Shown one piece after another: positions 1-64,000 of a DNA stretch of 64,000 nucleotides. The first letter of the stretch is position 1. The number at the start of each line of letters is the position of its first letter. The position numbers and the translations under genes were made by a program. A model generated the notes under the pieces. It was given only the letters and a program-made list of their open reading frames with translations. It was not told the origin of the DNA and did no database searches. The DNA is from Archangium sp. (lineage in GTDB: Bacteria; Myxococcota; Myxococcia; Myxococcales; Myxococcaceae), in contig NZ_DASUNC010000017.1 in the NCBI RefSeq assembly GCF_036277355.1, positions 3,873 through 67,872 of the forward strand. The letters are read 5' to 3'.

Positions 1-329
1 GACAAGGTGAAGCGCGTGAAGATCTGGGACAGGAGCTGGCCCCAGTTGAAGCCTCCGTGGCGGAAGAAGACGAGGTCCTCCGACTTGACGATCGCGCAGG
101 CCAGCACCGGGTTGGGGGGAAGCACCTCGGCGGGCTCGAGCCGGAACGTGTCCTCCGCCTTGTTCAGCTCCCCGGCCCTCACCCGCATGTAGCTCGTCCG
201 CTCCGGCGTCTGCGCCACCAGGGGCGAGACGTCCGGGACCGTCCGCGAGAGGATGAAGACGTAGACGGCGAAGCCCCCCAGGACGCAGAGGCTCGCGGTG
301 GAGAAGGGACGGCGGATTCGAGCGGACAT
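1..329 (-). CDS. Peptidoglycan glycosyltransferase (GT51 transglycosylase domain; monofunctional MtgA-like or N-terminus of a class A PBP), 5'-partial: the gene runs off the window edge
   Basis: Minus-strand translation from ATG at ~329: MSARIRRPFSTASLCVLGGFAVYVFILSR...LPPNPVLACAIVKSEDLVFFRHGGFNWGQL. It has an N-terminal TM anchor followed by the GT51 motif (IP..L..A.IA.ED..F..H.G.D). Not in the ORF track because it has no stop in the window. Confidence 0.6.
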   Translation of the reverse strand, partial: MSARIRRPFSTASLCVLGGFAVYVFILSRTVPDVSPLVAQTPERTSYMRVRAGELNKAEDTFRLEPAEVLPPNPVLACAIVKSEDLVFFRHGGFNWGQLLSQIFTRFTL

Positions 330-390
330 GGGCACCCAGGATAGCGCGGCCCTGGTGTCTCGTGGCCCGGCGATTGGGGCCGGCCCGGGC

Positions 391-2208
391 TCAGCGGTAG
401 CGCGAGGCCTGGAGCTCGTACATCGTCGCGTAGCGCCCCCCGCGCGCGAGGAGCGCCTCGTGAGCCCCCTCCTCGACGATCTTCCCGCCCGTCAGCACAA
501 GGATGCGATCCGCCATCCTCACCGTCGAGAAACGATGGGAGATGAGGACGGCCATCTTGCCCGTGGCCAGCTCCCCGAAGCGCTCGAACACCTCGAGCTC
601 GGCCTGGGCGTCGAGCGCCGCGGTCGGCTCGTCCAGGATGAGCAGCTGCGCATCCCGCATGTAGGCGCGCGCCAGGGCGATCTTCTGCCACTCCCCACCC
701 GACAGCTCCACGCCCCCGTCGAAGCGCCGGCCGAGCACCTGGTCATACCCTCGCGGCAGACGATCAATCACCGGATGGGCGAGGCTCTTGCGCGCCGCCT
801 CCGTGATGAGCGCCCGATCCTCGAGCTGTTCAATCTGGCCGATGGCGATGTTGGTCGACGCCGACATGTCGTAGCGGCCGAAGTCCTGGAAGACGACGCC
901 CATCTGACGGGCCAGGTCCTCGATGTCGTACTCCCGCAGGTCCACGCCATCGAGCAGGATCTGCCCGGACGTCGGATCATAGAGCCGCATCATCAGCTTC
1001 ACGATGGTGGTCTTGCCCTGCCCGTTCTCGCCGATGAGGGCGAGCCGCTCGCCCGGGGCCAGCCGGAAGCTCACCCCCTGGAGCACGGGCTCGGAGCGCC
1101 CCGGGTAGCAGAAGGTGACGTCGCGGAACTCGAAGCCCTGGCGGATCGGACGGGGGACCTCGAGGGCCTTCGTGCCCGAGCGGACGGTGGGCTCCATGGC
1201 GAAGAAGGCGAGCACATCGCTGATGTAGAGCGACTGCTCGGCCACGCTCACCGCGGTCCCGAGGAGATCCTGGAACGTGCGGTTCGCGCTGGCGATCGCG
1301 CCGGCCAGGAACGTGAGCCCGCCCACGCTCACCTCGCCGCGCGTGGCCTTGTACACGACGAACGCGTACGCGCCGTAGTAGCCGAGCGCGCCCACCACCG
1401 ACAGCAGCGACAGGCCGGGGAACGAGCGGCGCCACAGCCGCACCACGTCGTCGAGGATCTCCCCGGAGACCAGCTCGTAGCGGCGCATGAGGAAGGGGCT
1501 CAGGCCGAACATCTTGAGCTCCTTCGCGCTCTCCTTGCTGGCCCCCAGTTGGCGCAGGTAGTCCAGCTCGCGCCGCCTGGGCGTGTTGCGGAAGTTCAAG
1601 GCATACAGCCTGGCGCCGAAGCGCGCCTGGGCCACCGCCGCCGGCACCAGGCAGAGGATGATGTTCAGGAGGATCCACGGGGAGAACACGAGGATTCCAG
1701 CGCACAGGCCCAGCGCCGTGACGAGCTGCTGCAGGAAGCGGGCAATGCCCTCGATCATGGCGAGCCGATCGGTGGCCTGCACGCGCGCCCGCTCCAGGCG
1801 ATCATGGAAGGCGGGATCCTCGTACGTTCCGAGGTCGAGCCGCGAGGCATGCTTCATCAGCCGGAGGCTGATGTGGCGGGTGTACTTCTCGGCGAGCACG
1901 GCGTTGAAGTACTGGAGGGCGCGGGTGAGGATGCCGCCCGCCGCGGCGAGCGAGAACTCCAGCCCGACGAGCATCCAGAGCCGCCGGGACATGCCCTGCT
2001 GGATCGCCGATTCGGTCACCACGCAGTCGATGATCCGGCCCGCGACGCCCAGCAGGAGCACGGGGATCAGCGCCGCGATGATCCGCAGCGTGAGATTGGC
2101 CAGCACCGCCGAGGGCGAGGCCTCCCAGACGATGCGCAGCAGGGGCGGGATGTTCTTGAGTGCCGCGCTCCTGCGTTGCGGCTTCGGCTTGTTGTCGGAC
2201 GCTTCCAT
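391..2208 (-). CDS. ABC transporter, fused permease/ATP-binding subunit (MsbA/lipid-exporter type)
   Basis: Six-TM N-terminal half plus an NBD with Walker A GENGQGKTT, signature LSGGEWQKIALARA and Walker B LLILDEPTAALD. Start moved from track 2406 to the ATG at 2208 (MEASDNKPKPQRR...); the upstream extension is Arg/Gly-rich junk. Confidence 0.85.
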   Translation of the reverse strand: MEASDNKPKPQRRSAALKNIPPLLRIVWEASPSAVLANLTLRIIAALIPVLLLGVAGRIIDCVVTESAIQQGMSRRLWMLVGLEFSLAAAGGILTRALQYFNAVLAEKYTRHISLRLMKHASRLDLGTYEDPAFHDRLERARVQATDRLAMIEGIARFLQQLVTALGLCAGILVFSPWILLNIILCLVPAAVAQARFGARLYALNFRNTPRRRELDYLRQLGASKESAKELKMFGLSPFLMRRYELVSGEILDDVVRLWRRSFPGLSLLSVVGALGYYGAYAFVVYKATRGEVSVGGLTFLAGAIASANRTFQDLLGTAVSVAEQSLYISDVLAFFAMEPTVRSGTKALEVPRPIRQGFEFRDVTFCYPGRSEPVLQGVSFRLAPGERLALIGENGQGKTTIVKLMMRLYDPTSGQILLDGVDLREYDIEDLARQMGVVFQDFGRYDMSASTNIAIGQIEQLEDRALITEAARKSLAHPVIDRLPRGYDQVLGRRFDGGVELSGGEWQKIALARAYMRDAQLLILDEPTAALDAQAELEVFERFGELATGKMAVLISHRFSTVRMADRILVLTGGKIVEEGAHEALLARGGRYATMYELQASRYR

Positions 2209-2396
2209 CACGCTCCCTCGCGCCATGAGTATCAGATCAGCCCGCGGCCTCCCATCCCGGTCATGGCGCCAGCATGACGCGCCGCGGCCGGCCGGGCGCC
2301 AGAAGCGCGACGGGCCCTCTCGCCAGATGGCGCGGGCTCTGGCACATTTCCCGCCTCCCTGTTGCAACAGCAACCCCGATTCCGCGAGCCGAACCC

Positions 2397-4001
2397 ATGA
2401 CGTCACAGCCCCTGTACCGACTGGCCGACCCGGCCTTCGCCGAACCCCTCGTGAATGGCTGGGCGGCGTGGTGGCTGAACGTGGCCCCCGTTCCCGCCTG
2501 CCTCCATGTCCACGGGTACCAGATTCCCCTCCTCCGGGCGTATCTGCAGAGCCCCGACTTCCACTTCAAGGCGGCGAGGGATCGCGCCCTGAGCGGCAGC
2601 TCCTTCGTGGACGTGCCGCCCGCTCGCGCCGGTGAGGTGAAGGCGCTGCTGCAGAAGATGCAGGCGGATCAGGCGGACTGCATCAAGCTGGCCGAGGCCC
2701 ATGAGGAGTTCCAGGGCTGGTTGCTGACGGAGGCCCGGGGCCAGTCGCTGGAGCCGTTGTACGAAAAGCTGCCCGAGCCGCTCAAGGGACGGGTGGAGCT
2801 GCTCTACGACTACAACAACCGGCCCTTCGTGCGCTTCATGGAGGGGATGTTCTACCGGAGCCGCTACTACAAGCGGGAGCTCCAATCGCTGCGCCTGGGC
2901 CTGCTGCCCTCGGACTCGGCGCGCTCCACCTTCCTCACCACGCCGCGGCTGCCGGAGCCGGGGCAGCTCGACTGGCAGGTGCCCTTCGACGACGAGCGTC
3001 TGGACAAGCTCTTCCAGATGGACCTGGAGCCCCGGCCGCTGGGCTACGTGCGCGATCTGCTCGGCCCCGCGGCGAAGAGCGACGAGGAGGTGCTGCCATT
3101 GCTCTCCGGCGCGCCGCTTCCGCCTCCCGCCGCCCCGTGGGAGGGCCCCAAGCCCCGCGTGCGCTACCTGGGCCATGCCAGCGTGCTCATCGAGTGGAAG
3201 GGCGTCTCCATCCTGGTGGATCCGGTGATCAGCTCCCGCCCCATCGCCGAGGGCCCGCCGCGCGTCACCTTCCAGCAGTTGCCGCCGCGCATCGACTACG
3301 TGCTCATCACCCACAACCACCCGGATCACCTGGACTTCGAGACGCTGCTGCGGTTGCGGCACCGGATCGGCCATCTGGTGATGCCGCGCGCCAGCGGCCT
3401 GCTGGTGGGCGACTTCAACCCCCGCTTCCTGGGCCTCGCGCTCGGCATCCGGAGCGTGCACGCGCTCGACACCTATGAGTCGCTGCCCCTGCCGGACGGG
3501 GAGATCCTCGCCACGCCCTTCCTCGGCGAGCACGGAGACCTGGGCCACTCCAAGTCCAGCTGGCTCATCCGGGCGGGCCAGGAGAAGCTCCTCCTCGTCG
3601 CCGACTCCATGTGCGTGGATGACACCCTCTACCGTCACCTGCGCCAGGACCTTGGAGACATCCAGACGGTCTTCATGAACACGGAGATCGAGGGGGCTCC
3701 GCACACCTGGACGATGGAGGCGCTCTTCCCGAAGAAGCGGGACCGCAAGATGGAGAAGAACCGGCGCTGCCGTGGCAGTACGCGCGCCGAGGGGCTGCGG
3801 TTGCTGGAGCTGGTGGGCGCCCGGAGGCTCTACAACTACGCCATGGGCCTGGAGCCCTGGATGGAGCGCATCATCGGCCCCGCCGCCACGGCGGAGACGC
3901 CCCGCATGAAGGAGTCCGACCTGTTGCTGGCCGAGTTCCGCTCACGCGGGGGGACCGCCGAGCGGCTGTACGGTGCCACCGAGCTCCAGCTCGGCGGCTG
4001 A
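2397..4001 (+). CDS. Two-domain protein: unknown N-terminal domain + C-terminal MBL-fold metallo-hydrolase
   Basis: ITHNHPDHLD (HxHxDH zinc motif) and RYLGHASVLIEWKG..ILVDPV are typical of the metallo-beta-lactamase fold. Start chosen at MTSQPLYRLADP (2397) rather than the track's 2274, whose extension is Arg/Pro-rich. Confidence 0.6.
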   Translation: MTSQPLYRLADPAFAEPLVNGWAAWWLNVAPVPACLHVHGYQIPLLRAYLQSPDFHFKAARDRALSGSSFVDVPPARAGEVKALLQKMQADQADCIKLAEAHEEFQGWLLTEARGQSLEPLYEKLPEPLKGRVELLYDYNNRPFVRFMEGMFYRSRYYKRELQSLRLGLLPSDSARSTFLTTPRLPEPGQLDWQVPFDDERLDKLFQMDLEPRPLGYVRDLLGPAAKSDEEVLPLLSGAPLPPPAAPWEGPKPRVRYLGHASVLIEWKGVSILVDPVISSRPIAEGPPRVTFQQLPPRIDYVLITHNHPDHLDFETLLRLRHRIGHLVMPRASGLLVGDFNPRFLGLALGIRSVHALDTYESLPLPDGEILATPFLGEHGDLGHSKSSWLIRAGQEKLLLVADSMCVDDTLYRHLRQDLGDIQTVFMNTEIEGAPHTWTMEALFPKKRDRKMEKNRRCRGSTRAEGLRLLELVGARRLYNYAMGLEPWMERIIGPAATAETPRMKESDLLLAEFRSRGGTAERLYGATELQLGG

Positions 4002-4236
4002 GTCAGACCATCCTTCCCCGGTAACGCCGGGCCGCTCCCCGGGATGCCTCGGGCTCCAGGGAGCGGTCACCAGGCAGCCGTCCGAGCCCTGGCCACTGCC
4101 CGTGTGTCTGGCATCCACTCCAGGGTCGTACGTAGGGCCCCAGGCGCGTTCCGGCCAGGTGGGGACTACTTTGCCATTCCGCTGATGTCTCAGTGGAACG
4201 GGGCTTGTGGCCCAGGCCCGGGGGAGGAAATACGGA

Positions 4237-7200
4237 GTGAACCTCGAGACACATCGGTCCACGAGCCCACCTGCCTCCCTGGCGGACCTGTTGGATTCCC
4301 GGCGGGAGGAGATCACCCGCCAGTGGCTCGAGCGGCTGCACGCCGGCCCGTCCCCCGGGCTCCCGAGCCGGGCCGCCCTGGAGGACCACATCGGGGACTA
4401 CCTCCGGCAGTTGGCCACGGTGTTGCGCCGCACCGGAGGCAGTGAAGCCGCCGCCGTACCGGACCAGAGCGCCGAGGCCCGGGTCCACGGTGGCCAGCGC
4501 CTGAGTCAGGGGTTCGAGCTCCCCGCGGTGGTGCGGGAGTATGGCGTCCTGCAGGACTGCATCCTCGAGCAGGCGAGACAGGCGGGCGTCCCCTTCTCCT
4601 TCACCGAAGTGCAGCACCTGGTCTCCTTCATCGTCACCGGCATCGCCGAGGCGGTGGACGCGTACACCGTCCAGCGCGACGAGCTGCAGCGGCAGAACGA
4701 GCGCACCGCGCAAAAGGAGGAGGAGGCCACGCGCGCCCGGCTGCTGAGGGAGTCCGAGGCGCAGCGCGAGCGCCTGGCGGCCCTCTTCCAGGAAGCGCCC
4801 GCGCTCATCTTCGTGCTGGAGGGCCCCGAGCACATCCTCACCCTGGCCAATCCGCGCCTCCAGCAGGCCATCGGCGTGCGGGAGATATTGGGCAAGCCCC
4901 TGCGCGAGGCCCTGCCGGAGCTGGAGGATCAGGGCTTCCGCGTGCTGCTCGACAACGTCTACCGCACGGGCGAGCCGGCCGTGGGCCACGAGGTGCGTGT
5001 CTGGGTCTACCGCAACGGCGGCCCCCCGGTGGAGTGCTTCTTCAACTTCGTCTACGCGCCCAACCGGGGCGCGGATGGGCGGGTGGAAGGCGTCTTCGTG
5101 CACGCGGTGGAGGTGACGGAGCTGGTGCGCGAGCGCCAGAAGACGGAGGAGGCCCTGGCGCTGCTGGACACCCTGCTCACCACCGCGCCGGTGGGGCTGT
5201 CCTTCATGGATCGCGATCTGCGCTACGTGCGCGTCAACCAGATGCTGGCGGACATCATCGGCGCTCCCATCGAGAACGTCCTGGGCCACGGGGTGAAGGA
5301 GGTCGTCCCCGGACTGGCCACCCAGCTCGGGCCCATGCGCCGCCAGGTGCTGGAGACGGGACAGGCGGTGCTCGGCCAGGAGGTGACGGGCACCACCCCC
5401 GCGACGGGCGGGGAGATCCACCACTGGCTCATCAACCACGCCCCGGTGCGCAACCGCGCCGGCGAGGTCTTCCTCGTGGCCAGCGCGGTGCTGGACATCA
5501 CCGAGCGCAAGCGCGCCGAGAGCGCCACCGAGGAGCGCTTCCGCCTGCTGGTGGAGGGCGTGGAGGACTACGCCATCTTCATGTTGGATCCCGAGGGCCG
5601 GGTGGCCAGCTGGAATCCGGGCGCCGAGCGCATCAAGGGCTGGAAGGCGGAGGAGGTGATCGGCCATCCCATCTCCCTCTTCTACCTGCCCGGGGACGTC
5701 ATGGCCGGGGTGCCCGAGGAGTCGCTGCGCATCGCCGCCTCCGAGGGGCAGTACCGCACGGAGGCCGTGCTCGTGCGCAAGGACGGCACCCGCTTCTGGG
5801 CGGACGTGCTCATCAGCGCCCTGCGGGACGAGCGCGGCGGCCTGCGCGGGTTCGCGAAGATCACCCGCGACATCTCGCCGCGGCGGCAGGCCGAGGAGGT
5901 GCTGCGCGCGACGACGCGGCGGCTCGAGGCGATCCTCGAGACGGCGGTGGACGGCATCCTCACCATCGACGAGCAGGGCGCCATCCAGAGCGTCAACCCG
6001 GCCACGGTGCGCATCTTCGGCTACGCGCCCGAGGAGCTGATCGGCCGGGACATGCGCCACCTGGTGCCCGAGCCCCAGCAGCGCAGGAACCTCGGCACGG
6101 GGGTGCGCAAGCTCATCGGCATCGGGCGCGAGGTGTACGGCCGGCGCAAGGACGGGCTCGTCTTCCCGCTGGAGCTCTCCGTCAGCGAGACGCTGCTGCC
6201 CCAGGGGCGCTTCTTCACCTGCATCGTGCGCGACATCACCGCCCGCAAGCGCGCCGAGGAGGCCCAGGCCCTGTTCGTCGAGATGGGCACCCTGCTGTCC
6301 CAGTCCCTCGACGTGCACACCACCCTGAAGAGCCTCGCCTCGCTGGTGGTGTCACACCTGGCGGACTACTGCATGGTGGATCTGCTGAGCGAGGACGGAC
6401 AGCTGCTCCGGTTGGAGCTGACGGCCCGGGACGCGGATCGTCAGGCCCTGCTGCACCACACGATGATGTACCCGCCCCACCTGGGACATGGGGGCGTCAT
6501 GCAGCAGCTGCTCAACACCGGCGTGCCCCTGGCCGAGCCGGACGTCACCCCCGAGTGGTTGGACTCCGTCGCCCGCAGCGAGGAGCACCGGGCCCTGCTG
6601 GAGGCGCTCTCGCTCAAGTCGGTGATCCTCGTGCCCCTGGTGGCGAGGGACCGGAAGCTCGGCATCATCTCCTTCGCGTGGAACCGGTTCCGCCCCACGT
6701 GCACCTCGACGGACCTGGAGGTGGCCCGGGGCGTGGCCGATCGCGCGGCCATGGCGCTCGACAACGCGCGGCTCTACCAGCAGGCGCAGGCGGCCATCCA
6801 GGAGCGCGAGGATCTGGTGGCCATCGTCAGTCACGATCTGCGCACGCCGCTCAACGCCATCGCCCTGTCCGCCACCACGCTGCTCAAACGCGAGGACGTG
6901 GACGAGCGCACCTCGAAGGCGGCGCAGCGCATCCACAGCTCGGCGGACCGGGCCAGCCGGATGATCCGGGATCTGCTCGACTTCAACCAGGCGCGGATGC
7001 GGGGCATCCCCGTGCACCGCGAGCCGCTGAACCTCCACGAGCACGTCCGGCGGGTGGTGACGGAGGTGCGGCTGGCCTGGCCCAACCGGCGCATCTCCTT
7101 CCAGGCCAGTGGAGACGGCTGGGGTGAGTGGGATGGGGATCGGCTGGCCCAGGTGGTCACCAACCTGGTGGGCAACGCGCTCCAGCACAGCCCCCGGGAC

Positions 7201-7491
7201 ACGCCCGTGCGGGTGTCCACCCGGAGCGAGGGCGAGGACGTGCTGCTCGAGGTCCACAACGAGGGGAATCCGATCTCCCCCGAGGTGCTCCCGGGACTCT
7301 TCGAGCCCTACCAGCGGGGACCGGAGGCGGGGGCGCGCCAGGGGAGCCTGGGACTGGGCCTCTTCATCACCCGGCAGATCGTCCTGGGCCACGGAGGCAC
7401 CATCGACGTGAGCTCCACGGACGAGGAAGGCACCACCTTCACCGTGCGCCTGCCGAGGCGCCTGGCGGTTCAGGACCAGTTGATGTCGTAG
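4237..7491 (+). CDS. Cytoplasmic multi-sensor histidine kinase (RsbRD-N-like domain, several PAS/PAC, GAF, HisKA, HATPase_c)
   Basis: N-terminus LADLLDSRREEITRQWLERL; repeated PAS/PAC-like blocks (e.g. FRLLVEGVEDYAIFMLDPEGRV..WNPGAERIKGW); H-box SHDLRTPLNAI; N/G boxes GNALQHS, GLGLGLFI. GTG start at 4237 follows the GGAGG RBS; the track starts at the upstream GTG 4207. Confidence 0.85.
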   Translation: MNLETHRSTSPPASLADLLDSRREEITRQWLERLHAGPSPGLPSRAALEDHIGDYLRQLATVLRRTGGSEAAAVPDQSAEARVHGGQRLSQGFELPAVVREYGVLQDCILEQARQAGVPFSFTEVQHLVSFIVTGIAEAVDAYTVQRDELQRQNERTAQKEEEATRARLLRESEAQRERLAALFQEAPALIFVLEGPEHILTLANPRLQQAIGVREILGKPLREALPELEDQGFRVLLDNVYRTGEPAVGHEVRVWVYRNGGPPVECFFNFVYAPNRGADGRVEGVFVHAVEVTELVRERQKTEEALALLDTLLTTAPVGLSFMDRDLRYVRVNQMLADIIGAPIENVLGHGVKEVVPGLATQLGPMRRQVLETGQAVLGQEVTGTTPATGGEIHHWLINHAPVRNRAGEVFLVASAVLDITERKRAESATEERFRLLVEGVEDYAIFMLDPEGRVASWNPGAERIKGWKAEEVIGHPISLFYLPGDVMAGVPEESLRIAASEGQYRTEAVLVRKDGTRFWADVLISALRDERGGLRGFAKITRDISPRRQAEEVLRATTRRLEAILETAVDGILTIDEQGAIQSVNPATVRIFGYAPEELIGRDMRHLVPEPQQRRNLGTGVRKLIGIGREVYGRRKDGLVFPLELSVSETLLPQGRFFTCIVRDITARKRAEEAQALFVEMGTLLSQSLDVHTTLKSLASLVVSHLADYCMVDLLSEDGQLLRLELTARDADRQALLHHTMMYPPHLGHGGVMQQLLNTGVPLAEPDVTPEWLDSVARSEEHRALLEALSLKSVILVPLVARDRKLGIISFAWNRFRPTCTSTDLEVARGVADRAAMALDNARLYQQAQAAIQEREDLVAIVSHDLRTPLNAIALSATTLLKREDVDERTSKAAQRIHSSADRASRMIRDLLDFNQARMRGIPVHREPLNLHEHVRRVVTEVRLAWPNRRISFQASGDGWGEWDGDRLAQVVTNLVGNALQHSPRDTPVRVSTRSEGEDVLLEVHNEGNPISPEVLPGLFEPYQRGPEAGARQGSLGLGLFITRQIVLGHGGTIDVSSTDEEGTTFTVRLPRRLAVQDQLMS

Positions 7492-8069
7492 TCCACGTCG
7501 AGCGGGGAGATGCGGTGGCCGCGCACCTGGACACCGGAGACGCCGGAGCGCTCCACGACGGCGGTGAGGGTGCCCTCGATGTAGTTCATGGGCAGGAAGT
7601 CACGGCGCGCGAGCATGCGCGCCTGCTTGTCGCCGAGCCGCTCGACGGTGCGCTCGCCATAGCTCAGCGCGGCGCGGCAGGCGTTGGGGAAGGCGGAGAG
7701 GAGCCGGTGCGGATCATTGCCGGCGAGGGCCACCATGGTCTTGCCCACGGTGGAGTTGAGGAAGTCCTCGGTGGCGCGGCGGCCGAGCCGGCGGAGGACG
7801 GCATCCCTGCCGCCCAGCCTGGGGCCGAGCACGTCCGCGGCGGTGTAGATGGCCTTGAGCAGATCGCCGACCGGGTAGCTGCGGAAGTCGACGTACTTCT
7901 TCTCGCCGGCGGCCGTGATGCACTTCGCGCGGGCCTCCTCGCCGCCCAGAGCGCGCGCCGCATCGAACAGGCCGTTGAAGAACATGCCGCGGGCGGTATC
8001 CGCGGGGGTGGCCAGCGAGAGCAGATGTTCCAGTCCGGGGGCGGGAATGGAGGTAGTAGGCAGGGGCAC
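7470..8069 (-). CDS. DUF2378 / TIGR02265 family protein (Myxococcus paralogous family)
   Basis: DTARGMFFNGLFDAARALG..KKYVDFRSYPVGDLL matches the N-terminal signature of the myxobacterial TIGR02265 family. GTG start at 8069 (the track's 8117 extension is Arg/Ser-rich). It converges on and overlaps the HK stop by 22 nt. Confidence 0.6.
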   Translation of the reverse strand: MPLPTTSIPAPGLEHLLSLATPADTARGMFFNGLFDAARALGGEEARAKCITAAGEKKYVDFRSYPVGDLLKAIYTAADVLGPRLGGRDAVLRRLGRRATEDFLNSTVGKTMVALAGNDPHRLLSAFPNACRAALSYGERTVERLGDKQARMLARRDFLPMNYIEGTLTAVVERSGVSGVQVRGHRISPLDVDYDINWS

Positions 8070-8287
8070 GGTGGGGGGACTCCAGGAACTTGTCCGGCGG
8101 CGCCCATTAGAGCGCAAAACGCGGCGCTGACCACCTATCGCGTCGTCAGACCCGCTCAGGACCCATCACTCCACCTTCACGCCGCCTGAATTCCGGGATT
8201 TCGCGGCGGCGCTACAGCGCTGTAGCGCGCCCACCGGGCCGATGGGGGCACCGGTGGGCGCGGATCAGGCGCGAGTGGGAGGAGCGC

Positions 8288-10477
8288 TTACGGCAGTTCC
8301 TCGGCCAGCAGGAGGTTCTGCCCGCGGTTCCAGCCGAAGTAGTTCGAGCCGCAGGTGCTTCCGTCCCCATGCAGTGTGGTCGACCAGATGGAGAACGTGT
8401 GGAAGCCGGGCGTCAGATTCGGAATGATGCACGTCAGGTTCGCCGGATGGTGATGGTCCTGCACGGCACCCGCATTCCACACGTACTGGCCGTTGATGCA
8501 CCCGGTGGGCTGGTAATCGACGTACAGCTGGAATTGGCCCATGCGCCCATTACAGCCGGCGACCGCGCGGAACGTGTCCGAGTACGTGACCTTCACCGTC
8601 TTTCCGGGAGCGCTGACGTAATGAACGATCTGTCGCGCACCGACGCCGGCCCATACACCAGAGATTTCGCCACTGGCGAAGCCCATGTTCGAGTAGGTGA
8701 GCCCCGTGTTCGGGAGTTCCTCGACGAGGAGGAGCGGACTGCTCCGCTCCCAGCCAAGGGACGCTTGACCGCCCGAGTTCGCTGAAAGGGCAACATCCAA
8801 CGTGTGCTGAGCAGCGGAGACGTTCGGCAGGATGCAGGTCATCACGAATGGATTGTGAAGATCACCGCCTGTTCCTTGGGCGTCATACTTACCCGTGTAG
8901 CAGTTGGTGTTGACCCCATCGAGCCGCACCATCACCGTGCCGTGCCCGCCGTTCTGGTTGTAGCCCACACGTAGAGTATCCGCGAGCGTCACCTTGAGCA
9001 GCGTGGACGCGGACTGCTTGAGGAACGTGACTTCACGCCCGCTCATCTTTGAGTATGACGGGACGGCCGTACCGCTCCACCCCCCCGCCTTGGAAAAGGC
9101 GTAGGGCTTTGAGCCATCGAGTTCTTCGGCGAGAAGCAACGCACTGCCGGACGTTACATGACCGATGTAGCTGGTTCCTCCGCTCGCCATCGTCCACACG
9201 TCGAATTCGTACAGCCCCTTCGGGAGCTGATCGGTGAGGCAGACGTTGGCGAAAGGCAGGTGATAGTTCTGGTTCCAGCCAGCCGTGTTCGCGTTGTACT
9301 GCCGGGCGTCGCAGTTGATCGAACTGCCGTTCATGCGCACCGAGTAATAACCACTCCCTCCGTTGAGGTTGAAACCAACCCGGAAATTGTCGGAGACAGT
9401 GAGCTTGATACGCGACGTATCGCTGCTCTTGTAGATCCAGACCCGGCGCGACACGGGGACCCACAGGTTGGTGATCTCACCGGATTCGTAGCTTCCCGGC
9501 TGGTTGTTCGCCCACTTCGTCCGGAAGAAATTGGCCGCGCTGCACACGAGCTGGGTCGTCGTGACCTCGGAATCGCTCAGCGTTCCGTCGCCATTCGAGT
9601 CGAAACCCGTCTTCACGGCCGTGCCGCCGTACGCGCAGTTGGCGCCCGCGGGCTCGGAATCGAGCCGTACGAGGGCCTCGCCCCGGTTCGGGTCCAGCGT
9701 CGCGGTGAGCCCGTTGCACACGAACGTGGTGTTCGTCACCTCACCGGTGCCGAGCGTTCCGTCACCATTCGCATCGAAGCCGCTCTTCACGGCAGTGCCA
9801 CCCTGGCCGCAGTTCGCACTGGCCGGCGCGGCATCGAGCCTGACGAGCGCCTCGGTACCACTCACGCCCGCCGATCCGGTGCAGACGTACTGCGTCGTCG
9901 TCACCTCGGTGCTCTCGAGCTGCCCGTTGACGTTCACGTCGATACCACCGAGGACGGCCGTTCCGCCCTGGGGGCAGTTCGAGCCGGCGGCCTCGGACAG
10001 CATCTTCATCAGGTACGCATTGCCCTTCTTCTCGCCCTGCCCATTGCAGAGGAACTGCGTGTGGGTGACCTCGGAGTCCCCCTGCAGCCCGTCGGCGTTC
10101 GTGTCGCGCCCGGACAGGACGGCGGTGCCACCGGAGGCACACCGCGCACCCGGCGCCTCGGGCATCAGCTTCACGAGCGACATGCCGCCAGCCTGGGGGC
10201 CGCTGCCGTTGCACACGTACGAGGTCTGCTCCACCTCGTCGTCGCTCAGCGAGCCATCCCCGTTGTGATCGAGGCCCGTCTGGAGCGCGGTGCCACCCTG
10301 GGGGCAGCGGGCGCCCGGTGCCTCCGGAATCAGCCGGACGGCCGCGTTCTTGCCGTTGCTGCTGGAAGTACCGCCCTGCCCGTCCGCGCCCGGAACCTCC
10401 GAGGGCGAAGAACACGCGGTGATCGCGAAGACGAAACCGGCCACGACAGACGGACGCCAACTCCACTGCTGGGACAT
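8288..10477 (-). CDS. Repeat-rich lipoprotein of unknown function
   Basis: Signal peptide plus lipobox (FAITAC|SS). Six ~45-aa Cys-containing repeats (LVRLD.EPAGANC..GGTAVK.GFD.NGDGTL.D.EVT.T.FVCNG), then three ~125-aa repeats each ending LLLAEELP/D. Confidence 0.7.
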   Translation of the reverse strand: MSQQWSWRPSVVAGFVFAITACSSPSEVPGADGQGGTSSSNGKNAAVRLIPEAPGARCPQGGTALQTGLDHNGDGSLSDDEVEQTSYVCNGSGPQAGGMSLVKLMPEAPGARCASGGTAVLSGRDTNADGLQGDSEVTHTQFLCNGQGEKKGNAYLMKMLSEAAGSNCPQGGTAVLGGIDVNVNGQLESTEVTTTQYVCTGSAGVSGTEALVRLDAAPASANCGQGGTAVKSGFDANGDGTLGTGEVTNTTFVCNGLTATLDPNRGEALVRLDSEPAGANCAYGGTAVKTGFDSNGDGTLSDSEVTTTQLVCSAANFFRTKWANNQPGSYESGEITNLWVPVSRRVWIYKSSDTSRIKLTVSDNFRVGFNLNGGSGYYSVRMNGSSINCDARQYNANTAGWNQNYHLPFANVCLTDQLPKGLYEFDVWTMASGGTSYIGHVTSGSALLLAEELDGSKPYAFSKAGGWSGTAVPSYSKMSGREVTFLKQSASTLLKVTLADTLRVGYNQNGGHGTVMVRLDGVNTNCYTGKYDAQGTGGDLHNPFVMTCILPNVSAAQHTLDVALSANSGGQASLGWERSSPLLLVEELPNTGLTYSNMGFASGEISGVWAGVGARQIVHYVSAPGKTVKVTYSDTFRAVAGCNGRMGQFQLYVDYQPTGCINGQYVWNAGAVQDHHHPANLTCIIPNLTPGFHTFSIWSTTLHGDGSTCGSNYFGWNRGQNLLLAEELP

Positions 10478-10788
10478 TCAACCTCTCCTGGATTGCAGAA
10501 GCGTGGGACACGCCGCATCGCGGTCCGTTCACGCATCAGTGCGCGGAAGAGAACTGTGTTTGCCCTATCACCGTCAAGACACCGGACCCGCACCAGCGAG
10601 GCGCCAGGAATAACGGCCGATCAGCAGGCAAACATGCTTGATTCATATCATGTAAGAAATTGGTTCAAGCTCGCCATGGGCAGGCTGCTCGGACAGTGCG
10701 GCATGCGGCAGACCCGTCTGAGGAGCAGGCAGGCCCGAGTCCTCCCATTTCCCACTTTGTTGATTTGAGGACAAAATTTTCTTCACCC

Positions 10789-13032
10789 ATGCTCATCAGT
10801 CCCGCTCCCGCCCCGCGCACAGAGCCCCTCCTCTCCTCGCCCGCGCTGGAACAACTGCTGACCTGTTACCCGAGGACCCCCGAGGCGGAGGAGCGGCTGC
10901 GCGAGCTGCATGCGCTGCTGACATCGGCCCGGCCCCAGGAGCCGCTCGCGGCCCGCCTGACGTGGCTGGAGGAGCTGGTCCGCTGGCTCCAGGCTCGTGG
11001 TGCCACGCCCTCGCGGCGCGGACGGCTGGCGCCGGTGGAGTCCCCGGGCTCGGCGCGCCTGCGGCTGCTGGTGGAGGTCCTCGGCGAGGCACCCGCGTGG
11101 TGCGAGTCCCTGCGCGATGTCCTCGCGTCGGTGCTCGCCGAGACGTCCGCGCTGAGGTTGTTCACCGAGCCGGGCCTGTCCGCCGCACGAGGCCTCCTGG
11201 GGGATGCCGTGGCGCGGCTCGGACAGCGGCTGGTGCCCCCGGCGCCGGACGAACGGGACCTCTCTCCATTCGTATGGCGCCTGTTCCCCGGGAAGGAGGG
11301 ACAGGCCTGGCTGGATGAGTTGTCCGAGGAGCTGGTGGTGGCCTTCTGTGCCCTGCTGCGAGCGCCCTCCTTCGCCCCGTTGACGGAGGCGGTGGAGGAC
11401 GCGGTGCTCGTACTCGCCGCGCGCGCGAGTGCCCTCGGTCTGGCGAGTGACGTGCTGGCGCGGCTGCCTCCGGGGCCACTCGAGCACTCCCCGTTCGTCC
11501 GCCTGCCGCGCGCGTGCGAGGCATTGCGATGGGAGGTGCGAACGGGCGCGCAGGGCTCCACCGTGGAGCGGCGGCGAAAGGTCTGCGCCGAGGCCATCGC
11601 CGGTTGCCGCGCCGCCACGCAGCGCGTGCTGCGCCACATGGATGCACACGCCGTGGGGACGGATCTCGTCTACCGGCTCGAGCAGCTCGGCCACGCCCTG
11701 GATCGGCTGGAGTCACTGCTGTGGTTGCTCGCCCCGGACCGCGTCCACGCCACCCCTGGCGCCGCCCTCCGGCTGTTGTCCTCGCTGGTGGATGCGCACG
11801 CGCGGGAGCGCAGCGTGGCCGCGCTCTTCCGCAGCAGCGTGCGGTGCATCTCGCGGCGCATCTTCGAGCACACCGGCGAGGTGGGCCGCCACTACATCGC
11901 CACCACCCAGGACGAGTACCACCGGATGGTGAGCGCGGCGGCCGGCGGCGGGCTGCTCACCGCGGGCACCGCGGCGCTCAAGCTGGCCATCACCTTCGCG
12001 GCGCTCCCCCTCTTCTTCGAGGGGCTCGCGGCCGCCACCAACTATGCCCTCGGCTTCCTGCTCATCCAGCTGCTCGGCTTCACCCTTGCCACCAAGCAGC
12101 CCTCCATGACGGGCGCGGCCCTGGCGGCCTCGATGGACGTGAAGGCCGGTGACAAGGGGATGCACAGCCTGGTGCGACAACTGGCCTGCATCACCCGCTC
12201 GCAGCTGGCCTCGGTCTTCGGCAACCTCGGAGCGGTGGTGGCCACCGTCACCGTCGTGGGACTCGTCCTCCAGGCGCTCCGGGGCCAGCCACTGCTGGAG
12301 CCGAGCGAGGCGGAGTACGTGGTGCGCTCGCTCCACCCACTGAAGAGCGGCACCCTGCTCTTCGCAGCCCTCACCGGCGTGCTGCTGTGGTGCTCGAGCG
12401 TCTTCGGCGGCTGGCTGGAGAACTGGGTGCACTACCAGCGCCTGCCCGAGGCGCTCGCGCGTCACCCCGGCCTGCGCTGTCTGCTCGGTGAGGCCCGGGC
12501 GAAGTGGCTGGGCGAGGCCCTCGCGCGTCATGCGTGCGGCCTGGGCGCCAATGTCAGCCTCGGATTGCTGCTGGGCATGACGCCCGCGGTGTGCCGCTTC
12601 TTCGGTCTGCCCATGGACGTGCGGCACGTCACCCTCAGTGCCGGCACCCTCGCCTTCGCCGGCACGGCGCTGGGGCCCGAGCGGCTCGTGGAGCCGGCCT
12701 TCCTCTGGGCCGTGGTGGGTATCCTCTGCGTGGGGGTGATCAACCTGGCCGTGAGCTTCTCGCTGGGGCTCTCCGCGGCGGTGCGGGCCCGGGGCCTGGA
12801 GCCGGTGGGCTTCCTGCGCCTGGCGGGCGCGGTGCTCGCGGGCGGCCTGCGCTCCCTGTCCGAGTTCGTCCTTCCCCCCGTGACCCTGCTGCCAGCGCCC
12901 CCACCCTCGTCGCGCTACGGCGTGCGATCGGCGGCGCGCCCGCGCGCTTCCACCCGAGGTGGAGAGGGCTTCCACGGAATGCCTCTCGCTCCGAGTAGAA
13001 CCCCTCCCAGTACTCCACATCAGAGCAGGTGA
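10789..13032 (+). CDS. Large polytopic membrane protein, possibly Gcr-type 'site-specific recombinase' family (PF10136-like); function unknown
   Basis: ~400-aa soluble N-terminal region, then a multi-TM C-terminal half (LAITFAALPLFFEGLAAATNYALGFLLIQLLGFTL...). The family assignment is from memory of its architecture and is weak. ATG start at 10789 (MLISPAPAP); the track starts at 10660. Confidence 0.55.
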   Translation: MLISPAPAPRTEPLLSSPALEQLLTCYPRTPEAEERLRELHALLTSARPQEPLAARLTWLEELVRWLQARGATPSRRGRLAPVESPGSARLRLLVEVLGEAPAWCESLRDVLASVLAETSALRLFTEPGLSAARGLLGDAVARLGQRLVPPAPDERDLSPFVWRLFPGKEGQAWLDELSEELVVAFCALLRAPSFAPLTEAVEDAVLVLAARASALGLASDVLARLPPGPLEHSPFVRLPRACEALRWEVRTGAQGSTVERRRKVCAEAIAGCRAATQRVLRHMDAHAVGTDLVYRLEQLGHALDRLESLLWLLAPDRVHATPGAALRLLSSLVDAHARERSVAALFRSSVRCISRRIFEHTGEVGRHYIATTQDEYHRMVSAAAGGGLLTAGTAALKLAITFAALPLFFEGLAAATNYALGFLLIQLLGFTLATKQPSMTGAALAASMDVKAGDKGMHSLVRQLACITRSQLASVFGNLGAVVATVTVVGLVLQALRGQPLLEPSEAEYVVRSLHPLKSGTLLFAALTGVLLWCSSVFGGWLENWVHYQRLPEALARHPGLRCLLGEARAKWLGEALARHACGLGANVSLGLLLGMTPAVCRFFGLPMDVRHVTLSAGTLAFAGTALGPERLVEPAFLWAVVGILCVGVINLAVSFSLGLSAAVRARGLEPVGFLRLAGAVLAGGLRSLSEFVLPPVTLLPAPPPSSRYGVRSAARPRASTRGGEGFHGMPLAPSRTPPSTPHQSR

Positions 13033-13092
13033 AGCGCCCGGGCTCGGCCCGGTAGACTGCGTCTCCGTCGCCACTCCCTCCCGAGCACGACC

Positions 13093-13731
13093 ATGACCGC
13101 CGCCCAGACCGCCAAGACCCTCCTCACCCGCCTCCACGAGGCCCACCCGGGTGCCCGCTACGAGCTCAACTGGAGCACCCCCTTCGAGCTGCTCGTCGCC
13201 ACCATCCTGGCCGCGCAGTGCACGGACGAGCGCGTCAACCGCGTGACCGCCACCCTCTTCAAGAAGTACCCCGGCCCCCAGGCCTTCGCCGAGGCCGACA
13301 CCGCCGCGCTCGAGGAGGACCTCAAGCCCACCGGCTTCTTCAAGCAGAAGACGAAGTCCGTGCAGGCCATGAGCCGCGAGCTGCTCGCGAGCTTCGGCGG
13401 CACGGTGCCCCAGACGATCGACGAGCTCATCACCCTGCCCGGCGTGGCCCGCAAGACGGCCAACGTCGTGCTCAACACCGCCTTCAACCTCCCCTCGGGC
13501 GTCATCGTCGACACCCACGTGGCCCGCGTCAGCCAGCGAATGGGCCTCTCCAAGAAGGAGAAGCCCGAGGAGATCGAGAAGGATCTGATGAAGCTCGTCC
13601 CCCAGGACCAGTGGACCTTCTTCGGGCCCGCGACCGTGCTGCACGGCCGCTACACCTGCACGGCTCGCAAGCCCAGGTGCGAGGCCTGCCCCATGAGCGA
13701 CATCTGCCCGAAGATCGGCATCGAGGAGTAG
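13093..13731 (+). CDS. nth: Endonuclease III (DNA glycosylase/AP lyase)
   Basis: HhH-GPD motif LPGVARKTANVVL, catalytic Lys/Asp, and C-terminal 4Fe-4S cluster CTARKPRCEACPMSDIC (C-x6-C-x2-C-x5-C). Confidence 0.9.
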   Translation: MTAAQTAKTLLTRLHEAHPGARYELNWSTPFELLVATILAAQCTDERVNRVTATLFKKYPGPQAFAEADTAALEEDLKPTGFFKQKTKSVQAMSRELLASFGGTVPQTIDELITLPGVARKTANVVLNTAFNLPSGVIVDTHVARVSQRMGLSKKEKPEEIEKDLMKLVPQDQWTFFGPATVLHGRYTCTARKPRCEACPMSDICPKIGIEE

Positions 13732-13753
13732 GACGCCCCGCCCCACCCGGTGC

Positions 13754-14461
13754 TCACCGGGCGGCGCGAGCCACCCGCGCGAAGTGGTGGGCGAGCCGCT
13801 CGAGCAGCTCCCGGTTCTCGGCCTCGGCCGTGCGGAGCTTGGGGAGCTGGGAGCGCAGCTCGTCCACGTCCTTCTCGTACAGCTCGACGAGCTCCTCGGC
13901 ACCCTGGGTGAACCAGCGGTCGAGCTCGTCCGCGGTGAGCTCCAGGTGGAACTGGAAGCCATACGAGTCGCCGAGCCGGAAGGCCTGCTGGGTGTAGCGA
14001 TCCGTGGAGGCCAGGAGCGTGGCGCCGGGCACGGCCTTGAAGGTGTCCTGGTGCCAGTGGGCCACCGGGGTGCGCGGGCGCACGCCGGCAATGACGGGAT
14101 CGGCGAGTGCCTCCTTCGTCCAGCGCACGGGGGCCACGCCCACCTCGAGGCCGTTCTTCCCGACGAAGACCTCGGAGCCGGCCGCGGCCGCCAGCAGCTG
14201 CGCGCCCAGGCACAGGCCCAGCACCGGGAGCCCCAGGGCGAGCCGCTCGGTCACCAGGGCCAGCTCCTCGCCGAGGAAGGGATGGCGATCCGCCTCGTAG
14301 ACGCCCATGGGGCCGCCGAGCACCACCACCAGCTCCGCGTTCAGGTCCTCGCGCTTGACGGTGCGGAAGCGCTTCACCAGCGTGAAGCCCGCCGCCTCCA
14401 GCGCCGGACCGAGCAACCCTGGCCCCTCGTGCTCCTCGTGCTGCATCACCACCGCGCGCAT
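13754..14461 (-). CDS. Class I (type 1) glutamine amidotransferase-like protein
   Basis: GATase1 fold with nucleophile elbow LGLCLGAQLLA and a downstream His (HWHQDTF). ATG start at 14461 (MRAVVMQHEEHEGPG). Confidence 0.75.
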   Translation of the reverse strand: MRAVVMQHEEHEGPGLLGPALEAAGFTLVKRFRTVKREDLNAELVVVLGGPMGVYEADRHPFLGEELALVTERLALGLPVLGLCLGAQLLAAAAGSEVFVGKNGLEVGVAPVRWTKEALADPVIAGVRPRTPVAHWHQDTFKAVPGATLLASTDRYTQQAFRLGDSYGFQFHLELTADELDRWFTQGAEELVELYEKDVDELRSQLPKLRTAEAENRELLERLAHHFARVARAAR

Positions 14462-14561
14462 GGCGCCTCCTGGATGGGAGTCCGGGCACCGTAACGGCAA
14501 AGGCCCCACCCGGGAAGCCCGGATGAGGCCTTCATCGCCGCGGAGCCGGAGCTCCGAGCCC

Positions 14562-14711
14562 TTACGGGCAGGGAGAGGTGCAGACCAGCTCGCCCGTGAT
14601 CGGGTGCTTGTAGCAATACGGCGCGCAGGTATCGGCCGCCTGCACGGGGGCGGAAGCGAGGCCCAGGCCCAGGGCGATGGCGGCGACGGCGACGAAGAGA
14701 ACGCGCTTCAT
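14562..14711 (-). CDS. Small secreted cysteine-rich peptide (49 aa precursor; predicted ~25-aa mature peptide with 4 Cys)
   Basis: Not in the ORF track (<60 aa). MKRVLFVAVAAIALGLGLASAPVQA|ADTCAPYCYKHPITGELVCTSPCP. Strong SD (AAGGAG) 7 nt upstream of the ATG; canonical signal peptide with an AxA cleavage site. Divergent from the TetR gene. Confidence 0.45.
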   Translation of the reverse strand: MKRVLFVAVAAIALGLGLASAPVQAADTCAPYCYKHPITGELVCTSPCP

Positions 14712-14988
14712 GGGGTGCTCCTTGGGGGGTTTGAAGTGCAGCGCGGTGACGATAGGGGATTGCCTCAGAGCCGGATAGCTTTTCCTGTTCTCCCGGATAT
14801 TTCCCGTTTCGGCGCACGAGGGCTCCTGGGGAGTGTGCGCGCCATGCGCCGCACCGCCTCGGCGAGCTCGGACTCATCGGCAATGCGAGCGAAGCCCAGC
14901 CGCACCGCGGGTACGGGGCGGCCATCCCCGAGGCCGATAAATCTCCCCACCGAGGAAGGATATAAACCCACACGATCGGCTTGATTCG

Positions 14989-15008
14989 GGAATATTCGCC
15001 GAATATCC
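14989..15008. promoter_or_regulatory. Near-perfect inverted repeat GGAATATTCG-C-CGAATATCC, candidate TetR operator
   Basis: Palindrome 10-30 nt upstream of the TetR start codon, inside the 306-bp divergent intergenic region shared with the small peptide gene. Confidence 0.35.
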
Positions 15009-15017
15009 ATCTCGATC

Positions 15018-15641
15018 ATGGGAAGGATATCGGGAGCCCGGAACCGCAATCATGACGAGACGCGCTCGCGGCTCCTGGCGAGCGTAGCGCAGCAGATGCT
15101 GATGTCGGGCGGCTCGCACCCGAGCATGCGCGTGCTCGCGGAGGGCGCCGGGGTGGATCCCGGGACGCTGAGGCACTACTTCGGTGATCGCCACGGCGTG
15201 GTGCAGGCCGCCTTCGATTACCTGTTGAAGTTCGGACAGGAGCGCCAGGCCTGGGCGAAGTCCCTGGCGGAGCTGCCCGCGAGAGAGGCCTTCACCCAGC
15301 TGCTGGGGCAGATCGCCGCCGCGTGGTCGGGAGCCCTGGGCGGCATGCACGCCGCGGGCTTCGCCGAGGGCATGGCGGACTCGGAGCTCGGGCAGATCTA
15401 CGTCTCGTCGATCCTCGAGCCCACGCTGGTTTCCGTCGAGGAGCTGCTGATTGTCTTCCACACGCGAGGAGAGCTGTCCGTGCCGGATGCGCGGGTGGCC
15501 GCGCTCGCGTTGATGTCACCGCTGCTGCTGGGGCTCTTCCACCAGCATCAGTTGCAGGGCCGCCGTTGCCGTCCGCTCGTCCTGGAGCGCTTCATCGAGC
15601 AGCACCTGGACGGCTTCTTGAAGGGTTACGCGAAGAGCTAG
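15018..15641 (+). CDS. TetR/AcrR family transcriptional regulator
   Basis: N-terminal HTH (TRSRLLASVAQQMLMSGGSHPSMRVLAEGAGVDPGTLRHYF) and an ~150-aa C-terminal ligand-binding domain. Confidence 0.8.
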   Translation: MGRISGARNRNHDETRSRLLASVAQQMLMSGGSHPSMRVLAEGAGVDPGTLRHYFGDRHGVVQAAFDYLLKFGQERQAWAKSLAELPAREAFTQLLGQIAAAWSGALGGMHAAGFAEGMADSELGQIYVSSILEPTLVSVEELLIVFHTRGELSVPDARVAALALMSPLLLGLFHQHQLQGRRCRPLVLERFIEQHLDGFLKGYAKS

Positions 15642-15674
15642 TTCCACGCTTCATTCCAACAGGGGAGTTGTCCA

Positions 15675-17068
15675 TGCTTTCACCGCGTCTATCGACGGTG
15701 CTGGTCGTGTTGTTGCTCGTGGCGGGCTGTCAGTGTGGCGGAGGGGGTGAAGTCCCCACCGTCCCGGAGAAGGTGGTGGGCCACTGCGTCTACACGAACC
15801 GGTTCAGCAGCATGGAGGAGTGCCGCGACTACGTCGGTGAGTGGACCGACGAGGCCGCGGTGGAGGACTGCAAGGATCAGGGCTCGACGGCGGTGCTGGG
15901 CTCGGCGTGCAACCTGCCGGAGCGGCTGGGCTACTGCTTCCTGGGGGGCGAGAACGAGCGGTGGACGCGCATCAGCTTCCCCGGAGTGGACGCGCAGCAG
16001 TGTGGCTCCATGCAGCGCGGGTGCGAGCTGTTCGGCGGTGGCGTGTTCGACCCGGCGCCCGTGTGCGGCGGGCAGGTGGAGGACAGCGGTGGAGGGACGG
16101 GGCTGCCCACGTTCCAGCAGCCGGTGCTCAACTGTGTGGATCCCAAGCCGGGCGAGCCCGCCGGGATGTCGCCGGGCGGAAAGGTCTGCACGTGGGAGAT
16201 GATCTCCGGAGCCACCGAGCCGGGCCGCAGCTTCATGGACTACGCGAGCTGCGATCGCGTGCGCACGCAGCGTCCGTACTACCCGGTGCCGCCGGCGGAG
16301 AACGCGGAGCGCGAGGACGCGCGCATGCAGGATCCGGCGTACGTGGCGGAGGCCAACTGGGTGAGGTCGCAGATCGAGTCGACGGCGTGTGTCTGCTGCC
16401 ACTCGACGCGTGCGCCGAAGGGCCCGTCGAACTGGTACGTCGAGTCGCCGGGCAACTTCCTCAACTCCTTCCATCCGCGAGGCCTGGCCATGGGCGCCGG
16501 GTGGATCAACACGGTGGGCTTCGGCGCGTACCCGCGTGAGCAGAACAACGGCTTCTCGCGAGCGGGCCCCGAGAACCCGCACGACTCCATCTTCGTGACG
16601 ACGGATCCGGTGCGGATGATGAGCTTCTTCGAGGCCGAGCTCTTCCACCGGGGCTACAAGCGCGAGGACTTCGCGGGCCAGACGTACGGCGCGGGTCCGC
16701 TGGACGATCAGCGCTTCTTCCGGCCCTCGCTCTGTGAGAACGGAGAGGGTGTCGCCGCGGACGGGACGCTCACCTGGAGGGGCGGCAAGGCGCGGTATGT
16801 GTACGTGCTCGAGGCCAGCGCCACGTCGCCGACGGTGCCGCCGAACCTGGATCTGCCCACGGGCACGCTCTGGCGCATCGACGTGCCGGTGGATGGAACC
16901 CCCGTGTCGAGCGGGACGGTGCGGTACGGCGTGGTCCCCACGGGCCTGTCGCAGCGCTTCCCGGCGTCCGGCCAGCCCGACGCGCTGGTGAGTGGCAGGA
17001 CGTACTACCTGTACGTGCTGGCGGACATCATCATCCCCGTCACCCGCTGCCTGTTCACCATGCCGTAG
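15675..17068 (+). CDS. Lipoprotein of unknown function (Cys-rich)
   Basis: RBS GGGGAG, then MLSPRLSTVLVVLLLVAGC|QCGG lipobox. No recognisable domain. 33 nt downstream of tetR on the same strand. Confidence 0.65.
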
Positions 17069-17153
17069 TCCTCCACGATTTCTGCACGAACATTCCTCGG
17101 GGGGTGCACGGGGCGTCCATTCCCGTTGCACCCCCCTGTCCCACTCTGGGCCC

Positions 17154-18455
17154 ATGAGCCCAGACACCCTTCCTCCCACGCCCTCACCGCGTCCACCGGA
17201 CTCGCCGGTCCGGCGCGCGTTCAGGTGGCTCGTCCGCCACCACGTCTTCGGCAGCCTCCTCATCGTCGTCTTCGCCACGGCGGTCATCGCCGGCCAGGTG
17301 GCGGATCGGACGGACTTCGCCAGCTCGGAGCTGGCCCGGGACGTGGAGGAGCGCTGGGGCGCCCCCGTCGTCCAGCCCGCGCCCTCGCTGCGCTACGTGC
17401 AGAGCGGCACCATCTTCACCGAGCTCAAGCCCCTGCCCTTCGACAAGCAGCACGTGCAGGTGCAGTCCCGGATGAACTACCGCAAGCGGGGCCTGCGCTA
17501 CTTCTCCGGCTTCGACTTCACGATCTCCGCCGACTACGCCGTCCTCAACCGCGAGGGCCACGACATCGACGTGGCCTTCATCTTCCCCATCGAGGTGGAC
17601 AAGTCCCAGGTGCTCCTCTCGGAGCTGCAGTTCCTCGTCAACGGCGCCGAGTCGGACCTGGACCTCGGCGAGTCCGGCAACCGGCTCGTCTGGACGGGCC
17701 GCATCTCCCAGGGCGCCACCAACACCTTCTCCATCCGCTACCGCGCCCGGGGGCTCGACTCGTTCATCTACAAGCTGGATCCCGCCCTGCCGGCCCGTGA
17801 CGTGCGGCTGCACATGGCCGTCGAGGGGGGCGAGAACTTCGACTATCCGCCCCAGGTGCTCTCGGCCAGCCGGGTGGAGACCGGGCGCGGCACGGTGGCG
17901 CTCGACTGGGCCTTCCAGTCGCTCGAGTCGGGCGTGAGCCTCGGTGTCATCCTCCCCTCGGTGGAGGCGTATGATCTCGTCATCTCCACCATGGCGGGCC
18001 GCGCCTGGGTGCCCTTCCTCGCCCTGCTGGCCCTGATGGCCGCCTTCAGCATCCGCCACCGCCGGCCGCTCGCCTTCTACGAGTCCTACCTGCTGGCCTC
18101 CGCGTACGGCTTCTTCTTCGTGCTGCTGGCCTACCTCGCGGCCTTCATGAACTTCTACGTGGCCTATGCGGTGGCCACGCTCGGCCTCGGCGCGGCGGTG
18201 GTCGTCTACGCGAAGCGCCTCTATCCCCAGGAGAAGAGCGCGCACCTGGCGGGCGTCTGGGCGGCCACGCTCGTGGTGCCCACCACCGCCGTCATCCTCC
18301 AGGGCTACACCGGCCTCATCTACACGCTGGAGATCCTCGCGGCGCTGCTCGGCCTGATGGCCCTCTCCACCCGCGCGAGTGTGCGGGCCCTGCTCTCGGA
18401 TCTCCCCCCCGGCGGTGAACCGCCGCACGCCCCCATCGCCCAGGAAGCGAGGTGA
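17154..18455 (+). CDS. Inner membrane protein, CreD-like architecture (cell envelope integrity family), tentative
   Basis: N-terminal TM, ~280-aa periplasmic beta-rich domain, five C-terminal TMs. The TM block after IRHRRPLAFYESYLLASAYGFFFVLLAYLAAF resembles CreD (RLHPMQYLLVGLSLVMFYLLLLALSEH). ATG at 17154. Confidence 0.55.
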   Translation: MSPDTLPPTPSPRPPDSPVRRAFRWLVRHHVFGSLLIVVFATAVIAGQVADRTDFASSELARDVEERWGAPVVQPAPSLRYVQSGTIFTELKPLPFDKQHVQVQSRMNYRKRGLRYFSGFDFTISADYAVLNREGHDIDVAFIFPIEVDKSQVLLSELQFLVNGAESDLDLGESGNRLVWTGRISQGATNTFSIRYRARGLDSFIYKLDPALPARDVRLHMAVEGGENFDYPPQVLSASRVETGRGTVALDWAFQSLESGVSLGVILPSVEAYDLVISTMAGRAWVPFLALLALMAAFSIRHRRPLAFYESYLLASAYGFFFVLLAYLAAFMNFYVAYAVATLGLGAAVVVYAKRLYPQEKSAHLAGVWAATLVVPTTAVILQGYTGLIYTLEILAALLGLMALSTRASVRALLSDLPPGGEPPHAPIAQEAR

Positions 18456-18458
18456 ACC

Positions 18459-19643
18459 ATGTGGACTTCTTCTCTCGTACTCGGATTGCTGCTGACCGCT
18501 TCGGCCAGCTCCCCTTTTGCCCCGGCCACCGTCTCGGGCTCCGCGACCATTCCCCTCGAGGAGCTGCTCCCGTTGTACGCGAAGCGCCCGGAGCAGGCCC
18601 CGCCCGCCCCGCCCACGGATGCGCTGGTGGTGAAGAGCCAGCTCGAGGGACGCCTCACCGCGGACGCCCTGCTGGTGGACGCGCACTTCGAGGTGGAGGT
18701 GCTCGCCAGCGAGCGCTGGACCCAGGTGCGGCTGCTGCGGCTCGACGCGGACACGTACCTGACGGCGCTCCCCACGTTGGACAAGGCCACCGTGGGCGCG
18801 CTGGAGGACCAGCTCACCCTGGTGACGCGCGAGCCCGGCCGCTACAGCTTCGACGTCAGCCTCGTGCTGCGGCCCACGGGCAGCGGCTCCGATCGCCAGG
18901 TGCAGCTGCGCTTCGGCTCCCACGTCACGCCGGTGCCGCTGCGGCTGAAGGCGGATGCCACGGCCTTCACCGTGACCGAGCCCGCCACCTCCTGGGGTGA
19001 GGACTCCGAGGTGTACCCGCGACAGGGGGTGCTGCGGCTCGGCTGGCGCACGGCGGTGGCGCCGAAGGTGGCCCGCCAGGTGGTGCGTCCGCCGCTGGAG
19101 CCGAGCATCCCCGAGGCCCACGCCTCCTGGGTGTCCACGCTGGAGGGCAAGGCCGCGGTGCGCGTGCGTTACGCGCTGCGGTTGGATCGCGAGCAGGAAC
19201 TGGAGCTGGAGCTGCCCGAGGGCCACCGGCTCGAGCGGGTGCTGCTCGACTCGGTGCCGCTGGTGCCCGCCGAGAAGGACGGCAAGCTGAAGCTGAAGGT
19301 GGCTCCGGCGCGGTTCGGGGAGACGGAGGCCTCGCTGGAGGTGGTGCTGGCGAGGGACCTGGGCGTCTTCCACCTGTCCGGCCGGCTGAAGCTGGCGCTG
19401 CCCCGGGTGTCCTGGCCGGTGGCCACGGTGCGGGCCCGGGCGCACTTCCCGGCCGTCTTCAACTACCGGCGCGACGGCGGCAGCATGGAGCAGTACGAGG
19501 AGACGGAGGCGAGCAACGGACTGGAGACGCAGACGCCGCTGCCCGGCAAGGTGCTCCACTTCCGCCAGTACCTCGTGGCGGCCTCCGCGCCCACGCTGGA
19601 GCTGGGCTACTCGGTGGACATCTCCCAGAGCTACTTCCGGTGA
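18459..19643 (+). CDS. Secreted hypothetical protein
   Basis: Signal peptide MWTSSLVLGLLLTASASSPFAPA. Starts 4 nt after the CreD-like stop (coupled). No known domain recognised. Confidence 0.6.
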   Translation: MWTSSLVLGLLLTASASSPFAPATVSGSATIPLEELLPLYAKRPEQAPPAPPTDALVVKSQLEGRLTADALLVDAHFEVEVLASERWTQVRLLRLDADTYLTALPTLDKATVGALEDQLTLVTREPGRYSFDVSLVLRPTGSGSDRQVQLRFGSHVTPVPLRLKADATAFTVTEPATSWGEDSEVYPRQGVLRLGWRTAVAPKVARQVVRPPLEPSIPEAHASWVSTLEGKAAVRVRYALRLDREQELELELPEGHRLERVLLDSVPLVPAEKDGKLKLKVAPARFGETEASLEVVLARDLGVFHLSGRLKLALPRVSWPVATVRARAHFPAVFNYRRDGGSMEQYEETEASNGLETQTPLPGKVLHFRQYLVAASAPTLELGYSVDISQSYFR

Positions 19644-19652
19644 GGTGCTGAC

Positions 19653-21032
19653 TCAGCGCCGTGAGAAGCGCACGAGGAGGCCATCGCGCGGGAGCGGGAT
19701 GGGGAAGGGAATGGGGCTCAGATCCTGGCCGGGGACGAGCTCCCACTGGTAGCCGCGCACCAGCAGGGCGGCGACCACGGCCATCTCCACCATGGCGAAG
19801 TGCTGCCCGACGCACACCCGCGGGCCACCGCCGAAGGGAATGTAGGTCCCCGGTGGCTTCTGCTCGTTGCGCTCGGGGCCCATGCGATCCGGATCGAACC
19901 GCTCGGGGGAGGTCCACGTGGCGCCGTGGTGCGTGCCGCGGATGCCCAGCGAGACCTGCCACCCCTTGGGGATGCGATAGCCACCGTAGGCCACGTCCTG
20001 CGTCGTCACCCGGAAGGCGCCCGCGACGGGCGGGATGAGGCGCATCACCTCCTGGATGACCTGGTGCAGGTAGGGCATGGCCCGGAGCGACTCCAGCGTC
20101 AGCGGCCCCTTCTCCGCCACCTGCTGCTGCTCCTGGCGGCACCGCTCCAGTACCTCCGGGTGCCGGCCCAGCAGCATCATCAGGTTGGAGGTGGCCGTCA
20201 CCGTGGTGTCATGACCGGCGAAGAGCAGGAGCTGGAGCTCGTCGAGCACGGTCTCGCGAGGCAGCGGCCGGCCCTGCTCGTCCCGCGCCGAGAGCAGGGA
20301 GCCGAGGGTGTCGGGGGGCTGCTCGGCCAGCTTCTCGCGCTCGGCCACCAGCGGGGTGAGGTACGCGCGCATCTCCTTCTCGGCGGCGACTCCCCGGCCG
20401 AAGGTGGTGAAGGGGATGTCCAGCGACACGGCGGCGAAGAGCCCCGCCGCCCATCGCTTGAACAAGCGGCTCATGTAGGCCGCGTCCACCCGGCTCTCGC
20501 CCACCAGGAGAACGATGGCCACCTCGAACACGAGCGCGCGCACGGCGTCCACGGCCCTGAAGGGCTGCGGCGCCGAGAGCCACTGCTCGCAGTGCTGGTG
20601 GACGAGCGCCTCGATGCGCGGCACGAAGTGGCGCATGGCGGCGTAGGTGAAGTGGGGAGCGAGCAGGCGGCGGCGCTCCAGGTGGGCGCCGCCGTTGATC
20701 ATGGCGACGGACTGCTGGCCCAGCAGCTTCCGGGCGCTCAGGTGCCAGCGGTTGCGCAGGTACTTGTTCTCCCCGGCGAAGATCCACCGGTTGGCCTCGG
20801 GGCCGAGCATGAAGACGATGGGATCTCCCAGCACATGGGAGCGGAAGACATCCCCGTGGAGGCGGCGGCGCTCCTCGAGGAACTTCCCACCGTCCCGCAC
20901 GAAGGCGAGCGTCTCGCCCAGGAGGGGAAGCCCCGAGCTGCCAGGCGGCAACGGCAGGCGGGAGACATCCACGGAGGAGCCAGGCGAGTTCTCGGGAGAG
21001 GCCAGTGTTTCCATGGTCAGTCCGTATGCCAT
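19653..21032 (-). CDS. Cytochrome P450
   Basis: Heme-binding loop FGGGPRVCVGQHFA, EXXR (ETLR) and an AGHDTT I-helix. An alternative ATG at 21014 is possible. Confidence 0.85.
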   Translation of the reverse strand: MAYGLTMETLASPENSPGSSVDVSRLPLPPGSSGLPLLGETLAFVRDGGKFLEERRRLHGDVFRSHVLGDPIVFMLGPEANRWIFAGENKYLRNRWHLSARKLLGQQSVAMINGGAHLERRRLLAPHFTYAAMRHFVPRIEALVHQHCEQWLSAPQPFRAVDAVRALVFEVAIVLLVGESRVDAAYMSRLFKRWAAGLFAAVSLDIPFTTFGRGVAAEKEMRAYLTPLVAEREKLAEQPPDTLGSLLSARDEQGRPLPRETVLDELQLLLFAGHDTTVTATSNLMMLLGRHPEVLERCRQEQQQVAEKGPLTLESLRAMPYLHQVIQEVMRLIPPVAGAFRVTTQDVAYGGYRIPKGWQVSLGIRGTHHGATWTSPERFDPDRMGPERNEQKPPGTYIPFGGGPRVCVGQHFAMVEMAVVAALLVRGYQWELVPGQDLSPIPFPIPLPRDGLLVRFSRR

Positions 21033-21126
21033 GGGCGCCGCGCTGTGTTAAAGTCCCGACGCTTCTGGAGCCCCGACATCCACCCACACACTCCCATGGG
21101 AGAGGCGGCTCCACAGGGGGGTAGAC

Positions 21127-23418
21127 ATGACCGAGACGTACGATGCCCTGGTCATTGGAACCGGCTTCGGTGGCGCGGTGGCGGCCTGCCGGCTGGCGCA
21201 GGCGGGCCTGTCCGTGCGTGTGCTGGAGCGTGGCCGGCGCTACCCCAAGGGGGGCTTCCCCCGGGACTGGGACAATCCGCTCAACGGCTGGCTGTGGAAG
21301 TACAACCAGGGCCTGCTCGACGTGAAGCTGCTGTCGGGCATGAGCGTGGTGCAGTCGGCCGGCTACGGGGGTGGCTCGCTCATCTACGCCAACGTGCACC
21401 TGCGCCCGCCCGAGGAGACCTTCGCCAACGGCTGGCCCGCGGGCTACGGCCGGGCGATGTTGGATCCGTACTACGACCTGGTCGCGTACATGCTGGACGT
21501 GCAGCCCATCACCACGTCCGCGCGGGGGCTGCCCACCAAGACGAAGCGCATGCGCGAGGTGGCGCGGAAGCTCGGGCGCGAGGCGCAGTTCTTCCACCCG
21601 GATCTGGCCGTGCGCTTCACCCCCGCCGGCGAGGCGCTGCCCAACAAGTTCGGCGTGCCGCAGGAGGGCTGCAACTACTGCGGCGAGTGCGACATCGGCT
21701 GCAACGTCCGGGCGAAGAACACGCTGGATCTCAACTACCTGGCCGTCGCCGAGCAGCGCGGCGCGCAGGTGACCACCCAGGCCGAGGCCATCAACATCGA
21801 GCCGCTCTCGCCGGGCTACCGCGTCACCTACAAGGATCACGCGGCGGACGGAGTGGAGCGCAAGGTGGACGCGCGGCGCGTCTTCCTGTGCGCGGGCGCG
21901 GTGAACACCACGGAGCTGCTGCTGCGCTGCCGGGACGACTCGGGCACGCTGCACGAGCTCAGTGACACGCTCGGCTACCGCTACTCGGCGAACGGGGATC
22001 TGCTCGCCTTCGCCTTCGACACGCGCGAGCCGTGGGATCCGGCGGTGGGCCCCACCATCACCACCAGCATCGTGGTGGACGAGGGCCAGGGTCCGGACAA
22101 GCGGTGGTTCCTCTTCCAGGAGGGCGGTCACCCGGCCCAGGTGGCGGCGGCCCTCCAGGTGCTCAACCCGGCCCAGAGCCTGGCGCGGATCCCCACGGAC
22201 CTGATGCAGCGCGAGCTGGTGAAGGTGTTCCGCCAGCGTGCGAAGGAGATGTCCTCCATCGACGGCGAGCGCGGGCGCTTCCAGTCGGTGTTCCTGGCCA
22301 TGGGCCGGGACAAGGCGAACGGGAAGCTGGCGCTGGTGCCCCTCACGCGCGAGCTGCAGGCGAAGTGGGACGTGCCCTCGAACCTGCCGCTGTACCGCAC
22401 GCAGGAGCAGCTCTGTCAGGACATCGCGAAGGCGCTGGGCGCGCAGGTGGCCTACAACCCGCTGTGGGAGCGGCTCCACGTGCCGGTGTCCGTGCACAAC
22501 CTCGGCGGCTGCGTCATGGCCGAGGACGAGGCCTACGGCGTCACCGACCCCAACGGGGAGGTGCACGGCTACCCCGGGCTGTACGTGCTGGACGGCGCCG
22601 CCCTGCCCTCCAGCACCGGCGTCAACCCCGCGTCCACCATCGCCGCCGTGGCCGAGCGCAACGTGGAGAAGGCCATCCGCGGCATCCTCGGCCACCCGGA
22701 CTGGAAGGCGCCGGAGCGGGCCCTGGCGACGCCCCGCGAGGACCTGGTGGGCAAGGTGACCATCCCCGTGGGCGGCACGGTGGCCTCGACCCAGCCGGTG
22801 GTGGGCATGCGCTTCACCGAGCGGATGACGGGCTTCCACTCGCCGGGCCACACGCCCGCCGAGGACTACGCGGGCGCGGAGAAGGCGGGACAGAACGCGA
22901 ACCGCGTGGCGGAGTTCACCGTCACCATCACCCTGGCCAACCTGGATCGCTTCCTGGCCGAGCCGGCCCACGGCGGCATCGCCCAGGGCGTGGTCCACGT
23001 CGCCGGCCTCACCCCGCCCGAGGGCGCCCGGGTGGAGAACGGCGTCTTCAACCTCTTCGTGGACACCGACAGCTTCTACGAGCGGCGGATGATCTACCTG
23101 CTGCCCTTCATCGGCCAGGACGGCCAGCCCTACCTGCTCGACGGGTACAAGGAAGTGAAGGACCAGGGCGACTTCGACGTGTGGGGGGCGACCGCTACGC
23201 TCTACACGGTGATCCGCCAGGGCAAGGACAAGAACGGGCCGGTGGTGTCCAGCGGCATCATCCGTCTGAACAAGAAGGACTTCGCCGAGCAACTCACCAC
23301 CTTCGAGGTGCTCGGCACCACTTCGACGCAGGCGAAGGCGGACGCGTACTGGCGCTTCGGCTCGATGTTCCTGGGCACGCTGTGGGACGTGTTCGTCCGC
23401 CCGCGACTGGAAAAATAG
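21127..23418 (+). CDS. GMC-family FAD oxidoreductase (cholesterol-oxidase-like) with ~240-aa C-terminal extension
   Basis: N-terminal FAD fold YDALVIGTGFGGAVAACRLAQAG; GMC C-terminal signature (GLYVLDGAALPSSTGVNP). Internal CNYCGECDIGC (C-x2-C-x2-C-x3-C). Unassigned C-terminal domain of ~240 aa. Confidence 0.85.
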   Translation: MTETYDALVIGTGFGGAVAACRLAQAGLSVRVLERGRRYPKGGFPRDWDNPLNGWLWKYNQGLLDVKLLSGMSVVQSAGYGGGSLIYANVHLRPPEETFANGWPAGYGRAMLDPYYDLVAYMLDVQPITTSARGLPTKTKRMREVARKLGREAQFFHPDLAVRFTPAGEALPNKFGVPQEGCNYCGECDIGCNVRAKNTLDLNYLAVAEQRGAQVTTQAEAINIEPLSPGYRVTYKDHAADGVERKVDARRVFLCAGAVNTTELLLRCRDDSGTLHELSDTLGYRYSANGDLLAFAFDTREPWDPAVGPTITTSIVVDEGQGPDKRWFLFQEGGHPAQVAAALQVLNPAQSLARIPTDLMQRELVKVFRQRAKEMSSIDGERGRFQSVFLAMGRDKANGKLALVPLTRELQAKWDVPSNLPLYRTQEQLCQDIAKALGAQVAYNPLWERLHVPVSVHNLGGCVMAEDEAYGVTDPNGEVHGYPGLYVLDGAALPSSTGVNPASTIAAVAERNVEKAIRGILGHPDWKAPERALATPREDLVGKVTIPVGGTVASTQPVVGMRFTERMTGFHSPGHTPAEDYAGAEKAGQNANRVAEFTVTITLANLDRFLAEPAHGGIAQGVVHVAGLTPPEGARVENGVFNLFVDTDSFYERRMIYLLPFIGQDGQPYLLDGYKEVKDQGDFDVWGATATLYTVIRQGKDKNGPVVSSGIIRLNKKDFAEQLTTFEVLGTTSTQAKADAYWRFGSMFLGTLWDVFVRPRLEK

Positions 23419-23427
23419 GAGAGACAC

Positions 23428-24984
23428 ATGGCTGCGATGGCGAACCGGTATGACGTGGTGGTGGTGGGCTCCGGCTTTGGAGGCTCCATCTCCGCCTTGA
23501 GGCTGGCGCAGGCCGGCAAGTCGGTGGCGGTGCTCGAGCGCGGCCGGCGCTACACCCCCGGGCAGTTCCCCCGGGACGTGACGCGCACGAACGAGCTGCT
23601 CTGGCGCCACGCCTCCCGCGAGCAGGCCCAGGGTCTGTACGATCTGCGTTTCCTCTCCGGCATCGGCACGGCGGTGGCCAGCGGTGTGGGAGGTGGCTCG
23701 CTCGTCTACGCCAACATCCACGTGCGGCCGGACGCCGTCGTCTTCGAGGATCCGCGCTGGCCCAGGAGCTACACGCGCGCCGCGCTGGAGCCCTACTACG
23801 ACAAGGTGGCCAGCGAGCTGAAGCTGACGCCGATGCCCGAGTCGATCAACCTGCGCAAGCGCAACGTGCTGCGCGCCGCCGCCCAGCGCATGGGCCGGGA
23901 GGTGTTCGATCCGCCCGAGGCCGTGGCGTGGACGGAGTCTCCCGGTCCGGGCCGCAAGCCGTGCCAGCTGTGCGCCGAGTGCGAGTTCGGCTGTCAGTAC
24001 GGCGCCAAGCAGACGATGGATCAGACGTACCTGGCCCGGGCCGAGGCGCTCGGGGCCACGGTGTGGCCGCGCATGCAGGTGTCCCACGTGGAGCCGGCGC
24101 CGGGCGGCGGCTACCGGGTGCACTTCCAGGACCTGGCCACCGGGGAGAAGCGCTTCGTGGAGGGCGCCCGCGTGGTGCTCTCCGCCGGAACGCTGGGCAC
24201 GGTGGAGATCCTCCTGCGCAGCCGCGACCAGACGCGCACCCTGCCCAGGCTCAGCGCGCGGCTGGGCCATGGCTACTCGGGCAACGGTGACTTCCTCGGC
24301 TCGGTGTTCAACAGCCGGGAGGACCTGGAGCCCTGGAAGGGCCCGGACGTCTCCACGGTGATGCGCTTCTTCGACGCCGAGCCCTCCTTCACCATGGCGG
24401 CCCCCACCTTCAACAAGCCCGTCATGGAGGTGCTGACGGGCCTGGGGCAGCCGAACATCGGCGCTCCCTTCCAGGGCCTCGGCGCGCCGCTGTGGCCCCT
24501 GCTGGGTCCGGCGCTCGACCTGGCCTTCCGCAAGGGGCTGCTCAGCAAGCCGGCCCGCACCTCGGCGGACCCGGCGCGGACGACGAACCTCTTCGGCATC
24601 GGACGGGACAACGCCAACGGGCGCATGCTGATGAAGGGCGGCAAGCTGGACATCGAATGGGACTTCGCCGGGGAGAACAAGGCGCTCATCGATCGGATGG
24701 GGAAGGCCATGCAGGAGCTGGCCTCCCAGTACGGCGGCACCTACGCGCCGCTCGTCACCTGGCAGCTCTTCAAGAAGGTGATCACCGTACACTCCCTGGG
24801 CGGGGCGCACCTGTCCGAGTCCCCCGAGCGCGGCGTGGTGTCCACCGAGGGCGAGGTGTTCAACTACCCCGGCCTCTACGTGGCGGACGGCTCGGTGATT
24901 CCCACCTCCATCGGCTTCCACCCGGTGATGACGATCAGCGCGGTGTCCGAGCGCATCGCCGAGGCCGCGGCGCGCGGCTTCTGA
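23428..24984 (+). CDS. GMC-family FAD oxidoreductase (paralog of the upstream gene)
   Basis: YDVVVVGSGFGGSISALRLAQAG; CQLCAECEFGC motif at the equivalent position; GLYVADGSVIPTSIGFHP. 9-nt gap to the upstream paralog. Confidence 0.85.
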   Translation: MAAMANRYDVVVVGSGFGGSISALRLAQAGKSVAVLERGRRYTPGQFPRDVTRTNELLWRHASREQAQGLYDLRFLSGIGTAVASGVGGGSLVYANIHVRPDAVVFEDPRWPRSYTRAALEPYYDKVASELKLTPMPESINLRKRNVLRAAAQRMGREVFDPPEAVAWTESPGPGRKPCQLCAECEFGCQYGAKQTMDQTYLARAEALGATVWPRMQVSHVEPAPGGGYRVHFQDLATGEKRFVEGARVVLSAGTLGTVEILLRSRDQTRTLPRLSARLGHGYSGNGDFLGSVFNSREDLEPWKGPDVSTVMRFFDAEPSFTMAAPTFNKPVMEVLTGLGQPNIGAPFQGLGAPLWPLLGPALDLAFRKGLLSKPARTSADPARTTNLFGIGRDNANGRMLMKGGKLDIEWDFAGENKALIDRMGKAMQELASQYGGTYAPLVTWQLFKKVITVHSLGGAHLSESPERGVVSTEGEVFNYPGLYVADGSVIPTSIGFHPVMTISAVSERIAEAAARGF

Positions 24985-25034
24985 CAACCCGGGCGGCCCG
25001 CGCGGGGCCGCCCCCCGTGAACGAGGAGGACTCC

Positions 25035-26087
25035 ATGAGGCTCATGGACACGCTACCGGCCGCCGAGCGGCACGAGGTGATCGCGGGAGACGGCGTCCCG
25101 CTGCGGCTCACCCGCTACCCGGGCGGCACGAAGGGCCCGGTGTTGCTGGTGCACGGGGCCGGGGTGTGGAGCGGCATGTTCAAGCTGCCCACCATCTCGG
25201 AGAACTTCGTGCAGTACCTGGTGCGCCACGGCTACGACACGTGGCTGCTGGACTGGCGCGCCAGCACGCAGCTGCCGCTGCGTCAGTTCTCCCTGGACGA
25301 GGCCGCCGAGTACGACATGCCCGCCGCCGTGCGCAAGGTGCGCGAGGTGACGAAGGCGGACAGCGTGCAGGCGGTGGTGCACTGCGCCGGCTCGGTGACG
25401 TTCTTCATGTCGCTGGCGGCGGGGTACCTGCCGGACGTGCGCGGCGTGGTGGCCTCGCAGGTGGCGCTGCACCACCGCGTGCCGCGCTCCACGCTGCTCA
25501 AGTCCCGCATGCGGCTGCCGGACATCCTGGACGTGGCCGTCAACTACATGTCCCCGGGCGAGGGCACGCAGAACCCGAGGCTCCAGGCCGCCTTCGGCAA
25601 GATGGTGGACCTGGTGTACCGGGAGTGCGACAGCACGGTGTGCCACCGGCTCTCCTTCCTGTACGGGCGGCTGTACCGGCACGCGCGGCTCAACACGCAG
25701 ACGCACGAGCGGCTGCACGAGCAGTTCGGCCGCTGCAACATGCAGACGTTCCGCCACCTGGCGCAGATGGCCCGGGCGGGACACGCGGTGCGCTACGACT
25801 ACGGCAAGGAGGAGAACCTCCGGCGCTACGGCACCGTGAAGCCGCCCGACTACCTGGACCCCAAGCACCTCGAGCTCCCCATCACCTTCGTGGTGGGCGA
25901 TCACAACCAGACGTACCTGCCCGCCTCCTCGGAGCAGACGTACGAGTGGTTGCGGGAGGCTCACGGCGCCGCGCTCTACGAGCGCAAGGTGCTCCCGGGG
26001 TACGGGCACCTGGACACCTTCATGGGCAGCACCGCCTCGCGCGACACCTACCCGGTGATCCTCCAGGCGCTGGACGCCCGGGCCTGA
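25035..26087 (+). CDS. Alpha/beta-hydrolase fold protein
   Basis: RBS GAGGAGGA. VLLVHGAGVWSGMF then a nucleophile-elbow-like HCAGS; C-terminal His (GYGHLD). Confidence 0.7.
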   Translation: MRLMDTLPAAERHEVIAGDGVPLRLTRYPGGTKGPVLLVHGAGVWSGMFKLPTISENFVQYLVRHGYDTWLLDWRASTQLPLRQFSLDEAAEYDMPAAVRKVREVTKADSVQAVVHCAGSVTFFMSLAAGYLPDVRGVVASQVALHHRVPRSTLLKSRMRLPDILDVAVNYMSPGEGTQNPRLQAAFGKMVDLVYRECDSTVCHRLSFLYGRLYRHARLNTQTHERLHEQFGRCNMQTFRHLAQMARAGHAVRYDYGKEENLRRYGTVKPPDYLDPKHLELPITFVVGDHNQTYLPASSEQTYEWLREAHGAALYERKVLPGYGHLDTFMGSTASRDTYPVILQALDARA

Positions 26088-26100
26088 CTCACCCGGGGAC

Positions 26101-26976
26101 TCAACCGGTGAGGGTGATGCGGCGGCGGCCCAGCACCCCGCCGTCCATCTCCACCACGTCCCCGGCCTTCAGGATGCGCGGGTTGGAGGCGTGGGTGCGC
26201 AGCGCGGCGGACAGCCTCGTGGTGGAACCCGGCAGCAGCGCCGCCAGCTTGCGCTTCCACGCGGGCACCGTGAAGGCCACACCCGAGGGCGTCCCGGTGA
26301 GCACGGCGTCGCCCTTCTCCAGCAGCCCCGAGGGCACCGCGCGCGCCGCCAGCCGCAGCAGCTCGCGCGGCGAGGCGATGAGCTCCATCGTCCGGCCCCG
26401 CTGCCGCACCTCCCCATTCACCGTGAGGGTGAGCGTCACGTCGAGGCACACGTCGGCCCGGGGCGCGTCCGGCACCCACAGGACGGGCCCGGGCACGAGG
26501 AAGCCCGGGAAGCTCTTGGCGGCGCCCCAGAAGGCCATCCGGTCCGGCCGGCCCTCGCCGAGCACCTGCACCGTGCGCGCCGTCACGTCATTGGCGAGGA
26601 AGTAGCCCACCGGCGGCGCGAAGTCCGGGCGCTCCAGCGCGTCCGCGCGCACGTCCTCCAGCAGCACCAGGCCCAGCTCCACCTCGTAGTCCAGCAGGGG
26701 CGGCAGCTCCGGGAAGCGCGAGGCCACCCGCGAGGACAGCGCCGCGTCCAGCTTCGCCACCGCCGCCAGCATCGCGTCGCGCGAGGGGCTCGTCACCGCG
26801 TCCCCCTGCCCCAACAGCGACGCGGCGTCCTTGGCGAAGACGGCCGGGCCGCCCGCGTCGCTGCCCGTCTCGTTGATGTGGGCCGCGTAGGTGAGGCCGA
26901 GCGCGTGCACCCGCTTCGGCGACAGCACCAGCGGCTGCGTACGCCCGGGGGTCCGGTCCGGATCCAACGCGGTCAT
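26101..26976 (-). CDS. Fumarylacetoacetate hydrolase (FAH) family protein
   Basis: FAH-family motifs (DYEVELGLVL, PKSFPGF-type beta-sandwich). ATG at 26976 (MTALDPDRTPG...); the track's 27273 start adds a 99-aa Arg/Gly-rich extension that overlaps the upstream gene. Confidence 0.75.
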   Translation of the reverse strand: MTALDPDRTPGRTQPLVLSPKRVHALGLTYAAHINETGSDAGGPAVFAKDAASLLGQGDAVTSPSRDAMLAAVAKLDAALSSRVASRFPELPPLLDYEVELGLVLLEDVRADALERPDFAPPVGYFLANDVTARTVQVLGEGRPDRMAFWGAAKSFPGFLVPGPVLWVPDAPRADVCLDVTLTLTVNGEVRQRGRTMELIASPRELLRLAARAVPSGLLEKGDAVLTGTPSGVAFTVPAWKRKLAALLPGSTTRLSAALRTHASNPRILKAGDVVEMDGGVLGRRRITLTG

Positions 26977-26996
26977 CGAGGCCGGGACGGCGCGCG

Positions 26997-28070
26997 TCAC
27001 GTGCCCTCCGCCGCCTTGAGGGGCGCCTCCGGGTCCGGCAGCACGGTGTCGTCCCACCCGACGTAGCGCACGCCGGGGATCCGCTCGTGCCCGTGGAACT
27101 CCAGGGCGCCCACGGCGGAGGTGAGCTTCCTCCCGTCCGGCTTCCAGGCCGCGTACGGGTGGGAGCGCGTGAAGAACTCCAGCTCGCAGTTGGCCACGTC
27201 GCTCTGGGCCACGTGCACGTCCCAGCCCTGCGGATCCCTGTACGCGTAGCCCACCAGCGTCCGCGGATCGCACCAGGCGCGCCCCTTCACGGACACGGTG
27301 GCCGAGGTCGCCTGGAAGAGCAGCTCGCCGTGGCGCGGCGTCTCCATCTTCGTGAACAGCAGGCCGGGCACCTCGTGGAAGGCGTGCTTCTCCTTCGAGG
27401 TGCGCAGGTAGATGGGCGTGAGGCGCGGGCCCCGATCACGCCGTTGGCGGACGGTGAGGGCCTCCAGGCGGGCCTCCGGATCCTCGCGGAAGGTCGGGCA
27501 GTACAGCCACGTCAGCTCCTCGATGCGCCGGTGCCCCCACAGGTGCTTCTGCATCCCCGGAGCCCCGCGCACCTCGAACTGCTTGCCATCCACCGTGACG
27601 GTGCCGCTGAAGGTGATCTCGTCGTGCGCGTGGTTGACGTGCGTGACCAGCGGCAGCATCCCCACGCCCCGCGGCGTCCGCCGGACGGCCTCGCCGGACT
27701 CGGGGGTGTAGCGCAGATCCCACGCGATGGAATGCCCGCCCGAGGCGACACGGCCATGGCACTTGCCCGGCGCCAGCTCCGCGTCCCCGATGCGGATGCC
27801 GAAACGGCCCGGCGTCCCTGGATCGAAGGCGGAGATGGGATGGATGGCCTTCACCGCCACCGCGGGCGCGTCGGGCGACGCGCAGTCGAAGGCCGCGGCC
27901 CACAGCGTGGCCCGGGGCTCACCTGGAGCGCCCGGAGCCGGGGTGAAGAGCGTGTACCGCAACCACCAGGCGCGCTCGCCACCCGGGTCGAGCACACACA
28001 GGAACCAGATCTCGAAGAACCCCGCCTGCTTCTTCCAGCGTGGCAGGTTGGCTTGCTCGCTCGTCGGCAT
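26997..28070 (-). CDS. Hypothetical protein (possibly CrtC/AttH lipocalin-like fold; unassigned)
   Basis: 357-aa ORF with a coherent sequence and no low complexity. Positioned between DUF2378 and FAH genes on the same strand (20-nt and 74-nt gaps). Confidence 0.5.
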   Translation of the reverse strand: MPTSEQANLPRWKKQAGFFEIWFLCVLDPGGERAWWLRYTLFTPAPGAPGEPRATLWAAAFDCASPDAPAVAVKAIHPISAFDPGTPGRFGIRIGDAELAPGKCHGRVASGGHSIAWDLRYTPESGEAVRRTPRGVGMLPLVTHVNHAHDEITFSGTVTVDGKQFEVRGAPGMQKHLWGHRRIEELTWLYCPTFREDPEARLEALTVRQRRDRGPRLTPIYLRTSKEKHAFHEVPGLLFTKMETPRHGELLFQATSATVSVKGRAWCDPRTLVGYAYRDPQGWDVHVAQSDVANCELEFFTRSHPYAAWKPDGRKLTSAVGALEFHGHERIPGVRYVGWDDTVLPDPEAPLKAAEGT

Positions 28071-28144
28071 ACCGGCACCCCCCTATAACCTGAACCCTCG
28101 CAGAGGCGGCGTGGCCCGGCAAGAACCGGTCGCGTCACGCGGCG

Positions 28145-28705
28145 TCAGGGCTTTGTTTCCGTCCAGGTGATGCGGAAGGTTACGCCCTCATCGTCAAAGT
28201 GGCGCAGCACCGCCCGCATGTTCAGATCGCCCGCGCCGCGCGCCGAGCCCTGGACGATTCCATGCTTGAAGTGGCGCAGCAGACCGCGCTCGTTCAACCA
28301 CAGGTCCACCTCGGTGGGCCCCAGATCCGTGATGAGGGCCTCCTGGTAGTTGTTGCCCGCGCGGAAGTTCTGCCGCACGCGCGACAGTCTGCGCTTGGGA
28401 TTCATCAGCCGCAGCACGCCGAAGATGGCGCGGCCCAGCATCGTCTCGCTGTACCCCTCGATGTGCCGCTCGCCGAGCAGCCGGAAGCCCTCGGCTTCCG
28501 ACTTCTCCGGGTGCAACGTCTTCGCCGCCAGGCCCACGCACCGCTCCCACACCTCGACCGGGTAGGCCGGCAACAGCCGCTTGTCCAGGTCCAGCCCCGC
28601 CTGCTTCAACTGCTGCCGGAGGTTGGGCGAGATCTTCGGGCCGATTCCCCGGACGAAAAGCCCCTCGACGGTCTGATCGAAAACGAGTCTCTCGTTCTTC
28701 AACAT
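28145..28705 (-). CDS. DUF2378 / TIGR02265 family protein (second paralog)
   Basis: ATG 28705 with AAGGAAG RBS. MLKNERLVFDQTVEGLFVRGIG... Lies 116 nt downstream of the HK on the same strand. Confidence 0.65.
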   Translation of the reverse strand: MLKNERLVFDQTVEGLFVRGIGPKISPNLRQQLKQAGLDLDKRLLPAYPVEVWERCVGLAAKTLHPEKSEAEGFRLLGERHIEGYSETMLGRAIFGVLRLMNPKRRLSRVRQNFRAGNNYQEALITDLGPTEVDLWLNERGLLRHFKHGIVQGSARGAGDLNMRAVLRHFDDEGVTFRITWTETKP

Positions 28706-28821
28706 GGCGTTACTTCCTTGCTGTGCCCAGACCCATGGGTCAGGCCCCCTTGGCACGCAGGCACCCCACTTATGGCGTCGTGACCGCAGCCTACCATGGG
28801 ACTACCTCGCGCGGGGTGGGT

Positions 28822-30480
28822 CTAGCCCGAGGCAGGGCCCGTCCACAAGCGGGGAGCCGCCTCCACCACCGCGAAGGCCGCCCCCCGTTGCTGTTGTAGC
28901 TCCGGTGGCAACAACTCCAGGCTGGCCCCGAAGGCCCGCAGCATGGACTGGGCGATCGTCAGGCCGAGCCCCGTGCCTCCCCGCTCGCGGGCCGTGGTGA
29001 AGAAGGCGTCGAAGACGCGGGCCCGGTTGGACTCGGAGATGCCCCTGCCATCGTCGCGCACCACCACCCGGGCCCTCCCCTCCCCGGCCACGTCCGCCTC
29101 CAGCCGCACGTGCACCCCCTCGCCCCCATGCTGGGCGGCGTTGGTGATGAGCTGCCAGACGATGTCCTCCAGCACCTCGGCGGGCAGGCCCAGGACGAGC
29201 CCCGCGGGCACCGCCCCCACCTCCACGGCCAGCCCCCGCGCCCGGCCCCGCTCGGCCAGCGCCGCCAGCAGCGGGCCCACCTCCGTCCGCGCGGGCCGGG
29301 CCACCAGCGAGTCCGCCCGGGCCAGCTCCAGCAGCCGCTGCACCAGCCGGGTGAGCCGCCGGGCATCCGCGTCGATGTTGGCGAGGAAGCGCTCGCGCTG
29401 CTCGGGGGACATGGCGCCGGCGCTGTCGCGCAGCAGCTCCACCGCGCCCTGGATGGAGGCCAGCGGCGTCTTGAACTCGTGCGACACGTTGGCCGCGAAG
29501 GAGCGGATGTACTGGTTGCGATCCCTCAGCGCCGTGGCCATGCCGGCCAGGGACTCGGAGAGCTCGGCGAGCTCCTCCACCACCGGGCGCGCCACCGGCT
29601 CGAAGCCCTCGGGCGCGCTGGCGGCGATGGCGCGCGTCTGCCGCACCAGGGCCCTCACCGGGCGGACCACCAGCGCCGCCGCGGCCAGTGACATCAACGC
29701 CACCACGCCCAGCAGCACCAGCCCGGTGGCCGTGAGGTTCCACCGGTCCGCGTAGAGGGCCTTGGCGAACGTCATGGGCGTGCGGGAGAGCAGCACCGCG
29801 CCCCACACCCGCTCGCCCTCGAGCACCGGCAGCACCACCGTGACGCGCACCCCGGTGTCGCGGCTCAGCGAGGCGAGCGGTGCGTCCTCGGGATCGGCGA
29901 GGCGCCGGCGCAGGACGCTGCGAGGCTCGCCGCGCAGGGCACGCTGGACCTCCTGCCGGGCCACCAACGTGGTCCCCAGCCCCATGGAGCTGCTGGCCAC
30001 CACCACGCCCTGGGCATCCATCACGCGGATGCCCGCCAGGGTGGAGCGCCGCACCTGGGCGAGCAGCGGAGAGAGCTGCTTGCCGGCCTCGCGGGCACGA
30101 GGCTCCGCGGGGATGGCGGAGACGGGGGGATCCTCCATCGCGGGCAACGCCTCGTCCGAGGCCCGGAGCGAGGGAAGGATGGGCCGCAGCTCCGAGTCCG
30201 AGGGCGACGCGAAGGGCCAGGACGCGAGCCGGGTCACGCCATAGTCCTCCGTCCCGACCTTCTCGCGCAGCAGCTCGCCGTAGAGCGAGGCGACCACGAC
30301 GCCCTGGGCGATGAGCTCGGACTCCGTCTGGCGGATGAGCTGGTTGTCGTAGACGCGGACGAACGCCAGGCCGAGCAGCGCGATGATCAGCGCTCCCAGC
30401 CCCACCGCGGCGAAGACCATCCACAGGCGCGGGCGGGCGCGCTGGCGGTCAGGGGATCGCGAGCCGGTAGCCAAGGCCAT
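28822..30480 (-). CDS. Sensor histidine kinase (two TM, periplasmic sensor, HAMP, HisKA, HATPase_c)
   Basis: H-box SHEFKTPLASIQGAVELL; G boxes GGTGLGLTIAQ. The ATG at 30480 overlaps the RR stop by 32 nt; the alternative ATG at 30420 gives a 28-nt gap. Confidence 0.8.
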   Translation of the reverse strand: MALATGSRSPDRQRARPRLWMVFAAVGLGALIIALLGLAFVRVYDNQLIRQTESELIAQGVVVASLYGELLREKVGTEDYGVTRLASWPFASPSDSELRPILPSLRASDEALPAMEDPPVSAIPAEPRAREAGKQLSPLLAQVRRSTLAGIRVMDAQGVVVASSSMGLGTTLVARQEVQRALRGEPRSVLRRRLADPEDAPLASLSRDTGVRVTVVLPVLEGERVWGAVLLSRTPMTFAKALYADRWNLTATGLVLLGVVALMSLAAAALVVRPVRALVRQTRAIAASAPEGFEPVARPVVEELAELSESLAGMATALRDRNQYIRSFAANVSHEFKTPLASIQGAVELLRDSAGAMSPEQRERFLANIDADARRLTRLVQRLLELARADSLVARPARTEVGPLLAALAERGRARGLAVEVGAVPAGLVLGLPAEVLEDIVWQLITNAAQHGGEGVHVRLEADVAGEGRARVVVRDDGRGISESNRARVFDAFFTTARERGGTGLGLTIAQSMLRAFGASLELLPPELQQQRGAAFAVVEAAPRLWTGPASG

Positions 30481-31156
30481 GCACCGTCTGGATGACTTCG
30501 CCTCCCGCCGAGGCGAACTTCTGCCGGATGTGCCGCACGTGACTGTCGATGGTGCGATCACTCACCACCACGTCCTCGTAGACGCGCGTCATCAATTCGT
30601 CGCGGGTGAAGGCCTTGCCGGGTGCGCGCAGGAGCGCGGTGAGCAGGTGGAACTCGGTGACGGTGAGCACCACCTCCTGACCGTTCCAGTACGCGCGCCA
30701 CAGGTCCAGGTCCATCCGCAGGGGCCCGCGCAGCAGCACCTGGGCGGGCGAGGGAGCGGGCGCGGAGGGCGCGGGGCTCGCGGTGGCACGGGCCCGCCGC
30801 AGCACGGCCTTGACGCGCGCCACCAGCTCGCGCGGGCTGAAGGGCTTGGCGATGTAGTCATCTCCGCCCAGCTCCAGTCCGAGGATCCGGTCCACCTCGT
30901 CATCGCGCGAGGAGAGGAACACGATGGGGACCTCGTGGGCGCGGCGGACCTCGCGGCACATCTCCAGCCCATCCATCTCGGGCATCATGATGTCCAGGAC
31001 GATGAGCGCGGGCACGGAGCGGCGCACCTGCTCCAGGCCGGCACGTCCGTTGGAGGACTGCTCGACGTGGAAGCCCGCCTGCGAGAGGGCGAAGCCCACC
31101 ACCTCGCGCAGGTGCGGATCATCATCGACCACCAGGATGGAAGGACGTTCGGTCAC
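30449..31156 (-). CDS. OmpR-family response regulator
   Basis: REC domain (ILVVDDD...D..MPEMDG), with a winged-helix ending TVHGLGYRL. Confidence 0.9.
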   Translation of the reverse strand: MTERPSILVVDDDPHLREVVGFALSQAGFHVEQSSNGRAGLEQVRRSVPALIVLDIMMPEMDGLEMCREVRRAHEVPIVFLSSRDDEVDRILGLELGGDDYIAKPFSPRELVARVKAVLRRARATASPAPSAPAPSPAQVLLRGPLRMDLDLWRAYWNGQEVVLTVTEFHLLTALLRAPGKAFTRDELMTRVYEDVVVSDRTIDSHVRHIRQKFASAGGEVIQTVHGLGYRLAIP

Positions 31157-31261
31157 GGCGTCCCGGACGCTAGGCCACCCCCTCCGTTCCCGGCAACAGT
31201 CTGATTAGATGCGCGCGAAGCCTCCGGTATGGCGTGCCGATGATCGGCGCCCCTCCGGAGC

Positions 31262-32728
31262 ATGGGGGCACCGATGTCGATGAACCACGAGCCGGTGAGG
31301 AACGAGTACCTGGATCAGGTCCGCGAGCAGCAGCAGCGCCTCGAGGTGGACCTGAAGGCACGCAAGGCCGTGATGCCCATGGCCCAGGCTCAGATGGCGC
31401 CGAGAGCCGCCCGGAACTTCGTCGCGCCCCCTCGCGAGATTCCAGGCAACGCCGTGGACGTGCGCATCACCGGCTTCTGGAGGTGGAAGACGGTCGTGGT
31501 TCCGCCCAACGCCTATGTCGTGCACACCCGCCGGGGCCATGCCCAGCCGCTGCACATCGGCCTGGGCGTGTCCTTCCGCTTCAACCCGGCGACGGACTCG
31601 TTCCTCGTCGTACCGGGGGCCATGCAGACCATCCTCATCAACGCGCACTGCATCTGCCGCGAGCTGCAGGGGCTGCTGGTGCAGGGCTACGTGCAGTGGA
31701 TCATCGAGGACTTCGCCACCGCGTACAAGAAGCTCGACTTCACGGACGCCGAGGACCCGATGCGGGTGGTGAACGTGCAGCTGCGCGAGCAGGCCGAGGC
31801 CGCCATCAAGGACAAGGTGGCCACCATGAGCATCGACGCGGTGCTCTCGGACAAGCAGCCGATCATCGAGGAGCTCACGGCGCGCCTGCGCCATGTGGCC
31901 GAGGGCGGCGGCGGCGGCGACAAGGGCCTGGGGCTGCGCATCGTCACGGTGCAGATCAAGGAGGCGGTGGTGAGCTCGGGGAGGCTCTGGGAGAGCCTGC
32001 AGAAGCCCTTCCGGGCCGAGCGCGAGCGCGTGGCGCGGCTGGCGACGCTGGAAACGGAGGAGGCCATCAACCACCGGGAGCTGGAGGTGGAGCAGCAGCG
32101 CGAGCGGACACGGCTGGAGACCGACGGAGAGCTGGCGATCCTTCGTGCGCGCAAGGAGGCGGAGGCGTACGACCGCGATCAGGCCGAGCGGCTGCGGCGC
32201 CAGCAGCGCGAGGAGGAGGACGCCCGGAAGCTGGCCGTCGAGCGGCAGCAATCCGCGCTCCAGACGGCCGAGTTGGAGAAGGCGCGCCTGGTGGTGGAGG
32301 CGGAGCTGACGAAGCAGAAGCAGGAGGCCGAGGCCGCCCAGCGCAAGCGCGAGGCCCTGGCGGCCATCGAGCTGCTGGACACGCAGCGGGCGGCGGCCAA
32401 CCGGCAGAAGCGGGTGGAGCTGGAGCTGCTGGAACAGCGCCAGCGCATCCTCAACGGTCTCAGCTCGGCCAACCTCCAGGCGAGGATGGTGGAGCTGCTG
32501 CCGTCCATCGCCGAGAAGATGCCTCGGCCCCAGGAGCTGCGCTCCGTCACCATCGGCGGAGGCGCGGGCGCCCAGGAGGGCCAGGCACTCACCACGCTGG
32601 TGGCGCAGATGATGGCGCTGGTGGGGGCGATGCGGCCCGAGGGCGAACCAGCCACCCCCGAGCAAACAGCCACCGCGTCCATTTCCCCTCGCCCTCCGGG
32701 AGAGGGACGGGGTGAGGGTATCGGGTGA
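31262..32728 (+). CDS. SPFH/band-7 (flotillin-like) domain protein with long coiled-coil and Gly-rich C-terminus
   Basis: SPFH core followed by an E/R/Q-rich coiled coil (ELEVEQQRERTRLE...). Alternative starts at 31274 or 31280 have a better SD spacing. Confidence 0.75.
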   Translation: MGAPMSMNHEPVRNEYLDQVREQQQRLEVDLKARKAVMPMAQAQMAPRAARNFVAPPREIPGNAVDVRITGFWRWKTVVVPPNAYVVHTRRGHAQPLHIGLGVSFRFNPATDSFLVVPGAMQTILINAHCICRELQGLLVQGYVQWIIEDFATAYKKLDFTDAEDPMRVVNVQLREQAEAAIKDKVATMSIDAVLSDKQPIIEELTARLRHVAEGGGGGDKGLGLRIVTVQIKEAVVSSGRLWESLQKPFRAERERVARLATLETEEAINHRELEVEQQRERTRLETDGELAILRARKEAEAYDRDQAERLRRQQREEEDARKLAVERQQSALQTAELEKARLVVEAELTKQKQEAEAAQRKREALAAIELLDTQRAAANRQKRVELELLEQRQRILNGLSSANLQARMVELLPSIAEKMPRPQELRSVTIGGGAGAQEGQALTTLVAQMMALVGAMRPEGEPATPEQTATASISPRPPGEGRGEGIG

Positions 32729-32753
32729 ACCCGGGTTGAATCCCTGGCAGGCG

Positions 32754-33626
32754 TTACCGTGTCGCGTGCGCGAACACCTGCCGGGAGAGGTCCGCGATGA
32801 GCGAGCGGGCCACCTTCTCGTCCGGGATGCCGCTGGTGAGCACCACGAGGACGTAGGGAGGCTTGCCGGACGGATAGACGGTGGCGGCGTCGTGGAGGAC
32901 GCCGGAGATCTGCCCCGTCTTGTGCGCCACGGGCGTGCCCGGCGGCAGGCCCGCGGGGATCTCCAGGTTCAGCTCCTGGGCCAGGAGGATGGTGCGCATG
33001 GCCTGCGTGGAGGCAGGTGACGCCGCCCTCCCCTGCTCGATGGCGGTCATCAGGGTGGCGAGGTCCCGCGCCGTCGCGGTGTTGTTGAGGCCCTTCTGGA
33101 ACGCCTTCCCATCCTCCACGCCGCGCAGCACGGTCATCTGGCGGGCCCCGAGCGAGCGCAGCGTCTTGGTGACGCGCCTGGCGTCCACCAGGGCGATGAC
33201 GGTGTTGGTGGCCAGGTTGCTCGAGCGGGTGATCATCCGCTCGACGAGCTCACGCGCCGGCACCGGCTTGCCGAGCCGCTCATAGAGGGACGCATCCTCG
33301 TCGTCCTTGGAGTCCAGGGCATACGGCGAACCGTCCACGATGGAGGCGAACTGGTTGGAGAGGGTCAACTCCTGGCCCACGGACAGCTTGCCGGCATCCA
33401 CCTGGCGGAAGAACTCGATCATCACCGGCACCTTCATGGTGCTGGCCGCATGGAAGGAGCGATCGGCCTCCAGGAAGAGCGAGTCCCTGGGATTGCCGAG
33501 GTGCTGGTAGGCGACGGCCACGGTGGCCCCCTTCACCTGGGCGATGCGCGCCTGGAGGGAGGCGCGGAGGGTGTCGGTACCAGAGGGCGTCGCGGCGAGG
33601 AGGACGAGGAGCGCGGTGGAGAGCAT
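32754..33626 (-). CDS. Class A beta-lactamase family serine hydrolase
   Basis: Signal peptide; STMK (SxxK), SSN (SDN-like), HKTG (KTG), E..LN omega-loop. ATG at 33626; the track start 33689 is a GTG extension. Confidence 0.65.
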   Translation of the reverse strand: MLSTALLVLLAATPSGTDTLRASLQARIAQVKGATVAVAYQHLGNPRDSLFLEADRSFHAASTMKVPVMIEFFRQVDAGKLSVGQELTLSNQFASIVDGSPYALDSKDDEDASLYERLGKPVPARELVERMITRSSNLATNTVIALVDARRVTKTLRSLGARQMTVLRGVEDGKAFQKGLNNTATARDLATLMTAIEQGRAASPASTQAMRTILLAQELNLEIPAGLPPGTPVAHKTGQISGVLHDAATVYPSGKPPYVLVVLTSGIPDEKVARSLIADLSRQVFAHATR

Positions 33627-33758
33627 GGGTGCAGGGGGAGAATATTTGCCAGAGAAGTATCTGCCCCTTGCGCTACAGCCAACCAACACGCGCTTCCCCG
33701 CCGCGTGCCGCTCCGACTCGTCCCGCGGACTTCAGGGGAGACAGGGGCGCTCCGGCCG

Positions 33759-35264
33759 TCAAAGGCCTATCACCGACACCGGCGTGCTGCGGTTGGTGGT
33801 CGTCCCATCCCCCAGCTGGCCGTAGGCATTGTGGCCGCAGGTCTTGAGGGTGCCGTCCCCCGCCATCGCCAGGAGGTGGCCGGCCACCTCGATGAGCGCG
33901 ATGCCCGTGAGGCCCGGCACCAGGTAGGGGGCCAGCCGGTTGGTGGTCGTCCCGTCACACACCTGACCAAAGGCGTTGTAGCCCCAGGTCCGCACGGTGC
34001 CATCGCTCTTCAGTGCCGCCGAGTGATTGAACGCCGCGATGCGGGTGATGCCGCTGAGGCCCGGCACCGTCACCGGCGTCAACCGGTGGGTGGTGGTTCC
34101 GTCTCCGATGGCACCGTAGCCGTTGTAGCCCCAGGCCCGCACGGTGCCGTCACTCATCACCGCCATCGAGTGGTCGCTCCCCGCGGTGGCCTGGGTGACC
34201 CCCACGAGGCCCGGGACCGTCACCGGCGTCAGGCGGTTGGTGGTGGTTCCATCCCCGATCTGGCCGAAGTTGTTGGCGCCCCAGGTCCGCACGGTGCCGT
34301 CCGTCTTCAGCGCCACCGCGTGGTAGAAGCCCCCGGAGAGGGTGCTCACCCCGGTGAGGCCCGACACCTTCACCGGCGTCAGGCGGTTGGTGGTGGTTCC
34401 GTCCCCCAACTGGCCCGAGCTGTTCAGGCCCCAGGCCCACACGGTGCCGTCGTTCTGCAACGCCAGGGAGAAATAGAGGCCCGCGGAGATGGCGGTGATG
34501 CCGGAGAGGCCCGGCACCCTCACGGGCGTCAGACGGTTGGTGGTGGTGCCGTCCCCCAGCTGGCCCGAGCCGTTCAAGCCCCAGGTCCACACGGTGCCGT
34601 CCGTCTTCAGCGCCATCGAGTGCCCACCATTGGCCGAGAGCGCCATGACGCCGCTCAGGCCCGACACCGACACCGGCGTCGAGCGATGGGTGGTGGTGCC
34701 ATCTCCCACCGCGCCGTTGGTGTTGTAACCCCAGCCCTTGACGGTGCCGTCGCTCTTGAGCGCCAGGGAGTGCGAGCCGCCTCCGGCGACGGCTCGACAG
34801 GTCTGCGTCACCGATTGGGTGAGGACCTTCGACGTGGCGTAGCAGGTGGTGCGGTTGCCCGCGCTGTCGATGACCATGGGCCAGGCCTTCACCTGGAAGG
34901 TCTGCGTCCCACAGCCCATCTCCCCGCTGAAGTACCAGGTGCCCGAGCTCCCCACCCGCTCCTCCACGGCCTGCAGCACCCCTCCCAGCGTGTACTCCAG
35001 CCGCACCGCGTTGGCCCCGGTGGACACCCCGAAGGAGCCGCTCCCCGCCACCACGAACTCGTAGGAGCTGATCCCGGAGATCGTCAGGGTGGAGACGCTC
35101 AGCCCCGCGCACAGCTCCGACTCCCGGGTGCCCAGGGGCTCCTCCGGGAGCGCCCCCATCTCCTCTGGATTGCCACAGGCCACCACCAGCCCCACACACA
35201 ACAAGAACCATGAGCGGAAACGGATGGCCGGTCGCGACACGGGGACTCCTCTTCGAAAATCCAT
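33759..35264 (-). CDS. RCC1-repeat (beta-propeller) lipoprotein
   Basis: Lipobox LLCVGLVVAC|GN. Seven or more repeats of GWG.N..GQLGDGTTTNRLTPV.V.GL. ATG at 35264; the track's 35498 extension was rejected. Confidence 0.75.
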   Translation of the reverse strand: MDFRRGVPVSRPAIRFRSWFLLCVGLVVACGNPEEMGALPEEPLGTRESELCAGLSVSTLTISGISSYEFVVAGSGSFGVSTGANAVRLEYTLGGVLQAVEERVGSSGTWYFSGEMGCGTQTFQVKAWPMVIDSAGNRTTCYATSKVLTQSVTQTCRAVAGGGSHSLALKSDGTVKGWGYNTNGAVGDGTTTHRSTPVSVSGLSGVMALSANGGHSMALKTDGTVWTWGLNGSGQLGDGTTTNRLTPVRVPGLSGITAISAGLYFSLALQNDGTVWAWGLNSSGQLGDGTTTNRLTPVKVSGLTGVSTLSGGFYHAVALKTDGTVRTWGANNFGQIGDGTTTNRLTPVTVPGLVGVTQATAGSDHSMAVMSDGTVRAWGYNGYGAIGDGTTTHRLTPVTVPGLSGITRIAAFNHSAALKSDGTVRTWGYNAFGQVCDGTTTNRLAPYLVPGLTGIALIEVAGHLLAMAGDGTLKTCGHNAYGQLGDGTTTNRSTPVSVIGL

Positions 35265-35395
35265 GCACGGAGGGCGGAAAACAACACCCACAGTGTATTC
35301 CTGATTTAAAAAGAGAACAAGTTGCTCCGGGAGATGCGGCACAGGCGGAGTTGCTCCCCGTTGGGGCACCGGCGTTCTGCTGACGCCTTGCATCG

Positions 35396-36040
35396 GTGCT
35401 CGCCCTCGCCGAGCATCGGTTCGTGCCTCCACGCCCCTCCGAATCGAGCGCGGACACGGGTTCTCCACCGCCTCGCGTCCTGGCAGACGTCTTCGCACGC
35501 TCGCGCGTCCATGATGGGGCGCTCGTGCTTGGCGCCGCGCTGTTCACCGCGTTGCTCGCGCAGGTGGCCATCGCGGTGCCGGGCTCCCCGGTGCCCATCA
35601 CGGGCCAGACGCTCGCGGTCGTCCTCACGGCCGCCGCGCTCGGTCCCATGCGAGGCATGGCCGGACAGCTCGCCTACGTCCTGCTCGGGGCGGTGGGACT
35701 GCCATTCTATTCCAAGGGAGCCAGCGGCTGGGCACAGGTGCTCGGGCCGACCGGCGGCTACCTGGTGGGCTTCATCCCAGCCGCTTTCCTCATGGGCCTC
35801 GCGGCGCGGCGCGGCTTGGACAGGGTGGCGTGGAAGGCCGTCCCACTCTTCCTCGCGGGCCAGCTCGTCATCCTGGCCATCGGCGTGCCTTGGCTCTGCG
35901 TGGCGGCCCCGCTCGACCTCGCCACGGCCCTGCACAAGGGCTTTTTGCCCTTCCTCCCCGGTGGGTTGCTCAAGGCAACCCTTGCCGGCCTGTGGATGCC
36001 TCTCGCCTGGGGGCTCATACGACGAAGTCGCTCCAAGTGA
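35396..36040 (+). CDS. bioY: BioY-family biotin transporter (ECF S-component)
   Basis: LGPMRGMAGQLAYVLLGAVGLPFYSKGASG...LGPTGGYLVGFIPAAFLMG matches the BioY signature. The true start may be the internal GTG (VLADVF...), giving ~187 aa. Confidence 0.7.
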   Translation: MLALAEHRFVPPRPSESSADTGSPPPRVLADVFARSRVHDGALVLGAALFTALLAQVAIAVPGSPVPITGQTLAVVLTAAALGPMRGMAGQLAYVLLGAVGLPFYSKGASGWAQVLGPTGGYLVGFIPAAFLMGLAARRGLDRVAWKAVPLFLAGQLVILAIGVPWLCVAAPLDLATALHKGFLPFLPGGLLKATLAGLWMPLAWGLIRRSRSK

Positions 36041-36104
36041 GTGAAGACCCTCACACCTGGGTGCCGCGCTCGATCCGCTGCCGCTGAATGGCGGCTTCAC
36101 CGCT

Positions 36105-38405
36105 TCAGTCTCCAAGCACCGTCGCGACGGCCCGGTACTCCGGCCGCAGGATCCGCTCGGCCTCCGTGCCGGCCACGACCACCGGGAGCATCGCGCCCTC
36201 CAGCCCCGCCTCGGCCGAGAGCTTCACCGCGATGGGCGCCATCACCTTCGCCTCGATGAGCCGCTTCAAGGGCCGGGCGCCCAGCTTCGGGTCGTACCCG
36301 TGACGGGCCAGCCAGGCCCGCGCGTCCGGCTCCACCACCAGCCGCAGTCTGCGCCGCAACAGCCCCGCCCGGGAGGCCGCCTTCTCCAGCTCCAGGTCGA
36401 CGATCCGCAGCACATCCGCCTCCGACAGCCGGCGGAACGGAATGACGTGATCGATGCGGTTGAACAGCTCCGGCCGGAAGGTCTGCCGGATGGCGCGCAT
36501 GAAGTCCTCCGAGCCGCGCTCGGCCCCGAAGCCCGTGGGCTCCGACTGCTCGACGCCGAGGTTGCTCGTCATGCACACCACCGTCATCCGGAAGTCCACC
36601 AGCCTCCCGAGGCTGTCCGTCAGCCTCCCCTCCCCCAGGATGCCGAGCAGCAGATCGAACACCTCGGGGTGCGCCTTCTCGATCTCATCGAAGAGCACGA
36701 GCGACATCGGCTGTTGCCGCACCCGCTCGGCGAGGCTGGTGATTCCCGGGCCCACCTCCATCAACCGCTGGGCCGAGCCGGGCTGCATGTACTCGGACAT
36801 GTCGAGCCGGATCATCCGGTCCTCGTTGCCGAAGAGCGTGCGCGCGAGCTGCTTGGACAGCTCCGTCTTCCCCACGCCCGTGGGCCCGGCGAAGAGCAGC
36901 GTGCCCACCGGCTTCTCCGGATCGTTGAGCCCCGCCTTGAAGCGCGCCAGCACGCCCGCCGCCAGCTCGCAGGCGCGATCCTGCCCGATGACCCCCTGCC
37001 GCAACTGTCCCGCCAGCGAGGCCTGCTCTGCGGGCACCTCGTCACTGATGAGCTGGAGCGGCAGCCCCGTGTAGCGCGCGTAGGCCTCGGAGACATCGCG
37101 CGGATAGAGCGTCCGGGCCTTGCCCGGCTCGCCCTGCTGCTCCAGCCAGTCGAGGAAGCGGAAGGCCTTGCCCGGAAACAGGCTGTCGCGCTGGAACGTC
37201 TCCAGGTGCCCGACGAGCTGTCTCAACCCCAGGGCATGGATGCTCACCCGGCTGCGCTTCGCCGCCTGGTAGCGCAGCATCAGCTCCGGCACCTGCGAGG
37301 CCGGCGGAGGCTCGATGCGGATGATGCGGAAGGGCCGCAGCGACTCCGGGAAGCGCCGCTGGCAGCGCTCCAGCTCGGCCTCGGTGCACTCGGCGATCAG
37401 GGAGATCTCCCCGCTCATCGCCGCGGGCAGCAGCAGATCTCCAATGGACGAGCCGTCCGGCTGGGGCGCGAGGATCGACGTGAGCCGGTCCACGTAGAGG
37501 TAGTCGTTCTCGTTCGAGAGCGCGTCGACGATCTTCAGGCAGCGCTCCTGCCACATGCCCAGGTACACCATGCCGGCGACGATGCGCTCGGCGCTGGTGC
37601 GCCAGATCCTCGGCAGGCTCACCTTCTTGTCCTCACGCCGCTGCTCGGCGATCAGCCGCGCGAGCTTCAGCACCTGGCTCGTCTTGCCGGAGCCCGGGCC
37701 CCCCACGAGCAGCAGGGACTGCGGTGGCTGGCGCTGCGCGTGGGCGAGCCAGGAGCGCATCGACTCGGCGTCGTACACCAGTGCCGGCTGCCTGCCTCCC
37801 AGGGCGCGCGAGGTCAGCTCCTCGCTGATCTGCTCGAGGACTTCAGGAGGCCGCTCCTCGCCCGGGCCGCGCCGGTTGTCCCGCAGCAGCCAGCCGAGGT
37901 CCCAGCTGCTCACGTACTCCGCGCCCTCGTGGCGGAAGTCGTACAGCCCCTTGGGCTTCTCCCCGAGCAGCACGGTGGTGAGCGCGTTCTGCAACACCTC
38001 GCGCGCGATGGAGAGCTCCTCGAGCACGAACGACCAGCCGAAGCGCGGCACCCGCACGCGCCAGGCACCGCTCTCCAGCTTCCCGTAGACGTACGTCAGC
38101 TTGAGCGGGATCAGCGCCTTGGCGATCACCGGCCGCTTCTTGTGCACGGTCTGCGGGTGGATCTCCACGGTGATGGTCCGCGCCTCCAGGCTCTCCTCCC
38201 AGAGGAACCGACCGAGCCCGGCTGGGTTCTCGAGCATCATCAACCGGATGCGCGTCTCGAGCAGCGCGTAGATCTCCGCCTCGCTGTTGCCGTAGGCCGA
38301 GGGCGGAGGATCATCGAAGAAGCTGTCCCAGACCGGCAGGAGCTGCCCGGTGAGCCGGCCATCGTGGTGGGTGGTGAAGTAGACGCGAAGGCTCTTGTCG
38401 CTCAT
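36105..38405 (-). CDS. ClpA/ClpV-like double-AAA+ ATPase, paralog 3 (unrecognised ~190-aa N-domain; no C-terminal extension)
   Basis: D1 Walker A LLLVGGPGSGKTS. D2 LLFAGPTGVGKTELSKQLA, Walker B LVLFDEIEKAHPEVFDLLL, sensor MTSNLG, FRPELFNRID. No ClpB middle domain (Walker A1 to A2 is ~280 aa). The ATG (MSDKSLRVY) overlaps the upstream stop as ATGA. Confidence 0.8.
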   Translation of the reverse strand: MSDKSLRVYFTTHHDGRLTGQLLPVWDSFFDDPPPSAYGNSEAEIYALLETRIRLMMLENPAGLGRFLWEESLEARTITVEIHPQTVHKKRPVIAKALIPLKLTYVYGKLESGAWRVRVPRFGWSFVLEELSIAREVLQNALTTVLLGEKPKGLYDFRHEGAEYVSSWDLGWLLRDNRRGPGEERPPEVLEQISEELTSRALGGRQPALVYDAESMRSWLAHAQRQPPQSLLLVGGPGSGKTSQVLKLARLIAEQRREDKKVSLPRIWRTSAERIVAGMVYLGMWQERCLKIVDALSNENDYLYVDRLTSILAPQPDGSSIGDLLLPAAMSGEISLIAECTEAELERCQRRFPESLRPFRIIRIEPPPASQVPELMLRYQAAKRSRVSIHALGLRQLVGHLETFQRDSLFPGKAFRFLDWLEQQGEPGKARTLYPRDVSEAYARYTGLPLQLISDEVPAEQASLAGQLRQGVIGQDRACELAAGVLARFKAGLNDPEKPVGTLLFAGPTGVGKTELSKQLARTLFGNEDRMIRLDMSEYMQPGSAQRLMEVGPGITSLAERVRQQPMSLVLFDEIEKAHPEVFDLLLGILGEGRLTDSLGRLVDFRMTVVCMTSNLGVEQSEPTGFGAERGSEDFMRAIRQTFRPELFNRIDHVIPFRRLSEADVLRIVDLELEKAASRAGLLRRRLRLVVEPDARAWLARHGYDPKLGARPLKRLIEAKVMAPIAVKLSAEAGLEGAMLPVVVAGTEAERILRPEYRAVATVLGD

Positions 38406-41400
38406 GGGGTCACCCGCTCGCTCATCCGCAGCCGCCACAGGGCCGGCAGGGCCTCGGCGGGATTCCTCACCCGATGGCTGCCGCTGTGGGTCAGCAGGTA
38501 GTCATCCAGCTCCAGCACCGACACCGCTCCCGGACGTGCGGGCGGCTCGAAGCGGTAGGCGCGCACGACGGGAGCCGCCGCCTCCGGATCCTCCGGGAGC
38601 GGGCTCACGCCCTCCTGGCGTGCCTTGTGGAAGGCCTGGAGCTTCACGGCATGCAGCGCGAGCAGCTCCGCGGGCGATGGCGCATTCGCCTCGTGAACGC
38701 GGACCTTGACGATCTCCGGGAGCCGGCCCGAGGACTGCCACACGTGCAGCCCGGCCTCGCCCTCGAAGAAGGGCCGCACGCCCGGGCCCACCAGCTTGAT
38801 CGCGGCATGCACGGGCTCCTGCATGGACAGGTGCAGGAACTCCCGGAGCTGCCGGGGCCCACCGGACACCAGGGCCCCACCGGGCAGGTGCGCGGCGAAG
38901 GACTCGATCTCCCCACGCGAGTGCGCATAGGCCGAGCAGAGCCACCGGGCGAGCAGCGACCCGGAGGACGCGCCCTGACGCCACTGGCCGAGCGGGAGCA
39001 GCTCCAACATGACCACGTGCTGATCCGGGCTGGAAATCCCCCGGAGGATGCGTTGCAGGAAGTAGACCTCCGACAGCGCATCGAGCATCTGCTCGCGGGA
39101 GACGGCCTTCACCGGCTCGAACGCGCGCCGGGCGAAGAGCCGGATGCGTGTCCCCTGGGACCAGCGATCGGCGCCAATCCGCTCCACGCCGAAACGCTCG
39201 GCCTCGATCATCTCCCGCTCCGTCTCCTCGGGAGCGCGGGCGAGAGACTCGAGTTGCGCCGCGAAGGCCTCCAGGTACATCCGCATCGCATCGAGCGTGA
39301 AGAGCGACTCGGCGTGATCGTGCTCGCCCGCCCGCAGACGCTCCAGGTGGAAGCGGACCTGCTCGGACAGGGCACCGAGCGCCTCGCTCTCGCGCAGCTC
39401 CTGCACCACCTCACGCAGCTCGAGCATCTTCTCGCGCAGCCGTGCGATGGGGAGCGACAGGAGTGGCTCCAGCGCGAAGCCCTGGGCCAGCGGCTCCCGG
39501 GGAATGAGCGCATCGGCCTGCGCCTCGAAGCGGCCCTCCCGGGTGTAGAGCTGGAACAGCCGCATGAGCGCCTGGGGTCCCCGGATGATGGCATCGGAGA
39601 GGACCTGCCCGACCTTCTCCTCCAGGTAGCGCTTCAGCGGCCGCGCGCCCAGGTGGGGATCGAAGGCCTCCTCGACGATGCGCCGCTTCACCGCCTCGTC
39701 GGCGGCCACGAAGATGTTGCGGGACACGAGCCCGTGCCGCGACAACAGTCGCGCCAGCTCCTTCTCCACCACCTTCTCGCCCACGTCCCGCGAGAGCGGC
39801 GAGAAGTGCACGATGCGATCGATGCGGTTGAAGAGCTCGGGCGGGAAGAACTCGCGCACGGCCCGGTCCGCATCCAGCTCCAGGGCGCGCGCGTCCGGCG
39901 CACCGAGCCCCACCGCCGGCTTGCGCCGCGCCCCGAGGTTGCTCGTCATCACGATGACGGTATGGGTGAAATCCGCCGTCTCGCCCGAGGCATCCGTCAA
40001 CCGGCCCTCGTCGAACGTCTGCAGCAGCAGGTTGAGCAGCGAGGGATGTGCCTTCTCGATCTCATCGAGCAGCACGAGCGAGAAGGGCTGCTCGCGGATG
40101 AGGCGCGTCAACCGGCCCTCGGGCTGCCAGGCGTCGCCCGTGAGCCGCGCGACGGCATCCGGCGTCTGGAACTCGCCCATGTCGAGCCGCACCAGCCGCG
40201 ACGCATCGCCATACAGGTAGCCGGCCAGCGCGCGGGCGAGCTCCGTCTTTCCCGTGCCCGTGGGGCCGGTGAACAGATAGACGCCGTAGGGCCGCCGGGG
40301 ATCCGTGAGTCCGGCATGGATGCGCGCGACGAGATCGCACGCCACGCGCACCGCCTCCGGCTGTCCCATCACCTTGCGCGACAGGGCCTCGTGGACCTCC
40401 TCGGGCACCAGCCGCTCCTGGGGGCGCAGGAGGAAGTCCGGCAGGCCCGTCCTGCGCGACAGGTGCGCGAAGAGCTCGCCGACGCCGAGCTCCCGGCCCG
40501 GGGCTCCCTGGTCCGTGGCCAGCTCGCGCAGCAGATCGAGCGCCTTGCCCGGAAGCGCGGACCCGGAGAAGAGCGTCCCCGCCTGCTCCAGCAGCACCGG
40601 GAAGAGCGGAGGGGACCAGGCGATGTGGTGCTTGGACTCCAGCTCGCGCGCCTCGTGCAGCAGCATGCGCAGTGTCTCGTCGGTGCGGGTGGAGCGCACG
40701 TGCACCTGGGTGAAGAGCGCGGCGAAGGACGGGGCGTCCGTCTCCAGCCGCTGGAGCTGCTCGGGCGTCACCGTGCCGGCGAGCGTGAGCTCTCCACGTG
40801 CCAGGGCTCCCTGGAAGAAGAGCGCGAGATTGGTGTCACTCTCCCGCGAGCGGCCGATGCGGCCGAAGGCATGCAGGTCCTCGATGAAGAGGATGCGCCG
40901 CCCTCCCCTCGTGTCCTCGAGCACCTTGAGGCAGCGCTGCTCCCAGTCGCCCACGTAGCTCATGCCGGCGATGATCCGCTTGCCGGCGATCGACCAGACC
41001 TCGGTCACCTTGTCCAGGTTGCGGTGGGTCTGGAAACCATCGGCCTCGAGCTGCTCGGCCACGAAGCGCTTGAGCAGGGTCCGCTTGCCGCAGCCGGGAG
41101 GACCCACGAGCAGCACCGGCGTGCGCCGCTCGCCTCCGAGCAGGAGCTGGAGTTGCTCCCGGTAGGGGCCGCGCGGCATGCCGGTATCGAGCGTGCCCTC
41201 CGCGGCCTGGAGGGTGAGGTTCGTCCCCAGCTTGTGCAGCACCTGGGTGCCGCCACCGGACTTCTTCTGCTTCTTCTTGCCGCCGGCCCGTTCCCGCCGG
41301 TCCTCGGCCTCCAGGTCGTCCCAGGGCCCCTTCTTCTTGCCGAGCTCGTCGAGCAGCGACTTCGGCTGGGCCATGAACGCGAGCGCCTTGAGGGTGTCCT

Positions 41401-41875
41401 TGCGGTTGGAGCGCAGGTCATCGTGCTCGTACGGCTCCAGCTGGGCCCAGGCACGGGTGAAGAAGACCTTCGCCTGCTCCTCGAGACTGGCGCCGGTATC
41501 GACCGGGAACCACTCGTGCTGGCGCGCGGGGTGGTAGGCGATGGTCATGAGCTCGTCGCGCGTGCGCCAGCGCGGCTCGAGGATGAGCGGGAAGAGACCG
41601 GACAGCCGCGGCGTCTCGGTTCCGGTGCGCACGCGCTTGAAATCCAGCTCGAGCTGTACCCGCTCCAGGCGGATGCCTCGGGGGAGCTGGAAGTACGACA
41701 GCTCCCGGACGGGCAGCTCGCCGATGATGCTCCGGAGATCCTCCACGAGCTTCTGCTGGAGCTTGACGGTGCTCCGTCCCTCTCGGCTGCGGGTATGGGG
41801 GCCGAGCGCGAGCGTGGTCCACCGGTAGCCACTGGAGGCATCGCGGCTCTGGTACACGCCAAGAGTGAGGTTCAT
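38402..41875 (-). CDS. ClpA/ClpV-like double-AAA+ ATPase, paralog 2 (unrecognised ~250-aa N-domain with Lys-rich linker; ~380-aa C-terminal extension)
   Basis: D1 VLLVGPPGCGKRT and ILFIEDLH. D2 YLFTGPTGTGKTELARALA, LVLLDEIEKAHPSLLNLLL, FFPPELFNRID. ATG (MNLTLGV) in an ATGA overlap with the upstream stop. Confidence 0.8.
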   Translation of the reverse strand: MNLTLGVYQSRDASSGYRWTTLALGPHTRSREGRSTVKLQQKLVEDLRSIIGELPVRELSYFQLPRGIRLERVQLELDFKRVRTGTETPRLSGLFPLILEPRWRTRDELMTIAYHPARQHEWFPVDTGASLEEQAKVFFTRAWAQLEPYEHDDLRSNRKDTLKALAFMAQPKSLLDELGKKKGPWDDLEAEDRRERAGGKKKQKKSGGGTQVLHKLGTNLTLQAAEGTLDTGMPRGPYREQLQLLLGGERRTPVLLVGPPGCGKRTLLKRFVAEQLEADGFQTHRNLDKVTEVWSIAGKRIIAGMSYVGDWEQRCLKVLEDTRGGRRILFIEDLHAFGRIGRSRESDTNLALFFQGALARGELTLAGTVTPEQLQRLETDAPSFAALFTQVHVRSTRTDETLRMLLHEARELESKHHIAWSPPLFPVLLEQAGTLFSGSALPGKALDLLRELATDQGAPGRELGVGELFAHLSRRTGLPDFLLRPQERLVPEEVHEALSRKVMGQPEAVRVACDLVARIHAGLTDPRRPYGVYLFTGPTGTGKTELARALAGYLYGDASRLVRLDMGEFQTPDAVARLTGDAWQPEGRLTRLIREQPFSLVLLDEIEKAHPSLLNLLLQTFDEGRLTDASGETADFTHTVIVMTSNLGARRKPAVGLGAPDARALELDADRAVREFFPPELFNRIDRIVHFSPLSRDVGEKVVEKELARLLSRHGLVSRNIFVAADEAVKRRIVEEAFDPHLGARPLKRYLEEKVGQVLSDAIIRGPQALMRLFQLYTREGRFEAQADALIPREPLAQGFALEPLLSLPIARLREKMLELREVVQELRESEALGALSEQVRFHLERLRAGEHDHAESLFTLDAMRMYLEAFAAQLESLARAPEETEREMIEAERFGVERIGADRWSQGTRIRLFARRAFEPVKAVSREQMLDALSEVYFLQRILRGISSPDQHVVMLELLPLGQWRQGASSGSLLARWLCSAYAHSRGEIESFAAHLPGGALVSGGPRQLREFLHLSMQEPVHAAIKLVGPGVRPFFEGEAGLHVWQSSGRLPEIVKVRVHEANAPSPAELLALHAVKLQAFHKARQEGVSPLPEDPEAAAPVVRAYRFEPPARPGAVSVLELDDYLLTHSGSHRVRNPAEALPALWRLRMSERVTP

Positions 41876-44800
41876 CGCGAGGCCCCCCGGATCACGTCGA
41901 GCGCGAAGGAGAATCCACTCTCGGCATCGAAGTTCCCGGAGCTTTCGAGCAGCAGGATGTGTTCGAGCAGGATCCGTTCGAGCGCCTGGAAGTGCTCCCA
42001 GGAATCCAGCTGAAGCTTGCGTGCGCCATCGCACAGCAGGAGCTCGCCGCCGGGAACGTACTCACGGATGGCTGGCATCAACCGCAGCTCCCGGAGATCC
42101 TTGCCGGCCCGTTGTGCCGGAGGGGCGATGGCGGGCAGCTCGAGCTCCTTCTGGAACAGCTGGGTGGACATGGCAACGGGCCTGACCTCGACCTGGACCA
42201 GCTCGTCCTTCTCGGTGGGGGGATAACGATGAACCCCGGCCTCGAGCGCCAGGAAGGCCCCCGCGTTCGTGCCGTTGACCAGGAGCAGTACCTCCCGGAA
42301 GGCCCGCGAGGGCGCGGCCAGCTCCTTCCGAAGCTGCTCCGCACCCAGCAGCTTGTCATCCCACTTGCGCTTGCGCTCGCTGCTCTTGTGGGTGACCGAG
42401 ACGCGGCCCTCGACCGTCCAGCCGCGCCGGGGCGCATCCTCGATCAGCGGCAGGATCCAGCGCTCGAGGCCGCGTGTCTCCCCCGCCTCCTGGAGGATGA
42501 GCGTGATCTGATCCCTCCGGGGCTGGAGCGCGAGCAGCACGGACGGCATCAGCTGGCGGATGGCCTTCATCTGCGCGTGGGCCTCGTCCACGAAGGGGGC
42601 GGCATCCTGCTGCTCGAAGAGCGCCATCAGCGCCAGCTCCTCGGCGGCCAGGAGCGATGCGCGCAACCGCCGGGCCTCGCTCCAGAGCGCCTCGAGCCGG
42701 CTGTGCTCGTACTGGAGTTGTCCCAGCGAGGACGCCTCGGGCCCTCGCATCTTCTTCTGATCTCCCTGGGCGAGCTGGGCCACCAGGAAGTGGATCCGCT
42801 CCCCCACGTTCTCCACGGCATCCATCCGGAAGAGCCTGTCGATGACCCGCCGCTGCTCCTGCAGGTCGCGCACGAGCTCGAGCTGGTTGCGCGCCGTCTT
42901 CGGGCTGCCCTTGGTCAGCTCCACGGCAATGCCCCCGGGACGGGAGGCGATCACCACACGGCCGCCCTGGGCCTCGGGCCCGGCCTCGGAGAGCATGCGG
43001 GCGATGGGGACGACGAGCTGCTGGTCCAGGTGCCTGCGCATGGCCCGGGCGCCATAGGCCTCCTGGTAGCCGGAGGTGGCGAGCGCGGTGGTGATCTCCG
43101 GAGGCACCTCGAGCGAGACCCCGCGCTGCATCAACCCGCGCCGCTGCCGCAGCTTGTCCACGCCGAGCCGGGCCACCTCCGCCGCCTGCTCGGGGGTGAG
43201 CGGGTGGAAGGGAATGAGCTGGTCGATGCGGTTGACGAACTCGGGGCGGAAGTGACGGTGCACCTCGCGCAGGTAGTACGAGGCGTCATCCACCGAGGTA
43301 GCGCCGATGCCCAGCGGGGAGCGGCGGTGCGCCACGCCGAGGTTGCTCGTCATGATGATGATGGCGTTGTGGAACCACGCCGTCTGCCCCCGGGCATCGG
43401 TGAGCCGCCCTTCCCCGCACACCTGCAGGAGCAGATCGAAGACGGCCGGGTGGGCCTTCTCGATCTCGTCGAGCAGGAGCACGCAGAAGGGCTGCTGGCG
43501 GACGCGGCGCGTGAGCAGCCCCTCGCCCTGGGTGTTGCCCCGGATGAGCCGTTCGGCGGCCCAGCCGTCCATGAACTCGCTCATGTCGAAGCGGAACATC
43601 CGCTCCGGCGAGCCGAAGAGGAACGTGGCGAGCAGCCGCGCGAGCTCGGTCTTCCCGACGCCGGTGGGGCCCACGAAGAGGAAGGTGGCCAGCGGCTTGC
43701 CCTGGGGCTGGAGGCCCGCCTTCACCATGCACAGCGTCTCCACGACGCGGCGCACCGCCGTCTCCTGGCCCACGAGCTGGCGGCGGAAGTGCGCCTCGAC
43801 CTCCCCGGCGAGCAGCGCGCGGTCCTCGCGCAACAGGAACTCGGGGACGCCCGTCTTGAGGCTGAAGAGCGAGTACACGCGCTCGCGGGTGAGCAGGGGC
43901 ACCTCGCCCGTGCCCGTGCGCTCCTGTTGCAGTCCCGCGCGCATCTCCTCGTACAACCGGATCGCCTTGCCGGGCAGCGCGCGGCTCGGCAGGTAGCGCT
44001 CGGCCAGGTCCACGAGCGGATCCACCGCGTCGTCGGCCAGCGAGTACCGCGAGGGCTCGGCCTTGCGTTGCCAGACCGTCCGGCTCCGGAGCGCCTCACG
44101 GGTCTGCCGCGTCCCCAGGGGCTCCAGGCGCACGCGGCCGAGCACCGCGAAGAGGCCCGGGTGCCGGTTCTCGAGCAGATCCAACGACTCGGGGGTGAGC
44201 TCTCCGAGGAACCGCACCCGGCCCTCCTCCAGGAAGGGCTTCATCGCGCCGGGGATGTCCACGTGCTCCGAGGACTGCTGCGCGAGCAGCTCCCCGAGGT
44301 TCTCGAAGTACAGGACGGCGTCGAGCTCCTGTGCCGCACGCATGACCCGCAGCACGCGCTCCTGCCACTGGCCGAAGCCGGACATGCCGGCGATCAACCG
44401 CGAGCCGCTCGTGGCGTACACGCGCCGCTCGCGGCCGGCCTTGCGCTCGGCGCGGAGCCACGCGAGGAGCAGCTCCGTCTTGCCCACGAGCTCCGGGCCC
44501 ACGAGCAGCACGCCCTGCCGCTTCTCGCCGCCGAGCAGGCCGGACAGCAGCGCGAGCTCGGTGTCCCGGGCGATGAGGGGCGGTCCGTGCCGGGCCTCGT
44601 CGCGATCATGCAGCACCGTGGAGACGGAGAGGAGCACCTGGTGCGCCTGCTCCCGCTTGAGCTTCTCCTCCAGCTTCTTCTTCGCCTGCCGGGCCTTGTC
44701 GCTCGCGTCCTGACGCCGGAGCGCGAGCTGGACGGTCTCGAGCGTCACGAACTTCGGAGGCAGCAGCCGCAGGTACTCATGGGCGGCCGGCTCGCGCGCG

Positions 44801-45234
44801 GCGAGCAACCGCTCCACGTCCGCGCGCACCGTCTCGCGCACGTCCTGGTTCCTGCCCACGTAGACCGTGTGATCGATCGCCGGCACGAAGACCCACGTCT
44901 CCTCCGCGAGCGGCACGACGATGGTGGCCAGCTCGACGGTGACGGGCTTGACGAGCTTCTTGGGGAGATCGGCGCGGGGGGCGAGGATCTCCAGCATCTC
45001 GAGCCGCACCTGCTCGGGGAAGGAGAAGCGGGCCAGCTCCTCGGGCTCCACCCTGGACAGGTGCTCCTCGAGGAACAGGCGCTGCTCGCCCAGACAGGCC
45101 TCGAGCGTGGGCGCGTGGCTCGTCAGGGTGGGCGCGGCCACGGGGAACACCTGGTGGTCCCCGTTCCACAGCTGCTGGCAGACGAGCGGCGTGGAGAACT
45201 CGAGCGTCCCGGGGACGGCATTGGAAGAAGCCAT
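41872..45234 (-). CDS. ClpA/ClpV-like double-AAA+ ATPase, paralog 1 (unrecognised ~240-aa N-domain; ~350-aa C-terminal extension)
   Basis: D1 VLLVGPELVGKTELL. D2 FLFVGPTGVGKTELARLLA, VLLLDEIEKAHPAVFDLLL, MTSNLG, FRPEFVNRID. It is the first gene of the three-gene unit. Confidence 0.8.
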   Translation of the reverse strand: MASSNAVPGTLEFSTPLVCQQLWNGDHQVFPVAAPTLTSHAPTLEACLGEQRLFLEEHLSRVEPEELARFSFPEQVRLEMLEILAPRADLPKKLVKPVTVELATIVVPLAEETWVFVPAIDHTVYVGRNQDVRETVRADVERLLAAREPAAHEYLRLLPPKFVTLETVQLALRRQDASDKARQAKKKLEEKLKREQAHQVLLSVSTVLHDRDEARHGPPLIARDTELALLSGLLGGEKRQGVLLVGPELVGKTELLLAWLRAERKAGRERRVYATSGSRLIAGMSGFGQWQERVLRVMRAAQELDAVLYFENLGELLAQQSSEHVDIPGAMKPFLEEGRVRFLGELTPESLDLLENRHPGLFAVLGRVRLEPLGTRQTREALRSRTVWQRKAEPSRYSLADDAVDPLVDLAERYLPSRALPGKAIRLYEEMRAGLQQERTGTGEVPLLTRERVYSLFSLKTGVPEFLLREDRALLAGEVEAHFRRQLVGQETAVRRVVETLCMVKAGLQPQGKPLATFLFVGPTGVGKTELARLLATFLFGSPERMFRFDMSEFMDGWAAERLIRGNTQGEGLLTRRVRQQPFCVLLLDEIEKAHPAVFDLLLQVCGEGRLTDARGQTAWFHNAIIIMTSNLGVAHRRSPLGIGATSVDDASYYLREVHRHFRPEFVNRIDQLIPFHPLTPEQAAEVARLGVDKLRQRRGLMQRGVSLEVPPEITTALATSGYQEAYGARAMRRHLDQQLVVPIARMLSEAGPEAQGGRVVIASRPGGIAVELTKGSPKTARNQLELVRDLQEQRRVIDRLFRMDAVENVGERIHFLVAQLAQGDQKKMRGPEASSLGQLQYEHSRLEALWSEARRLRASLLAAEELALMALFEQQDAAPFVDEAHAQMKAIRQLMPSVLLALQPRRDQITLILQEAGETRGLERWILPLIEDAPRRGWTVEGRVSVTHKSSERKRKWDDKLLGAEQLRKELAAPSRAFREVLLLVNGTNAGAFLALEAGVHRYPPTEKDELVQVEVRPVAMSTQLFQKELELPAIAPPAQRAGKDLRELRLMPAIREYVPGGELLLCDGARKLQLDSWEHFQALERILLEHILLLESSGNFDAESGFSFALDVIRGASR

Positions 45235-45289
45235 GGGCCCGCCATCCTATCCTGATGAGGTACGCTGGCGGCAGGAGGCATTCCCCACG

Positions 45290-46435
45290 ATGGCGCATGT
45301 GAATCCAAGCATCTTCCAGTCCGCGCTCGAGCGGCGGTTGCGCGACGAGCTCCTCGCGGGCGAGGACACCCAGCGGGCGCTGCGGCATGTGGACGCGGTG
45401 CCGGGCAGGTTCGGCGGCGTCGCGAGGCAGAGGCAGCTGCTCTCGAACGCCTTCAAGCTGACGCGCCCGGTGGCCCCGCGGGTCCTGGATGCGCTGGCCG
45501 CCTGCAAGGAGGTCCTGGGCCACGAGGGACCCGTGGATGTGTTCGTCAACCCGGAGCCCATGATCCGGGCCGCGGCGGTGCAGGCCCCGCCGGACACTCC
45601 CGCCATCGTTCTGTCCTCCCGGCTCCTGGAGGTGTTCCAGGAGGCCGAGCTGCGCTTCATCCTCGGGCACGAGCTCGGGCACCTCGCCTTCGAGCACTTC
45701 ACCCTGCCCCTGCCGGCCACGGCCCTGGCCTGGGACGGAGAGGATGGACGATTCGTCTCCCCCGCCACGGCGCTCGGGCTGTACCGGTGGAACCGGGCGG
45801 CCGAGGCCAGCGCCGACCGGGCGGGACTGCTGTGCTCCCGGGAGCTGGAGGCCTCCGCGGGCGTCCTGCTCGCACGGGTGAGCGGATGGACCGCAGGCTC
45901 GGTGAAGTCCGAGCTGCAGGCGGCGGCGCGCCATGTGGACGCGCTCCTGTCCGATCCATCGGCCCGTGAGCGGCCCAGTGAGGACGATGAGGTACTCGGC
46001 GGTTTCCGCGCCCATGCCTTCAGCCCATGGCGGGTGCGTGCCCTCGCGGCGTTCTCCAAGACGAGGACCTTCCTGAAGAGCGCGGGCCGCTATGCGAGCG
46101 AGGAGGGACTGTCGGACGAGGAGGCCGACACCCTGCTGGCGTGGGAGCTGCGGGAGCTGGATCCCTCCTACCTGGAGAAGTCCGAGCATCCCGAGCTGCT
46201 GAACCTGGCCCTGACGACGGGGAAGCTCCTGCCCGTGCTGGAGCAGCTGTACCAGGAGCGGGCGACCCTGTCCGAGCGGGCCCGGCTGGCGCAGCACTTC
46301 GCCTTGATGAAGGCCCCGGACGGCGTCGTGGACAACCTGGGTTACCTGGAGCTGAGGAAGGTGGCCGGAGCGCTGGCGGTGCCCACGTGGCTCGTGGACG
46401 AGGCCCTGCGCGGCGCCAGCAATCCCTTGGATTGA
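45290..46435 (+). CDS. Soluble M48-family zinc metallopeptidase-like protein
   Basis: HEXXH plus a downstream Glu: FILGHELGHLAFEH. ATG at 45290 with GGAGG 14 nt upstream (the track's 44921 start was rejected). No obvious TM. Transcribed divergently from the AAA+ triad, 55 bp away. Confidence 0.7.
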   Translation: MAHVNPSIFQSALERRLRDELLAGEDTQRALRHVDAVPGRFGGVARQRQLLSNAFKLTRPVAPRVLDALAACKEVLGHEGPVDVFVNPEPMIRAAAVQAPPDTPAIVLSSRLLEVFQEAELRFILGHELGHLAFEHFTLPLPATALAWDGEDGRFVSPATALGLYRWNRAAEASADRAGLLCSRELEASAGVLLARVSGWTAGSVKSELQAAARHVDALLSDPSARERPSEDDEVLGGFRAHAFSPWRVRALAAFSKTRTFLKSAGRYASEEGLSDEEADTLLAWELRELDPSYLEKSEHPELLNLALTTGKLLPVLEQLYQERATLSERARLAQHFALMKAPDGVVDNLGYLELRKVAGALAVPTWLVDEALRGASNPLD

Positions 46436-46639
46436 ATCCTCTCAATCCCGTGGTGGGGACACGAGGATGTGGAGGTCGGGCCACCGCTCGCGCAGGAGCC
46501 GCTCCAGCAGCCCGAGTCCCCACCGCTCCGAGCGCCAGCCCCATGCGGCACACGGGCTGTTCTCGCGCGACGACGATCCGGGTGCGCTCACCCGTCTCGG
46601 CGGAAGCACCCAGCAACTGGTCGATGTGCCCAGCGATCT

Positions 46640-46930
46640 CGTCAAGCCTCATGGTTGCAAGGATATCCACCCAATCCCTACCAATCCAGCAAAACGAATG
46701 TCTGTCTTTATCTAAATACATAAAAAACACATCAAATTATAGTTTGTATTTACTTAAAAAAGAAAAACATATCGTCACAATCACAAAAGACAAACATAGA
46801 CAAAAACAAATACAGACTTCCACTCCACAATCCCTGACAGGAAATCAAGACTATGGAATTAATTTCTGTATTTGATTGCTCCATTCTGACACACAAAAGA
46901 CGCCAATGTAAGTGCGACACACACCAGTTC
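46640..46930. other. AT-rich island (~35% GC, A/C-rich on the plus strand) within a ~70% GC context; non-coding
   Basis: Abrupt base-composition shift. No plausible ORF by codon usage. Lies between the M48 gene and the ceramidase-like gene. Confidence 0.5.
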
Positions 46931-46942
46931 TTGGGCATGAAG

Positions 46943-47058
46943 ATGTCGTGAGATGTAGGCATGATGGGGCTCAACAAAGAGGTCCCCCAGGTATGCTGAT
47001 GTAGGCACGATATCCGGACGGAGAGGGCCTGTCCGGGACGAGCCCATCGAGATGTAGG
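46943..47058. repeat. Three direct repeats of GATGTAGG(CA[CT]GAT), spaced 46 and 53 bp, immediately upstream of the ceramidase-like gene
   Basis: GAGATGTAGGCATGAT at 46950; CTGATGTAGGCACGAT at 46996; GAGATGTAGGTTCGAG at 47049. There is also a degenerate GATGTCGT at 46943. Confidence 0.4.
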
Positions 47059-47066
47059 TTCGAGCC

Positions 47067-47807
47067 ATGAACGGCATGGCAGCGCCCGAGAAGCTCCTCC
47101 AGCCCGGTTGCCCCTGGTGGGACATGCGGGTCGCCTGGGGCGAGCCGAACGTGAAGTGGTGCGAGGCCACGGTCTGCGCCTGGGTGAACGAGCCCGCGAA
47201 CGCCTGGTCCAACCTCGCCTACCTGGCGGTGGCGTGCTGGTGTGCGTGGCGGTGGCGGCTCACGGGCAGCCGCGCCATGGGGCGCTTCGCTTGGACGACG
47301 GGGCTCGTGGGGGCGTTCTCCTTCGCCTTCCACGCGACGAACACCTTCGCCACCCAGCTCCTGGACTTCGTGGGGATGTACGTGCTCGCCTTCCTGCTGG
47401 TGGCGCTGAACCTACACCGCCTGGGTTGGCTGCCTCGCGAGCGGGTGGGCACGGTCCACGCCGGGCTGACGGTGGGGTGCACCCTGCTCGTGCCGGTGCT
47501 GAGGCTCGCCGGGTTCCCCTACCAGCTCGTGGTGCTGGGGGCGGTGCTGGTGATCGTGGGAACCGAGATCCGCCTGTCCCGGCGGAAGGACCCGCGAGAG
47601 TCGTACCGGGACTTCTGGCTCGCGGTGGGGCTGATGGCCGCGGCGGCGGCGTGCTCGGTGGCGGACGTGACGCGGGCGTGGTGCGACCCGGACAATCACT
47701 GGGTGCAGGGACATGCGGCCTGGCATGTCCTGAGTGCGCTCGCGCTGCTGTTCACCGCGCGGCACCACGCCGGGCTGGAGCTCAGGCGTCAGCGCCCTCG
47801 TAGCTGA
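47067..47807 (+). CDS. Alkaline ceramidase family (PF05875) 7-TM hydrolase
   Basis: WGEPNVKWCEATVCAWVNEPANAWSNLAY (W..WCE...NxxSN), FSFAFHATNTFATQLLD (His + Q.LD), and C-terminal HWVQGHAAWH (H..WH). Confidence 0.7.
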   Translation: MNGMAAPEKLLQPGCPWWDMRVAWGEPNVKWCEATVCAWVNEPANAWSNLAYLAVACWCAWRWRLTGSRAMGRFAWTTGLVGAFSFAFHATNTFATQLLDFVGMYVLAFLLVALNLHRLGWLPRERVGTVHAGLTVGCTLLVPVLRLAGFPYQLVVLGAVLVIVGTEIRLSRRKDPRESYRDFWLAVGLMAAAAACSVADVTRAWCDPDNHWVQGHAAWHVLSALALLFTARHHAGLELRRQRPRS

Positions 47808-47985
47808 TGCGCAGCCCCTGGTGGGTCACCGTGAGGAGGGGGCGGCCAAACCAGCCGCAGTGCTTGCAGACGCCGTGGGTACCGGCTGCCGAGACGCGCA
47901 CCGGCAGATCCGCGCCGCACGAGGGGCAACCCTCGGGCAGCGTGTAATCGCGCGTCGGCACCTGGACATGGGAGACGTCGGTCAT
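47782..47985 (-). CDS. Small zinc-ribbon protein (67 aa)
   Basis: CPSCGADLPVRVSAAGTHGVCKHCGW has two CxxC pairs. It converges on and overlaps the ceramidase-like 3' end by 26 nt. Weak RBS. Confidence 0.35.
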   Translation of the reverse strand: MTDVSHVQVPTRDYTLPEGCPSCGADLPVRVSAAGTHGVCKHCGWFGRPLLTVTHQGLRISYEGADA

Positions 47986-48398
47986 TGATCAGGAGTAACG
48001 CAGGCACCGGGCCATGCAAGCCGCGCCCCGGTGCCCCCCCGCGTGCCTGAGCCGGCGCGTCGGCCTGACCGTCAGACAGGCAGGCAGACAGCCATTCGAG
48101 CGCCGTGTGGCCTCACTCCTCGGTGGAGCGGGTGAAATGAATTGAATCGACACACATCCAGCGAGCAGCCAGGCGTCGAGACACATACGGCCAGGAGAGT
48201 TGATTTCACTCCCCGGGGACAAGCCTCTTGGAAACTTTCGTCAGGGCAGGACTTTCTCGTATTTCCGCGAAAACTTCTATCAGCATTGCAATCACTCTCA
48301 TCCAATACATGAAGAAGAGGGATTGATGGTGGCCGCCGCGTTGGATCGCGAGTCTGGTTTTATGTCAAAGAATTGGACCCGAAGTCGCGAGGTACCTC

Positions 48399-49835
48399 AT
48401 GTCCTCCAGCGCGCGTTGGTTGTTGCTCCTGGTCCCCGGGATGTTGTTCTTCTACACCCTCAGCGGAGCACCCCGTGAAGCCGAGGCCGCCCCACGCGGT
48501 GGAGGGGTGTGCAAGAAGTGTCCGCCAGACGCGGGCACGGGCGGCTCCGATGCGGGCACTCCGGACGCGGGCACGGGTGGCTCGGACGCGGGCACGGGCT
48601 CGGATGCGGGTACTCCGGACGCGGGCACGGGCGGCTCGGACGGTGGCACGGTTCCGCCCACGGACTGCCTCGGCCAGCCGCTGCTCGATTCACTCGGGAA
48701 GGATCACGTGCTCGTCGGAGGACAGACGGACAGCTCCGTGGCCGGGCTGGCTCCGTTCGACATCCGATACATCTACCTCGCGGGTGGCCTGTTCGACAGC
48801 GCGGAGCCGTGCAACTCGTGCAGCACGAGCTGCTCCTCCGCCGGACAGTCCTGCTCCAACTGGAATCCCAATGGCTGCGGCTGGTGGGGGTGCTGGCAGT
48901 GGGACCAGATTCCTCCGGGGCAGTACCTGCGTGACTACTTCCAGCAGACGATCAATCTGGGACAGGTCCCGATGATCACCTATTACCAGATGCTCCACGC
49001 CAGCCGTGTCTCCGAGGGCTCGCCGGAGGTGGCCGCGGCGCAGACCGTCTCCTTGATGCAACGTTATTACAATGACTGGCGTTTCGTGTTGCAGCAGATT
49101 GGTACTTCCACCGCATTGCTTCACATCGAGCCGGACTTCTGGGCGTACGCGCAGCAGGTGAACACCAATCCTCACATGATTCCGGCGGCGGTCGCCTCGG
49201 CCAATCCCACGGATTGCGCGAACGTGGAGAACACCATCGCCGGCATGGGCCGCTGCATGATCGCCATGGTCCGCAAGTACGCCCCCAACGCCAAGGTGGG
49301 CCTGCATGCCTCGGCGTGGGCCACGAAGATCGACGCCATGATGAACACCAACCCCGCGCTCGACGTGGAGGGCGAGGCCCGCAAGGTGGCGGACTTCCTC
49401 AGGGAGTGCGGTGGCGCCAACGGGGACTTCGTCGTGGTGGAGACGAGCGACCGCGACGCCCAGTACTACCAGGTGCGTCTGGGCCGGAACAGCTGGTGGG
49501 ATACGGCCAACACCACGCTCCCACACTTCCGTCAGGCCTTCCGGTTCGCCAAGGCGCTCTCGGAGCGGATGGGCCGGCCCAACATCTGGTGGCAGATCCC
49601 CGTGGGCAACATGTCCATGCCCGGTTACGACCAGCACTGGAAGGACAACCGTCTGGACTACTTCTTCGATCACCCGCAGGAGGTGGCCGCCGCCCACGGT
49701 ATCGGCATGATCTTCGGCGCGGGCGAGCAGGCCCAGACGAACCCCTCCACCGACAGCGGGCACCTGGTGCTGCGGACGAACAACTACTTCCTCACTGGTG
49801 GGCAGCCCGCCTGCCTCAACGCCAGCATGCCCTGA
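48399..49835 (+). CDS. Secreted protein with Gly/Asp/Ala/Thr-rich repeat linker and Cys-rich segment; possible TIM-barrel glycosidase-like domain
   Basis: Signal peptide MSSSARWLLLLVPGMLFFYTLSG; (DAGTGGS/DAGTP)x4 linker; CNSCSTSCSSAGQSCSNWNPNGCGWWGCWQW; ~330-aa C-terminal domain (HIEPDFWAYAQQ, VVETSDRDAQYY). Confidence 0.7.
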   Translation: MSSSARWLLLLVPGMLFFYTLSGAPREAEAAPRGGGVCKKCPPDAGTGGSDAGTPDAGTGGSDAGTGSDAGTPDAGTGGSDGGTVPPTDCLGQPLLDSLGKDHVLVGGQTDSSVAGLAPFDIRYIYLAGGLFDSAEPCNSCSTSCSSAGQSCSNWNPNGCGWWGCWQWDQIPPGQYLRDYFQQTINLGQVPMITYYQMLHASRVSEGSPEVAAAQTVSLMQRYYNDWRFVLQQIGTSTALLHIEPDFWAYAQQVNTNPHMIPAAVASANPTDCANVENTIAGMGRCMIAMVRKYAPNAKVGLHASAWATKIDAMMNTNPALDVEGEARKVADFLRECGGANGDFVVVETSDRDAQYYQVRLGRNSWWDTANTTLPHFRQAFRFAKALSERMGRPNIWWQIPVGNMSMPGYDQHWKDNRLDYFFDHPQEVAAAHGIGMIFGAGEQAQTNPSTDSGHLVLRTNNYFLTGGQPACLNASMP

Positions 49836-49925
49836 GCGAGGCCGCGGGCCCGGCGGGCGTCAGGGGTGCGCTCCTGACGCTCGCGCTTGACATCGGCTCG
49901 CCGTCCGGGCCTGGGTAGGGGCCGC

Positions 49926-50120
49926 ATGGATGAGACTCCGCCCTCCCCGCTGCCCTTCCCGACGAGCCTCTGTCACCGCTGCGCGGCGCCGCCGAAGTAC
50001 GTGAGGACGAAGACGTCCACGTTCATCCTCTGCCCGCTGTTGCCGCAGAAATACGCGCCCCAGCCGGTGCTCCGGTGTCCCCTCTTCCGGCCGAAGTCCC
50101 CGGAGCCGGAAGCGAAGTAG
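49926..50120 (+). CDS. Small Cys-containing hypothetical protein (64 aa)
   Basis: MDETPPSPLPFPTSLCHRCAAPPKYVRTKTSTFILCPLLPQKYAPQPVLRCPLFRP has four Cys in two pairs. The track ORF starts at 49887. Confidence 0.35.
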   Translation: MDETPPSPLPFPTSLCHRCAAPPKYVRTKTSTFILCPLLPQKYAPQPVLRCPLFRPKSPEPEAK

Positions 50121-50135
50121 GGGCACCCGGCGTGC

Positions 50136-51131
50136 TCAGCCCAGGTGCTGCAGCTCGCGCGAGAGCTGGGTCTCCAGGTCCCGGATGTTGCGGTACACGA
50201 GGCAGCGGTAGGCCGCGACGTCGAACTTGAGTTCCTTGAGATCGCGGACGAGCAGGATGGTGGGCCGTCCCCTGCCCCACGCGTAGCCGACCTCCAGGTA
50301 CACGTTGGGGTTGGCCATGGACAGGTCCGCGATGACGACCTTCGCGGTGTCGATGCGCTCCTTGATCCGCTGGATGATGGCGCCCTCGAACACGGCTTGA
50401 TCCACGCGCTCGCACAGGAGCCCCGCGCCCTTCACGGGGCCCAGGATGCCGTAGTGGTAGACGTCCTCCATCTCGGAGGCGAAGGGCATGGCGACGAAGG
50501 CGTGGGGCTTGGCCAGCGACTGCGCCCCGGCCGTGGCCATGGGCGGCGCCTGGACGTGCTGGCTCGTGCGCTTGACGCGGAAGCCCCAGCCGCTCGTCAG
50601 GGGCTCCACCCCCGGGCTCTTCCCGAGTCCCCGCTCCAGCGCCGTGCGAAGCCGGTCCGCCCGCTTCTGCTGCAGCTCCACCACGGTGATGCGCTCCAGC
50701 CCCTGGGGCCCGGCACCCCGCATGAAGGCCTCGACGAGGCCTCCGACGAGCGCGAGCGCCGCCTCGTCCTCGTCCAGGCCGTAGTTGGGGCCGTGCACCG
50801 TGCAGGCGACGTGGCGGATGTCCGGGCGCGACTCGAGCGCCTTGAGCGCCCGGGCCGCGAACTGGCGAATCTCGTGGTAGCCGAACTTCCCCAGCTTCAC
50901 GGTGCCGAGGAAGAGGGCCAGGGGCGCGCCGATGGCGCCTCGCGTCTCGATGAAGACATGCTCCCCGATGGGCACCGAGAAGCTCGCCATCGGGATGCCC
51001 GCCTGGACGAGCCGCGAGGCCACGGCCTGATCCGCGCCGTAGAAGCTCTGGGCGTGCTTGAGCAGCACCACGTCCGCGCGCGTATCGGTGATGTTTCCGG
51101 CTTCCAGAACGAGATCGAGGGCAGCGCTCAT
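50136..51131 (-). CDS. Two-domain protein: unknown N-domain + C-terminal nucleoside 2-deoxyribosyltransferase-like/TIR-like domain
   Basis: C-terminus HAFVAMPFASEMEDVYHYGILGPV...AKVVIADLSMANPNVYLEVGYAWGRGRPTILL matches the NDT/Rcl-like signature (FxAxPF; D-x-N; E-x-G-Y-A; GKP-x-I). Lies 16-34 nt downstream of rtcA on the same strand. Start is ATG 51131 or GTG 51149. Confidence 0.65.
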   Translation of the reverse strand: MSAALDLVLEAGNITDTRADVVLLKHAQSFYGADQAVASRLVQAGIPMASFSVPIGEHVFIETRGAIGAPLALFLGTVKLGKFGYHEIRQFAARALKALESRPDIRHVACTVHGPNYGLDEDEAALALVGGLVEAFMRGAGPQGLERITVVELQQKRADRLRTALERGLGKSPGVEPLTSGWGFRVKRTSQHVQAPPMATAGAQSLAKPHAFVAMPFASEMEDVYHYGILGPVKGAGLLCERVDQAVFEGAIIQRIKERIDTAKVVIADLSMANPNVYLEVGYAWGRGRPTILLVRDLKELKFDVAAYRCLVYRNIRDLETQLSRELQHLG

Positions 51132-51165
51132 CGGGAGGGACTGTCTCACGGAGGGGGCGGGCCCG

Positions 51166-52239
51166 TCACCGGGGCGCGACCTCGACCGCGCCTCCCGGCT
51201 CCACCGTCACGCGCACGGGCAGGAAGCGCTCGATGAGCCACGCGTGCGTGGTGAGGTGCTCCGTCACCCGCGCCGTCGTGTAGCGCGTCGTCCCCGGAGA
51301 CGAGGGGCCCAACAGGCCCGCCGCCAGCAGCGCCGCGGGCAGGAGGATCTGATCCCCGAGGTGCTCGTCCAGCGCGCCCCCGCTCTCCATGAAGCGCGCC
51401 ACCTCCTCCGCCGCCTCGCGCCCCACGTCCTCCGCGGGAAGTCCCCGCTTCCCCAGGGCCGTGAAGCCGGCGAGGGTGTTCTCGAACTGCGCCAGGATGA
51501 ACGTCACCGTGCCCACCGAGTGCGTCACCGGCAGCGGCCGGTTCTCCGCGTGGCTGTAGATGCCCCGCTCGCGCAGCGCCGCCACCGCCGCCTTGGACTG
51601 ACGCTCCGCGATGCCAAAGGGCAACCCGCCCACGAACGAGCCCACCGCGATGTCCCGCAGCGTCCCGCGGGAGGGCAGCTCCACCCGGTTCGGTGGATCC
51701 CTCACCGGCTCCACCTCGGCGATGAACTCTCCCGCCCCCTGCGGGTAGAAGCCCGCGTGCACCAGGCGCAACGAGGCGTTCAGCCCGTAGGCCTTCGCCA
51801 CCGGCAGCCACACCCCCACCACGTAGTGGTAGCTGGGGCTGTGCGGCAGGTGCGTCCCCCCGCGCAGGGTGAGCGAGCCGCCCCCCGCCAGCGCCAGCGG
51901 GTAGAAGAGGCACTGGAAGAGCAGCGGCGTGCTGCCCGCCGTCCCCACCTCCAGCACGTAGTTGCCCGGGTGCACCGGCCCCGGCTCGAAGCGCAGCTCC
52001 GAGGCGCCCACCGCCGCGCCCTCGCTCTGGCCCCCGCTGATGGCCTCCGCGCCCCGCACGCAGGCGAGGTGCTGCGGCCTCAACCCCGGCGGCTGGCGGT
52101 GGGCCCGCACGTTCTTCATGTGGAAGGGCCTCCCGGTGATGAGCGACAGCGAGAGCGCCGAGCGGAGGATCTGCCCTCCTCCCTCCCCCTCGCTTCCGTC
52201 GAGCTCCACCGGTCCGTCGTGGCGGTCCGTGCCTGCCAT
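51166..52239 (-). CDS. rtcA: RNA 3'-terminal phosphate cyclase
   Basis: [32 protein letters not shown] is colinear with E. coli RtcA ([27 protein letters not shown]). ATG at 52239 with a GGAGGGGAAGGGG SD; the track's 52476 extension is a Gly/Asp/Glu-rich artefact. Confidence 0.85.
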   Translation of the reverse strand: [357 protein letters not shown]

Positions 52240-52305
52240 GCCCCTTCCCCTCCGAGAAAGTCCCGCGCAGCCTAGCAGAAGGCTTTCGGGTACTGTCCGC
52301 CCGCC

Positions 52306-53556
52306 GTGGCCCTCGCCATCTTCCTGTTCACCTACGTCTTCATCGCCGGTATCCGCCTCCCCTTCCCCCGGCTGGATCGCCCCGGAGGCGCGCTCGTGGG
52401 CGCCGTCCTCATGGTGGTGGCCGGTATCGTCGCCCCCTCCGAGGTCTTCAACTACAGCGCCGATCCCTCCCGGCACGCCGTGGACATGGACACGCTCGTG
52501 CTCCTGCTGGGGATGATGTTACTCGCGGACTACCTCTCGCAGGCCTCCTTCTTCCGAGCGGCCGGTGCCTGGGCGCTGCGCAAGGCCCATACGCCCCGGC
52601 TGCTGCTCGTGGCCGTGGCCTGCACCAGCGCCTTCCTGTCCGCCTTCCTCGTCAACGACACCCTCTGTCTCATGCTCACCCCGCTGGTGCTGGTGGTCGT
52701 CGAGGACGCGCGGCTGCCTCCCATCCCGTACCTGCTGGCCGTGTGCATGGCCTCCAACTCGGGCTCGGTGGCCACCTTCACCGGCAACCCCCAGAACATG
52801 CTCATCCAGGGCGCCTCCGGGCTGCCCTATGCGCAGTTCGTGGCCTACATGGCGCTGCCGGCCGTGCTCTCCACCGGCGTGGTCATCGCGGGGCTCCTCT
52901 TCGTCTTCCGCAAGCAGCTCTCCCACGAGCGCTTCGACACGCACCCGCCTCCGCCTCCCGTGGATCGGCCGCTGCTCGGGCTCACGCTCGCCACGCTCGT
53001 GGGCGTGGTCGCCGCCTTCTTCATCGGCCTGCCCATGAGCTGGAGCGCCCTGGCCGGCGCCGCGGTGGTGATGACGCTCTCCCGCCGCGCCCCGCCCCGT
53101 CAGGCCATCGAGCGCGTGGACTACGTCCTGCTGCTCTTCTTCGCCTGCCTCTTCGTGGTCGTCTACGGCGTCAACAAGGCCGGCTGGGCGGATGACATCT
53201 ACCGCGTCTTCTCGCCCTTCATGTCCGGGCCGCCCTGGCGCGAGACGCTCGGCTTCGCCGGGCTGACGCTCGTGGCCTCCAACCTCTTCAGCAACGTGCC
53301 CTTCGTCATGCTGGCGCGCGCCTGGGTGCCCACGCTGCATGATCCCGTGCTGGGCTGGCACGTGCTGGCGCTCGGCTCCACCCTGGCCGGCAACCTCACC
53401 CTGGTGGGCAGCGTGGCCAACCTCATCGTCTTCGAGGCCGCGCGCGGCAAGGCCGAACTCAGCTTCCTCGGCTACCTGCGGGTGGGTTTGCCCATCACGC
53501 TCGTCAGCTTCGTGCTGGGGCTCGCGGTGCTCCTCGCGGAGCACGCGCTCTTCTGA
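52306..53556 (+). CDS. ArsB/NhaD-superfamily anion permease
   Basis: ~12 TM. CMASNSGSVATFTGNPQNMLI and LGSTLAGNLTLVGSVANLIV are repeat motifs typical of the family. GTG start. Confidence 0.75.
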   Translation: MALAIFLFTYVFIAGIRLPFPRLDRPGGALVGAVLMVVAGIVAPSEVFNYSADPSRHAVDMDTLVLLLGMMLLADYLSQASFFRAAGAWALRKAHTPRLLLVAVACTSAFLSAFLVNDTLCLMLTPLVLVVVEDARLPPIPYLLAVCMASNSGSVATFTGNPQNMLIQGASGLPYAQFVAYMALPAVLSTGVVIAGLLFVFRKQLSHERFDTHPPPPPVDRPLLGLTLATLVGVVAAFFIGLPMSWSALAGAAVVMTLSRRAPPRQAIERVDYVLLLFFACLFVVVYGVNKAGWADDIYRVFSPFMSGPPWRETLGFAGLTLVASNLFSNVPFVMLARAWVPTLHDPVLGWHVLALGSTLAGNLTLVGSVANLIVFEAARGKAELSFLGYLRVGLPITLVSFVLGLAVLLAEHALF

Positions 53557-53559
53557 GCA

Positions 53560-54378
53560 CTACGGATCCGGATCCGGCAGCTCGCCCGGCCCCAGCTCGG
53601 GCTCGGCGGGCTTCGGCGGCGCCGGCAGCTCACGGCCCGTGGAGTGGACGCTGTCGCCCTCTTGCGGCGGCGGCGCGCCCGGCTTGCGATCCGGCGGACG
53701 CAGCTCCTCGGCGAACTGCGCGGCGACCACGTCCAGCATCGACGTCAGCTCCTGGCGGAACAGCGACGGATCCTTCCCCACCTTGAAGGGATCCAGGTGC
53801 TCGGCGCCCTCGGCCACGCGGTCCACCTGGAAGGGACGGCGCCAGAGCTCCGTACGCCCGTTGATCTTGAACATGCGCGCATAGCCCCGCATGTACGCCC
53901 CCGCGTGCCCCTTCACGCTGCGCATGCCGTAATCCTGGATGACGAACTCCACCACCGAGTCCGCTCCCAGCCGCGTCAGCAAGTCGTAGTCCGGGGCGTT
54001 CGCTGGCACCTCCTCCACCAGGAAGCTCTCCAGCATCGTCGCCACCCGCGCCGGATCCAACGTGTCCACCCACGGCCGCTCCTCGGGGAGCTGCCGGAAC
54101 GTATTCACCCGCAGGCGCTCGGAGACCTCGAAGCGCGTCACCGCCGCGGTCAGCTTCGCCTGCAGCCGGCGATCCGCCTCCTTCGGCTCCAGCTTCTTGA
54201 GCTTGTCCTTGTAGGCGCTGTCGTCCCGGAACACGAGGCTGTGCGGGCCCGCCTCCAGCTCGATCCGGGAGATGAACGCGGGCCGCGACACGCGATCCAG
54301 ATCCGCGCCCGCGAGCCGCTGCGAAGCACAACCCCCAGTGAGAAGCACCACCCATACGAGGAATGAGATTCGCCCCAT
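53560..54378 (-). CDS. Lipoprotein of unknown function
   Basis: MGRISFLVWVVLLTGGC|AS lipobox; Pro/Glu-rich C-terminal tail. Confidence 0.6.
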   Translation of the reverse strand: MGRISFLVWVVLLTGGCASQRLAGADLDRVSRPAFISRIELEAGPHSLVFRDDSAYKDKLKKLEPKEADRRLQAKLTAAVTRFEVSERLRVNTFRQLPEERPWVDTLDPARVATMLESFLVEEVPANAPDYDLLTRLGADSVVEFVIQDYGMRSVKGHAGAYMRGYARMFKINGRTELWRRPFQVDRVAEGAEHLDPFKVGKDPSLFRQELTSMLDVVAAQFAEELRPPDRKPGAPPPQEGDSVHSTGRELPAPPKPAEPELGPGELPDPDP

Positions 54379-54460
54379 TCCTCACACATACAGCATTTTT
54401 CCGCTTCTACCCAACGCACGGCGTCAAGGGACGGACACTCTCTCCCAGGGGGAGCAGGCT

Positions 54461-56323
54461 TCAGAACAGCACCAGCTCCTCGTGAGGCTCCAACGTCTCC
54501 CCGTGGACGTGGGGATGCCCTCCGAGGAGGGCCTCGTTGCTGCGCTGGCGGGCCTCGGAGAGCTCGGAAACGAGCTCGAGGATCTGCGGGTGGGTGAGGA
54601 TGAGGGTGTCGAAGTCCTCGCGGGGCAGCCGCAGCAGCGAGGTGTTGCGGGCGGCCGTCACGGTGGCGTTGGCGGGCGTCTTCTGCAGCAGGGACATCTC
54701 GCCGAACAGCTCGCCCTCGTGCAGCCGGGCCAGGGACTGCTCGCCCTTGGTGACGGCCACCTCGCCGGAGAGCACCACGTAGAGGCCGTCCACCTGGTGG
54801 CCCTCGTGGATGATGGTGTCGCCCCGGCGCACCTCGCGGGCCCGGAAGCGCTCCACCAGCTCGCGCCGATCCTTGCGGCCGAAGGGCTGGAAGATCGCCG
54901 AGGTGTTCACCACGTCCGACAGCAGCCGCTGCCGGCAGAAGCGCCTCAGCGCCCGGGCCACCTGCGGGTAGCTGCGCGAGAGGCCCGCGAGCACCGGCGC
55001 GGAGATCTCCAGCACCTGCGTCTCCTCGGAGGCGCTCACCACCGAGGCCGAGCGCGGCGCGCCCGACAGCAGCGCCATCTCACCGAAGAAGGCGCCCTCG
55101 CCCAGCTGGGCCAGCTCGCGCTGCTCGCCGCCGGCCTGGCGCACGATGCGCACCCGGCCCGCGCAGATGACGTAGAAGGCATCGCCCTTGGTGCCCTGCT
55201 CGATGATGCGTCCGCCCTCGGGGAAGCGGCGCAGCGGGCAGCGCTCGAACAGCGCGATGAAGGCGTCGCGCGGCAGGTCCGAGAAGAGCGGAATCTTCGG
55301 CAGCGCCTCGTCCTGGGGGGCCGCCTCGGCGATGGGCTCCTCGGCCTCCGGCGTGCCCGGCTCTTCCATCGCGGGGGCGGACGCCACGGGTTCCGCGAGC
55401 TGCCCCGCGCCCGCGAGTGCCGCCAGCTCCACCGCGTGCAGCAGCGAGTCCGCCTGGACGGCCAGCTCCGTGAAGGGCGTGCTGCCCGGCACCGGAGGCT
55501 GGAAGTCCACGCCGTCCTGGGGCGTGAAACGCTCGAGGCGCGGCGAAGCGGGGCCCACCGCCGCCACCCGGAGGGGCTGGGGCGGAGGCTCGGGTGTGGC
55601 GGGCGCGGGGTTCGGCTCCATCTCCGTCACGGCCGGACGGAGGTCGCTCGAACGGCGGCGCAGACCGGGAGGCCCGGACTTCGCCACGGCGGCCTGGGCG
55701 GGCGCGGCCTCCGGGCTCCCCTCCTCCGCGCCGCTGAGATCCAGCTCCACCTCGATGTCCGCCGCGGGCGCGGCGGGAGGCTCGGCCCCCGTCTCCTCGA
55801 TGTCCAGCTCCACCTCGATGCCCGACAGGGACGAGGCGGCCTTGAACCCGGGCGCGGGCGTGGGCGCGGGCTCCCGGGCGGACGCCTCCTCCGAGGCCAG
55901 GGCCTCGTCGACGTCCGGCGGCAGCTCGATGAAGAACGCGGACGGCTTCGCCACCGGAGGCGCTTCCAGGGGCTTGGGCGTCACCGCGCGAGCCGCGCCT
56001 CCCGCTCCACCCCGGCGGGCGTAGAGGTTGGCGAGCATCTGCTGCACGCCCTGGTGCGACGCATCCAGCTCCAGGATGAGCTTGCTGGCGGCGATGGCGC
56101 GCGGGAGGAACCCCTCGCGGGCGAAACCCTCGGCGGCGGCCTGGTAGGCGGAGATGGCGCGGGCGTTCTCGCCCACCTTCACCCAGGCATCTCCCAGCCG
56201 CACGCGCGCCTGGTGGTCCTTCGGGTCCAGCTGACAGTATTCCTCGAAGAGCTCGGCGGCCCGGGCAAAGCGTCCCTTGGTGAGGGCTTCGTTGGCTTTG
56301 TCCCTGAGCTGCCGTGGCTCCAT
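54461..56323 (-). CDS. TPR-repeat protein with two cyclic-nucleotide-binding (cNMP) domains
   Basis: N-terminal TPRs; an acidic Pro/Ala-rich linker; two CAP-family cNMP domains (GEGAFFGEMALLSGAPRSASV and HEGELFGEMSLLQKTPANATV). Confidence 0.8.
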   Translation of the reverse strand: MEPRQLRDKANEALTKGRFARAAELFEEYCQLDPKDHQARVRLGDAWVKVGENARAISAYQAAAEGFAREGFLPRAIAASKLILELDASHQGVQQMLANLYARRGGAGGAARAVTPKPLEAPPVAKPSAFFIELPPDVDEALASEEASAREPAPTPAPGFKAASSLSGIEVELDIEETGAEPPAAPAADIEVELDLSGAEEGSPEAAPAQAAVAKSGPPGLRRRSSDLRPAVTEMEPNPAPATPEPPPQPLRVAAVGPASPRLERFTPQDGVDFQPPVPGSTPFTELAVQADSLLHAVELAALAGAGQLAEPVASAPAMEEPGTPEAEEPIAEAAPQDEALPKIPLFSDLPRDAFIALFERCPLRRFPEGGRIIEQGTKGDAFYVICAGRVRIVRQAGGEQRELAQLGEGAFFGEMALLSGAPRSASVVSASEETQVLEISAPVLAGLSRSYPQVARALRRFCRQRLLSDVVNTSAIFQPFGRKDRRELVERFRAREVRRGDTIIHEGHQVDGLYVVLSGEVAVTKGEQSLARLHEGELFGEMSLLQKTPANATVTAARNTSLLRLPREDFDTLILTHPQILELVSELSEARQRSNEALLGGHPHVHGETLEPHEELVLF

Positions 56324-56324
56324 G

Positions 56325-58430
56325 TCAGTGTGCCCCCTCGGCCGCGGTCGTCGTCTTGGCCAACGCCGTCACCGCGGCCTCTCGGACCCGACGGTAGTAG
56401 TCACTCTTGAGCGCGTCCAGTGCATCGGCCTGGGCGCCGGTGCCCATCTTCGTGAGCGCCCCCGCCGCCGCGGCCCGGATCTCCGGCAGATCATGGTACA
56501 GGTCGCGCGCCACCACCTCGGCCGCCGAGGTGTCGCCGATCTCCCCCAGGGCGGTGAGCAGCTCGCGCCGGCCAACGCCCGAGGGCTCCTCCAGCGCCTT
56601 CACCAGCGTGGGCACCGCCTCCTTCGCCTTCAGCCGGCCCAGCAGCGTGGCGGCCAGCACCACCTCGGGGCCGCCGTCGGAGACGACCTTCTGGAGCTCG
56701 CCCGCCGCGGAGGCCGGCGCGCCCGCCTTCACGAGCGCATCGAGCACCACCAGCTTCTCGCCGTGGATCTGCGGCAGCAGCTCCACCAGCGCGGATCGTC
56801 CGGCCTCGCCCTGCTCGGCGAGCGCCTGGGCCAGGGCCTTCACCAGCTCGCGCTCGGCCTCGAACAGGCCGTTCTTGGCGAGCGCCACGCCCTCGGGCCC
56901 CAGCCGCGTCAGGCCCACCAGGGCGGCGGTGCGCACCGTCACGCTGGAGTCACCGGCGAAGCTCTTGAGCAGCTCCAGCGCCCCGGGCGCCTTCACGGAC
57001 CCGAGCGCGCGCAGCAGCCCGGCCAGCGGCTCGAGCTTGCTCGAGTCCACGTCATCGAACAGCTCGGCGGGCGCGCGCTGCTGCACCACGGGCCGGCCCT
57101 GCTCGCGCGCCTTGGCCGCGTTGAGCGCCTTCACGCGGGCCATGAGGCTGGCGTGCTTCTCGCGCTTCGGATTGTCACCGCTCCCCGGCTGGGAGGGATC
57201 GAACCCCGGCCCGTAGCGCTCGGGCAGCTTCAGGGTGACCCAGTCCTGGCGGAGCGCCTGCGCGGCCGCGAGCTCCTGCTCGAAGGCCTTCTGCAGCACG
57301 GGCGCCGCGGAGGACTCCCCGATGGCCGCGGCCGCGTCCACGGCGAGCGCGCGCAGCGTGGCATCGCCCTGGGTGATGTAGGGCAACACCTTGGGGAGCA
57401 GATCCCTGGCCGCGGGGCCGAGGCCGATCACCACCTGCAGTCCGCCCGCGGCGGTGGAGGGACGCGCCAGGCGCTCGACGATGGGCTCCACGGGGCAGCC
57501 GCCGCGCTCGCGCATGGCCCGGGCGACGGGGATGGCCTCACTGGTCTCGGCGTCGAGCGCGATGGAGCACAGCGCGGCATCCGTCTGGGGCTGGCGCGGC
57601 ATGTCGAGCAGGGCGTCGATGGCCAGGGGGCTCACGGAGCTCTTCTCCACCGCCACGGCCTGGAGCCGGGGAATGGCCTGGGGCTCCTGCAGCCGCGTGA
57701 GGGCGGTGATGGCGGACTCGCGCAGCTCGGGGAAGCTCTCGTCGAGCAGGGGCAGGATGGCCTGCACGGCGCGCTTGTCGCCCAGGTCCCCCAGGCCGCG
57801 CACCGCGGCGGCGGCGAGGACGACCTGGCTGTCGCGCACCAGGGGCACCAGCCGGTTGAAGGCATCCGGACGGCCGCTCTTGCCCAGCTCCTCGGCGGCG
57901 CCCACGCGCTCGGGCAGCGAGCCCTCGTTGAGGGTCAGCAGGTTGCGCTCCCAGATGGCCTTGGACTCGGCGGCGACGACCTCGGCCATGGCGCCCGGCA
58001 CGTTGGCCTGCTTGAGGGCCTGGACGATCACCTGGCGCGTCTGACGGCCGCGGCGGCCGTACTGCAGCGTGAGGTAGGCCTTGGCCTTGTCGTTCTTCAC
58101 CTGCGCCAGGGCCATGGCCGCCTGACCCTGCACGTCCACGTCGGAGTCCTCGAGCAGCTCGCCGAGCAGATCCACCACGCGGGGATCCTGGCTCTTGCCG
58201 AGGGCGGAGGCGGCCTCGCCGCGGACGATGGAGGCCATGTCCTTGGCGGCACGGGTGAAGAGGGCCAGGTCGTCGGGACGGGCGTCCTCGGCGAGCTTCT
58301 TCACGGCGAGAGCCCTCACCTCGGGGCGAGGGCTCTGCAGATCCGCGAGGAGCTGATCCCGGCTCCCACTGCACCCGGCGGTGGCGAGAAGGGACAGGAC
58401 GACAAGGAAGGTGCGCGCGCCGGTTCGCAT
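56325..58430 (-). CDS. HEAT-repeat (PBS-lyase-type) lipoprotein
   Basis: Lipobox LLATAGC|SG, then more than 12 HEAT-like repeats (..VR..A..ALG.IGD..A...L..LL.D.). Its stop abuts the downstream start (TGAcATG). Confidence 0.75.
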   Translation of the reverse strand: MRTGARTFLVVLSLLATAGCSGSRDQLLADLQSPRPEVRALAVKKLAEDARPDDLALFTRAAKDMASIVRGEAASALGKSQDPRVVDLLGELLEDSDVDVQGQAAMALAQVKNDKAKAYLTLQYGRRGRQTRQVIVQALKQANVPGAMAEVVAAESKAIWERNLLTLNEGSLPERVGAAEELGKSGRPDAFNRLVPLVRDSQVVLAAAAVRGLGDLGDKRAVQAILPLLDESFPELRESAITALTRLQEPQAIPRLQAVAVEKSSVSPLAIDALLDMPRQPQTDAALCSIALDAETSEAIPVARAMRERGGCPVEPIVERLARPSTAAGGLQVVIGLGPAARDLLPKVLPYITQGDATLRALAVDAAAAIGESSAAPVLQKAFEQELAAAQALRQDWVTLKLPERYGPGFDPSQPGSGDNPKREKHASLMARVKALNAAKAREQGRPVVQQRAPAELFDDVDSSKLEPLAGLLRALGSVKAPGALELLKSFAGDSSVTVRTAALVGLTRLGPEGVALAKNGLFEAERELVKALAQALAEQGEAGRSALVELLPQIHGEKLVVLDALVKAGAPASAAGELQKVVSDGGPEVVLAATLLGRLKAKEAVPTLVKALEEPSGVGRRELLTALGEIGDTSAAEVVARDLYHDLPEIRAAAAGALTKMGTGAQADALDALKSDYYRRVREAAVTALAKTTTAAEGAH

Positions 58431-58498
58431 CGTTCTCCGAGGAGGGAAAGCGTGAGACGCCGGCGGTTATATCAGCGGTGCGCGCGACCGCCCACGAC

Positions 58499-60661
58499 TC
58501 AGCGGCCCTTGCGAGGGCCCCCTCGGCCCCTGGGCGCCCCAGCGCCGCGAGGACCGCCGGCCCCCCGGGGACCACCAGCGCCTCGGGGACCACCGGCACC
58601 CCGGGGACCACCAGCGCCTCGGGGAGCCCGGGAGTTCCACTCGGAGGAGGGACCCGGCTTCTTCGCGCGCCAGTTCACGAAGGACTTCGAGCCCTCGCCA
58701 GCCTCCTCGCCTCCCGGGCGTGCCGCACCGCGGCGCTCCTCACTACCCCGAGGACCCGCGCCGAACGGCTTGCGCGCGGGACGCTCACCGCGCTCCTCGC
58801 CACCGCGAGGCGACCACTCGCGGCGCTCCGGACGGGGCCCACGCGAGGGAACCCGGCGCTCGGCGCTCGGATTCGACGCGAAGGGGCTGCTGCGTTCCGG
58901 ACGGCCACCGGCATCCTCGCCGAAGGACCTGCGCGCGGGACGAGCACCCCGCTCCTCACCACCGCGAGGCGACCACTCCCGGCGCTCCGGCCGGCCACCC
59001 GCGCTCGCGCCGAACGGCTTGCGAGCAGGACGCTCACCGCGCTCCTCACCACCCCGAGGACCCGCGCCAAACGGCTTGCGAGCAGGACGCTCACCGCGCT
59101 CCTCGCCACCGCGAGGCGACCACTCCCGGCGCTCTGGACGGCCACCCGCGCCCGCGCCGAACGGCTTGCGAGCAGGACGCTCAGCGCGCTCCCCACCACC
59201 CCGAGGACCCGCGCCAAACGGCTTGCGAGCAGGACGCTCTCCGCGCTCCTCACCACCCCGAGGCGACCACTCCCGGCGCTCCGGCCGGCCACCCGCGCCC
59301 GCGCCGAAGGACTTCCGGGCAGGACGCTCTCCGCGCTCCTCACCACCCCGAGGACCCGCGCCAAACGGCTTGCGAGCAGGACGCTCACCCCGCTCCTCAC
59401 CACCCCGAGGACCCGCGCCGAACGGCTTGCGCGCAGGACGCTCACTCCGCTCCCCACCACCCCGAGGCGACCACTCCCGGCGCTCCGGACGGGCACCCGC
59501 CCCCGCACCGAACGACTTACGGGCAGGACGCTCACTCCGCTCGCCACGCTCCTCCCGCTCGGGACGGCTGCTCGGAGTCTCCTCGCTCTCGACCTCGTCC
59601 TCGCCGGGCGTCCACGTCCCACGGCGCTCGGCTCCACGGCCCGCCGCGCCACGGAACGCCGGACGGGAACCGCCCTCGCCACGCGGGGCGAACGTCTTGC
59701 GCGCGGGAGCACCCGCCGCGGCTCGCGCCGGACGCTCCGACTTCACACCCTTGCGCTCGGGACGCTCCGTCCGGGCGGCCTCACGGGGCGCGGGCTTCGC
59801 CGCCGCACGCGACCGGGCCGGCGCGGGAGGCGCCTCGTCACCGAAATCATCGTCATCCAGGTCCGCCTCCGCGAAGCCCGGGGCCGAGCGCCCATGGCGC
59901 CGCGGCGGCAACCGCAGCTCGCGCTCCGGCGGCGAGGCCTTCCCGTCCGCCACCTCCTGCAGCATGCGCACCTGGCTCTCCGACAGCGGCCGCAGCTCGC
60001 CCGGGCGCAGGCCCTCGACGGTGATGCCCGCGTAGGAGGGCCGGAACAGCCGCACCACCGGGGCCCCCACCGCGGCGCACAGCCGCTTGATGAGGTGCGG
60101 GCGGCCCTCGGCCACCACCAGCTTCAGCCACGTGTTGCGCTCGGCCTGCTCGAAGACGTCCACGGACAGCGGCGTGGCCATGCCGTCCTCCAGCCGCACG
60201 CCGCCGCGCAGCTTCTCCAGCGTGGCCGCGTCCGGCGAGCCCTTCACCTTCGCCAGGTACGTGCGCGGCACCTGGAAGCTCGGGTGCGTCAGCTTGTGCG
60301 CCAGCGCCCCGTCGTCCGTGACGAGCAGCGCCCCCTCGGCGTCGTAGTCCAGCCGGCCCACCGGGAAGAGCCGCTTGCCGGTCTCCTCGATGTAGTTGGC
60401 CACCGTGGGCCGCCCCTGGGGATCCGAGAGCGTCGTCACGACGCCCACCGGCTTGTAGAGCACGTAGTAGGTGGACTCCTCCGGCGGCGAGACGAGCTTG
60501 CCGTCCACCGTCACCAGGTCTCCCGGGGACACCTTGGAGCCCAGCTCGGTCACCTTCTCGTTGTTCACCGTGACGCGGCCCTCGGTGATGAGTTCTTCCG
60601 CGTGCCGCCGGGAGGCCACGCCCGCGCGGGCCAGGTACTTCTGCAATCGTTCAGACGCCAT
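58499..60661 (-). CDS. rluB: 23S rRNA pseudouridine synthase RluB-type (S4 + RsuA/RluB catalytic domain) with ~390-aa Arg/Gly/Glu-rich repetitive C-terminal tail
   Basis: S4 domain LQKYLARAGVASRRHAEELI; catalytic VGRLDYDAEGALLVTDDG; then ~10 repeats of ERPARKPFGAGPRGGEERG and a terminal (GPRGAG)n. Confidence 0.8.
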   Translation of the reverse strand: MASERLQKYLARAGVASRRHAEELITEGRVTVNNEKVTELGSKVSPGDLVTVDGKLVSPPEESTYYVLYKPVGVVTTLSDPQGRPTVANYIEETGKRLFPVGRLDYDAEGALLVTDDGALAHKLTHPSFQVPRTYLAKVKGSPDAATLEKLRGGVRLEDGMATPLSVDVFEQAERNTWLKLVVAEGRPHLIKRLCAAVGAPVVRLFRPSYAGITVEGLRPGELRPLSESQVRMLQEVADGKASPPERELRLPPRRHGRSAPGFAEADLDDDDFGDEAPPAPARSRAAAKPAPREAARTERPERKGVKSERPARAAAGAPARKTFAPRGEGGSRPAFRGAAGRGAERRGTWTPGEDEVESEETPSSRPEREERGERSERPARKSFGAGAGARPERREWSPRGGGERSERPARKPFGAGPRGGEERGERPARKPFGAGPRGGEERGERPARKSFGAGAGGRPERREWSPRGGEERGERPARKPFGAGPRGGGERAERPARKPFGAGAGGRPERREWSPRGGEERGERPARKPFGAGPRGGEERGERPARKPFGASAGGRPERREWSPRGGEERGARPARRSFGEDAGGRPERSSPFASNPSAERRVPSRGPRPERREWSPRGGEERGERPARKPFGAGPRGSEERRGAARPGGEEAGEGSKSFVNWRAKKPGPSSEWNSRAPRGAGGPRGAGGPRGAGGPRGAGGPRGAGAPRGRGGPRKGR
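58730..59570 (-). repeat. In-frame ~81-bp tandem repeats (~10 copies) encoding the RluB C-terminal tail
   Basis: Repeated DNA unit ...cgctcctcaccaccccgaggacccgcgccaaacggcttgcgagcaggacgctcacc... with minor variants. Confidence 0.6.
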
Positions 60662-60692
60662 TTCCGCCACCTTCCACTTCTTCGTCGACCCG

Positions 60693-61659
<967 letters not shown>

Positions 61660-61679
<20 letters not shown>

Positions 61680-62526
61680 CCACCTCCGTGGGGACCAGCC
61701 GTTCCAGGGCATCCCCGTTGGGCGTGAGCATGATGTCCGCCAGGGGGGCTTCCTGGCTCACCTTGAGCAGCCGCCGCTTCACCATCTCCAGGATGGCCAG
61801 GAAGGTGATCACCAGCTCCTGACGCGTACGATGCTCATCGAACAGACTCTCGAAGGTACACGCTCCCTGGGCCTTCAGGCGCTCGGCGATGCGCAGGATG
61901 GCCTCGGAGATGCTCACCTTCTCGCGCACCACCTCGTGCTGCAGCTTGGGCGTCAGCCGCTCCAGCACCCGGTCGAGCGACTCAATCAGCTTGAGGACGG
62001 AGAACTCCTGCAGGCCCACCTCCTCCTCGGGGATGGGCACGGCCTCCACGGGCACGCGGCGCGGGAACACGTCGCGATCCAGGAGGTCCTGCTTCGCCAG
62101 CTGCTCGGCGGCGTCCTTGTACTTCTGGTACTCGAGCAGGCGGCGCACCAGCTCGGCGCGAGGGTCGGCGGCCTCCTCCTGCTGCAGCTCCGTCACCGCG
62201 TCCGTCGCCTGCTCGGCGGTGTCCTGGCGCGGCAGGAGCATGCGGCTCTTGAGGTGGGCCAGCGTGGCGGCCATCACCAGGAACTCGCCGGCGATGTCGA
62301 GGTTGATCTCCCGCATCTTCTCCAGGTGCTCGAGGTACTTCTCGGTGATGAGCGCCAGGGGGATGTCGAAGATGTCGAGCCGGTGCTCCTTGATGAGGTG
62401 GAGCAGCAGGTCGAGCGGTCCCTCGAAATTGGGCAAGGCAACGCGGAACGCGTCACCCGGACTGCGGGGCACGTCTGCCTCGAGGGTCTCCTCGGTGGGA
62501 GGGGCGCTGCGACGGCCTGCGCTCAC
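61660..62526 (-). CDS. scpA: Segregation and condensation protein A (kleisin)
   Basis: FEGPLDLLLHLIKEHRLDIFDIPLALITEKYLEHL is the canonical ScpA N-terminus. Confidence 0.85.
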
Positions 62527-62544
62527 CAGACGTCCTTCATGCGC

Positions 62545-63558
62545 TCAGGGAACGCCCACGGCGCGGCGGACCCGCTGCATGAGCTGGGAGGCCTCGGCAC
62601 GGGCGCGCTCGGCGCCATCCTGCAGGATACGCTCGAGCTCGGCCGGATCGCGCTTGAGCTCGTCATAGCGCTTGCGGGCCGGGCCGAAGTTCTCGTGGAA
62701 GGCCTCGAGGAGCAGCTTCTTGTACTCGCCGTAGCCCTTGCCGCCCGCGCGCCAGGACGCATCCACCTCCTGGAAGCGCTGCTCGGGGAGCATCAGCTTG
62801 AGCAGATCGTACAAGGGGGCGTTCTCGGTGGGCTTGGGCGCCTCGACGGCCGTGGAGTCCGTCTTGATGCCCATGATGCGCTTCTTGATCTCCTTCTCTT
62901 CTCCGAAGAGCTCGATGGTGTTGCCGTAGGACTTGGACATCTTCTGTCCGTCCACGCCCGGCACCGTGGCGGTGCTCTCCTGGACGCGGGCCTCGGGCAG
63001 CTTGAGGATGCCGGGGGCATGGCCCTTCTCCTTGCCCTCGGGATCCTGGGGGTCGTAGCCCGGCACGTAGGTGAGGTTGAACTTCACGGCCCAGTCGCGG
63101 GCGAACTCGATGTGCTGGATCTGATCCTTGCCCACCGGCACGTAGTCCGGGCTGTAGAGCAGGATGTCGGCGGCCATCAGCACCGGGTAGGCGAAGAGGC
63201 CGAAGTCCGGGCTGATGCCCTTGGCGATCTTGTCCTTGTAGCTGTGAGCGCGCTCGAGGTGGGCGTGGGGCACCACGGTGCCGAGGATCCAGTACAGCTC
63301 GAGCACCTCGCGCACGTCGCTCTGCCGGAAGAGGACGGCCTTCTTCGGATCCAGGCCGAGCGACACGTAGGCCATGGCGGCGTCACGCGTCAGCTCCTCG
63401 GCGAGCTTGGGCTCGCGCACGGTGGTGAGCGCGTGCAGGTTGGCGATGAAGAAGTAGGCCTGGCCCTCGTCCTGGAGCTGCACGAACTGACGGATGGCGC
63501 CGTAGTAGTTGCCGATGTGCAACCGGCCCGACGACTGGACTCCCGAGAGGATCCGCAT
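62545..63558 (-). CDS. trpS: Tryptophan--tRNA ligase
   Basis: RILSGVQSSGRLHIGNYYGA (HIGH) and KMSKS; class I TrpRS. ATG at 63558 with a GGGAG RBS; the track's upstream extension was rejected. Confidence 0.9.
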   Translation of the reverse strand: MRILSGVQSSGRLHIGNYYGAIRQFVQLQDEGQAYFFIANLHALTTVREPKLAEELTRDAAMAYVSLGLDPKKAVLFRQSDVREVLELYWILGTVVPHAHLERAHSYKDKIAKGISPDFGLFAYPVLMAADILLYSPDYVPVGKDQIQHIEFARDWAVKFNLTYVPGYDPQDPEGKEKGHAPGILKLPEARVQESTATVPGVDGQKMSKSYGNTIELFGEEKEIKKRIMGIKTDSTAVEAPKPTENAPLYDLLKLMLPEQRFQEVDASWRAGGKGYGEYKKLLLEAFHENFGPARKRYDELKRDPAELERILQDGAERARAEASQLMQRVRRAVGVP

Positions 63559-63793
63559 GACTCCCACGCCTATACACGAAAGGGGTGACAGCCCTGGTTC
63601 GCACACCCAGGGCGACCCTGCAACTTTCCTGCAAGCCCGTTGCACGGAATGAACTGGCCCGCCCGCTCCCCGAGCAGACCGACTCCTGGAAACTTCTCGG
63701 GAGGCGAGACAAAAGGCCGTGAAATCAAAGGGTTGCCGGGGCTGGCCACCTTCGTTACCCTGCCGTTCCCCCAGCAGGAAGGAAGTCGTCGAC

Positions 63794-64000
63794 ATGGAGC
63801 GTTTCAAGGGGAATCTGGCCAGCTACCGGCTGCAGCTGTTGATGCCCGCGTTCTTCGAGGCACCCGCGGTGGACGGGATGCTGCGCGTGGAGCGGGGTGC
63901 CGTGCGGCGGCACTTCTTCTTCCAACGCGGCGACCTGGTGGGCGAGAGCTCCAGCGAGGCGACGGAGCACCTGGGACAGATGCTGGCGCGGCTGCGGATT
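63794..64000 (+). CDS. DUF4388 (PATAN)-like N-terminal domain protein, 3'-partial
   Basis: RBS GGAAGGAAG, then MERFKGNLASYRLQLLMPAFFEAPAVDGMLRVERGAVRRHFFFQRGDLVGESS matches the DUF4388 pattern (G.L....L.DLL......G.L.......G.I.F..G.I). It runs off the window. Confidence 0.5.
   Translation, partial: MERFKGNLASYRLQLLMPAFFEAPAVDGMLRVERGAVRRHFFFQRGDLVGESSSEATEHLGQMLARLRI

What the first reader, a model, noticed from the sequence alone, without database searches (positions are those of the whole stretch)
36105..45234. Three translationally coupled, paralogous ClpA/ClpV-like double-AAA+ ATPase genes in one transcription unit
Three consecutive minus-strand genes (1120, ~1157 and ~766 aa) each encode two AAA+ modules with ClpA-like spacing (no ClpB M-domain). 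Both junctions are ATGA stop/start overlaps, at 41872-41875 and 38402-38405, which implies stoichiometric co-expression. Bacteria normally carry single clpA/clpB/clpV genes. Three distinct full-length unfoldase paralogs fused into one operon suggests a hetero-oligomeric machine or a three-stage machine. I do not recognise it as a described system.
Basis: partly seen in the sequence, partly recalled or inferred. Interest (0 to 1): 0.85.

Follow-up and report, generated by a model that had tools for sequence, protein, structure and literature searches.

The report
Triple Clp-like ATPase operon with release-factor arms
Three overlapping genes of an Archangium genome encode related two-ring Clp/Hsp100-type protein-unfolding ATPases that are kept together across the Myxococcota, and two of them end in a domain derived from a bacterial translation release factor without its catalytic loop, so this may be an undescribed unfolding machine that acts on ribosomes.

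Summary
Three minus-strand genes, A (41872-45234, 1120 aa), B (38402-41875, 1157 aa) and C (36105-38405, 766 aa), are joined by ATGA stop/start overlaps. Each has two AAA+ modules and no ClpB M-domain.

The trio is ancient and conserved. Of 61 Myxococcota loci with enough flank, 49 have A-B-C in this order. The same 4-bp overlaps occur in more than half of the junctions. No flanking gene is conserved.

- **D1 is a pseudo-ATPase in all three.** It has no catalytic Glu and no Arg fingers, but its pore loop is highly conserved. D2 has every catalytic motif but a shortened pore loop.
- **A [VLM]-G-[FIY]-G loop sits at the position of the ClpA ClpP-docking loop.**

No paper or curated family describes this. 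The best reading is a hetero-oligomeric Clp-type unfoldase targeted to ribosomes. Hetero-oligomer assembly, ribosome binding and ClpP docking are all inferred, not shown.

The parts
41872..45234 (-). Gene A, 1120 aa. Layout: N-domain (aa 1-215, 44590-45234); pseudo-ATPase D1 (aa ~216-440, 43915-44589); active D2 with small domain (aa ~470-762, 42949-43827); release-factor-like C-terminal module (aa 763-1120, 41875-42948).
   Evidence: ORF and translation. Pfam and NCBIfam hits. Motifs against E. coli ClpB. Family conservation.
41875..42948 (-). Release-factor-like module of A, with the GGQ loop deleted. It keeps the RF motif 'E-x-G-x-H-R' (EAGVHRYPPTE, against RF1 [14 protein letters not shown]).
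   Evidence: BLASTP of E. coli RF1 against A orthologues: RF1 141-261 aligns to C-ext 193-311 in the same register in more than 20 sequences, best E 3e-5. tblastn against all loci gives E 7e-4. hhalign is colinear with RF1 6-319. It is homologous to the B module at hhalign 92%, E 6e-7. Motif survey.
38402..41875 (-). Gene B, 1157 aa. Layout: N-domain (aa 1-235, 41171-41875); D1 (aa ~236-455, 40511-41170); D2 (aa ~470-771, 39563-40468); release-factor-like module (aa 772-1157, 38405-39562).
38405..39562 (-). Release-factor-like module of B: a helical domain followed by an alpha/beta domain. No GGQ. Invariant E269, G271 and H273 lie in 'FFEGEAGLHVW'.
36105..38405 (-). Gene C, 766 aa. Layout: N-domain (aa 1-195, 37821-38405); D1 (aa ~196-425, 37131-37820); D2 (aa ~440-766, 36108-37088). 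No C-terminal module.
41872..41875 (-). ATGA stop/start overlap between A and B.
   Evidence: Sequence. The same 4-bp overlap occurs in 27 of 50 related loci.
38402..38405 (-). ATGA stop/start overlap between B and C.
   Evidence: Sequence. The same 4-bp overlap occurs in 37 of 65 related loci.
45235..45289 (.). A 55-bp gap between the start of A and the divergently transcribed M48-like peptidase gene (45290-46435, +). Any promoter of the trio must lie here or inside that gene.
   Evidence: Sequence. Pfam Peptidase_M48, E 1.5e-8. No sigma-70-like site was found. This neighbour is conserved only in close relatives.

Best explanation
A, B and C are subunits of one lineage-specific Clp/Hsp100-type machine of the Myxococcota. 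They are made in roughly equal amounts from a single transcript through coupled ATGA junctions and most likely form a mixed two-tier hexamer.

The upper tier (D1) binds nucleotide at most. It has a Walker A lysine but no catalytic Glu and no Arg fingers. It acts as a scaffold that still lines the channel with a strongly conserved pore loop (A-G-M-S-[Y/GF]-x-G-x-W-x-x-R). The lower tier (D2) has every catalytic residue and is the motor.

A and B each carry a C-terminal arm derived from a class-I peptide release factor, with the GGQ catalytic loop removed. I propose that these arms dock the machine on ribosomes at the factor/A-site region, as RF1 and RF2 do, without releasing the peptide. The ring can then pull a ribosome-bound polypeptide out of the particle. 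That polypeptide could be a nascent chain, a stuck factor or a ribosomal protein.

A [VLM]-G-[FIY]-G loop at the position of the ClpA IGL / ClpX IGF loop may hand the substrate to ClpP.

**Shown:** gene structure, paralogy, motif status, conservation, and RF homology with loss of GGQ.

**Inferred:** a single transcript, hetero-oligomer assembly, ribosome binding, threading, and ClpP docking.

My sub-estimates are: RF homology 0.9, working together as one complex 0.6, ribosome or translation link 0.4, ClpP docking 0.4.
For: **Coupling and conservation**
- ATGA overlaps are present here and in most relatives.
- A-B-C order occurs in 49 of 61 loci that span Archangiaceae, Polyangiaceae, Nannocystaceae, Sandaracinaceae, Haliangium and Kofleriaceae and in Pendulispora.
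- Each gene forms its own orthologue group: 570-2180 bits to its own type against 180-315 bits to the other two for full-length genes. The triplication therefore predates the split of Myxococcia and Polyangia.
- In Sorangium A-B and C are unlinked: the A-B pair was seen in strain So ce834 and a lone C in strain So ce1014.
- No flanking gene is conserved.

**Motifs**
- At the D1 Walker B position, the residue aligned with ClpB E279 is N/D/S in A, D in B and R/Q/A in C.
- ClpB R331/R332 are absent.
- The D1 pore loop is nearly invariant.
- D2 keeps K611, D677/E678, N719, R756 and R815 equivalents in 48/48 A, 52/52 B and 74-75/75 C sequences where counted; N719 and R756 rest on the >=90% family consensus and the ClpB alignment of the window proteins.
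- The D2 pore loop is 5-6 residues shorter, with an aromatic residue only in B (49/52).
- The G-[FIY] loop is invariant in G and lies within 2 residues of the ClpA IGL in the alignment to the ClpB-ClpA chimera 5ofo.

**RF module**
- The GGQ segment 'SSGAGGQHVNT' falls in an 11-residue gap.
- 5 of 48 A orthologues add a ribosomal bL12 C-terminal-domain motif after the RF module (Pfam PF00542, E 2e-7, above the gathering score). This is a second translation-related element.
Against: - There is no direct evidence of a complex. I could not run a multimer prediction, and the one 'fusion' protein is an artefact.
- Pfam RF models and a profile search of PDB sequences do not detect the module. hhalign to a single RF1 sequence gives low probability (3-6%). 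RF homology therefore rests on fold plus modest BLAST hits in a small database.
- The codon-reading tripeptide (PxT) is kept only in Archangium-like genomes. Residues that contact rRNA were not assessed.
- A module placed after the D2 small domain might lie on the ClpP-facing side and hinder ClpP docking.
- D2 pore loops without aromatic residues in A and C are unusual for a threading motor.
- No ribosome, tRNA, ClpP or rescue gene is consistently linked to the trio.
- 8 of 61 loci have C alone.
Confidence: 0.45

Rival explanations
1. The assembly is the same mixed Clp/Hsp100-type unfoldase, but the release-factor-derived module has been co-opted for something unrelated to ribosomes. It could be an oligomerisation, regulatory or substrate/adaptor-binding domain. 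On this reading the machine is a general proteostasis or developmental unfoldase, possibly with ClpP.
For: The module is so diverged that HMMER and Pfam no longer link it to RFs. GGQ is lost and PxT is not conserved. No translation gene is linked to the trio. IGF-like loops are conserved. Inactive RF-derived domains with structural roles are known, for example mS35 (PMC6514570).
Against: The whole multi-domain RF layout is retained rather than a fragment (Foldseek alignments of ~350-420 columns). The RF signature 'E-x-G-x-H-R' stays conserved across the phylum. Some orthologues add a bL12-CTD-like motif. mS35, the precedent for an inactive RF domain, is itself a ribosome component.
Confidence: 0.3
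2. The products are three separate homohexameric unfoldases with different N- and C-terminal specificity domains. They are merely co-regulated in one operon, and each handles its own substrates.
For: All three keep a complete D2 active site, including the trans-acting Arg (NRID), so each could in principle form an active homomeric ring. In Sorangium and some MAGs C is encoded away from A-B. 4 loci have only B-C.
Against: Order and 4-bp overlaps have been kept over phylum-level divergence. All three families are retained even where unlinked. The features are complementary: the D2 pore-loop aromatic is only in B, the D1 pore-loop Tyr is in B and C but not A, and the RF arm is on A and B but not C. 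From my own knowledge, co-operonic paralogous AAA+ pairs such as HrpR/HrpS form heterohexamers (PMC3105312 was listed).
Confidence: 0.15
3. It is a mobile anti-phage or conflict system that uses ClpB-like ATPases, as in Dodola (DolB) or PDC-M37.
For: PADLOC models DolB and PDC-M37B hit the D2 module (E 1e-20 to 1e-24). RF-like proteins are used in some conflict systems (PMC6514570).
Against: The PADLOC hits cover only the generic D2 ATPase core. No partner gene such as DolA is nearby. The phyletic pattern is that of vertical descent within one phylum, with a stable internal order and varied flanks. There are no orthologues on plasmids or phages. The base composition matches the genome.
Confidence: 0.05

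Closest known systems
ClpA / ClpC (class-I Clp unfoldases that dock on ClpP)
   Same: Two AAA+ modules with no ClpB-type M-domain (ClpA-like spacing). D2 is closely similar (AAA_2 plus ClpB_D2-small). A hydrophobic-G-[F/L/I] loop lies at the position of the ClpA IGL loop.
   Different: There is no Clp_N domain. D1 cannot hydrolyse ATP. The D2 pore loop lacks GYVG. There are three distinct subunits. A and B have an RF-like C-terminal module. NCBIfam ClpA scores are 302-325 bits against a cut-off of 993. ClpP binding is untested.
ClpB / Hsp104 disaggregases
   Same: These are the best sequence matches among solved structures (ClpB and ClpC D2, E ~1e-80). The D1 pore-loop Tyr251 position is conserved in B and C.
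   Different: The M-domain (Hsp70 coupling) is absent. Both rings are active in ClpB. ClpB is a homohexamer.
Pex1/Pex6 (eukaryotic type-II AAA+ heterohexamer)
   Same: This is a works-like comparison from my own knowledge. Paralogous double-ring subunits form one ring, D1 is a non-hydrolysing scaffold tier and D2 is the motor.
   Different: It has two subunits, not three. It belongs to a different AAA+ clade (classic/NSF-Cdc48), is eukaryotic, acts on peroxisomal substrates and has no RF module.
Vms1-Cdc48, and Drg1/Rix7 (AAA+ machines acting on ribosomes)
   Same: A release-factor-type domain is coupled to a type-II AAA+ unfoldase. Vms1 has an eRF1-like domain and binds Cdc48 through its VIM motif (PMC6514570). 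Drg1 and Rix7 extract proteins from (pre-)ribosomes (abstracts listed).
   Different: There the RF-like protein is separate, is of the archaeo-eukaryotic eRF1 fold and is catalytically active. Here a bacterial RF1/RF2-type module is fused to the ATPase and lacks GGQ. Ribosome binding is not shown.
RF1/RF2, PrfH and inactive RF derivatives (mS35)
   Same: Fold and domain order match class-I bacterial release factors. The domain-2 motif E-x-G-x-H-R is conserved.
   Different: GGQ is deleted. PxT/SPF is not conserved. The module is not detected by Pfam PCRF or RF-1. It sits at the C-terminus of an AAA+ protein. It is not listed in the 2019 survey of RF families.
ClpI of Actinomycetota, and HrpR/HrpS
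   Same: ClpI is a lineage-specific extra class of double-ring Clp unfoldase found by sequence analysis, with variable N-domains and LGF motifs present or absent (PMC10149685). HrpR/HrpS is a bacterial co-operonic paralogous AAA+ pair that forms a heterohexamer (PMC3105312, listed).
   Different: ClpI has intact ATPase modules and an M-domain and is a single gene. HrpR/HrpS are single-ring transcription activators.

Membership tests
Clp/Hsp100 class-I (double-ring) AAA+ superfamily | Two tandem AAA+ modules, with a D2 of the AAA_2 type followed by the ClpB_D2-small domain. | tested here: met
   Pfam AAA_2 at E 2e-41, 7.5e-39 and 3e-43, and ClpB_D2-small at E 1e-11 to 1e-17, in all three. D1 aligns to ClpB D1.
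Clp/Hsp100 class-I (double-ring) AAA+ superfamily | Both modules competent for ATP hydrolysis (Walker B Glu and Arg fingers). | tested here: not met
   D1: the E279 position is N/D/S in A, D in B and R/Q/A in C. R331/R332 are absent. D2 is fully canonical.
ClpA | Meets the NCBIfam equivalog TIGR02639 (cut-off 993 bits) or PRK11034 (cut-off 1350 bits). | tested here: not met
   TIGR02639 gives 313, 325 and 302 bits. PRK11034 gives 240, 214 and 225 bits.
ClpA | N-terminal Clp_N (double Clp repeat) domain. | tested here: not met
ClpA | ClpP-docking tripeptide loop (IGL / [LIV]-G-[FL]) in D2. | tested here: inconclusive
   [VLMA]-G-[FIYL]-G is conserved at the equivalent position. G is present in 48/48 A, 51/52 B and 75/75 C sequences. 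Binding to ClpP cannot be tested here.
ClpB | Coiled-coil M-domain inserted in the D1 small domain; equivalog TIGR03346 (cut-off 1232 bits). | tested here: not met
   The M-domain segment of E. coli ClpB (roughly residues 400-525) is almost entirely gapped in A, B and C. Scores are 293-329 bits.
ClpV / TssH (type VI secretion) | Equivalog TIGR03345 (cut-off 885 bits) and a T6SS gene neighbourhood. | tested here: not met
   Scores are 212-256 bits. The neighbours are BioY, an M48-like peptidase, an RCC1-repeat protein and a beta-lactamase, with no T6SS genes. The flanks are not conserved.
Class-I bacterial peptide release factors (RF1/RF2/PrfH) | RF fold and domain order: an N-terminal helical domain followed by the codon-recognition superdomain. 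| tested here: met
Class-I bacterial peptide release factors (RF1/RF2/PrfH) | GGQ catalytic motif. | tested here: not met
   There is no GGQ in the A or B consensus. In A the segment 'SSGAGGQHVNT' of RF1 aligns to an 11-residue gap.
Class-I bacterial peptide release factors (RF1/RF2/PrfH) | Stop-codon-reading tripeptide (PxT or SPF), and Pfam PCRF / RF-1 membership. | tested here: not met
   A P-x-T motif at the RF1 position occurs only in Archangium, Cystobacter and Vitiosangium (about 11 of 48). No Pfam RF hit appears at E<10 and no RF appears in the profile search of PDB sequences.
Heterohexameric AAA+ machines (works-like, e.g. Pex1/Pex6) | Distinct paralogous subunits physically assembled in one ring. 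| not testable with these tools
   Only indirect support is available: conserved coupled operon, complementary motif losses and retention of all three families when unlinked. Both structure-prediction jobs went to the domain models, and I saw no way to model a complex with that tool.
Dodola / PDC-M37 defence ATPases (PADLOC) | Full-length match to DolB or PDC-M37B together with the partner gene. | tested here: not met
   The hits cover only the D2 core (profile positions ~132-296). No partner gene is nearby.

The most novel reading that the evidence does not exclude
Myxococcota possess a dedicated ribosome-docking AAA+ unfoldase. It would be a three-subunit Clp/Hsp100 heterohexamer that uses catalytically disarmed release-factor mimics as A-site 'grappling hooks'. 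It would extract nascent chains, trapped factors or ribosomal proteins from stalled or surplus ribosomes, possibly feeding them to ClpP. That would make it a bacterial counterpart of Vms1-Cdc48 or Drg1 that arose independently from bacterial RF1/RF2.
Probability: 0.3. Interest if true: 0.92.

Novelty: new variant of a known kind. Interest (0 to 1): 0.8.

Why it matters
Bacterial Clp/Hsp100 unfoldases are thought of as homohexamers whose N-domains and adaptors choose the substrates. This locus suggests three departures from that picture:
- an obligate three-paralogue version;
- a division of labour between a dead, pore-loop-bearing D1 tier and an active D2 tier with reduced pore loops;
- recruitment of a release-factor body, minus its catalytic loop, as a targeting domain.

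If the release-factor arms do bind ribosomes, this would be the first bacterial AAA+ unfoldase physically addressed to the ribosomal A site. It would be a new route for ribosome rescue, ribosome remodelling or ribosome turnover in organisms with large genomes and starvation-driven development. It would also be a striking case of convergence with eukaryotic Vms1-Cdc48.

Even if the ribosome link fails, a conserved heteromeric Hsp100 would be a useful model for how asymmetric AAA+ rings work.

Tried and rejected
1. **B-C fusion as Rosetta-stone evidence.** P0180 (1927 aa, four Walker A motifs) looked like a fusion. Its junction and other stretches read as out-of-frame translation, and gene A is broken into pieces in the same MAG. 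I rejected it as an indel artefact.
2. **'B lacks the D2 arginine finger'.** I first took the R of ClpB 'GRTVDF' for the finger. Alignment to E. coli ClpB shows the finger is R756 in 'NRID', which is conserved in all three proteins. I withdrew the idea.
3. **The GGQ-like reading of B 'GEAGLHVW'.** hhalign and BLAST place this motif in RF domain 2 ('ESGGHRVQ'), not at GGQ.
4. **A protein search with the B C-terminal module alone.** It returned only 11 fragments, so that search was wasted.
5. **Sequence-level detection of RF.** Pfam (E<10) and a profile search of PDB sequences found nothing. A HMMER scan of 1.84 billion representatives found only 277 proteins; the 150 best listed are full-length (B-sized) proteins or short fragments, and no other architecture showed up.
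6. **Conserved neighbours.** Clustering of flank ORFs over about 80 loci found only promiscuous families, one of them Ser/Thr kinases and the largest not identified. The divergent M48-like peptidase is conserved only in close relatives.
7. **Promoter and terminator scan.** It found nothing inside the cluster. This is uninformative at 70% G+C.
8. **AFDB Foldseek library.** It was not available.
9. **Plasmid and phage searches.** They gave only distant ClpB D1 hits or nothing.

Full report
**1. Observation**

The window is about 70% G+C. It comes from an Archangium genome: protein C is 96% identical to proteins of A. violaceum Cb vi76 and 95% to those of A. gephyra.

- A, 41872-45234, 1120 aa;
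- B, 38402-41875, 1157 aa from the ATG at 41875;
- C, 36105-38405, 766 aa from the ATG at 38405.

Their GC3 is 0.88-0.93, typical of real genes here. Both junctions are ATGA overlaps. NCBI annotates orthologues of the same lengths (766 and 1157 aa), which supports these start codons. The three proteins are 30-36% identical to each other across both ATPase modules.

**2. Anatomy of the ATPase core**

All three share the layout N-domain, D1, D2. I aligned them to a real E. coli ClpB sequence fetched for this purpose and surveyed 48 A, 52 B and 75 C orthologues taken from related loci.

D1:
- The ClpB M-domain region (roughly residues 400-525) is absent, so the spacing is ClpA-like.
- The Walker A lysine is kept.
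- The catalytic Glu (ClpB E279) is replaced. In A it is N27/D13/S6, in B it is always D, and in C it is R55/Q7/A6.
- The Arg fingers R331/R332 are gone.
- The pore loop is nearly invariant: A-G-M-S-[Y or G-F]-x-G-x-W-x-x-R. The ClpB Tyr251 position is Tyr in 74/75 C and 41/52 B sequences.

D2:
- The K611, D677/E678 and R815 equivalents are present in essentially every sequence; the sensor-1 N719 and Arg-finger R756 ('NRID') equivalents are conserved in the family consensus and align in the window proteins.
- Pore loop 1 is 5-6 residues shorter and has lost GYVG. An aromatic residue remains only in B (W/Y/F in 49/52).

ClpP-type loop:
- At the tip of the helix-loop-helix that carries IGL in ClpA, all three have [VLMA]-G-[FIYL]-G with an invariant Gly.
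- This loop falls within two residues of IGL in the HMMER alignment to the ClpB-ClpA chimera 5ofo.

In short, this is a Clp/Hsp100 relative with a dead but pore-loop-bearing upper tier and a live lower tier. It fits none of the named families: NCBIfam scores for ClpA, ClpB, ClpV, ClpK and ClpG are 3- to 9-fold below their cut-offs.

**3. Conservation**

A pattern scan of one genome per species found 111 relatives, of which 79 distinct loci were kept. Every locus with a taxonomic label is from Myxococcota. The labels include Archangium, Cystobacter, Hyalangium, Vitiosangium, Chondromyces, Sorangium, Minicystis, Byssovorax, Sandaracinus, Haliangium, Kofleriaceae, Nannocystaceae and Enhygromyxa. 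The rest are MAGs labelled Delta- or Proteobacteria.

- Every long ORF upstream of C classifies cleanly as an A or a B orthologue. Full-length genes score 570-2180 bits to their own type against 180-315 bits to the other two. The triplication therefore predates the split between Myxococcia and Polyangia.
- Of 61 loci with at least 7.5 kb upstream, 49 have A-B-C, 4 have B-C and 8 have C alone.
- The B-C junction is a 4-bp overlap in 37 of 65 loci and the A-B junction in 27 of 50. Most other junctions are within 11 bp.
- Minicystis rosea and Pendulispora brunnea show the same overlaps.
- In Sorangium the A-B pair (seen in strain So ce834) and C (seen alone in strain So ce1014) are at different places, and both families are kept in the genus.
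- Flanking genes differ from lineage to lineage. There are no orthologues on plasmids or phages.
- Myxococcus, Corallococcus and Stigmatella do not appear among the best 120 hits for B or C. I read this as probable loss, but I did not verify it.

The trio behaves as a self-contained, vertically inherited module.

**4. The C-terminal module of A and B**

The ~360-390 residues after D2 have no Pfam match.

Fold evidence:
- An AlphaFold2 model of the B module was built from 20 orthologues (pLDDT 85.6, pTM 0.82).
- Foldseek against PDB independently gave 46 release-factor chains as its top 46 hits. E-values go down to 1.4e-6 and probability is 0.57-1.00 (at least 0.9 for 45 of them). The best alignments cover ~350-420 columns, that is, the whole factor.
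- TM-scores are low (0.2-0.3), as expected for a multi-domain protein whose domains are arranged differently.

Sequence evidence is weaker but consistent:
- BLASTP of E. coli RF1 against the modules hits more than 20 A orthologues in one register (RF1 141-261 to module 193-311). The best E is 3e-5 in that small database.
- hhalign is colinear but of low probability, because the target is a single sequence.

The alignments match RF signature motifs:
- 'ERNAFLEVRAG...ARRWRVE' aligns with 'RDQITLILQEAG...PRRGWTVE'.
- '[27 protein letters not shown]' aligns with 'LVNGTNAGAFLALEAGVHRYPPTE'.

RF1 'SSGAGGQHVNT', the GGQ loop, falls in an 11-residue gap. The A and B modules are homologous to each other (hhalign 92%, E 6e-7). 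'E-x-G-x-H-R' is conserved in A across the phylum. P-x-T at the RF1 anticodon-mimic position occurs only in Archangium-like genomes.

Five of 48 A orthologues, all Polyangiales-type MAGs, add a tail that matches the ribosomal bL12 C-terminal domain (PF00542, up to 31.7 bits against a cut-off of 25.9).

A HMMER profile scan of 1.84 billion representative proteins found only 277 matches. The 150 best listed are full-length proteins of B size or short fragments. On that evidence the module is confined to this family.

I conclude, with about 0.9 confidence, that A and B carry a release-factor-derived module that cannot hydrolyse peptidyl-tRNA.

Tentatively, A seems to keep remnants of domain 3 ('AIREYVPGGELLLC' against 'AIRITHLPTGIVVEC') but not domain 4. 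B seems to keep a long helix plus a domain-4-like sheet ('VRAYRFEPP' against 'NRTYNFPQ').

**5. The N-domain**

**6. How it most likely works**

The steps below marked 'shown' rest on the data above. The rest are inference.

1. The three genes overlap (shown) and are probably one transcript translated by coupling (inferred). This gives similar amounts of A, B and C.
2. They assemble into one mixed double-ring hexamer (inferred). The arguments are phylum-wide conservation of order and overlaps, retention of all three families even when unlinked, and complementary features. The D2 pore-loop aromatic is only in B, the D1 pore-loop Tyr is in B and C, and the RF arm is on A and B.
3. D1 is a nucleotide-binding scaffold at most, and D2 is the motor (shown at motif level).
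4. The RF-derived arms bind where release factors bind, on the ribosome, without releasing the peptide (inferred). The arguments are retention of the whole RF body, the conserved domain-2 signature and the bL12-like add-on in some lineages.
5. The ring then extracts a ribosome-associated polypeptide and may pass it to ClpP through the G-F loops (inferred).

Overall confidence in this composite picture is about 0.45.

**7. Rivals**

- **(a) Same complex, RF module co-opted for a non-ribosomal role (0.30).** This is favoured by the extreme divergence, the loss of GGQ and PxT, and the lack of linked translation genes.
- **(b) Three separate homohexamers (0.15).** This is possible because every D2 site is complete, but it is hard to reconcile with the conserved coupling.
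- **(c) A defence system (0.05).** The PADLOC hits cover only the generic D2 core, and the phyletic pattern is vertical.
- **(d) Pseudogenes or artefact.** This is excluded by intact orthologues in dozens of genomes.

**8. Comparison with what is known**

The trio belongs to the Clp/Hsp100 superfamily. It fails the defining tests for ClpA, ClpB and ClpV (see the membership table).

- It works most like Pex1/Pex6, with paralogous subunits, an inactive D1 and an active D2 (my own knowledge).
- If the ribosome link holds, it also works like Vms1-Cdc48 or Drg1/Rix7.
- HrpR/HrpS is a bacterial precedent for co-operonic AAA+ paralogues forming a heterohexamer.
- ClpI is a precedent for a lineage-specific Clp class found in silico.
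- The survey of release-factor families by Burroughs and Aravind describes RF1/RF2, ArfB, PrfH, ICT1, C12orf65 and the inactive mS35. It contains no mention of Clp or of myxobacteria, and its AAA+ mentions concern Vms1-Cdc48 only.
- Four full-text searches found no description of the trio.

**9. Verdict**

The feature is real, conserved and undescribed. The most interesting property, the disarmed release-factor arms, was not visible without tools.

I file it as a new variant of a known kind, with interest 0.8.

The main limitation is that everything beyond sequence and fold is inference. No multimer model, no ribosome docking and no expression data could be obtained here.

Noticed in passing
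window 51166-52476 (-) and 50136-51149 (-): An RtcA-type RNA 3'-terminal phosphate cyclase gene (Pfam RTC, E 7e-68) lies about 6 kb from the trio. Next to it is a gene with a weak nucleoside 2-deoxyribosyltransferase-like hit. PrfH-type release factors are known to pair with RNA-repair genes, but this neighbour is not conserved next to the trio in other lineages, so the proximity is probably a coincidence.
   Followed up: partly
window 45290-46435 (+): A divergently transcribed M48-like metallopeptidase gene starts only 55 bp from the start of gene A. It is conserved upstream of A only in Archangium-like genomes, not in Polyangia.
   Followed up: partly
L039, L045, L052, L053, L055 (C-terminal ~35 residues of the A orthologue): Five A orthologues from Polyangiales-type MAGs end in a motif matching the ribosomal protein bL12 C-terminal domain ('IKxYRExxGVGLKEAKDAVE'; PF00542, E 2e-7). 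The window's own A lacks it.
   Followed up: partly
L086 8001-13784 (protein P0180): A 1927-aa 'B-C fusion' annotated in a Polyangiales MAG is a frameshift artefact. The end of B and parts of C read out of frame, and gene A in the same contig is split into three pieces.
   Followed up: yes
L004 5656-6474 (-); L088 3413-10588; L036: The trio shows two variations. One metagenome contig has a 272-aa gene of unknown function on the opposite strand between A and B. In Sorangium, A-B (24-bp gap) and C sit at different chromosomal sites.
   Followed up: partly
window 7470-8165 (-) and 28145-28801 (-): Two paralogous DUF2378 genes (Pfam E 4e-47 and 7e-55) each lie beside a sensor histidine kinase gene (4186-7491 +, with multiple PAS/GAF domains; 28822-30561 -).
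   Followed up: no
window 8288-10477 (-) and 46000-50000: Two stretches have lower G+C (0.64-0.65 against about 0.70). The first encodes a protein with five DUF7151 repeats. The second encodes a ceramidase-like membrane protein (47067-47807) and a 478-aa ORF with no Pfam match (48399-49835). They may have been acquired recently.
   Followed up: no
window 2229-4001 (+), 19653-21047 (-), 21052-24984 (+): A CmlA-like diiron beta-hydroxylase, a cytochrome P450 and two tandem GMC-type oxidoreductases hint at tailoring enzymes of secondary metabolism. No core synthase was seen in the parts I annotated.
   Followed up: no
window 10642-13032 (+): A large PF10136 'site-specific recombinase' family protein (E 2e-183) lies directly upstream of an endonuclease III-like gene (13033-13731).
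   Followed up: no

Follow-up and report, generated by a model that had tools for sequence, protein, structure and literature searches.

The unfoldases known to work with the ClpP peptidase form a small, long-established set, namely ClpX, ClpA, ClpC and ClpE. Every characterised loop of the hydrophobic-Gly-Phe or IGL type at the site between sensor-1 and the arginine-finger helix docks onto ClpP (PMC9035409, PMC12521514). In Staphylococcus aureus ClpC, for example, AGF is a functional ClpP-binding motif, and either G672D or F673D abolishes ClpP binding (PMC12521514). ClpB and Hsp104 are devoid of the docking tripeptide and gain ClpP binding only once the ClpA loop is grafted in (reviews; PMC5540906), as in the BAP chimera (PDB 5ofo), a ClpB able to bind ClpP only by virtue of the grafted loop.

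Here, we analysed a 64-kb stretch of Archangium sp. DNA (hereafter, the window) that encodes three Clp-like paralogues with a hydrophobic-Gly-hydrophobic tripeptide at the very same site, and asked how these proteins compare with the described Clp/Hsp100 machines.

Three coupled genes of an undescribed Clp/Hsp100 family

Genes 1-3 are translationally coupled paralogues (Table 1). The ATG of gene 2 (41875-41873) overlaps the stop codon of gene 1 (41874-41872), and the ATG of gene 3 (38405-38403) that of gene 2 (38404-38402), in both cases as ATGA. Their coding frames have a GC3 of 0.88-0.93 and match Pfam AAA_2 and ClpB_D2-small. The gene 1 protein is 100% identical to the Archangium sp. MAG protein P0130, and the orthologues in Archangium violaceum and A. 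gephyra share 96% identity with the gene 3 protein. The identity among the three paralogue lineages is just 30-36%. They constitute a family of two-module Clp/Hsp100 ATPases that is confined to Myxococcota and, so far as literature searches showed, undescribed, as is any fusion of a release factor with a Clp protein. Sorangium, whose gene-3-type and gene-1-type genes are solitary and lie at separate loci, speaks against treating a mixed ring as obligate.

Table 1. Coordinates of the three genes and of their features in the window
Feature	Position	Strand	Remarks
Gene 1	41872..45234	-	1120 aa; translation, Pfam, GC3 0.93; unique N-domain, degenerate D1, active D2, D2-small, release-factor-like C-terminal domain
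Gene 1 C-terminal domain, 352 aa	41875..42930	-	class-I release-factor-like fold, without GGQ motif
Gene 1 PLGIGA	43300..43317	-	six-frame search
Gene 1 tripeptide L641-G642-I643	43306..43314	-	
Gene 2	38402..41875	-	1157 aa; layout as gene 1
Gene 2 C-terminal domain	38405..39526	-	homologous to gene 1 domain; hhalign probability 94%, E 9e-8
Gene 2 AVGLGA	39899..39916	-	six-frame search
Gene 2 tripeptide V655-G656-L657	39905..39913	-	
Gene 3	36105..38405	-	766 aa; N-domain, D1, D2, D2-small; no C-terminal extension
Gene 3 D2 Walker A GPTGVGKT	36864..36887	-	
Gene 3 D2 pore-1 loop remnant M549-EVGPGITS-557	36735..36761	-	
Gene 3 D2 sensor-1 MTSN	36561..36572	-	
Gene 3 candidate ClpP-docking loop, residues 615-632 (LGVEQSEPTGFGAERGSE)	36510..36563	-	AlphaFold model
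Gene 3 PTGFGA	36522..36539	-	six-frame search
Gene 3 T624-G-F-G-A628	36522..36536	-	
Gene 3 tripeptide T624-G625-F626	36528..36536	-	
Gene 3 FRPELFNR, includes D2 arginine finger (NR)	36456..36479	-	

Assignment to ClpA, ClpB, ClpV, ClpK or ClpG was rejected, as all scores fall far below the curated cutoffs. Scores reach 302-325 bits with the NCBIfam ClpA models (TIGR02639 / NF008263; cutoff 993) and 293-329 bits with the ClpB model (cutoff 1232); for ClpV/TssH (TIGR03345), they are 212-255 bits (cutoff 885), and no type VI secretion genes occur nearby. In overall architecture, the proteins resemble ClpA: a single collinear alignment spans both AAA+ modules (570-606 aa, 31-32% identity), and a middle domain is lacking in either case. 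ClpB, in contrast, aligns in two pieces, and the coiled-coil middle domain that is inserted in its first module is absent from genes 1-3; no long coiled coil separates the modules in the gene 3 model. They differ from ClpA in lacking the Clp_N domain (Pfam), in being encoded by three coupled paralogues rather than one gene, and in the release-factor-like tail of genes 1 and 2. The best 12 Foldseek matches are ClpC or ClpC1 chains out of ClpP complexes, yet ClpC has a short middle domain, Clp_N repeats and adaptors such as MecA. By sequence, the second module (D2) is most similar to that of Thermus thermophilus ClpB (261 bits, versus 232-240 bits for ClpC/ClpC1), and D2-small matches Pfam ClpB_D2-small.

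The tripeptides occupy the position of the ClpP-docking loop of known partners

PLGIGA, AVGLGA and PTGFGA lie 7-8 residues past the sensor-1 NLG of D2, with the tripeptide Gly 10-11 residues downstream of the sensor-1 Asn, compared with 12-13 residues in ClpA and ClpC. In the MAFFT alignment, the three motifs are at most 2 residues away from IGL of E. coli ClpA (617-619), VGF of B. subtilis ClpC and LGF of M. tuberculosis ClpC1. This bears out the central observation of an earlier note on this DNA, made from the letters only, that all three paralogues carry a hydrophobic-Gly-hydrophobic tripeptide where ClpA has its IGL. The note had framed the motif by MTSNLG and FRPE(L/F)xNRID, which describes its placement in all three genes, save that gene 2 reads FPPE instead of FRPE. 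As in ClpA, the tripeptide loop is situated between sensor-1 and the arginine-finger helix and is comparable in length (27 versus 25-28 residues), while the ClpC loop is ~8-10 residues longer.

In the AlphaFold model of gene 3, predicted from alignments assembled from protein-search matches, residues 615-632 form an 18-residue coil leading from the sensor-1 strand to helix 633-642, and the block 621-630 has a mean pLDDT of 59, the minimum in D2. TGF thus falls into a predicted flexible coil, whose low pLDDT, together with homology, makes exposure to solvent probable. The motif lies at the tip of this D2 loop, where ClpA, ClpC and ClpX carry theirs.

Purifying selection on the tripeptide

Among the orthologues from 80 related loci spread over Myxococcota, 46/49 gene-1, 53/55 gene-2 and 72/73 gene-3 proteins carry hydrophobic-Gly-hydrophobic, always with the same offset. 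Of 83 further cluster representatives, 80 have the motif. In 70 gene 3 orthologues, G625 is invariant and F626 at least 90% conserved, with no other conserved residue between positions 618 and 639, and the remainder of the loop is free to vary in both sequence and length among relatives. The tripeptide is the sole conserved element of its loop in all three lineages, and in all of them it is under strong purifying selection throughout the phylum. Short motifs of this type are common, and even E. coli ClpB has LGV in the helix after the segment, which might suggest a chance pattern in the Gly-rich loops of a high-GC genome. However, shuffling the loops yields the motif at a rate of 7-8% versus the 94-99% observed, and its offset is constant across the whole phylum, so that this explanation is effectively refuted and can be given hardly any weight.

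Most members of the family carry motifs of types identical to those of ClpC and ClpC1 (VGF, AGF, LGF). Gene 3 orthologues use VGF, AGF, LGF, IGF, MGF, VGY or MGY, with [VILAM]GF in 47 of the 53 distant ones. Outside Archangiaceae, all gene 2 proteins (34/34) have [VILAM]GF (VGF, LGF, IGF, AGF, MGF), distant gene 1 orthologues have AGF, LGF, VGF, IGL and similar forms, and the separate-locus gene-3-type and gene-1-type copies of Sorangium have kept VGF. The Archangiaceae copies, by comparison, are drifting (LGI, VGI, TGF), and in two Archangium MAGs gene 2 has even lost the Gly (VSL, MRI). In the window, gene 3 deviates from the canonical form by Thr at position 1, and genes 1 and 2 by Ile or Leu at position 3. 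LGI, VGL and TGF of the window are derived, less canonical variants, and binding may consequently be weaker or uneven among the subunits. LGI and VGL resemble the IGL of ClpA.

A comparable motif is absent from the aligned site in E. coli, T. thermophilus and M. tuberculosis ClpB and in yeast Hsp104, where the panel shows no conservation (FGE, KGW, no loop, QGS). The statement of the earlier note that ClpB lacks the insertion is therefore correct for the motif but not for the length, since the E. coli ClpB segment is equally long (27 residues). Moreover, K-G-W of T. thermophilus ClpB means that Gly followed by an aromatic residue is not diagnostic by itself. As this ClpB does not bind ClpP, as its second module is the nearest to D2 in sequence and as the Archangiaceae copies are drifting, one could suppose that the tripeptide was inherited from a ClpC/ClpA-like ancestor and has been kept for local structure in a ClpB/ClpV-like unfoldase or disassembly machine operating without a peptidase. 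We consider this unlikely: a relic would not stay near-invariant at one offset in three such divergent lineages amid flanks of varying sequence and length, ClpB and Hsp104 themselves do not conserve the site, and the model shows a low-confidence coil rather than a packed element. In addition, the middle domain that ClpB needs for DnaK-coupled disaggregation is missing.

Degenerate D1 and deleted pore loops

In each of the three paralogue classes, D2 has intact Walker A, Walker B, sensor-1, arginine-finger and sensor-2 motifs, all with a conservation of at least 90%. D1, on the other hand, has lost the Walker B Glu and the arginine fingers across the family and, judging from its sequence, looks catalytically dead. 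Furthermore, a deletion has removed the GYVG pore-1 loop of D2 from every one of the three paralogues. Compared with GAPPGYVGYEEGG of ClpA and ClpB, gene 3 lacks GYVG together with 6 residues. The remnants read R-GxxxG-EG in gene 1, GDA-W-xPEG in gene 2 and EVGPG(I/V)TS in gene 3, with a conserved Trp in gene 2 only and an aliphatic residue in gene 3. Both features set the family apart from ClpA and from ClpC, which retains GYVG and an active D1. To our knowledge, a GYVG deletion is unprecedented in a ClpP-proximal motor ring.

Release-factor-like domains and the partner of the loops

Genes 1 and 2 extend ~350 residues past D2-small, close to the would-be ClpP docking face. These tails share the fold of class-I release factors (RF1, RF2, mtRF1, PrfH) over ~345-365 aligned positions and keep the E-x-G-x-H-R core motif. 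In contrast to genuine release factors, GGQ occurs in only 12 of 253 tails, which is the chance level and without an established fixed position, and the tails do not conserve the PxT/SPF motif for codon reading, with PVT of RF1 aligning to variable residues; neither Pfam PCRF nor RF-1 matches the tails. Among 1.84 billion representatives, the domain gave 164 matches and occurs solely as a fusion with this Clp-like ATPase family. With the gene 1 tail alone as query, the word index returned only 9 relatives, and the full-length protein was used in its place. No relatives of the N-domain were detected by profile comparison with PDB sequences and Pfam.

In genes 1 and 2, these domains immediately follow D2-small, which raises the question of whether the loops bind something other than ClpP, such as a hydrophobic pocket on these very domains, an adjacent subunit or ring, or a further partner protein, within a ClpP-independent remodelling ATPase. 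The loop is clearly under selection, but selection says nothing of the identity of the partner, a D2 devoid of GYVG argues against classical threading into a peptidase, and no clpP gene is linked to the family. Nevertheless, gene 3, which has no C-terminal domain, retains the motif best (72/73), the Sorangium proteins encoded at separate loci still carry VGF, and the characterised loops of this kind all serve ClpP (PMC9035409, PMC12521514). Hence, a different partner appears rather improbable.

ClpP docking as the best reading

The position at the docking site, the phylum-wide conservation, the prevalence of canonical forms, the coil predicted for the loop and the motif-free ClpB and Hsp104 therefore make ClpP docking the best reading. 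We estimate at roughly 0.55 the probability that the tripeptides serve this Clp/Hsp100 family for docking onto ClpP, as loops of hydrophobic-Gly-Phe (or IGL) type. The proposal that the triad may feed a peptidase is thus supported in part, by the location and selection of the motif, its mostly canonical form in relatives and the absent middle domain. Counting against docking are the lack of a linked clpP, the loss of GYVG, the degraded D1, the ~350-residue tails of genes 1 and 2 and the less canonical motifs of the window.

Under ClpP docking, the Clp-like proteins would assemble into a ring, which would probably be a mixed one in genomes with linked genes, and the loops would reach into the hydrophobic pockets at the apical surface of the ClpP heptamer. 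The gene for this peptidase would lie elsewhere in the genome and specify the housekeeping ClpP1 or else the orphan ClpP2. Substrate choice might fall to the unique N-domains and, in genes 1 and 2, also to the release-factor-like C-terminal domains, after which the substrates would be passed to the peptidase. A far-reaching extension, which strikes us as a long shot, is a new kind of AAA+ protease, in which a mixed ring of the three paralogues sits on ClpP through its hydrophobic-Gly-Phe loops while the catalytically dead release-factor mimics on the two larger subunits target the A site of ribosomes that have stalled or been damaged, from which nascent chains or ribosomal components would be extracted and degraded.

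If docking is real, a family that keeps the tripeptide phylum-wide would extend the set of ClpP partners by a type that differs from the known ones in its three coupled paralogues, apparently dead D1, absence of a canonical pore loop and release-factor-like domains on two subunits. Its confirmation would challenge the view that the ClpP-proximal ring requires a GYVG pore loop and would make the family a candidate for the missing partner of the myxobacterial orphan ClpP2.

Genomic neighbourhood

A tblastn search with E. coli ClpP covered the 64-kb window and a further 1.63 Mb from 83 related loci, and no clpP was identified. In E. coli, clpA and clpP are not adjacent either. Myxobacteria encode ClpP1 and the orphan ClpP2, the latter being inactive alone, and M. 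xanthus has both (PMC11423568). No neighbouring gene, whether for a peptidase or any other protein, is conserved phylum-wide, synteny being confined to the genus level; a divergent M48 peptidase gene is conserved just in Archangium and Vitiosangium. Known anti-phage defence systems were rejected as an identity for the locus, since PADLOC yielded only partial matches to the generic AAA core (DolB, PDC-M37B, mad8). Finally, a gene for RNA 3'-phosphate cyclase (RtcA) recurs close to the family in Archangium and Sorangium; by analogy with the PrfH-RtcB pair, such proximity would fit a response to ribosome or RNA damage.

Position and conservation of the tripeptides

A six-frame search of the window locates one hydrophobic or small-Gly-hydrophobic tripeptide in each of the three adjacent Clp-like paralogues (see table), a few residues past MTSNLG and ahead of F(R/P)PE(L/F)xNRID. 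The tripeptides noted earlier are thus present at the place claimed for them in all three, the stretch singled out in gene 3 being T624-G-F-G-A628. The comparison set comprised the MG1655 sequences of E. coli ClpA, ClpB, ClpX and ClpP, together with fragments of B. subtilis ClpC, M. tuberculosis ClpC1, M. tuberculosis ClpB and yeast Hsp104 checked against PDB chains. When aligned with MAFFT over the region bounded by Walker B and the Arg-finger helix, the motif shares a short stretch with IGL, VGF and LGF, which places the tripeptides at the docking position of ClpA (IGL, 617-619; in ClpX, IGF, 268-270) and ClpC within a register ambiguity of 2 residues; sensor-1 Asn and motif Gly are 10-11 residues apart in the family versus 12-13 in ClpA, ClpC and ClpC1.

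At the aligned site, the ClpP partners carry S-IGL-I (E. coli ClpA), Y-VGF-N (B. subtilis ClpC), G-LGF-S (M. tuberculosis ClpC1) and AGF (S. aureus ClpC, in which G672D or F673D abolishes ClpP binding; PMC12521514). The hydrophobic-Gly-Phe/Leu motif is found in none of the four non-partners: E. coli ClpB has R-FGE, T. thermophilus ClpB Q-KGW and yeast Hsp104 Q-QGS, and M. tuberculosis ClpB lacks any loop there. Reviews agree that ClpB is devoid of the motif, its binding to ClpP requiring a grafted ClpA loop (PMC5540906). The earlier note's statement that the insertion is absent from ClpB therefore holds for the motif but not for the segment, as the segment of E. coli ClpB, at 27 residues, is just as long. 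That Gly and an aromatic residue are insufficient is shown by K-G-W in T. thermophilus ClpB; judging from these sequences, the first residue of the tripeptide, hydrophobic or small, matters.

A search profile built on the family-specific N-domain and the first AAA+ module (D1), with one genome per species, retrieved 218 relatives, and the best 80 loci all belong to Myxococcota (Archangium, Cystobacter, Hyalangium, Vitiosangium, Sorangium, Chondromyces, Minicystis, Byssovorax, Haliangium, Kofleriaceae, Nannocystaceae, Enhygromyxa and Sandaracinus), at least 44 of them retaining the gene 1-gene 2-gene 3 order. Chance occurrence of the tripeptides is extremely improbable, since the motif arises in 7-8% of shuffled loops as against 46/49, 53/55 and 72/73 orthologues of genes 1, 2 and 3, respectively, where it sits at a fixed offset. 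Among distant orthologues (identity below 65%), the canonical form [LIVAM]G[FL] is found in 20/29, 34/34 and 47/53, and the motif recurs in 80/83 additional gene 1/gene 2-type sequences, each representing a 50% cluster. The surrounding loop is free to vary in sequence and in length (23 to 54 residues), with 10-15 additional residues past VGFG in Sorangium; across 70 aligned gene 3 orthologues, G625 is invariant and F626 at least 90% conserved, no other position in 618-639 being conserved. The Archangiaceae forms (LGI/IGI, VGI/VGL and AGF/TGF/VGY/MGY) are derived, and the loss of Gly from the gene 2 motif in two Archangium MAGs (MRI and VSL; L015 and L027) suggests relaxed constraint on this loop in the Archangium lineage.

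Architecture of the ATPase modules and tails

AlphaFold2, run on gene 3 with a 70-sequence alignment (mean pLDDT 85.6), models the sensor-1 strand (609-614), next an 18-residue coil (615-632) holding TGF, then a helix (633-642). With a pLDDT of 59 for block 621-630, the minimum of the second AAA+ module (D2), the modelled coil looks like a flexible surface loop. Foldseek ranks 1-12 for this model are ClpC/ClpC1 chains of ClpP complexes, followed by ClpB and ClpA at nearly equal E-values. The ClpA alignment runs as one collinear piece over both modules and that of ClpB splits in two; in these alignments, the middle domain is absent from the family. Pfam detects only AAA_2 and ClpB_D2-small, besides weak AAA matches for D1, and assignment to ClpA, ClpB, ClpV, ClpK or ClpG was rejected, the NCBIfam scores being three- to nine-fold under the cutoffs. 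The three products share 30-36% identity, and their N-domain has no detectable relatives.

Throughout genes 1-3 (36105-45234, minus strand), D1 is probably a nucleotide-binding pseudo-ATPase, because Walker A is kept while Walker B has lost its Glu (reading FEN, ED or DR instead of DE) and both Arg fingers are gone; its aromatic pore loop is retained (GMSGFGQWQ, GMSYVGDWE and GMVYLGMWQ). In D2, Walker A, Walker B, sensor-1, Arg finger and sensor-2 are all intact, and a deletion has removed the GYVG pore-1 loop from every paralogue, leaving a conserved Trp in gene 2, Ile/Val in gene 3 and only polar residues in gene 1.

Genes 1 and 2 end in mutually homologous tails of ~350 residues (hhalign 94%). 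The gene 1 tail model (pLDDT 94.3, pTM 0.91) has class-I release factors (RF1, RF2, mtRF1 and PrfH) as its best 49 Foldseek PDB matches, all scoring probability 1.0 across some 345-365 aligned columns. The tail profile matches RF1 at E 1e-4, LALEAGLHRF pairing with the release-factor ESGVHRVQR core; GGQ is absent from both tails and the PxT/SPF motif is not conserved. This domain is exclusive to the ATPase family (164 matches among 1.84 billion representatives).

We consider ClpP docking by the candidate loops the best single explanation, with a probability of about 0.55. It is favoured by the position of the loop, the motif type, its selective conservation and its flexibility, as well as by the contrast with ClpB and Hsp104 and the absence of a middle domain. 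Our confidence goes no higher because the ring that would face ClpP lacks the GYVG loop, D1 looks catalytically dead, bulky tails lie beside the docking face and the motif has drifted in the window's lineage. It is rather unlikely that the loops instead bind a partner other than ClpP, and a ClpP-independent remodeller in which the motif is retained seems similarly doubtful. The ClpP-docking hypothesis is directly testable. Docking loops for ClpP are themselves a known kind of feature; the candidates here belong to a Clp family that is confined to Myxococcota and atypical in several respects, and of which our literature search found no published description.

Coordinates of the features in the window
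Feature	Position	Strand	Details
Gene 1	41872-45234	-	1120 aa
Gene 2	38402-41875	-	1157 aa
Gene 3	36105-38405	-	766 aa
ATGA overlap, gene 1/gene 2	41872-41875		4 nt
ATGA overlap, gene 2/gene 3	38402-38405		4 nt
PLGIGA, gene 1	43300-43317	-	six-frame search
AVGLGA, gene 2	39899-39916	-	six-frame search
PTGFGA, gene 3	36522-36539	-	six-frame search
Gene 1 tail	41875-42930	-	class-I release-factor-like fold
Gene 2 tail	38405-39526	-	class-I release-factor-like fold, homologous to gene 1 tail
M48-family metallopeptidase	45299-46432	+	divergent from gene 1
356-aa gene	50139-51206	-	overlaps RtcA
RtcA	51169-52518	-	RNA 3'-terminal phosphate cyclase
DUF2378 paralogue	7473-8165	-	
DUF2378 paralogue	28148-28801	-	
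Two-component system	28825-31204		adjoins a DUF2378 paralogue
CmlA-like diiron beta-hydroxylase, cytochrome P450, two GMC oxidoreductases	2229-3998 (+) and 19656-24981		
Large site-specific recombinase	10642-13029	+	PF10136, E 2e-183

Genomic context

The G+C content of the window is 70%, and the top protein matches fall in Archangium, the gene 1 product being 100% identical to an Archangium sp. MAG protein. GC3 is 0.88-0.93 in the reading frames of genes 1-3; the long plus-strand open reading frames are antisense artefacts of the sort that high GC commonly produces. The stop/start overlaps at both junctions indicate translational coupling, and Minicystis rosea (L005) shows the same ATGA overlaps (6618-6621 and 10001-10004). 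Where the genes are coupled, a mixed ring is likely; it is not obligatory, since Sorangium (L033-L050, L088) has its gene-3-type and gene-1-type genes singly, at separate loci far apart, with VGF retained. The Myxococcales MAG L006 has a two-gene unit only, of gene 2 and gene 3 types. Neither the window nor 83 related loci (1.63 Mb in total) contain clpP, and the flanking genes of family loci are not conserved past genus level. In M. xanthus, ClpP1 is essential and a second, orphan ClpP2 shows no activity by itself (PMC11423568).

Several neighbouring genes were also recorded. Gene 1 has RtcA 6 kb upstream of it, and nine Sorangium genomes have a homologue (at about 400-3500 in L033, L037, L038, L042-L045, L047 and L049) ~7 kb upstream of their solitary gene-3-type gene. 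This proximity may be a coincidence; the release-factor-like domains and the established pairing of PrfH with RtcB make it noteworthy. Directly downstream of RtcA, the 356-aa gene has no Pfam match at E 1e-5, and its sole match in related loci, on the margin of L008 (Archangium violaceum), is partial. The M48 gene occupies its place in Archangium and Vitiosangium loci only, not phylum-wide. The CmlA-like, P450 and GMC genes are possible secondary-metabolite tailoring genes, and the recombinase is followed by an endonuclease III-like gene.

What the first reader, a model, noticed from the sequence alone, without database searches (positions are those of the whole stretch)
44514..45234. Unrecognised, mutually homologous N-terminal domains replace the Clp N-domain in all three AAA+ paralogs
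The ~240-, ~250- and ~190-aa N-terminal regions (gene 1: 44514-45234; gene 2: ~41000-41875; gene 3: ~37800-38405) share a recurring block. Examples are PEELARFSFPEQVRLEMLEI, LPVRELSYFQLPRGIRLERVQLEL and LGRFLWEESLEARTITVEI. None resembles the double-psi Clp_N repeat. Genes 1 and 2 also carry a Lys-rich linker just before D1 (DKARQAKKKLEEKLKRE; GKKKGPWDDLEAEDRRERAGGKKKQKKSG). These are candidate substrate- or adaptor-recognition domains of unknown specificity.
Basis: seen in the sequence. Interest (0 to 1): 0.7.

Follow-up and report, generated by a model that had tools for sequence, protein, structure and literature searches.

The report
Novel N-domain on three Clp-like ATPases
Three adjacent Clp-type protein-unfolding ATPases of a myxobacterium each carry, in place of the usual Clp N-domain, a diverged copy of an undescribed ~175-residue domain, part of which folds like the HicB antitoxin and which probably selects what the machine acts on.

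Summary
Three translationally coupled minus-strand genes (g1 45234-41872, g2 41875-38402, g3 38405-36105) encode ClpA-like two-ring AAA+ proteins. Their first ~175 residues match nothing in Pfam, NCBIfam or PDB sequences, including Clp_N.

Mutual homology is probable but weak. Profile-profile P is 1e-3 for g1-g2, 4e-4 for g1-g3 and 0.05 for g2-g3.

The g3-type domain occurs only at the N-terminus of this protein type: 102 clusters among 1.84 billion proteins. Every locus recovered was myxobacterial. The g1-g2-g3 operon is conserved from Archangium to Sandaracinaceae.

A role in substrate, adaptor or partner recognition is inferred, not shown.

The motors are also odd. D1 Walker B is degenerate, the D2 pore loops are shortened and lack Tyr, and ClpP-docking-like x-G-F loops are conserved. 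g1 and g2 carry a possibly release-factor-like C-terminal extension.

The parts
44719..45234 (-). g1 N-terminal globular domain (aa 1-172); acidic (median pI 5.0 among orthologues)
   Evidence: No Pfam/PDB sequence hit. hhalign to g2N gives P 1.4e-3 and to g3N P 4e-4. Conserved in 29 orthologues. Charge.
44647..44718 (-). g1 Lys/Arg-rich linker (aa 173-196, includes DKARQAKKKLEEKLKRE)
   Evidence: Seen in the sequence. A basic segment is kept in distant orthologues.
42955..44646 (-). g1 AAA+ core, D1+D2 with ClpA-like spacing. D1 Walker B is FEN, the D2 pore loop lacks Tyr, and the loop reads LGI.
41875..42954 (-). g1 C-terminal extension (aa 761-1120), homologous to that of g2 and possibly class-I release-factor-like (motif NGTNAGAFLALEAGVHRY, aa 987-1004)
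   Evidence: hhalign g1C-g2C Prob 95%. Sub-threshold Pfam PCRF hit in 7/18 orthologues. RF1 among the borderline PDB hits, though not the top one. hhalign vs E. coli RF1+RF2 gives P 7e-4 over 236 columns.
41348..41875 (-). g2 N-terminal globular domain (aa 1-176); basic (median pI 9.8)
   Evidence: No Pfam/PDB hit. hhalign to g1N gives P 1.4e-3 and to g3N P 0.054. 38 orthologues. Charge.
41243..41347 (-). g2 basic linker (aa 177-211, KKKGPWDDL motif plus a K-rich tract)
39575..41242 (-). g2 AAA+ core. D1 Walker A is GKRT, D1 Walker B is IED, the D2 pore loop reads GDAWQPEG, and the loop reads VGL.
38405..39574 (-). g2 C-terminal extension (aa 768-1157), motif VGPGVRPFFEGEAGLHVW
37872..38405 (-). 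g3 N-terminal domain (aa 1-178), the copy that was modelled. It is one alpha/beta unit of two b-b-b-a-b modules with a hairpin between them.
36108..37871 (-). g3 linker plus AAA+ core, no C-terminal extension. D1 Walker B is VDR, the D2 pore loop reads GPGIT, and the loop reads TGF.
44986..45045 (-). 'Recurring block' in g1 (aa 64-83)
   Evidence: Aligned in register with the g2 and g3 blocks. In the g3 model it corresponds to helix 61-67 plus strand 74-82.
41645..41716 (-). 'Recurring block' in g2 (aa 54-77)
38160..38216 (-). 'Recurring block' in g3 (aa 64-82)

Best explanation
The three N-terminal regions are diverged copies of a single ~175-residue alpha/beta domain. It was probably already present in the ancestor gene before that gene was triplicated into the g1-g2-g3 operon.

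The domain consists of two beta-beta-beta-alpha-beta modules packed into one unit, and at least one module has the fold of the HicB antitoxin N-domain. It occupies the position that Clp_N holds in ClpA/ClpC: above the D1 ring, tethered by a basic linker.

It most likely works as a binding platform that decides what is delivered to the D1 pore: substrates, adaptors, or the partner subunits.

The three copies have diverged strongly (g1N acidic, g2N basic, g3N near neutral). The genes are translationally coupled and co-inherited. I therefore think the three proteins act together, possibly as a mixed hexamer, each contributing a different recognition module. Output would go to ClpP through the conserved x-G-F loops.

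Shown: the domain exists, is conserved, is restricted to this architecture, lacks any sequence family, and has a HicB-like sub-fold in g3.

Inferred: homology of all three copies, the binding role, joint action and ClpP coupling.
For: - Gene structure and ATGA overlaps.
- Operon order is conserved in about 28-30 of 38 myxobacterial loci spanning 95% to 38% identity, while the flanks are not conserved.
- No Clp_N or other family on any N-region.
- Profile-profile P values of 1.4e-3, 4e-4 and 0.054, colinear and with consistent register. Shuffle controls gave 0/60 and 0/60.
- The best non-self HMM hits of each N-domain among ~3000 ORFs are the paralogous N-domains.
- AF2 model of g3N: pLDDT 89, pTM 0.84.
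- The g3N profile finds 102 clusters in 1.84e9 proteins. All are N-terminal in 750-800 aa AAA+ proteins, or are fragments or frameshifted calls.
- Charge divergence of the three copies.
- x-G-[FIYL] is conserved at the ClpA IGL position in all three families.
- ClpA-like D1-D2 spacing.
Against: - g2N-g3N similarity is not significant on its own. hhalign probabilities are low (0.4-35%).
- Only g3N could be modelled. The folds of g1N and g2N are inferred from alignment.
- No internal A/B repeat is detectable by sequence.
- I could not see which module matches HicB.
- No binding partner, adaptor gene or ClpP gene lies nearby.
- The D2 pore loops lack the canonical Tyr, which questions ordinary threading into ClpP.
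- One lineage keeps only g2-g3 at the locus.
Confidence: 0.6

Rival explanations
1. The N-domains, together with the release-factor-like C-terminal extensions of g1 and g2, bind RNA or the ribosome rather than proteins. On this view the operon encodes a ribosome-associated unfoldase. An RF-like, GGQ-less module docks on stalled ribosomes and the AAA+ rings extract or degrade the nascent chain or a bound factor.
For: - g1C and g2C are homologous.
- Sub-threshold Pfam PCRF hit in 7/18 g1C orthologues, best E 2.8e-4.
- RF1 from three species is among the top borderline PDB profile hits.
- hhalign of g1C against E. coli RF1+RF2 gives P 7e-4, colinear over 236 columns. The conserved block gives P 3e-4.
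- Invariant G..G...E.G.H motif.
- An L7/L12-CTD-like tail in Polyangiales g1.
- g2N is basic, pI 9.8.
Against: - All RF signals are below curated thresholds (19.6 bits against a cutoff of 24; hhalign Prob 26-40%).
- g2C alone does not hit RF.
- Hera's RNA-binding domain scores as well as RF1.
- There is no GGQ motif.
- g3 has no C-terminal extension.
- g1N is acidic.
- The best fold match, HicB-N, is a protein-binding module (my own knowledge).
Confidence: 0.2
2. The N-domains are assembly or regulatory modules. They mediate ordered hetero-oligomerisation, for example by pairing acidic g1N with basic g2N, or they hold the rings in a resting state. They do not select clients.
For: Complementary charge of g1N and g2N. 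Strict translational coupling and co-inheritance. D1 ATPase sites are degenerate, so another layer of control is plausible.
Against: The g2-g3-only lineage shows that g1N-g2N pairing is not essential. Strong conservation of surface-type motifs in g3N (PPPSAYG, RYLW, PRFGW, YDFR) fits an external ligand as well as it fits assembly.
Confidence: 0.12
3. The three N-regions are not homologous to one another. Each paralogue acquired or evolved a different N-terminal domain, and the shared block is a chance similarity of amphipathic helix and strand patterns.
For: BLASTP finds nothing. g2-g3 hhalign gives P 0.17/0.054 and equals the shuffled controls. hhalign probabilities are all below 35%.
Against: Two of the three pairs beat 60/60 shuffles. 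The three independent alignments agree in register. Reciprocal best non-self HMM hits are the paralogues. Length, position and linker are the same, and the rest of the proteins are clear tandem paralogues.
Confidence: 0.08

Closest known systems
ClpA / ClpC (class-I Hsp100 unfoldases that dock on ClpP)
   Same: Two AAA+ rings with AAA_2 and ClpB_D2-small domains. D1-D2 spacing of 272-279 aa, as in ClpA (my recollection of ClpA: 281), so no ClpB-type M-domain. A hydrophobic x-G-[FIL] tripeptide lies where ClpA has IGL. The D1 pore-loop aromatic residue is kept. An N-terminal accessory domain sits on a flexible linker.
   Different: No Clp_N. D1 Walker B Glu is replaced (N/D/R). The D2 pore loop is ~6 aa shorter and lacks the GYVG Tyr. 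g1 and g2 carry ~360-390 aa C-terminal extensions. There are three coupled paralogues instead of one gene. Scores are far below the NCBIfam equivalog cutoffs (302-325 bits against 993).
HicB antitoxin N-terminal domain (HicB_lk_antitox / UPF0150 fold)
   Different: No sequence-profile match. It appears to be present as two fused modules in one 175-aa unit. There is no RHH/HTH DNA-binding tail and no hicA neighbour. It is fused to an AAA+ motor.
ClpI of Actinomycetota (Jiang & Schmitz 2023, PMC10149685)
   Same: A lineage-restricted extra class of double-ring Clp unfoldases found by bioinformatics. Per its abstract, ClpI has a variable N-domain and sub-classes with or without ClpP-binding LGF loops.
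   Different: Per its abstract, ClpI has an M-domain similar in length to ClpC's, intact ATPase modules and intact unfolding/translocation motifs. Here the N-domain is a different fold, there is no M-domain, the motifs are degenerate, and three paralogues form an operon.
ClpG / ClpK stand-alone disaggregases
   Same: Hsp100 proteins whose specificity comes from an additional, non-canonical N-terminal domain (my own knowledge).
   Different: From my own knowledge, ClpG and ClpK retain Clp_N and an M-domain and have canonical pore loops. NCBIfam scores here are 210-250 bits against a cutoff of 1900.

Membership tests
ClpA/ClpC-type Hsp100 unfoldase | Two tandem AAA+ modules of the Hsp100 type with a D2-small domain | tested here: met
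   Pfam AAA_2 (E 1e-39 to 1e-43), ClpB_D2-small, AAA and AAA_lid_9. NCBIfam ClpA matches in a single stretch covering D1-D2.
ClpA/ClpC-type Hsp100 unfoldase | Clp_N (Clp repeat) N-terminal domain | tested here: not met
   No Clp_N hit at E<=10 in the three proteins or in 60 orthologous N-regions. The AF2 model is alpha/beta.
ClpA/ClpC-type Hsp100 unfoldase | ClpP-docking [LIV]-G-[FL] tripeptide in D2 | tested here: inconclusive
   LGI, VGL and TGF align to the ClpA IGL segment in the BAP chimera 5ofo. x-G-[FIYLW] is conserved in most orthologues of all three families, although some g1 have IGP and a few g2 lack the Gly. Binding to ClpP was not tested.
ClpA/ClpC-type Hsp100 unfoldase | Canonical Walker B (hhhhDE) in D1 and GYVG pore loop in D2 | tested here: not met
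   D1 reads FEN, IED and VDR. The D2 pore loop is shortened and has no Tyr.
ClpA/ClpC-type Hsp100 unfoldase | Score above the curated equivalog cutoff (NCBIfam ClpA, ClpB, ClpV, ClpG, ClpK) | tested here: not met
   Best score is 329 bits against cutoffs of 885-1900.
HicB antitoxin family | Sequence match to the HicB-type Pfam models | tested here: not met
   No such hit at E<=10 in 60 N-domain sequences.
HicB antitoxin family | b-b-b-a-b HicB N-domain fold | tested here: met
HicB antitoxin family | C-terminal DNA-binding domain and an adjacent hicA toxin gene | tested here: not met
   The domain is followed by AAA+ D1. No conserved neighbours exist outside the three genes.
Class-I peptide chain release factors (for the g1/g2 C-terminal extension) | PCRF and RF-1 domains above threshold, and the GGQ motif | tested here: not met
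   PCRF scores 19.6 bits against a cutoff of 24. There is no RF-1 hit and no GGQ. A colinear hhalign match at P 7e-4 leaves remote homology open.

The most novel reading that the evidence does not exclude
The operon encodes a previously undescribed three-subunit Clp-type machine of Myxococcota. New HicB-like N-domains and GGQ-less release-factor-like C-terminal modules target it to stalled or damaged ribosomes, or to translation factors. ATP hydrolysis in D2 drives D1 pore loops to extract a client and hand it to ClpP. This would be a bacterial counterpart, by different parts, of AAA+-driven ribosome-associated quality control.
Probability: 0.12. Interest if true: 0.9.

Novelty: new variant of a known kind. 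Interest (0 to 1): 0.6.

Why it matters
N-domains set the client range of Hsp100/Clp machines. Only a few types are known: Clp_N, the ClpX zinc-binding domain, and the extra N1 domain of ClpG/K.

A fourth, unrelated N-domain would define a new class of Clp unfoldase, for three reasons:
- it is present in three diverged versions in one coupled operon;
- it sits on motors with an inactive-looking D1 and Tyr-less D2 pore loops;
- it gives a natural test case for how mixed or division-of-labour AAA+ rings work.

It also extends the HicB-like fold from antitoxins and immunity proteins to AAA+ targeting.

If the release-factor-like C-terminal modules are real, the system would link Clp proteolysis directly to the ribosome.

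Tried and rejected
- BLASTP between the N-regions and between the C-extensions: nothing significant.
- The first AF2 run on g3N with 5 sequences failed, pLDDT 36. The model became usable only with representatives-search hits.
- Foldseek against PDB and BFVD: no hit with E<0.03. The afdb50 library was unavailable.
- Test for an internal duplication, module A against module B of g3N, by hhalign: no signal. The 'tandem duplication' reading therefore rests only on secondary-structure order.
- Defence-system membership: PADLOC hits (DolB, PDC-M37B, mad8) cover only the generic D2 ATPase core. I rejected them as evidence.
- Apparent alternative architectures for g3N (P0091, P0102, P0118) are frameshifted or mis-called high-GC ORFs.
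- The apparent g2-g3 fusion in L035 is a probable assembly or frameshift artefact.
- Conserved neighbours: none beyond Archangiaceae. No ClpP-like active-site motif in the window.
- Literature searches found no description of this family.
Full report
**What is there.**
The finding lies in a 9.1-kb minus-strand block of three genes. g1 is 45234-41872 (1120 aa), g2 is 41875-38402 (1157 aa from the ATG at 41875) and g3 is 38405-36105 (766 aa from the ATG at 38405). Each downstream start overlaps the upstream stop in an ATGA.

All three are Hsp100/Clp-type double-ring AAA+ proteins. Pfam gives AAA_2 (E 1e-39 to 1e-43) and ClpB_D2-small on D2 and generic AAA hits on D1. NCBIfam ClpA and ClpB models match at about 300-330 bits, far below their equivalog cutoffs of 993-1417.

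No model of either library touches the first ~190-210 residues of any of the three, or the ~360-390-residue C-terminal extensions of g1 and g2.

The exact proteins are in NCBI as 'AAA family ATPase' from an Archangium sp. MAG (HEX5745330/29/28). Orthologues are named 'ClpC', 'ClpA' or 'hypothetical protein'. The N-domains are therefore unannotated in public records.

**Checking the observation.**

D1 actually begins at about aa 197 in g1, 212 in g2 and 186 in g3. At that point the sequence aligns with the 'LEQYGIDLT...' start of ClpB D1. The accessory region is therefore a globular part of ~172-178 aa plus a basic linker of 10-35 aa.

Scans of 19-21 orthologous N-regions per paralogue against Pfam at E<=10 returned only scattered noise and never Clp_N. 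Profile searches of PDB sequences likewise returned nothing meaningful.

**Are the three N-regions related?**
BLASTP says no.

I recovered the operon from 38 myxobacterial genomes and built alignments of each N-domain. Profile-profile comparison then gave:

| Pair | P | Aligned positions |
|---|---|---|
| g1N-g2N | 1.4e-3 | 55-154 vs 46-149 |
| g1N-g3N | 6e-3, improving to 4e-4 with a deeper g3 alignment | 33-144 vs 34-150 |
| g2N-g3N | 0.17, improving to 0.054 | |

- The g1-g2 and g1-g3 scores exceed all 60 block-shuffled controls. The g2-g3 score does not.
- All three alignments are colinear. A chance g2-g3 alignment would rarely do this.
- In hmmsearch against ~3000 ORFs from the loci, the best non-self hits of each N-domain HMM are the paralogous N-domains, with E of 0.017-0.4.

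The regions share length, position and linker, and the AAA+ cores are clear paralogues. I therefore take the three as diverged copies of one domain at about 80-85% confidence, with g1N as the bridge.

**What the domain is.**
Reading the alignments, I noted that each copy begins strand, turn, strand..., short strand, then a long helix capped by G-x-[ST]-x-x-E, and that the pattern recurs around residue 100. This is the pattern of HicB-type antitoxin N-domains, and I recorded it as an idea before any structural search.

- AF2 on g3N with five sequences failed, with pLDDT 36.
- A profile search of 1.84 billion representative proteins with g3N found 102 clusters.
- With 38 of these as the alignment, AF2 gave a confident model with pLDDT 89.1 and pTM 0.84. 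The order of elements is b5-12, b18-22, b36-39, a42-59, a61-67, b74-82, hairpin 85-94, b99-109, b115-119, b124-128, a131-146, a151-157, b163-168, a171-176. That is two b-b-b-a-b modules in one compact unit.
- Foldseek found nothing in PDB or BFVD.

Limits on this reading:
- No sequence repeat between the two modules is detectable.
- The g1N and g2N folds are inferred only through the alignments.

**Distribution.**
The g3N profile hits are all at the N-terminus of 746-796-aa proteins with the same architecture, or are fragments. The three apparent exceptions are frameshifted high-GC ORFs.

The g1-g2-g3 order is kept in about 28-30 of the 38 loci. These run from Archangium (95% identity) through Cystobacter, Hyalangium and Vitiosangium to Polyangiales and Sandaracinaceae (38%).

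One lineage (L022, L024, L025) has only g2-g3 at the locus.

Gene junctions are almost always -4 nt. Flanking genes are not conserved outside Archangiaceae. In this window the flanks are a divergent M48 peptidase upstream and BioY and an RCC1-repeat protein downstream. The three genes are the functional unit.

**The motors they sit on.**
- D1-D2 Walker A spacing is 272-279 aa, which is ClpA-like, so there is no M-domain.
- D1 keeps a pore-loop aromatic residue (SGFG, SYVG, VYLG).
- The D1 Walker B catalytic pair is E-N in g1, E-D in g2 and D-R in g3. g2 also has GKRT in D1 Walker A.
- D2 has canonical Walker A and B.
- The D2 pore-1 loop is ~6 residues shorter than in ClpB and lacks the GYVG Tyr. 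Only g2 has a Trp there.
- Where ClpA has its ClpP-docking IGL, aligned through the BAP chimera 5ofo, the window proteins have LGI, VGL and TGF.
- Across orthologues x-G-[FIYLW] is largely conserved, and x-G-F holds in the ~20 distant full-length g3 homologues I read. This suggests ClpP partnership, but no clpP-like active-site motif is in the window.

**Mechanism.**
By position, the domain should act as Clp_N does: a tethered platform over the D1 entrance. By fold, it resembles a module used elsewhere to clamp a specific protein. From my own knowledge, HicB-N binds HicA, and the related folds listed above serve as immunity proteins and anti-CRISPRs.

The three copies differ sharply in charge, with median pI of 5.0, 9.8 and 6.1. 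Coupled translation implies equimolar synthesis.

My best reading, at confidence 0.6, is a client, adaptor or partner recognition domain in a machine in which the three paralogues cooperate.

Rivals are:
- an RNA- or ribosome-binding role, tied to the C-terminal extensions discussed below;
- a purely assembly or regulatory role;
- non-homology of the three regions.

**Side finding.**
The C-terminal extensions of g1 and g2 are homologous to each other (hhalign Prob 95%, E 2e-8). They share an invariant G..G...E.G.H block: NGTNAGAFLALEAGVHRY in g1 and VGPGVRPFFEGEAGLHVW in g2. This resembles '[21 protein letters not shown]' of RF1.

Evidence bearing on a release-factor relationship:
- Pfam PCRF matches 7 of 18 g1C orthologues below threshold, best E 2.8e-4.
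- RF1 from three species appears among the borderline PDB profile hits, with E of 0.03-1. It is not the top hit, and the Hera RNA-binding domain scores equally.
- hhalign of g1C against an E. coli RF1+RF2 alignment gives P 7e-4, colinear over 236 columns (RF positions 10-261). The conserved block alone gives P 3e-4.
- There is no GGQ.

Polyangiales g1 orthologues end in a 25-aa L7/L12-CTD-like segment, with one hit just above the Pfam cutoff. One g3 homologue (P0064) has, by eye, a similar insert between the N-domain and D1.

I rate true RF homology at roughly even odds. It is what makes the ribosome-linked reading worth testing.

**Novelty and verdict.**
No paper in the searchable library describes this family. 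The closest precedent in kind is the bioinformatic definition of ClpI in Actinomycetota (PMC10149685).

This is a new variant of a known kind: a Clp/Hsp100 unfoldase class defined by a new N-domain family with a remote HicB-like fold, found so far only in Myxococcota, in a three-paralogue operon with unusual motor motifs.

Its interpretation is partly supported: homology is probable, the domain is unannotated but not fold-orphan, and function is untested.

Noticed in passing
window 41875-42954 (-) and 38405-39574 (-): The C-terminal extensions of g1 and g2 are homologous to each other. They carry an invariant G..G...E.G.H block resembling class-I release factors. Signals are a sub-threshold Pfam PCRF hit, borderline RF1 hits in PDB, and hhalign against E. 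coli RF1+RF2 at P 7e-4 over 236 colinear columns. There is no GGQ. g3 lacks this extension.
   Followed up: partly
L026:9800-9995, L027, L028, L030 (C-terminal end of g1 orthologues); P0064 aa ~215-250: Polyangiales g1 orthologues end in a ~25-aa segment (e.g. LIEAIKLYRERTGVGLKEAKDYVDAL) that matches the L7/L12 C-terminal domain. One hit scores 26.3 bits against a cutoff of 25.9. By eye, one g3 homologue has a similar insert between the N-domain and D1.
   Followed up: partly
window 44296-44316, 40874-40894, 37482-37502 (D1 Walker B); 43510-43551, 40106-40147, 36729-36767 (D2 pore loop): In all three paralogues the D1 Walker B catalytic Glu is replaced (FEN, IED, VDR) while the D1 pore-loop aromatic residue is kept. 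D2 is catalytically canonical, but its pore-1 loop is ~6 aa shorter and lacks Tyr; only g2 has a Trp there. This is an unusual split between 'grip' and 'motor' rings.
   Followed up: partly
window 43297-43320, 39896-39919, 36519-36542: LGI, VGL and TGF tripeptides lie at the position of the ClpA IGL ClpP-docking loop. x-G-F is conserved in the distant g3 homologues read, and x-G-[FIYLW] is kept in most orthologues of all three. No clpP-like active-site motif was found in the window.
   Followed up: partly
window 41872-41875 and 38402-38405: ATGA stop/start overlaps join g1-g2 and g2-g3. The -4 junction is kept in most of the recovered loci, which implies translational coupling.
   Followed up: yes
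N-domains: 44719-45234, 41348-41875, 37872-38405: The three N-domains differ strongly in charge across all orthologues. g1N has median pI 5.0 (net -9), g2N pI 9.8 (net +5) and g3N pI 6.1.
   Followed up: no
L022, L024, L025: One Myxococcales lineage has only g2-g3 at the locus. Unrelated genes lie where g1 would be, so g2-g3 may be the minimal unit, or g1 may be encoded elsewhere.
   Followed up: partly
window 45290-46435 (+): A divergently transcribed M48-family metallopeptidase (HExxH; Pfam E 1.5e-8) lies directly upstream of g1. It keeps this position in 13 Archangiaceae loci but not in more distant taxa.
   Followed up: partly
P0002, P0007, P0012, P0018, P0021, P0022, P0091, P0102, P0118; L020, L029, L035: Many database entries and some assemblies of this operon are frameshifted or truncated, as expected for high-GC and long-read assemblies. 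This produces spurious short proteins, fake 'alternative architectures' and an apparent g2-g3 fusion in L035.
   Followed up: yes
window 33759-35498 (-), 35396-36040 (+), 47067-47807 (+): The neighbouring genes are an RCC1-repeat protein, a BioY biotin transporter component and a ceramidase-family membrane protein. None is linked to the operon in other genomes.
   Followed up: partly
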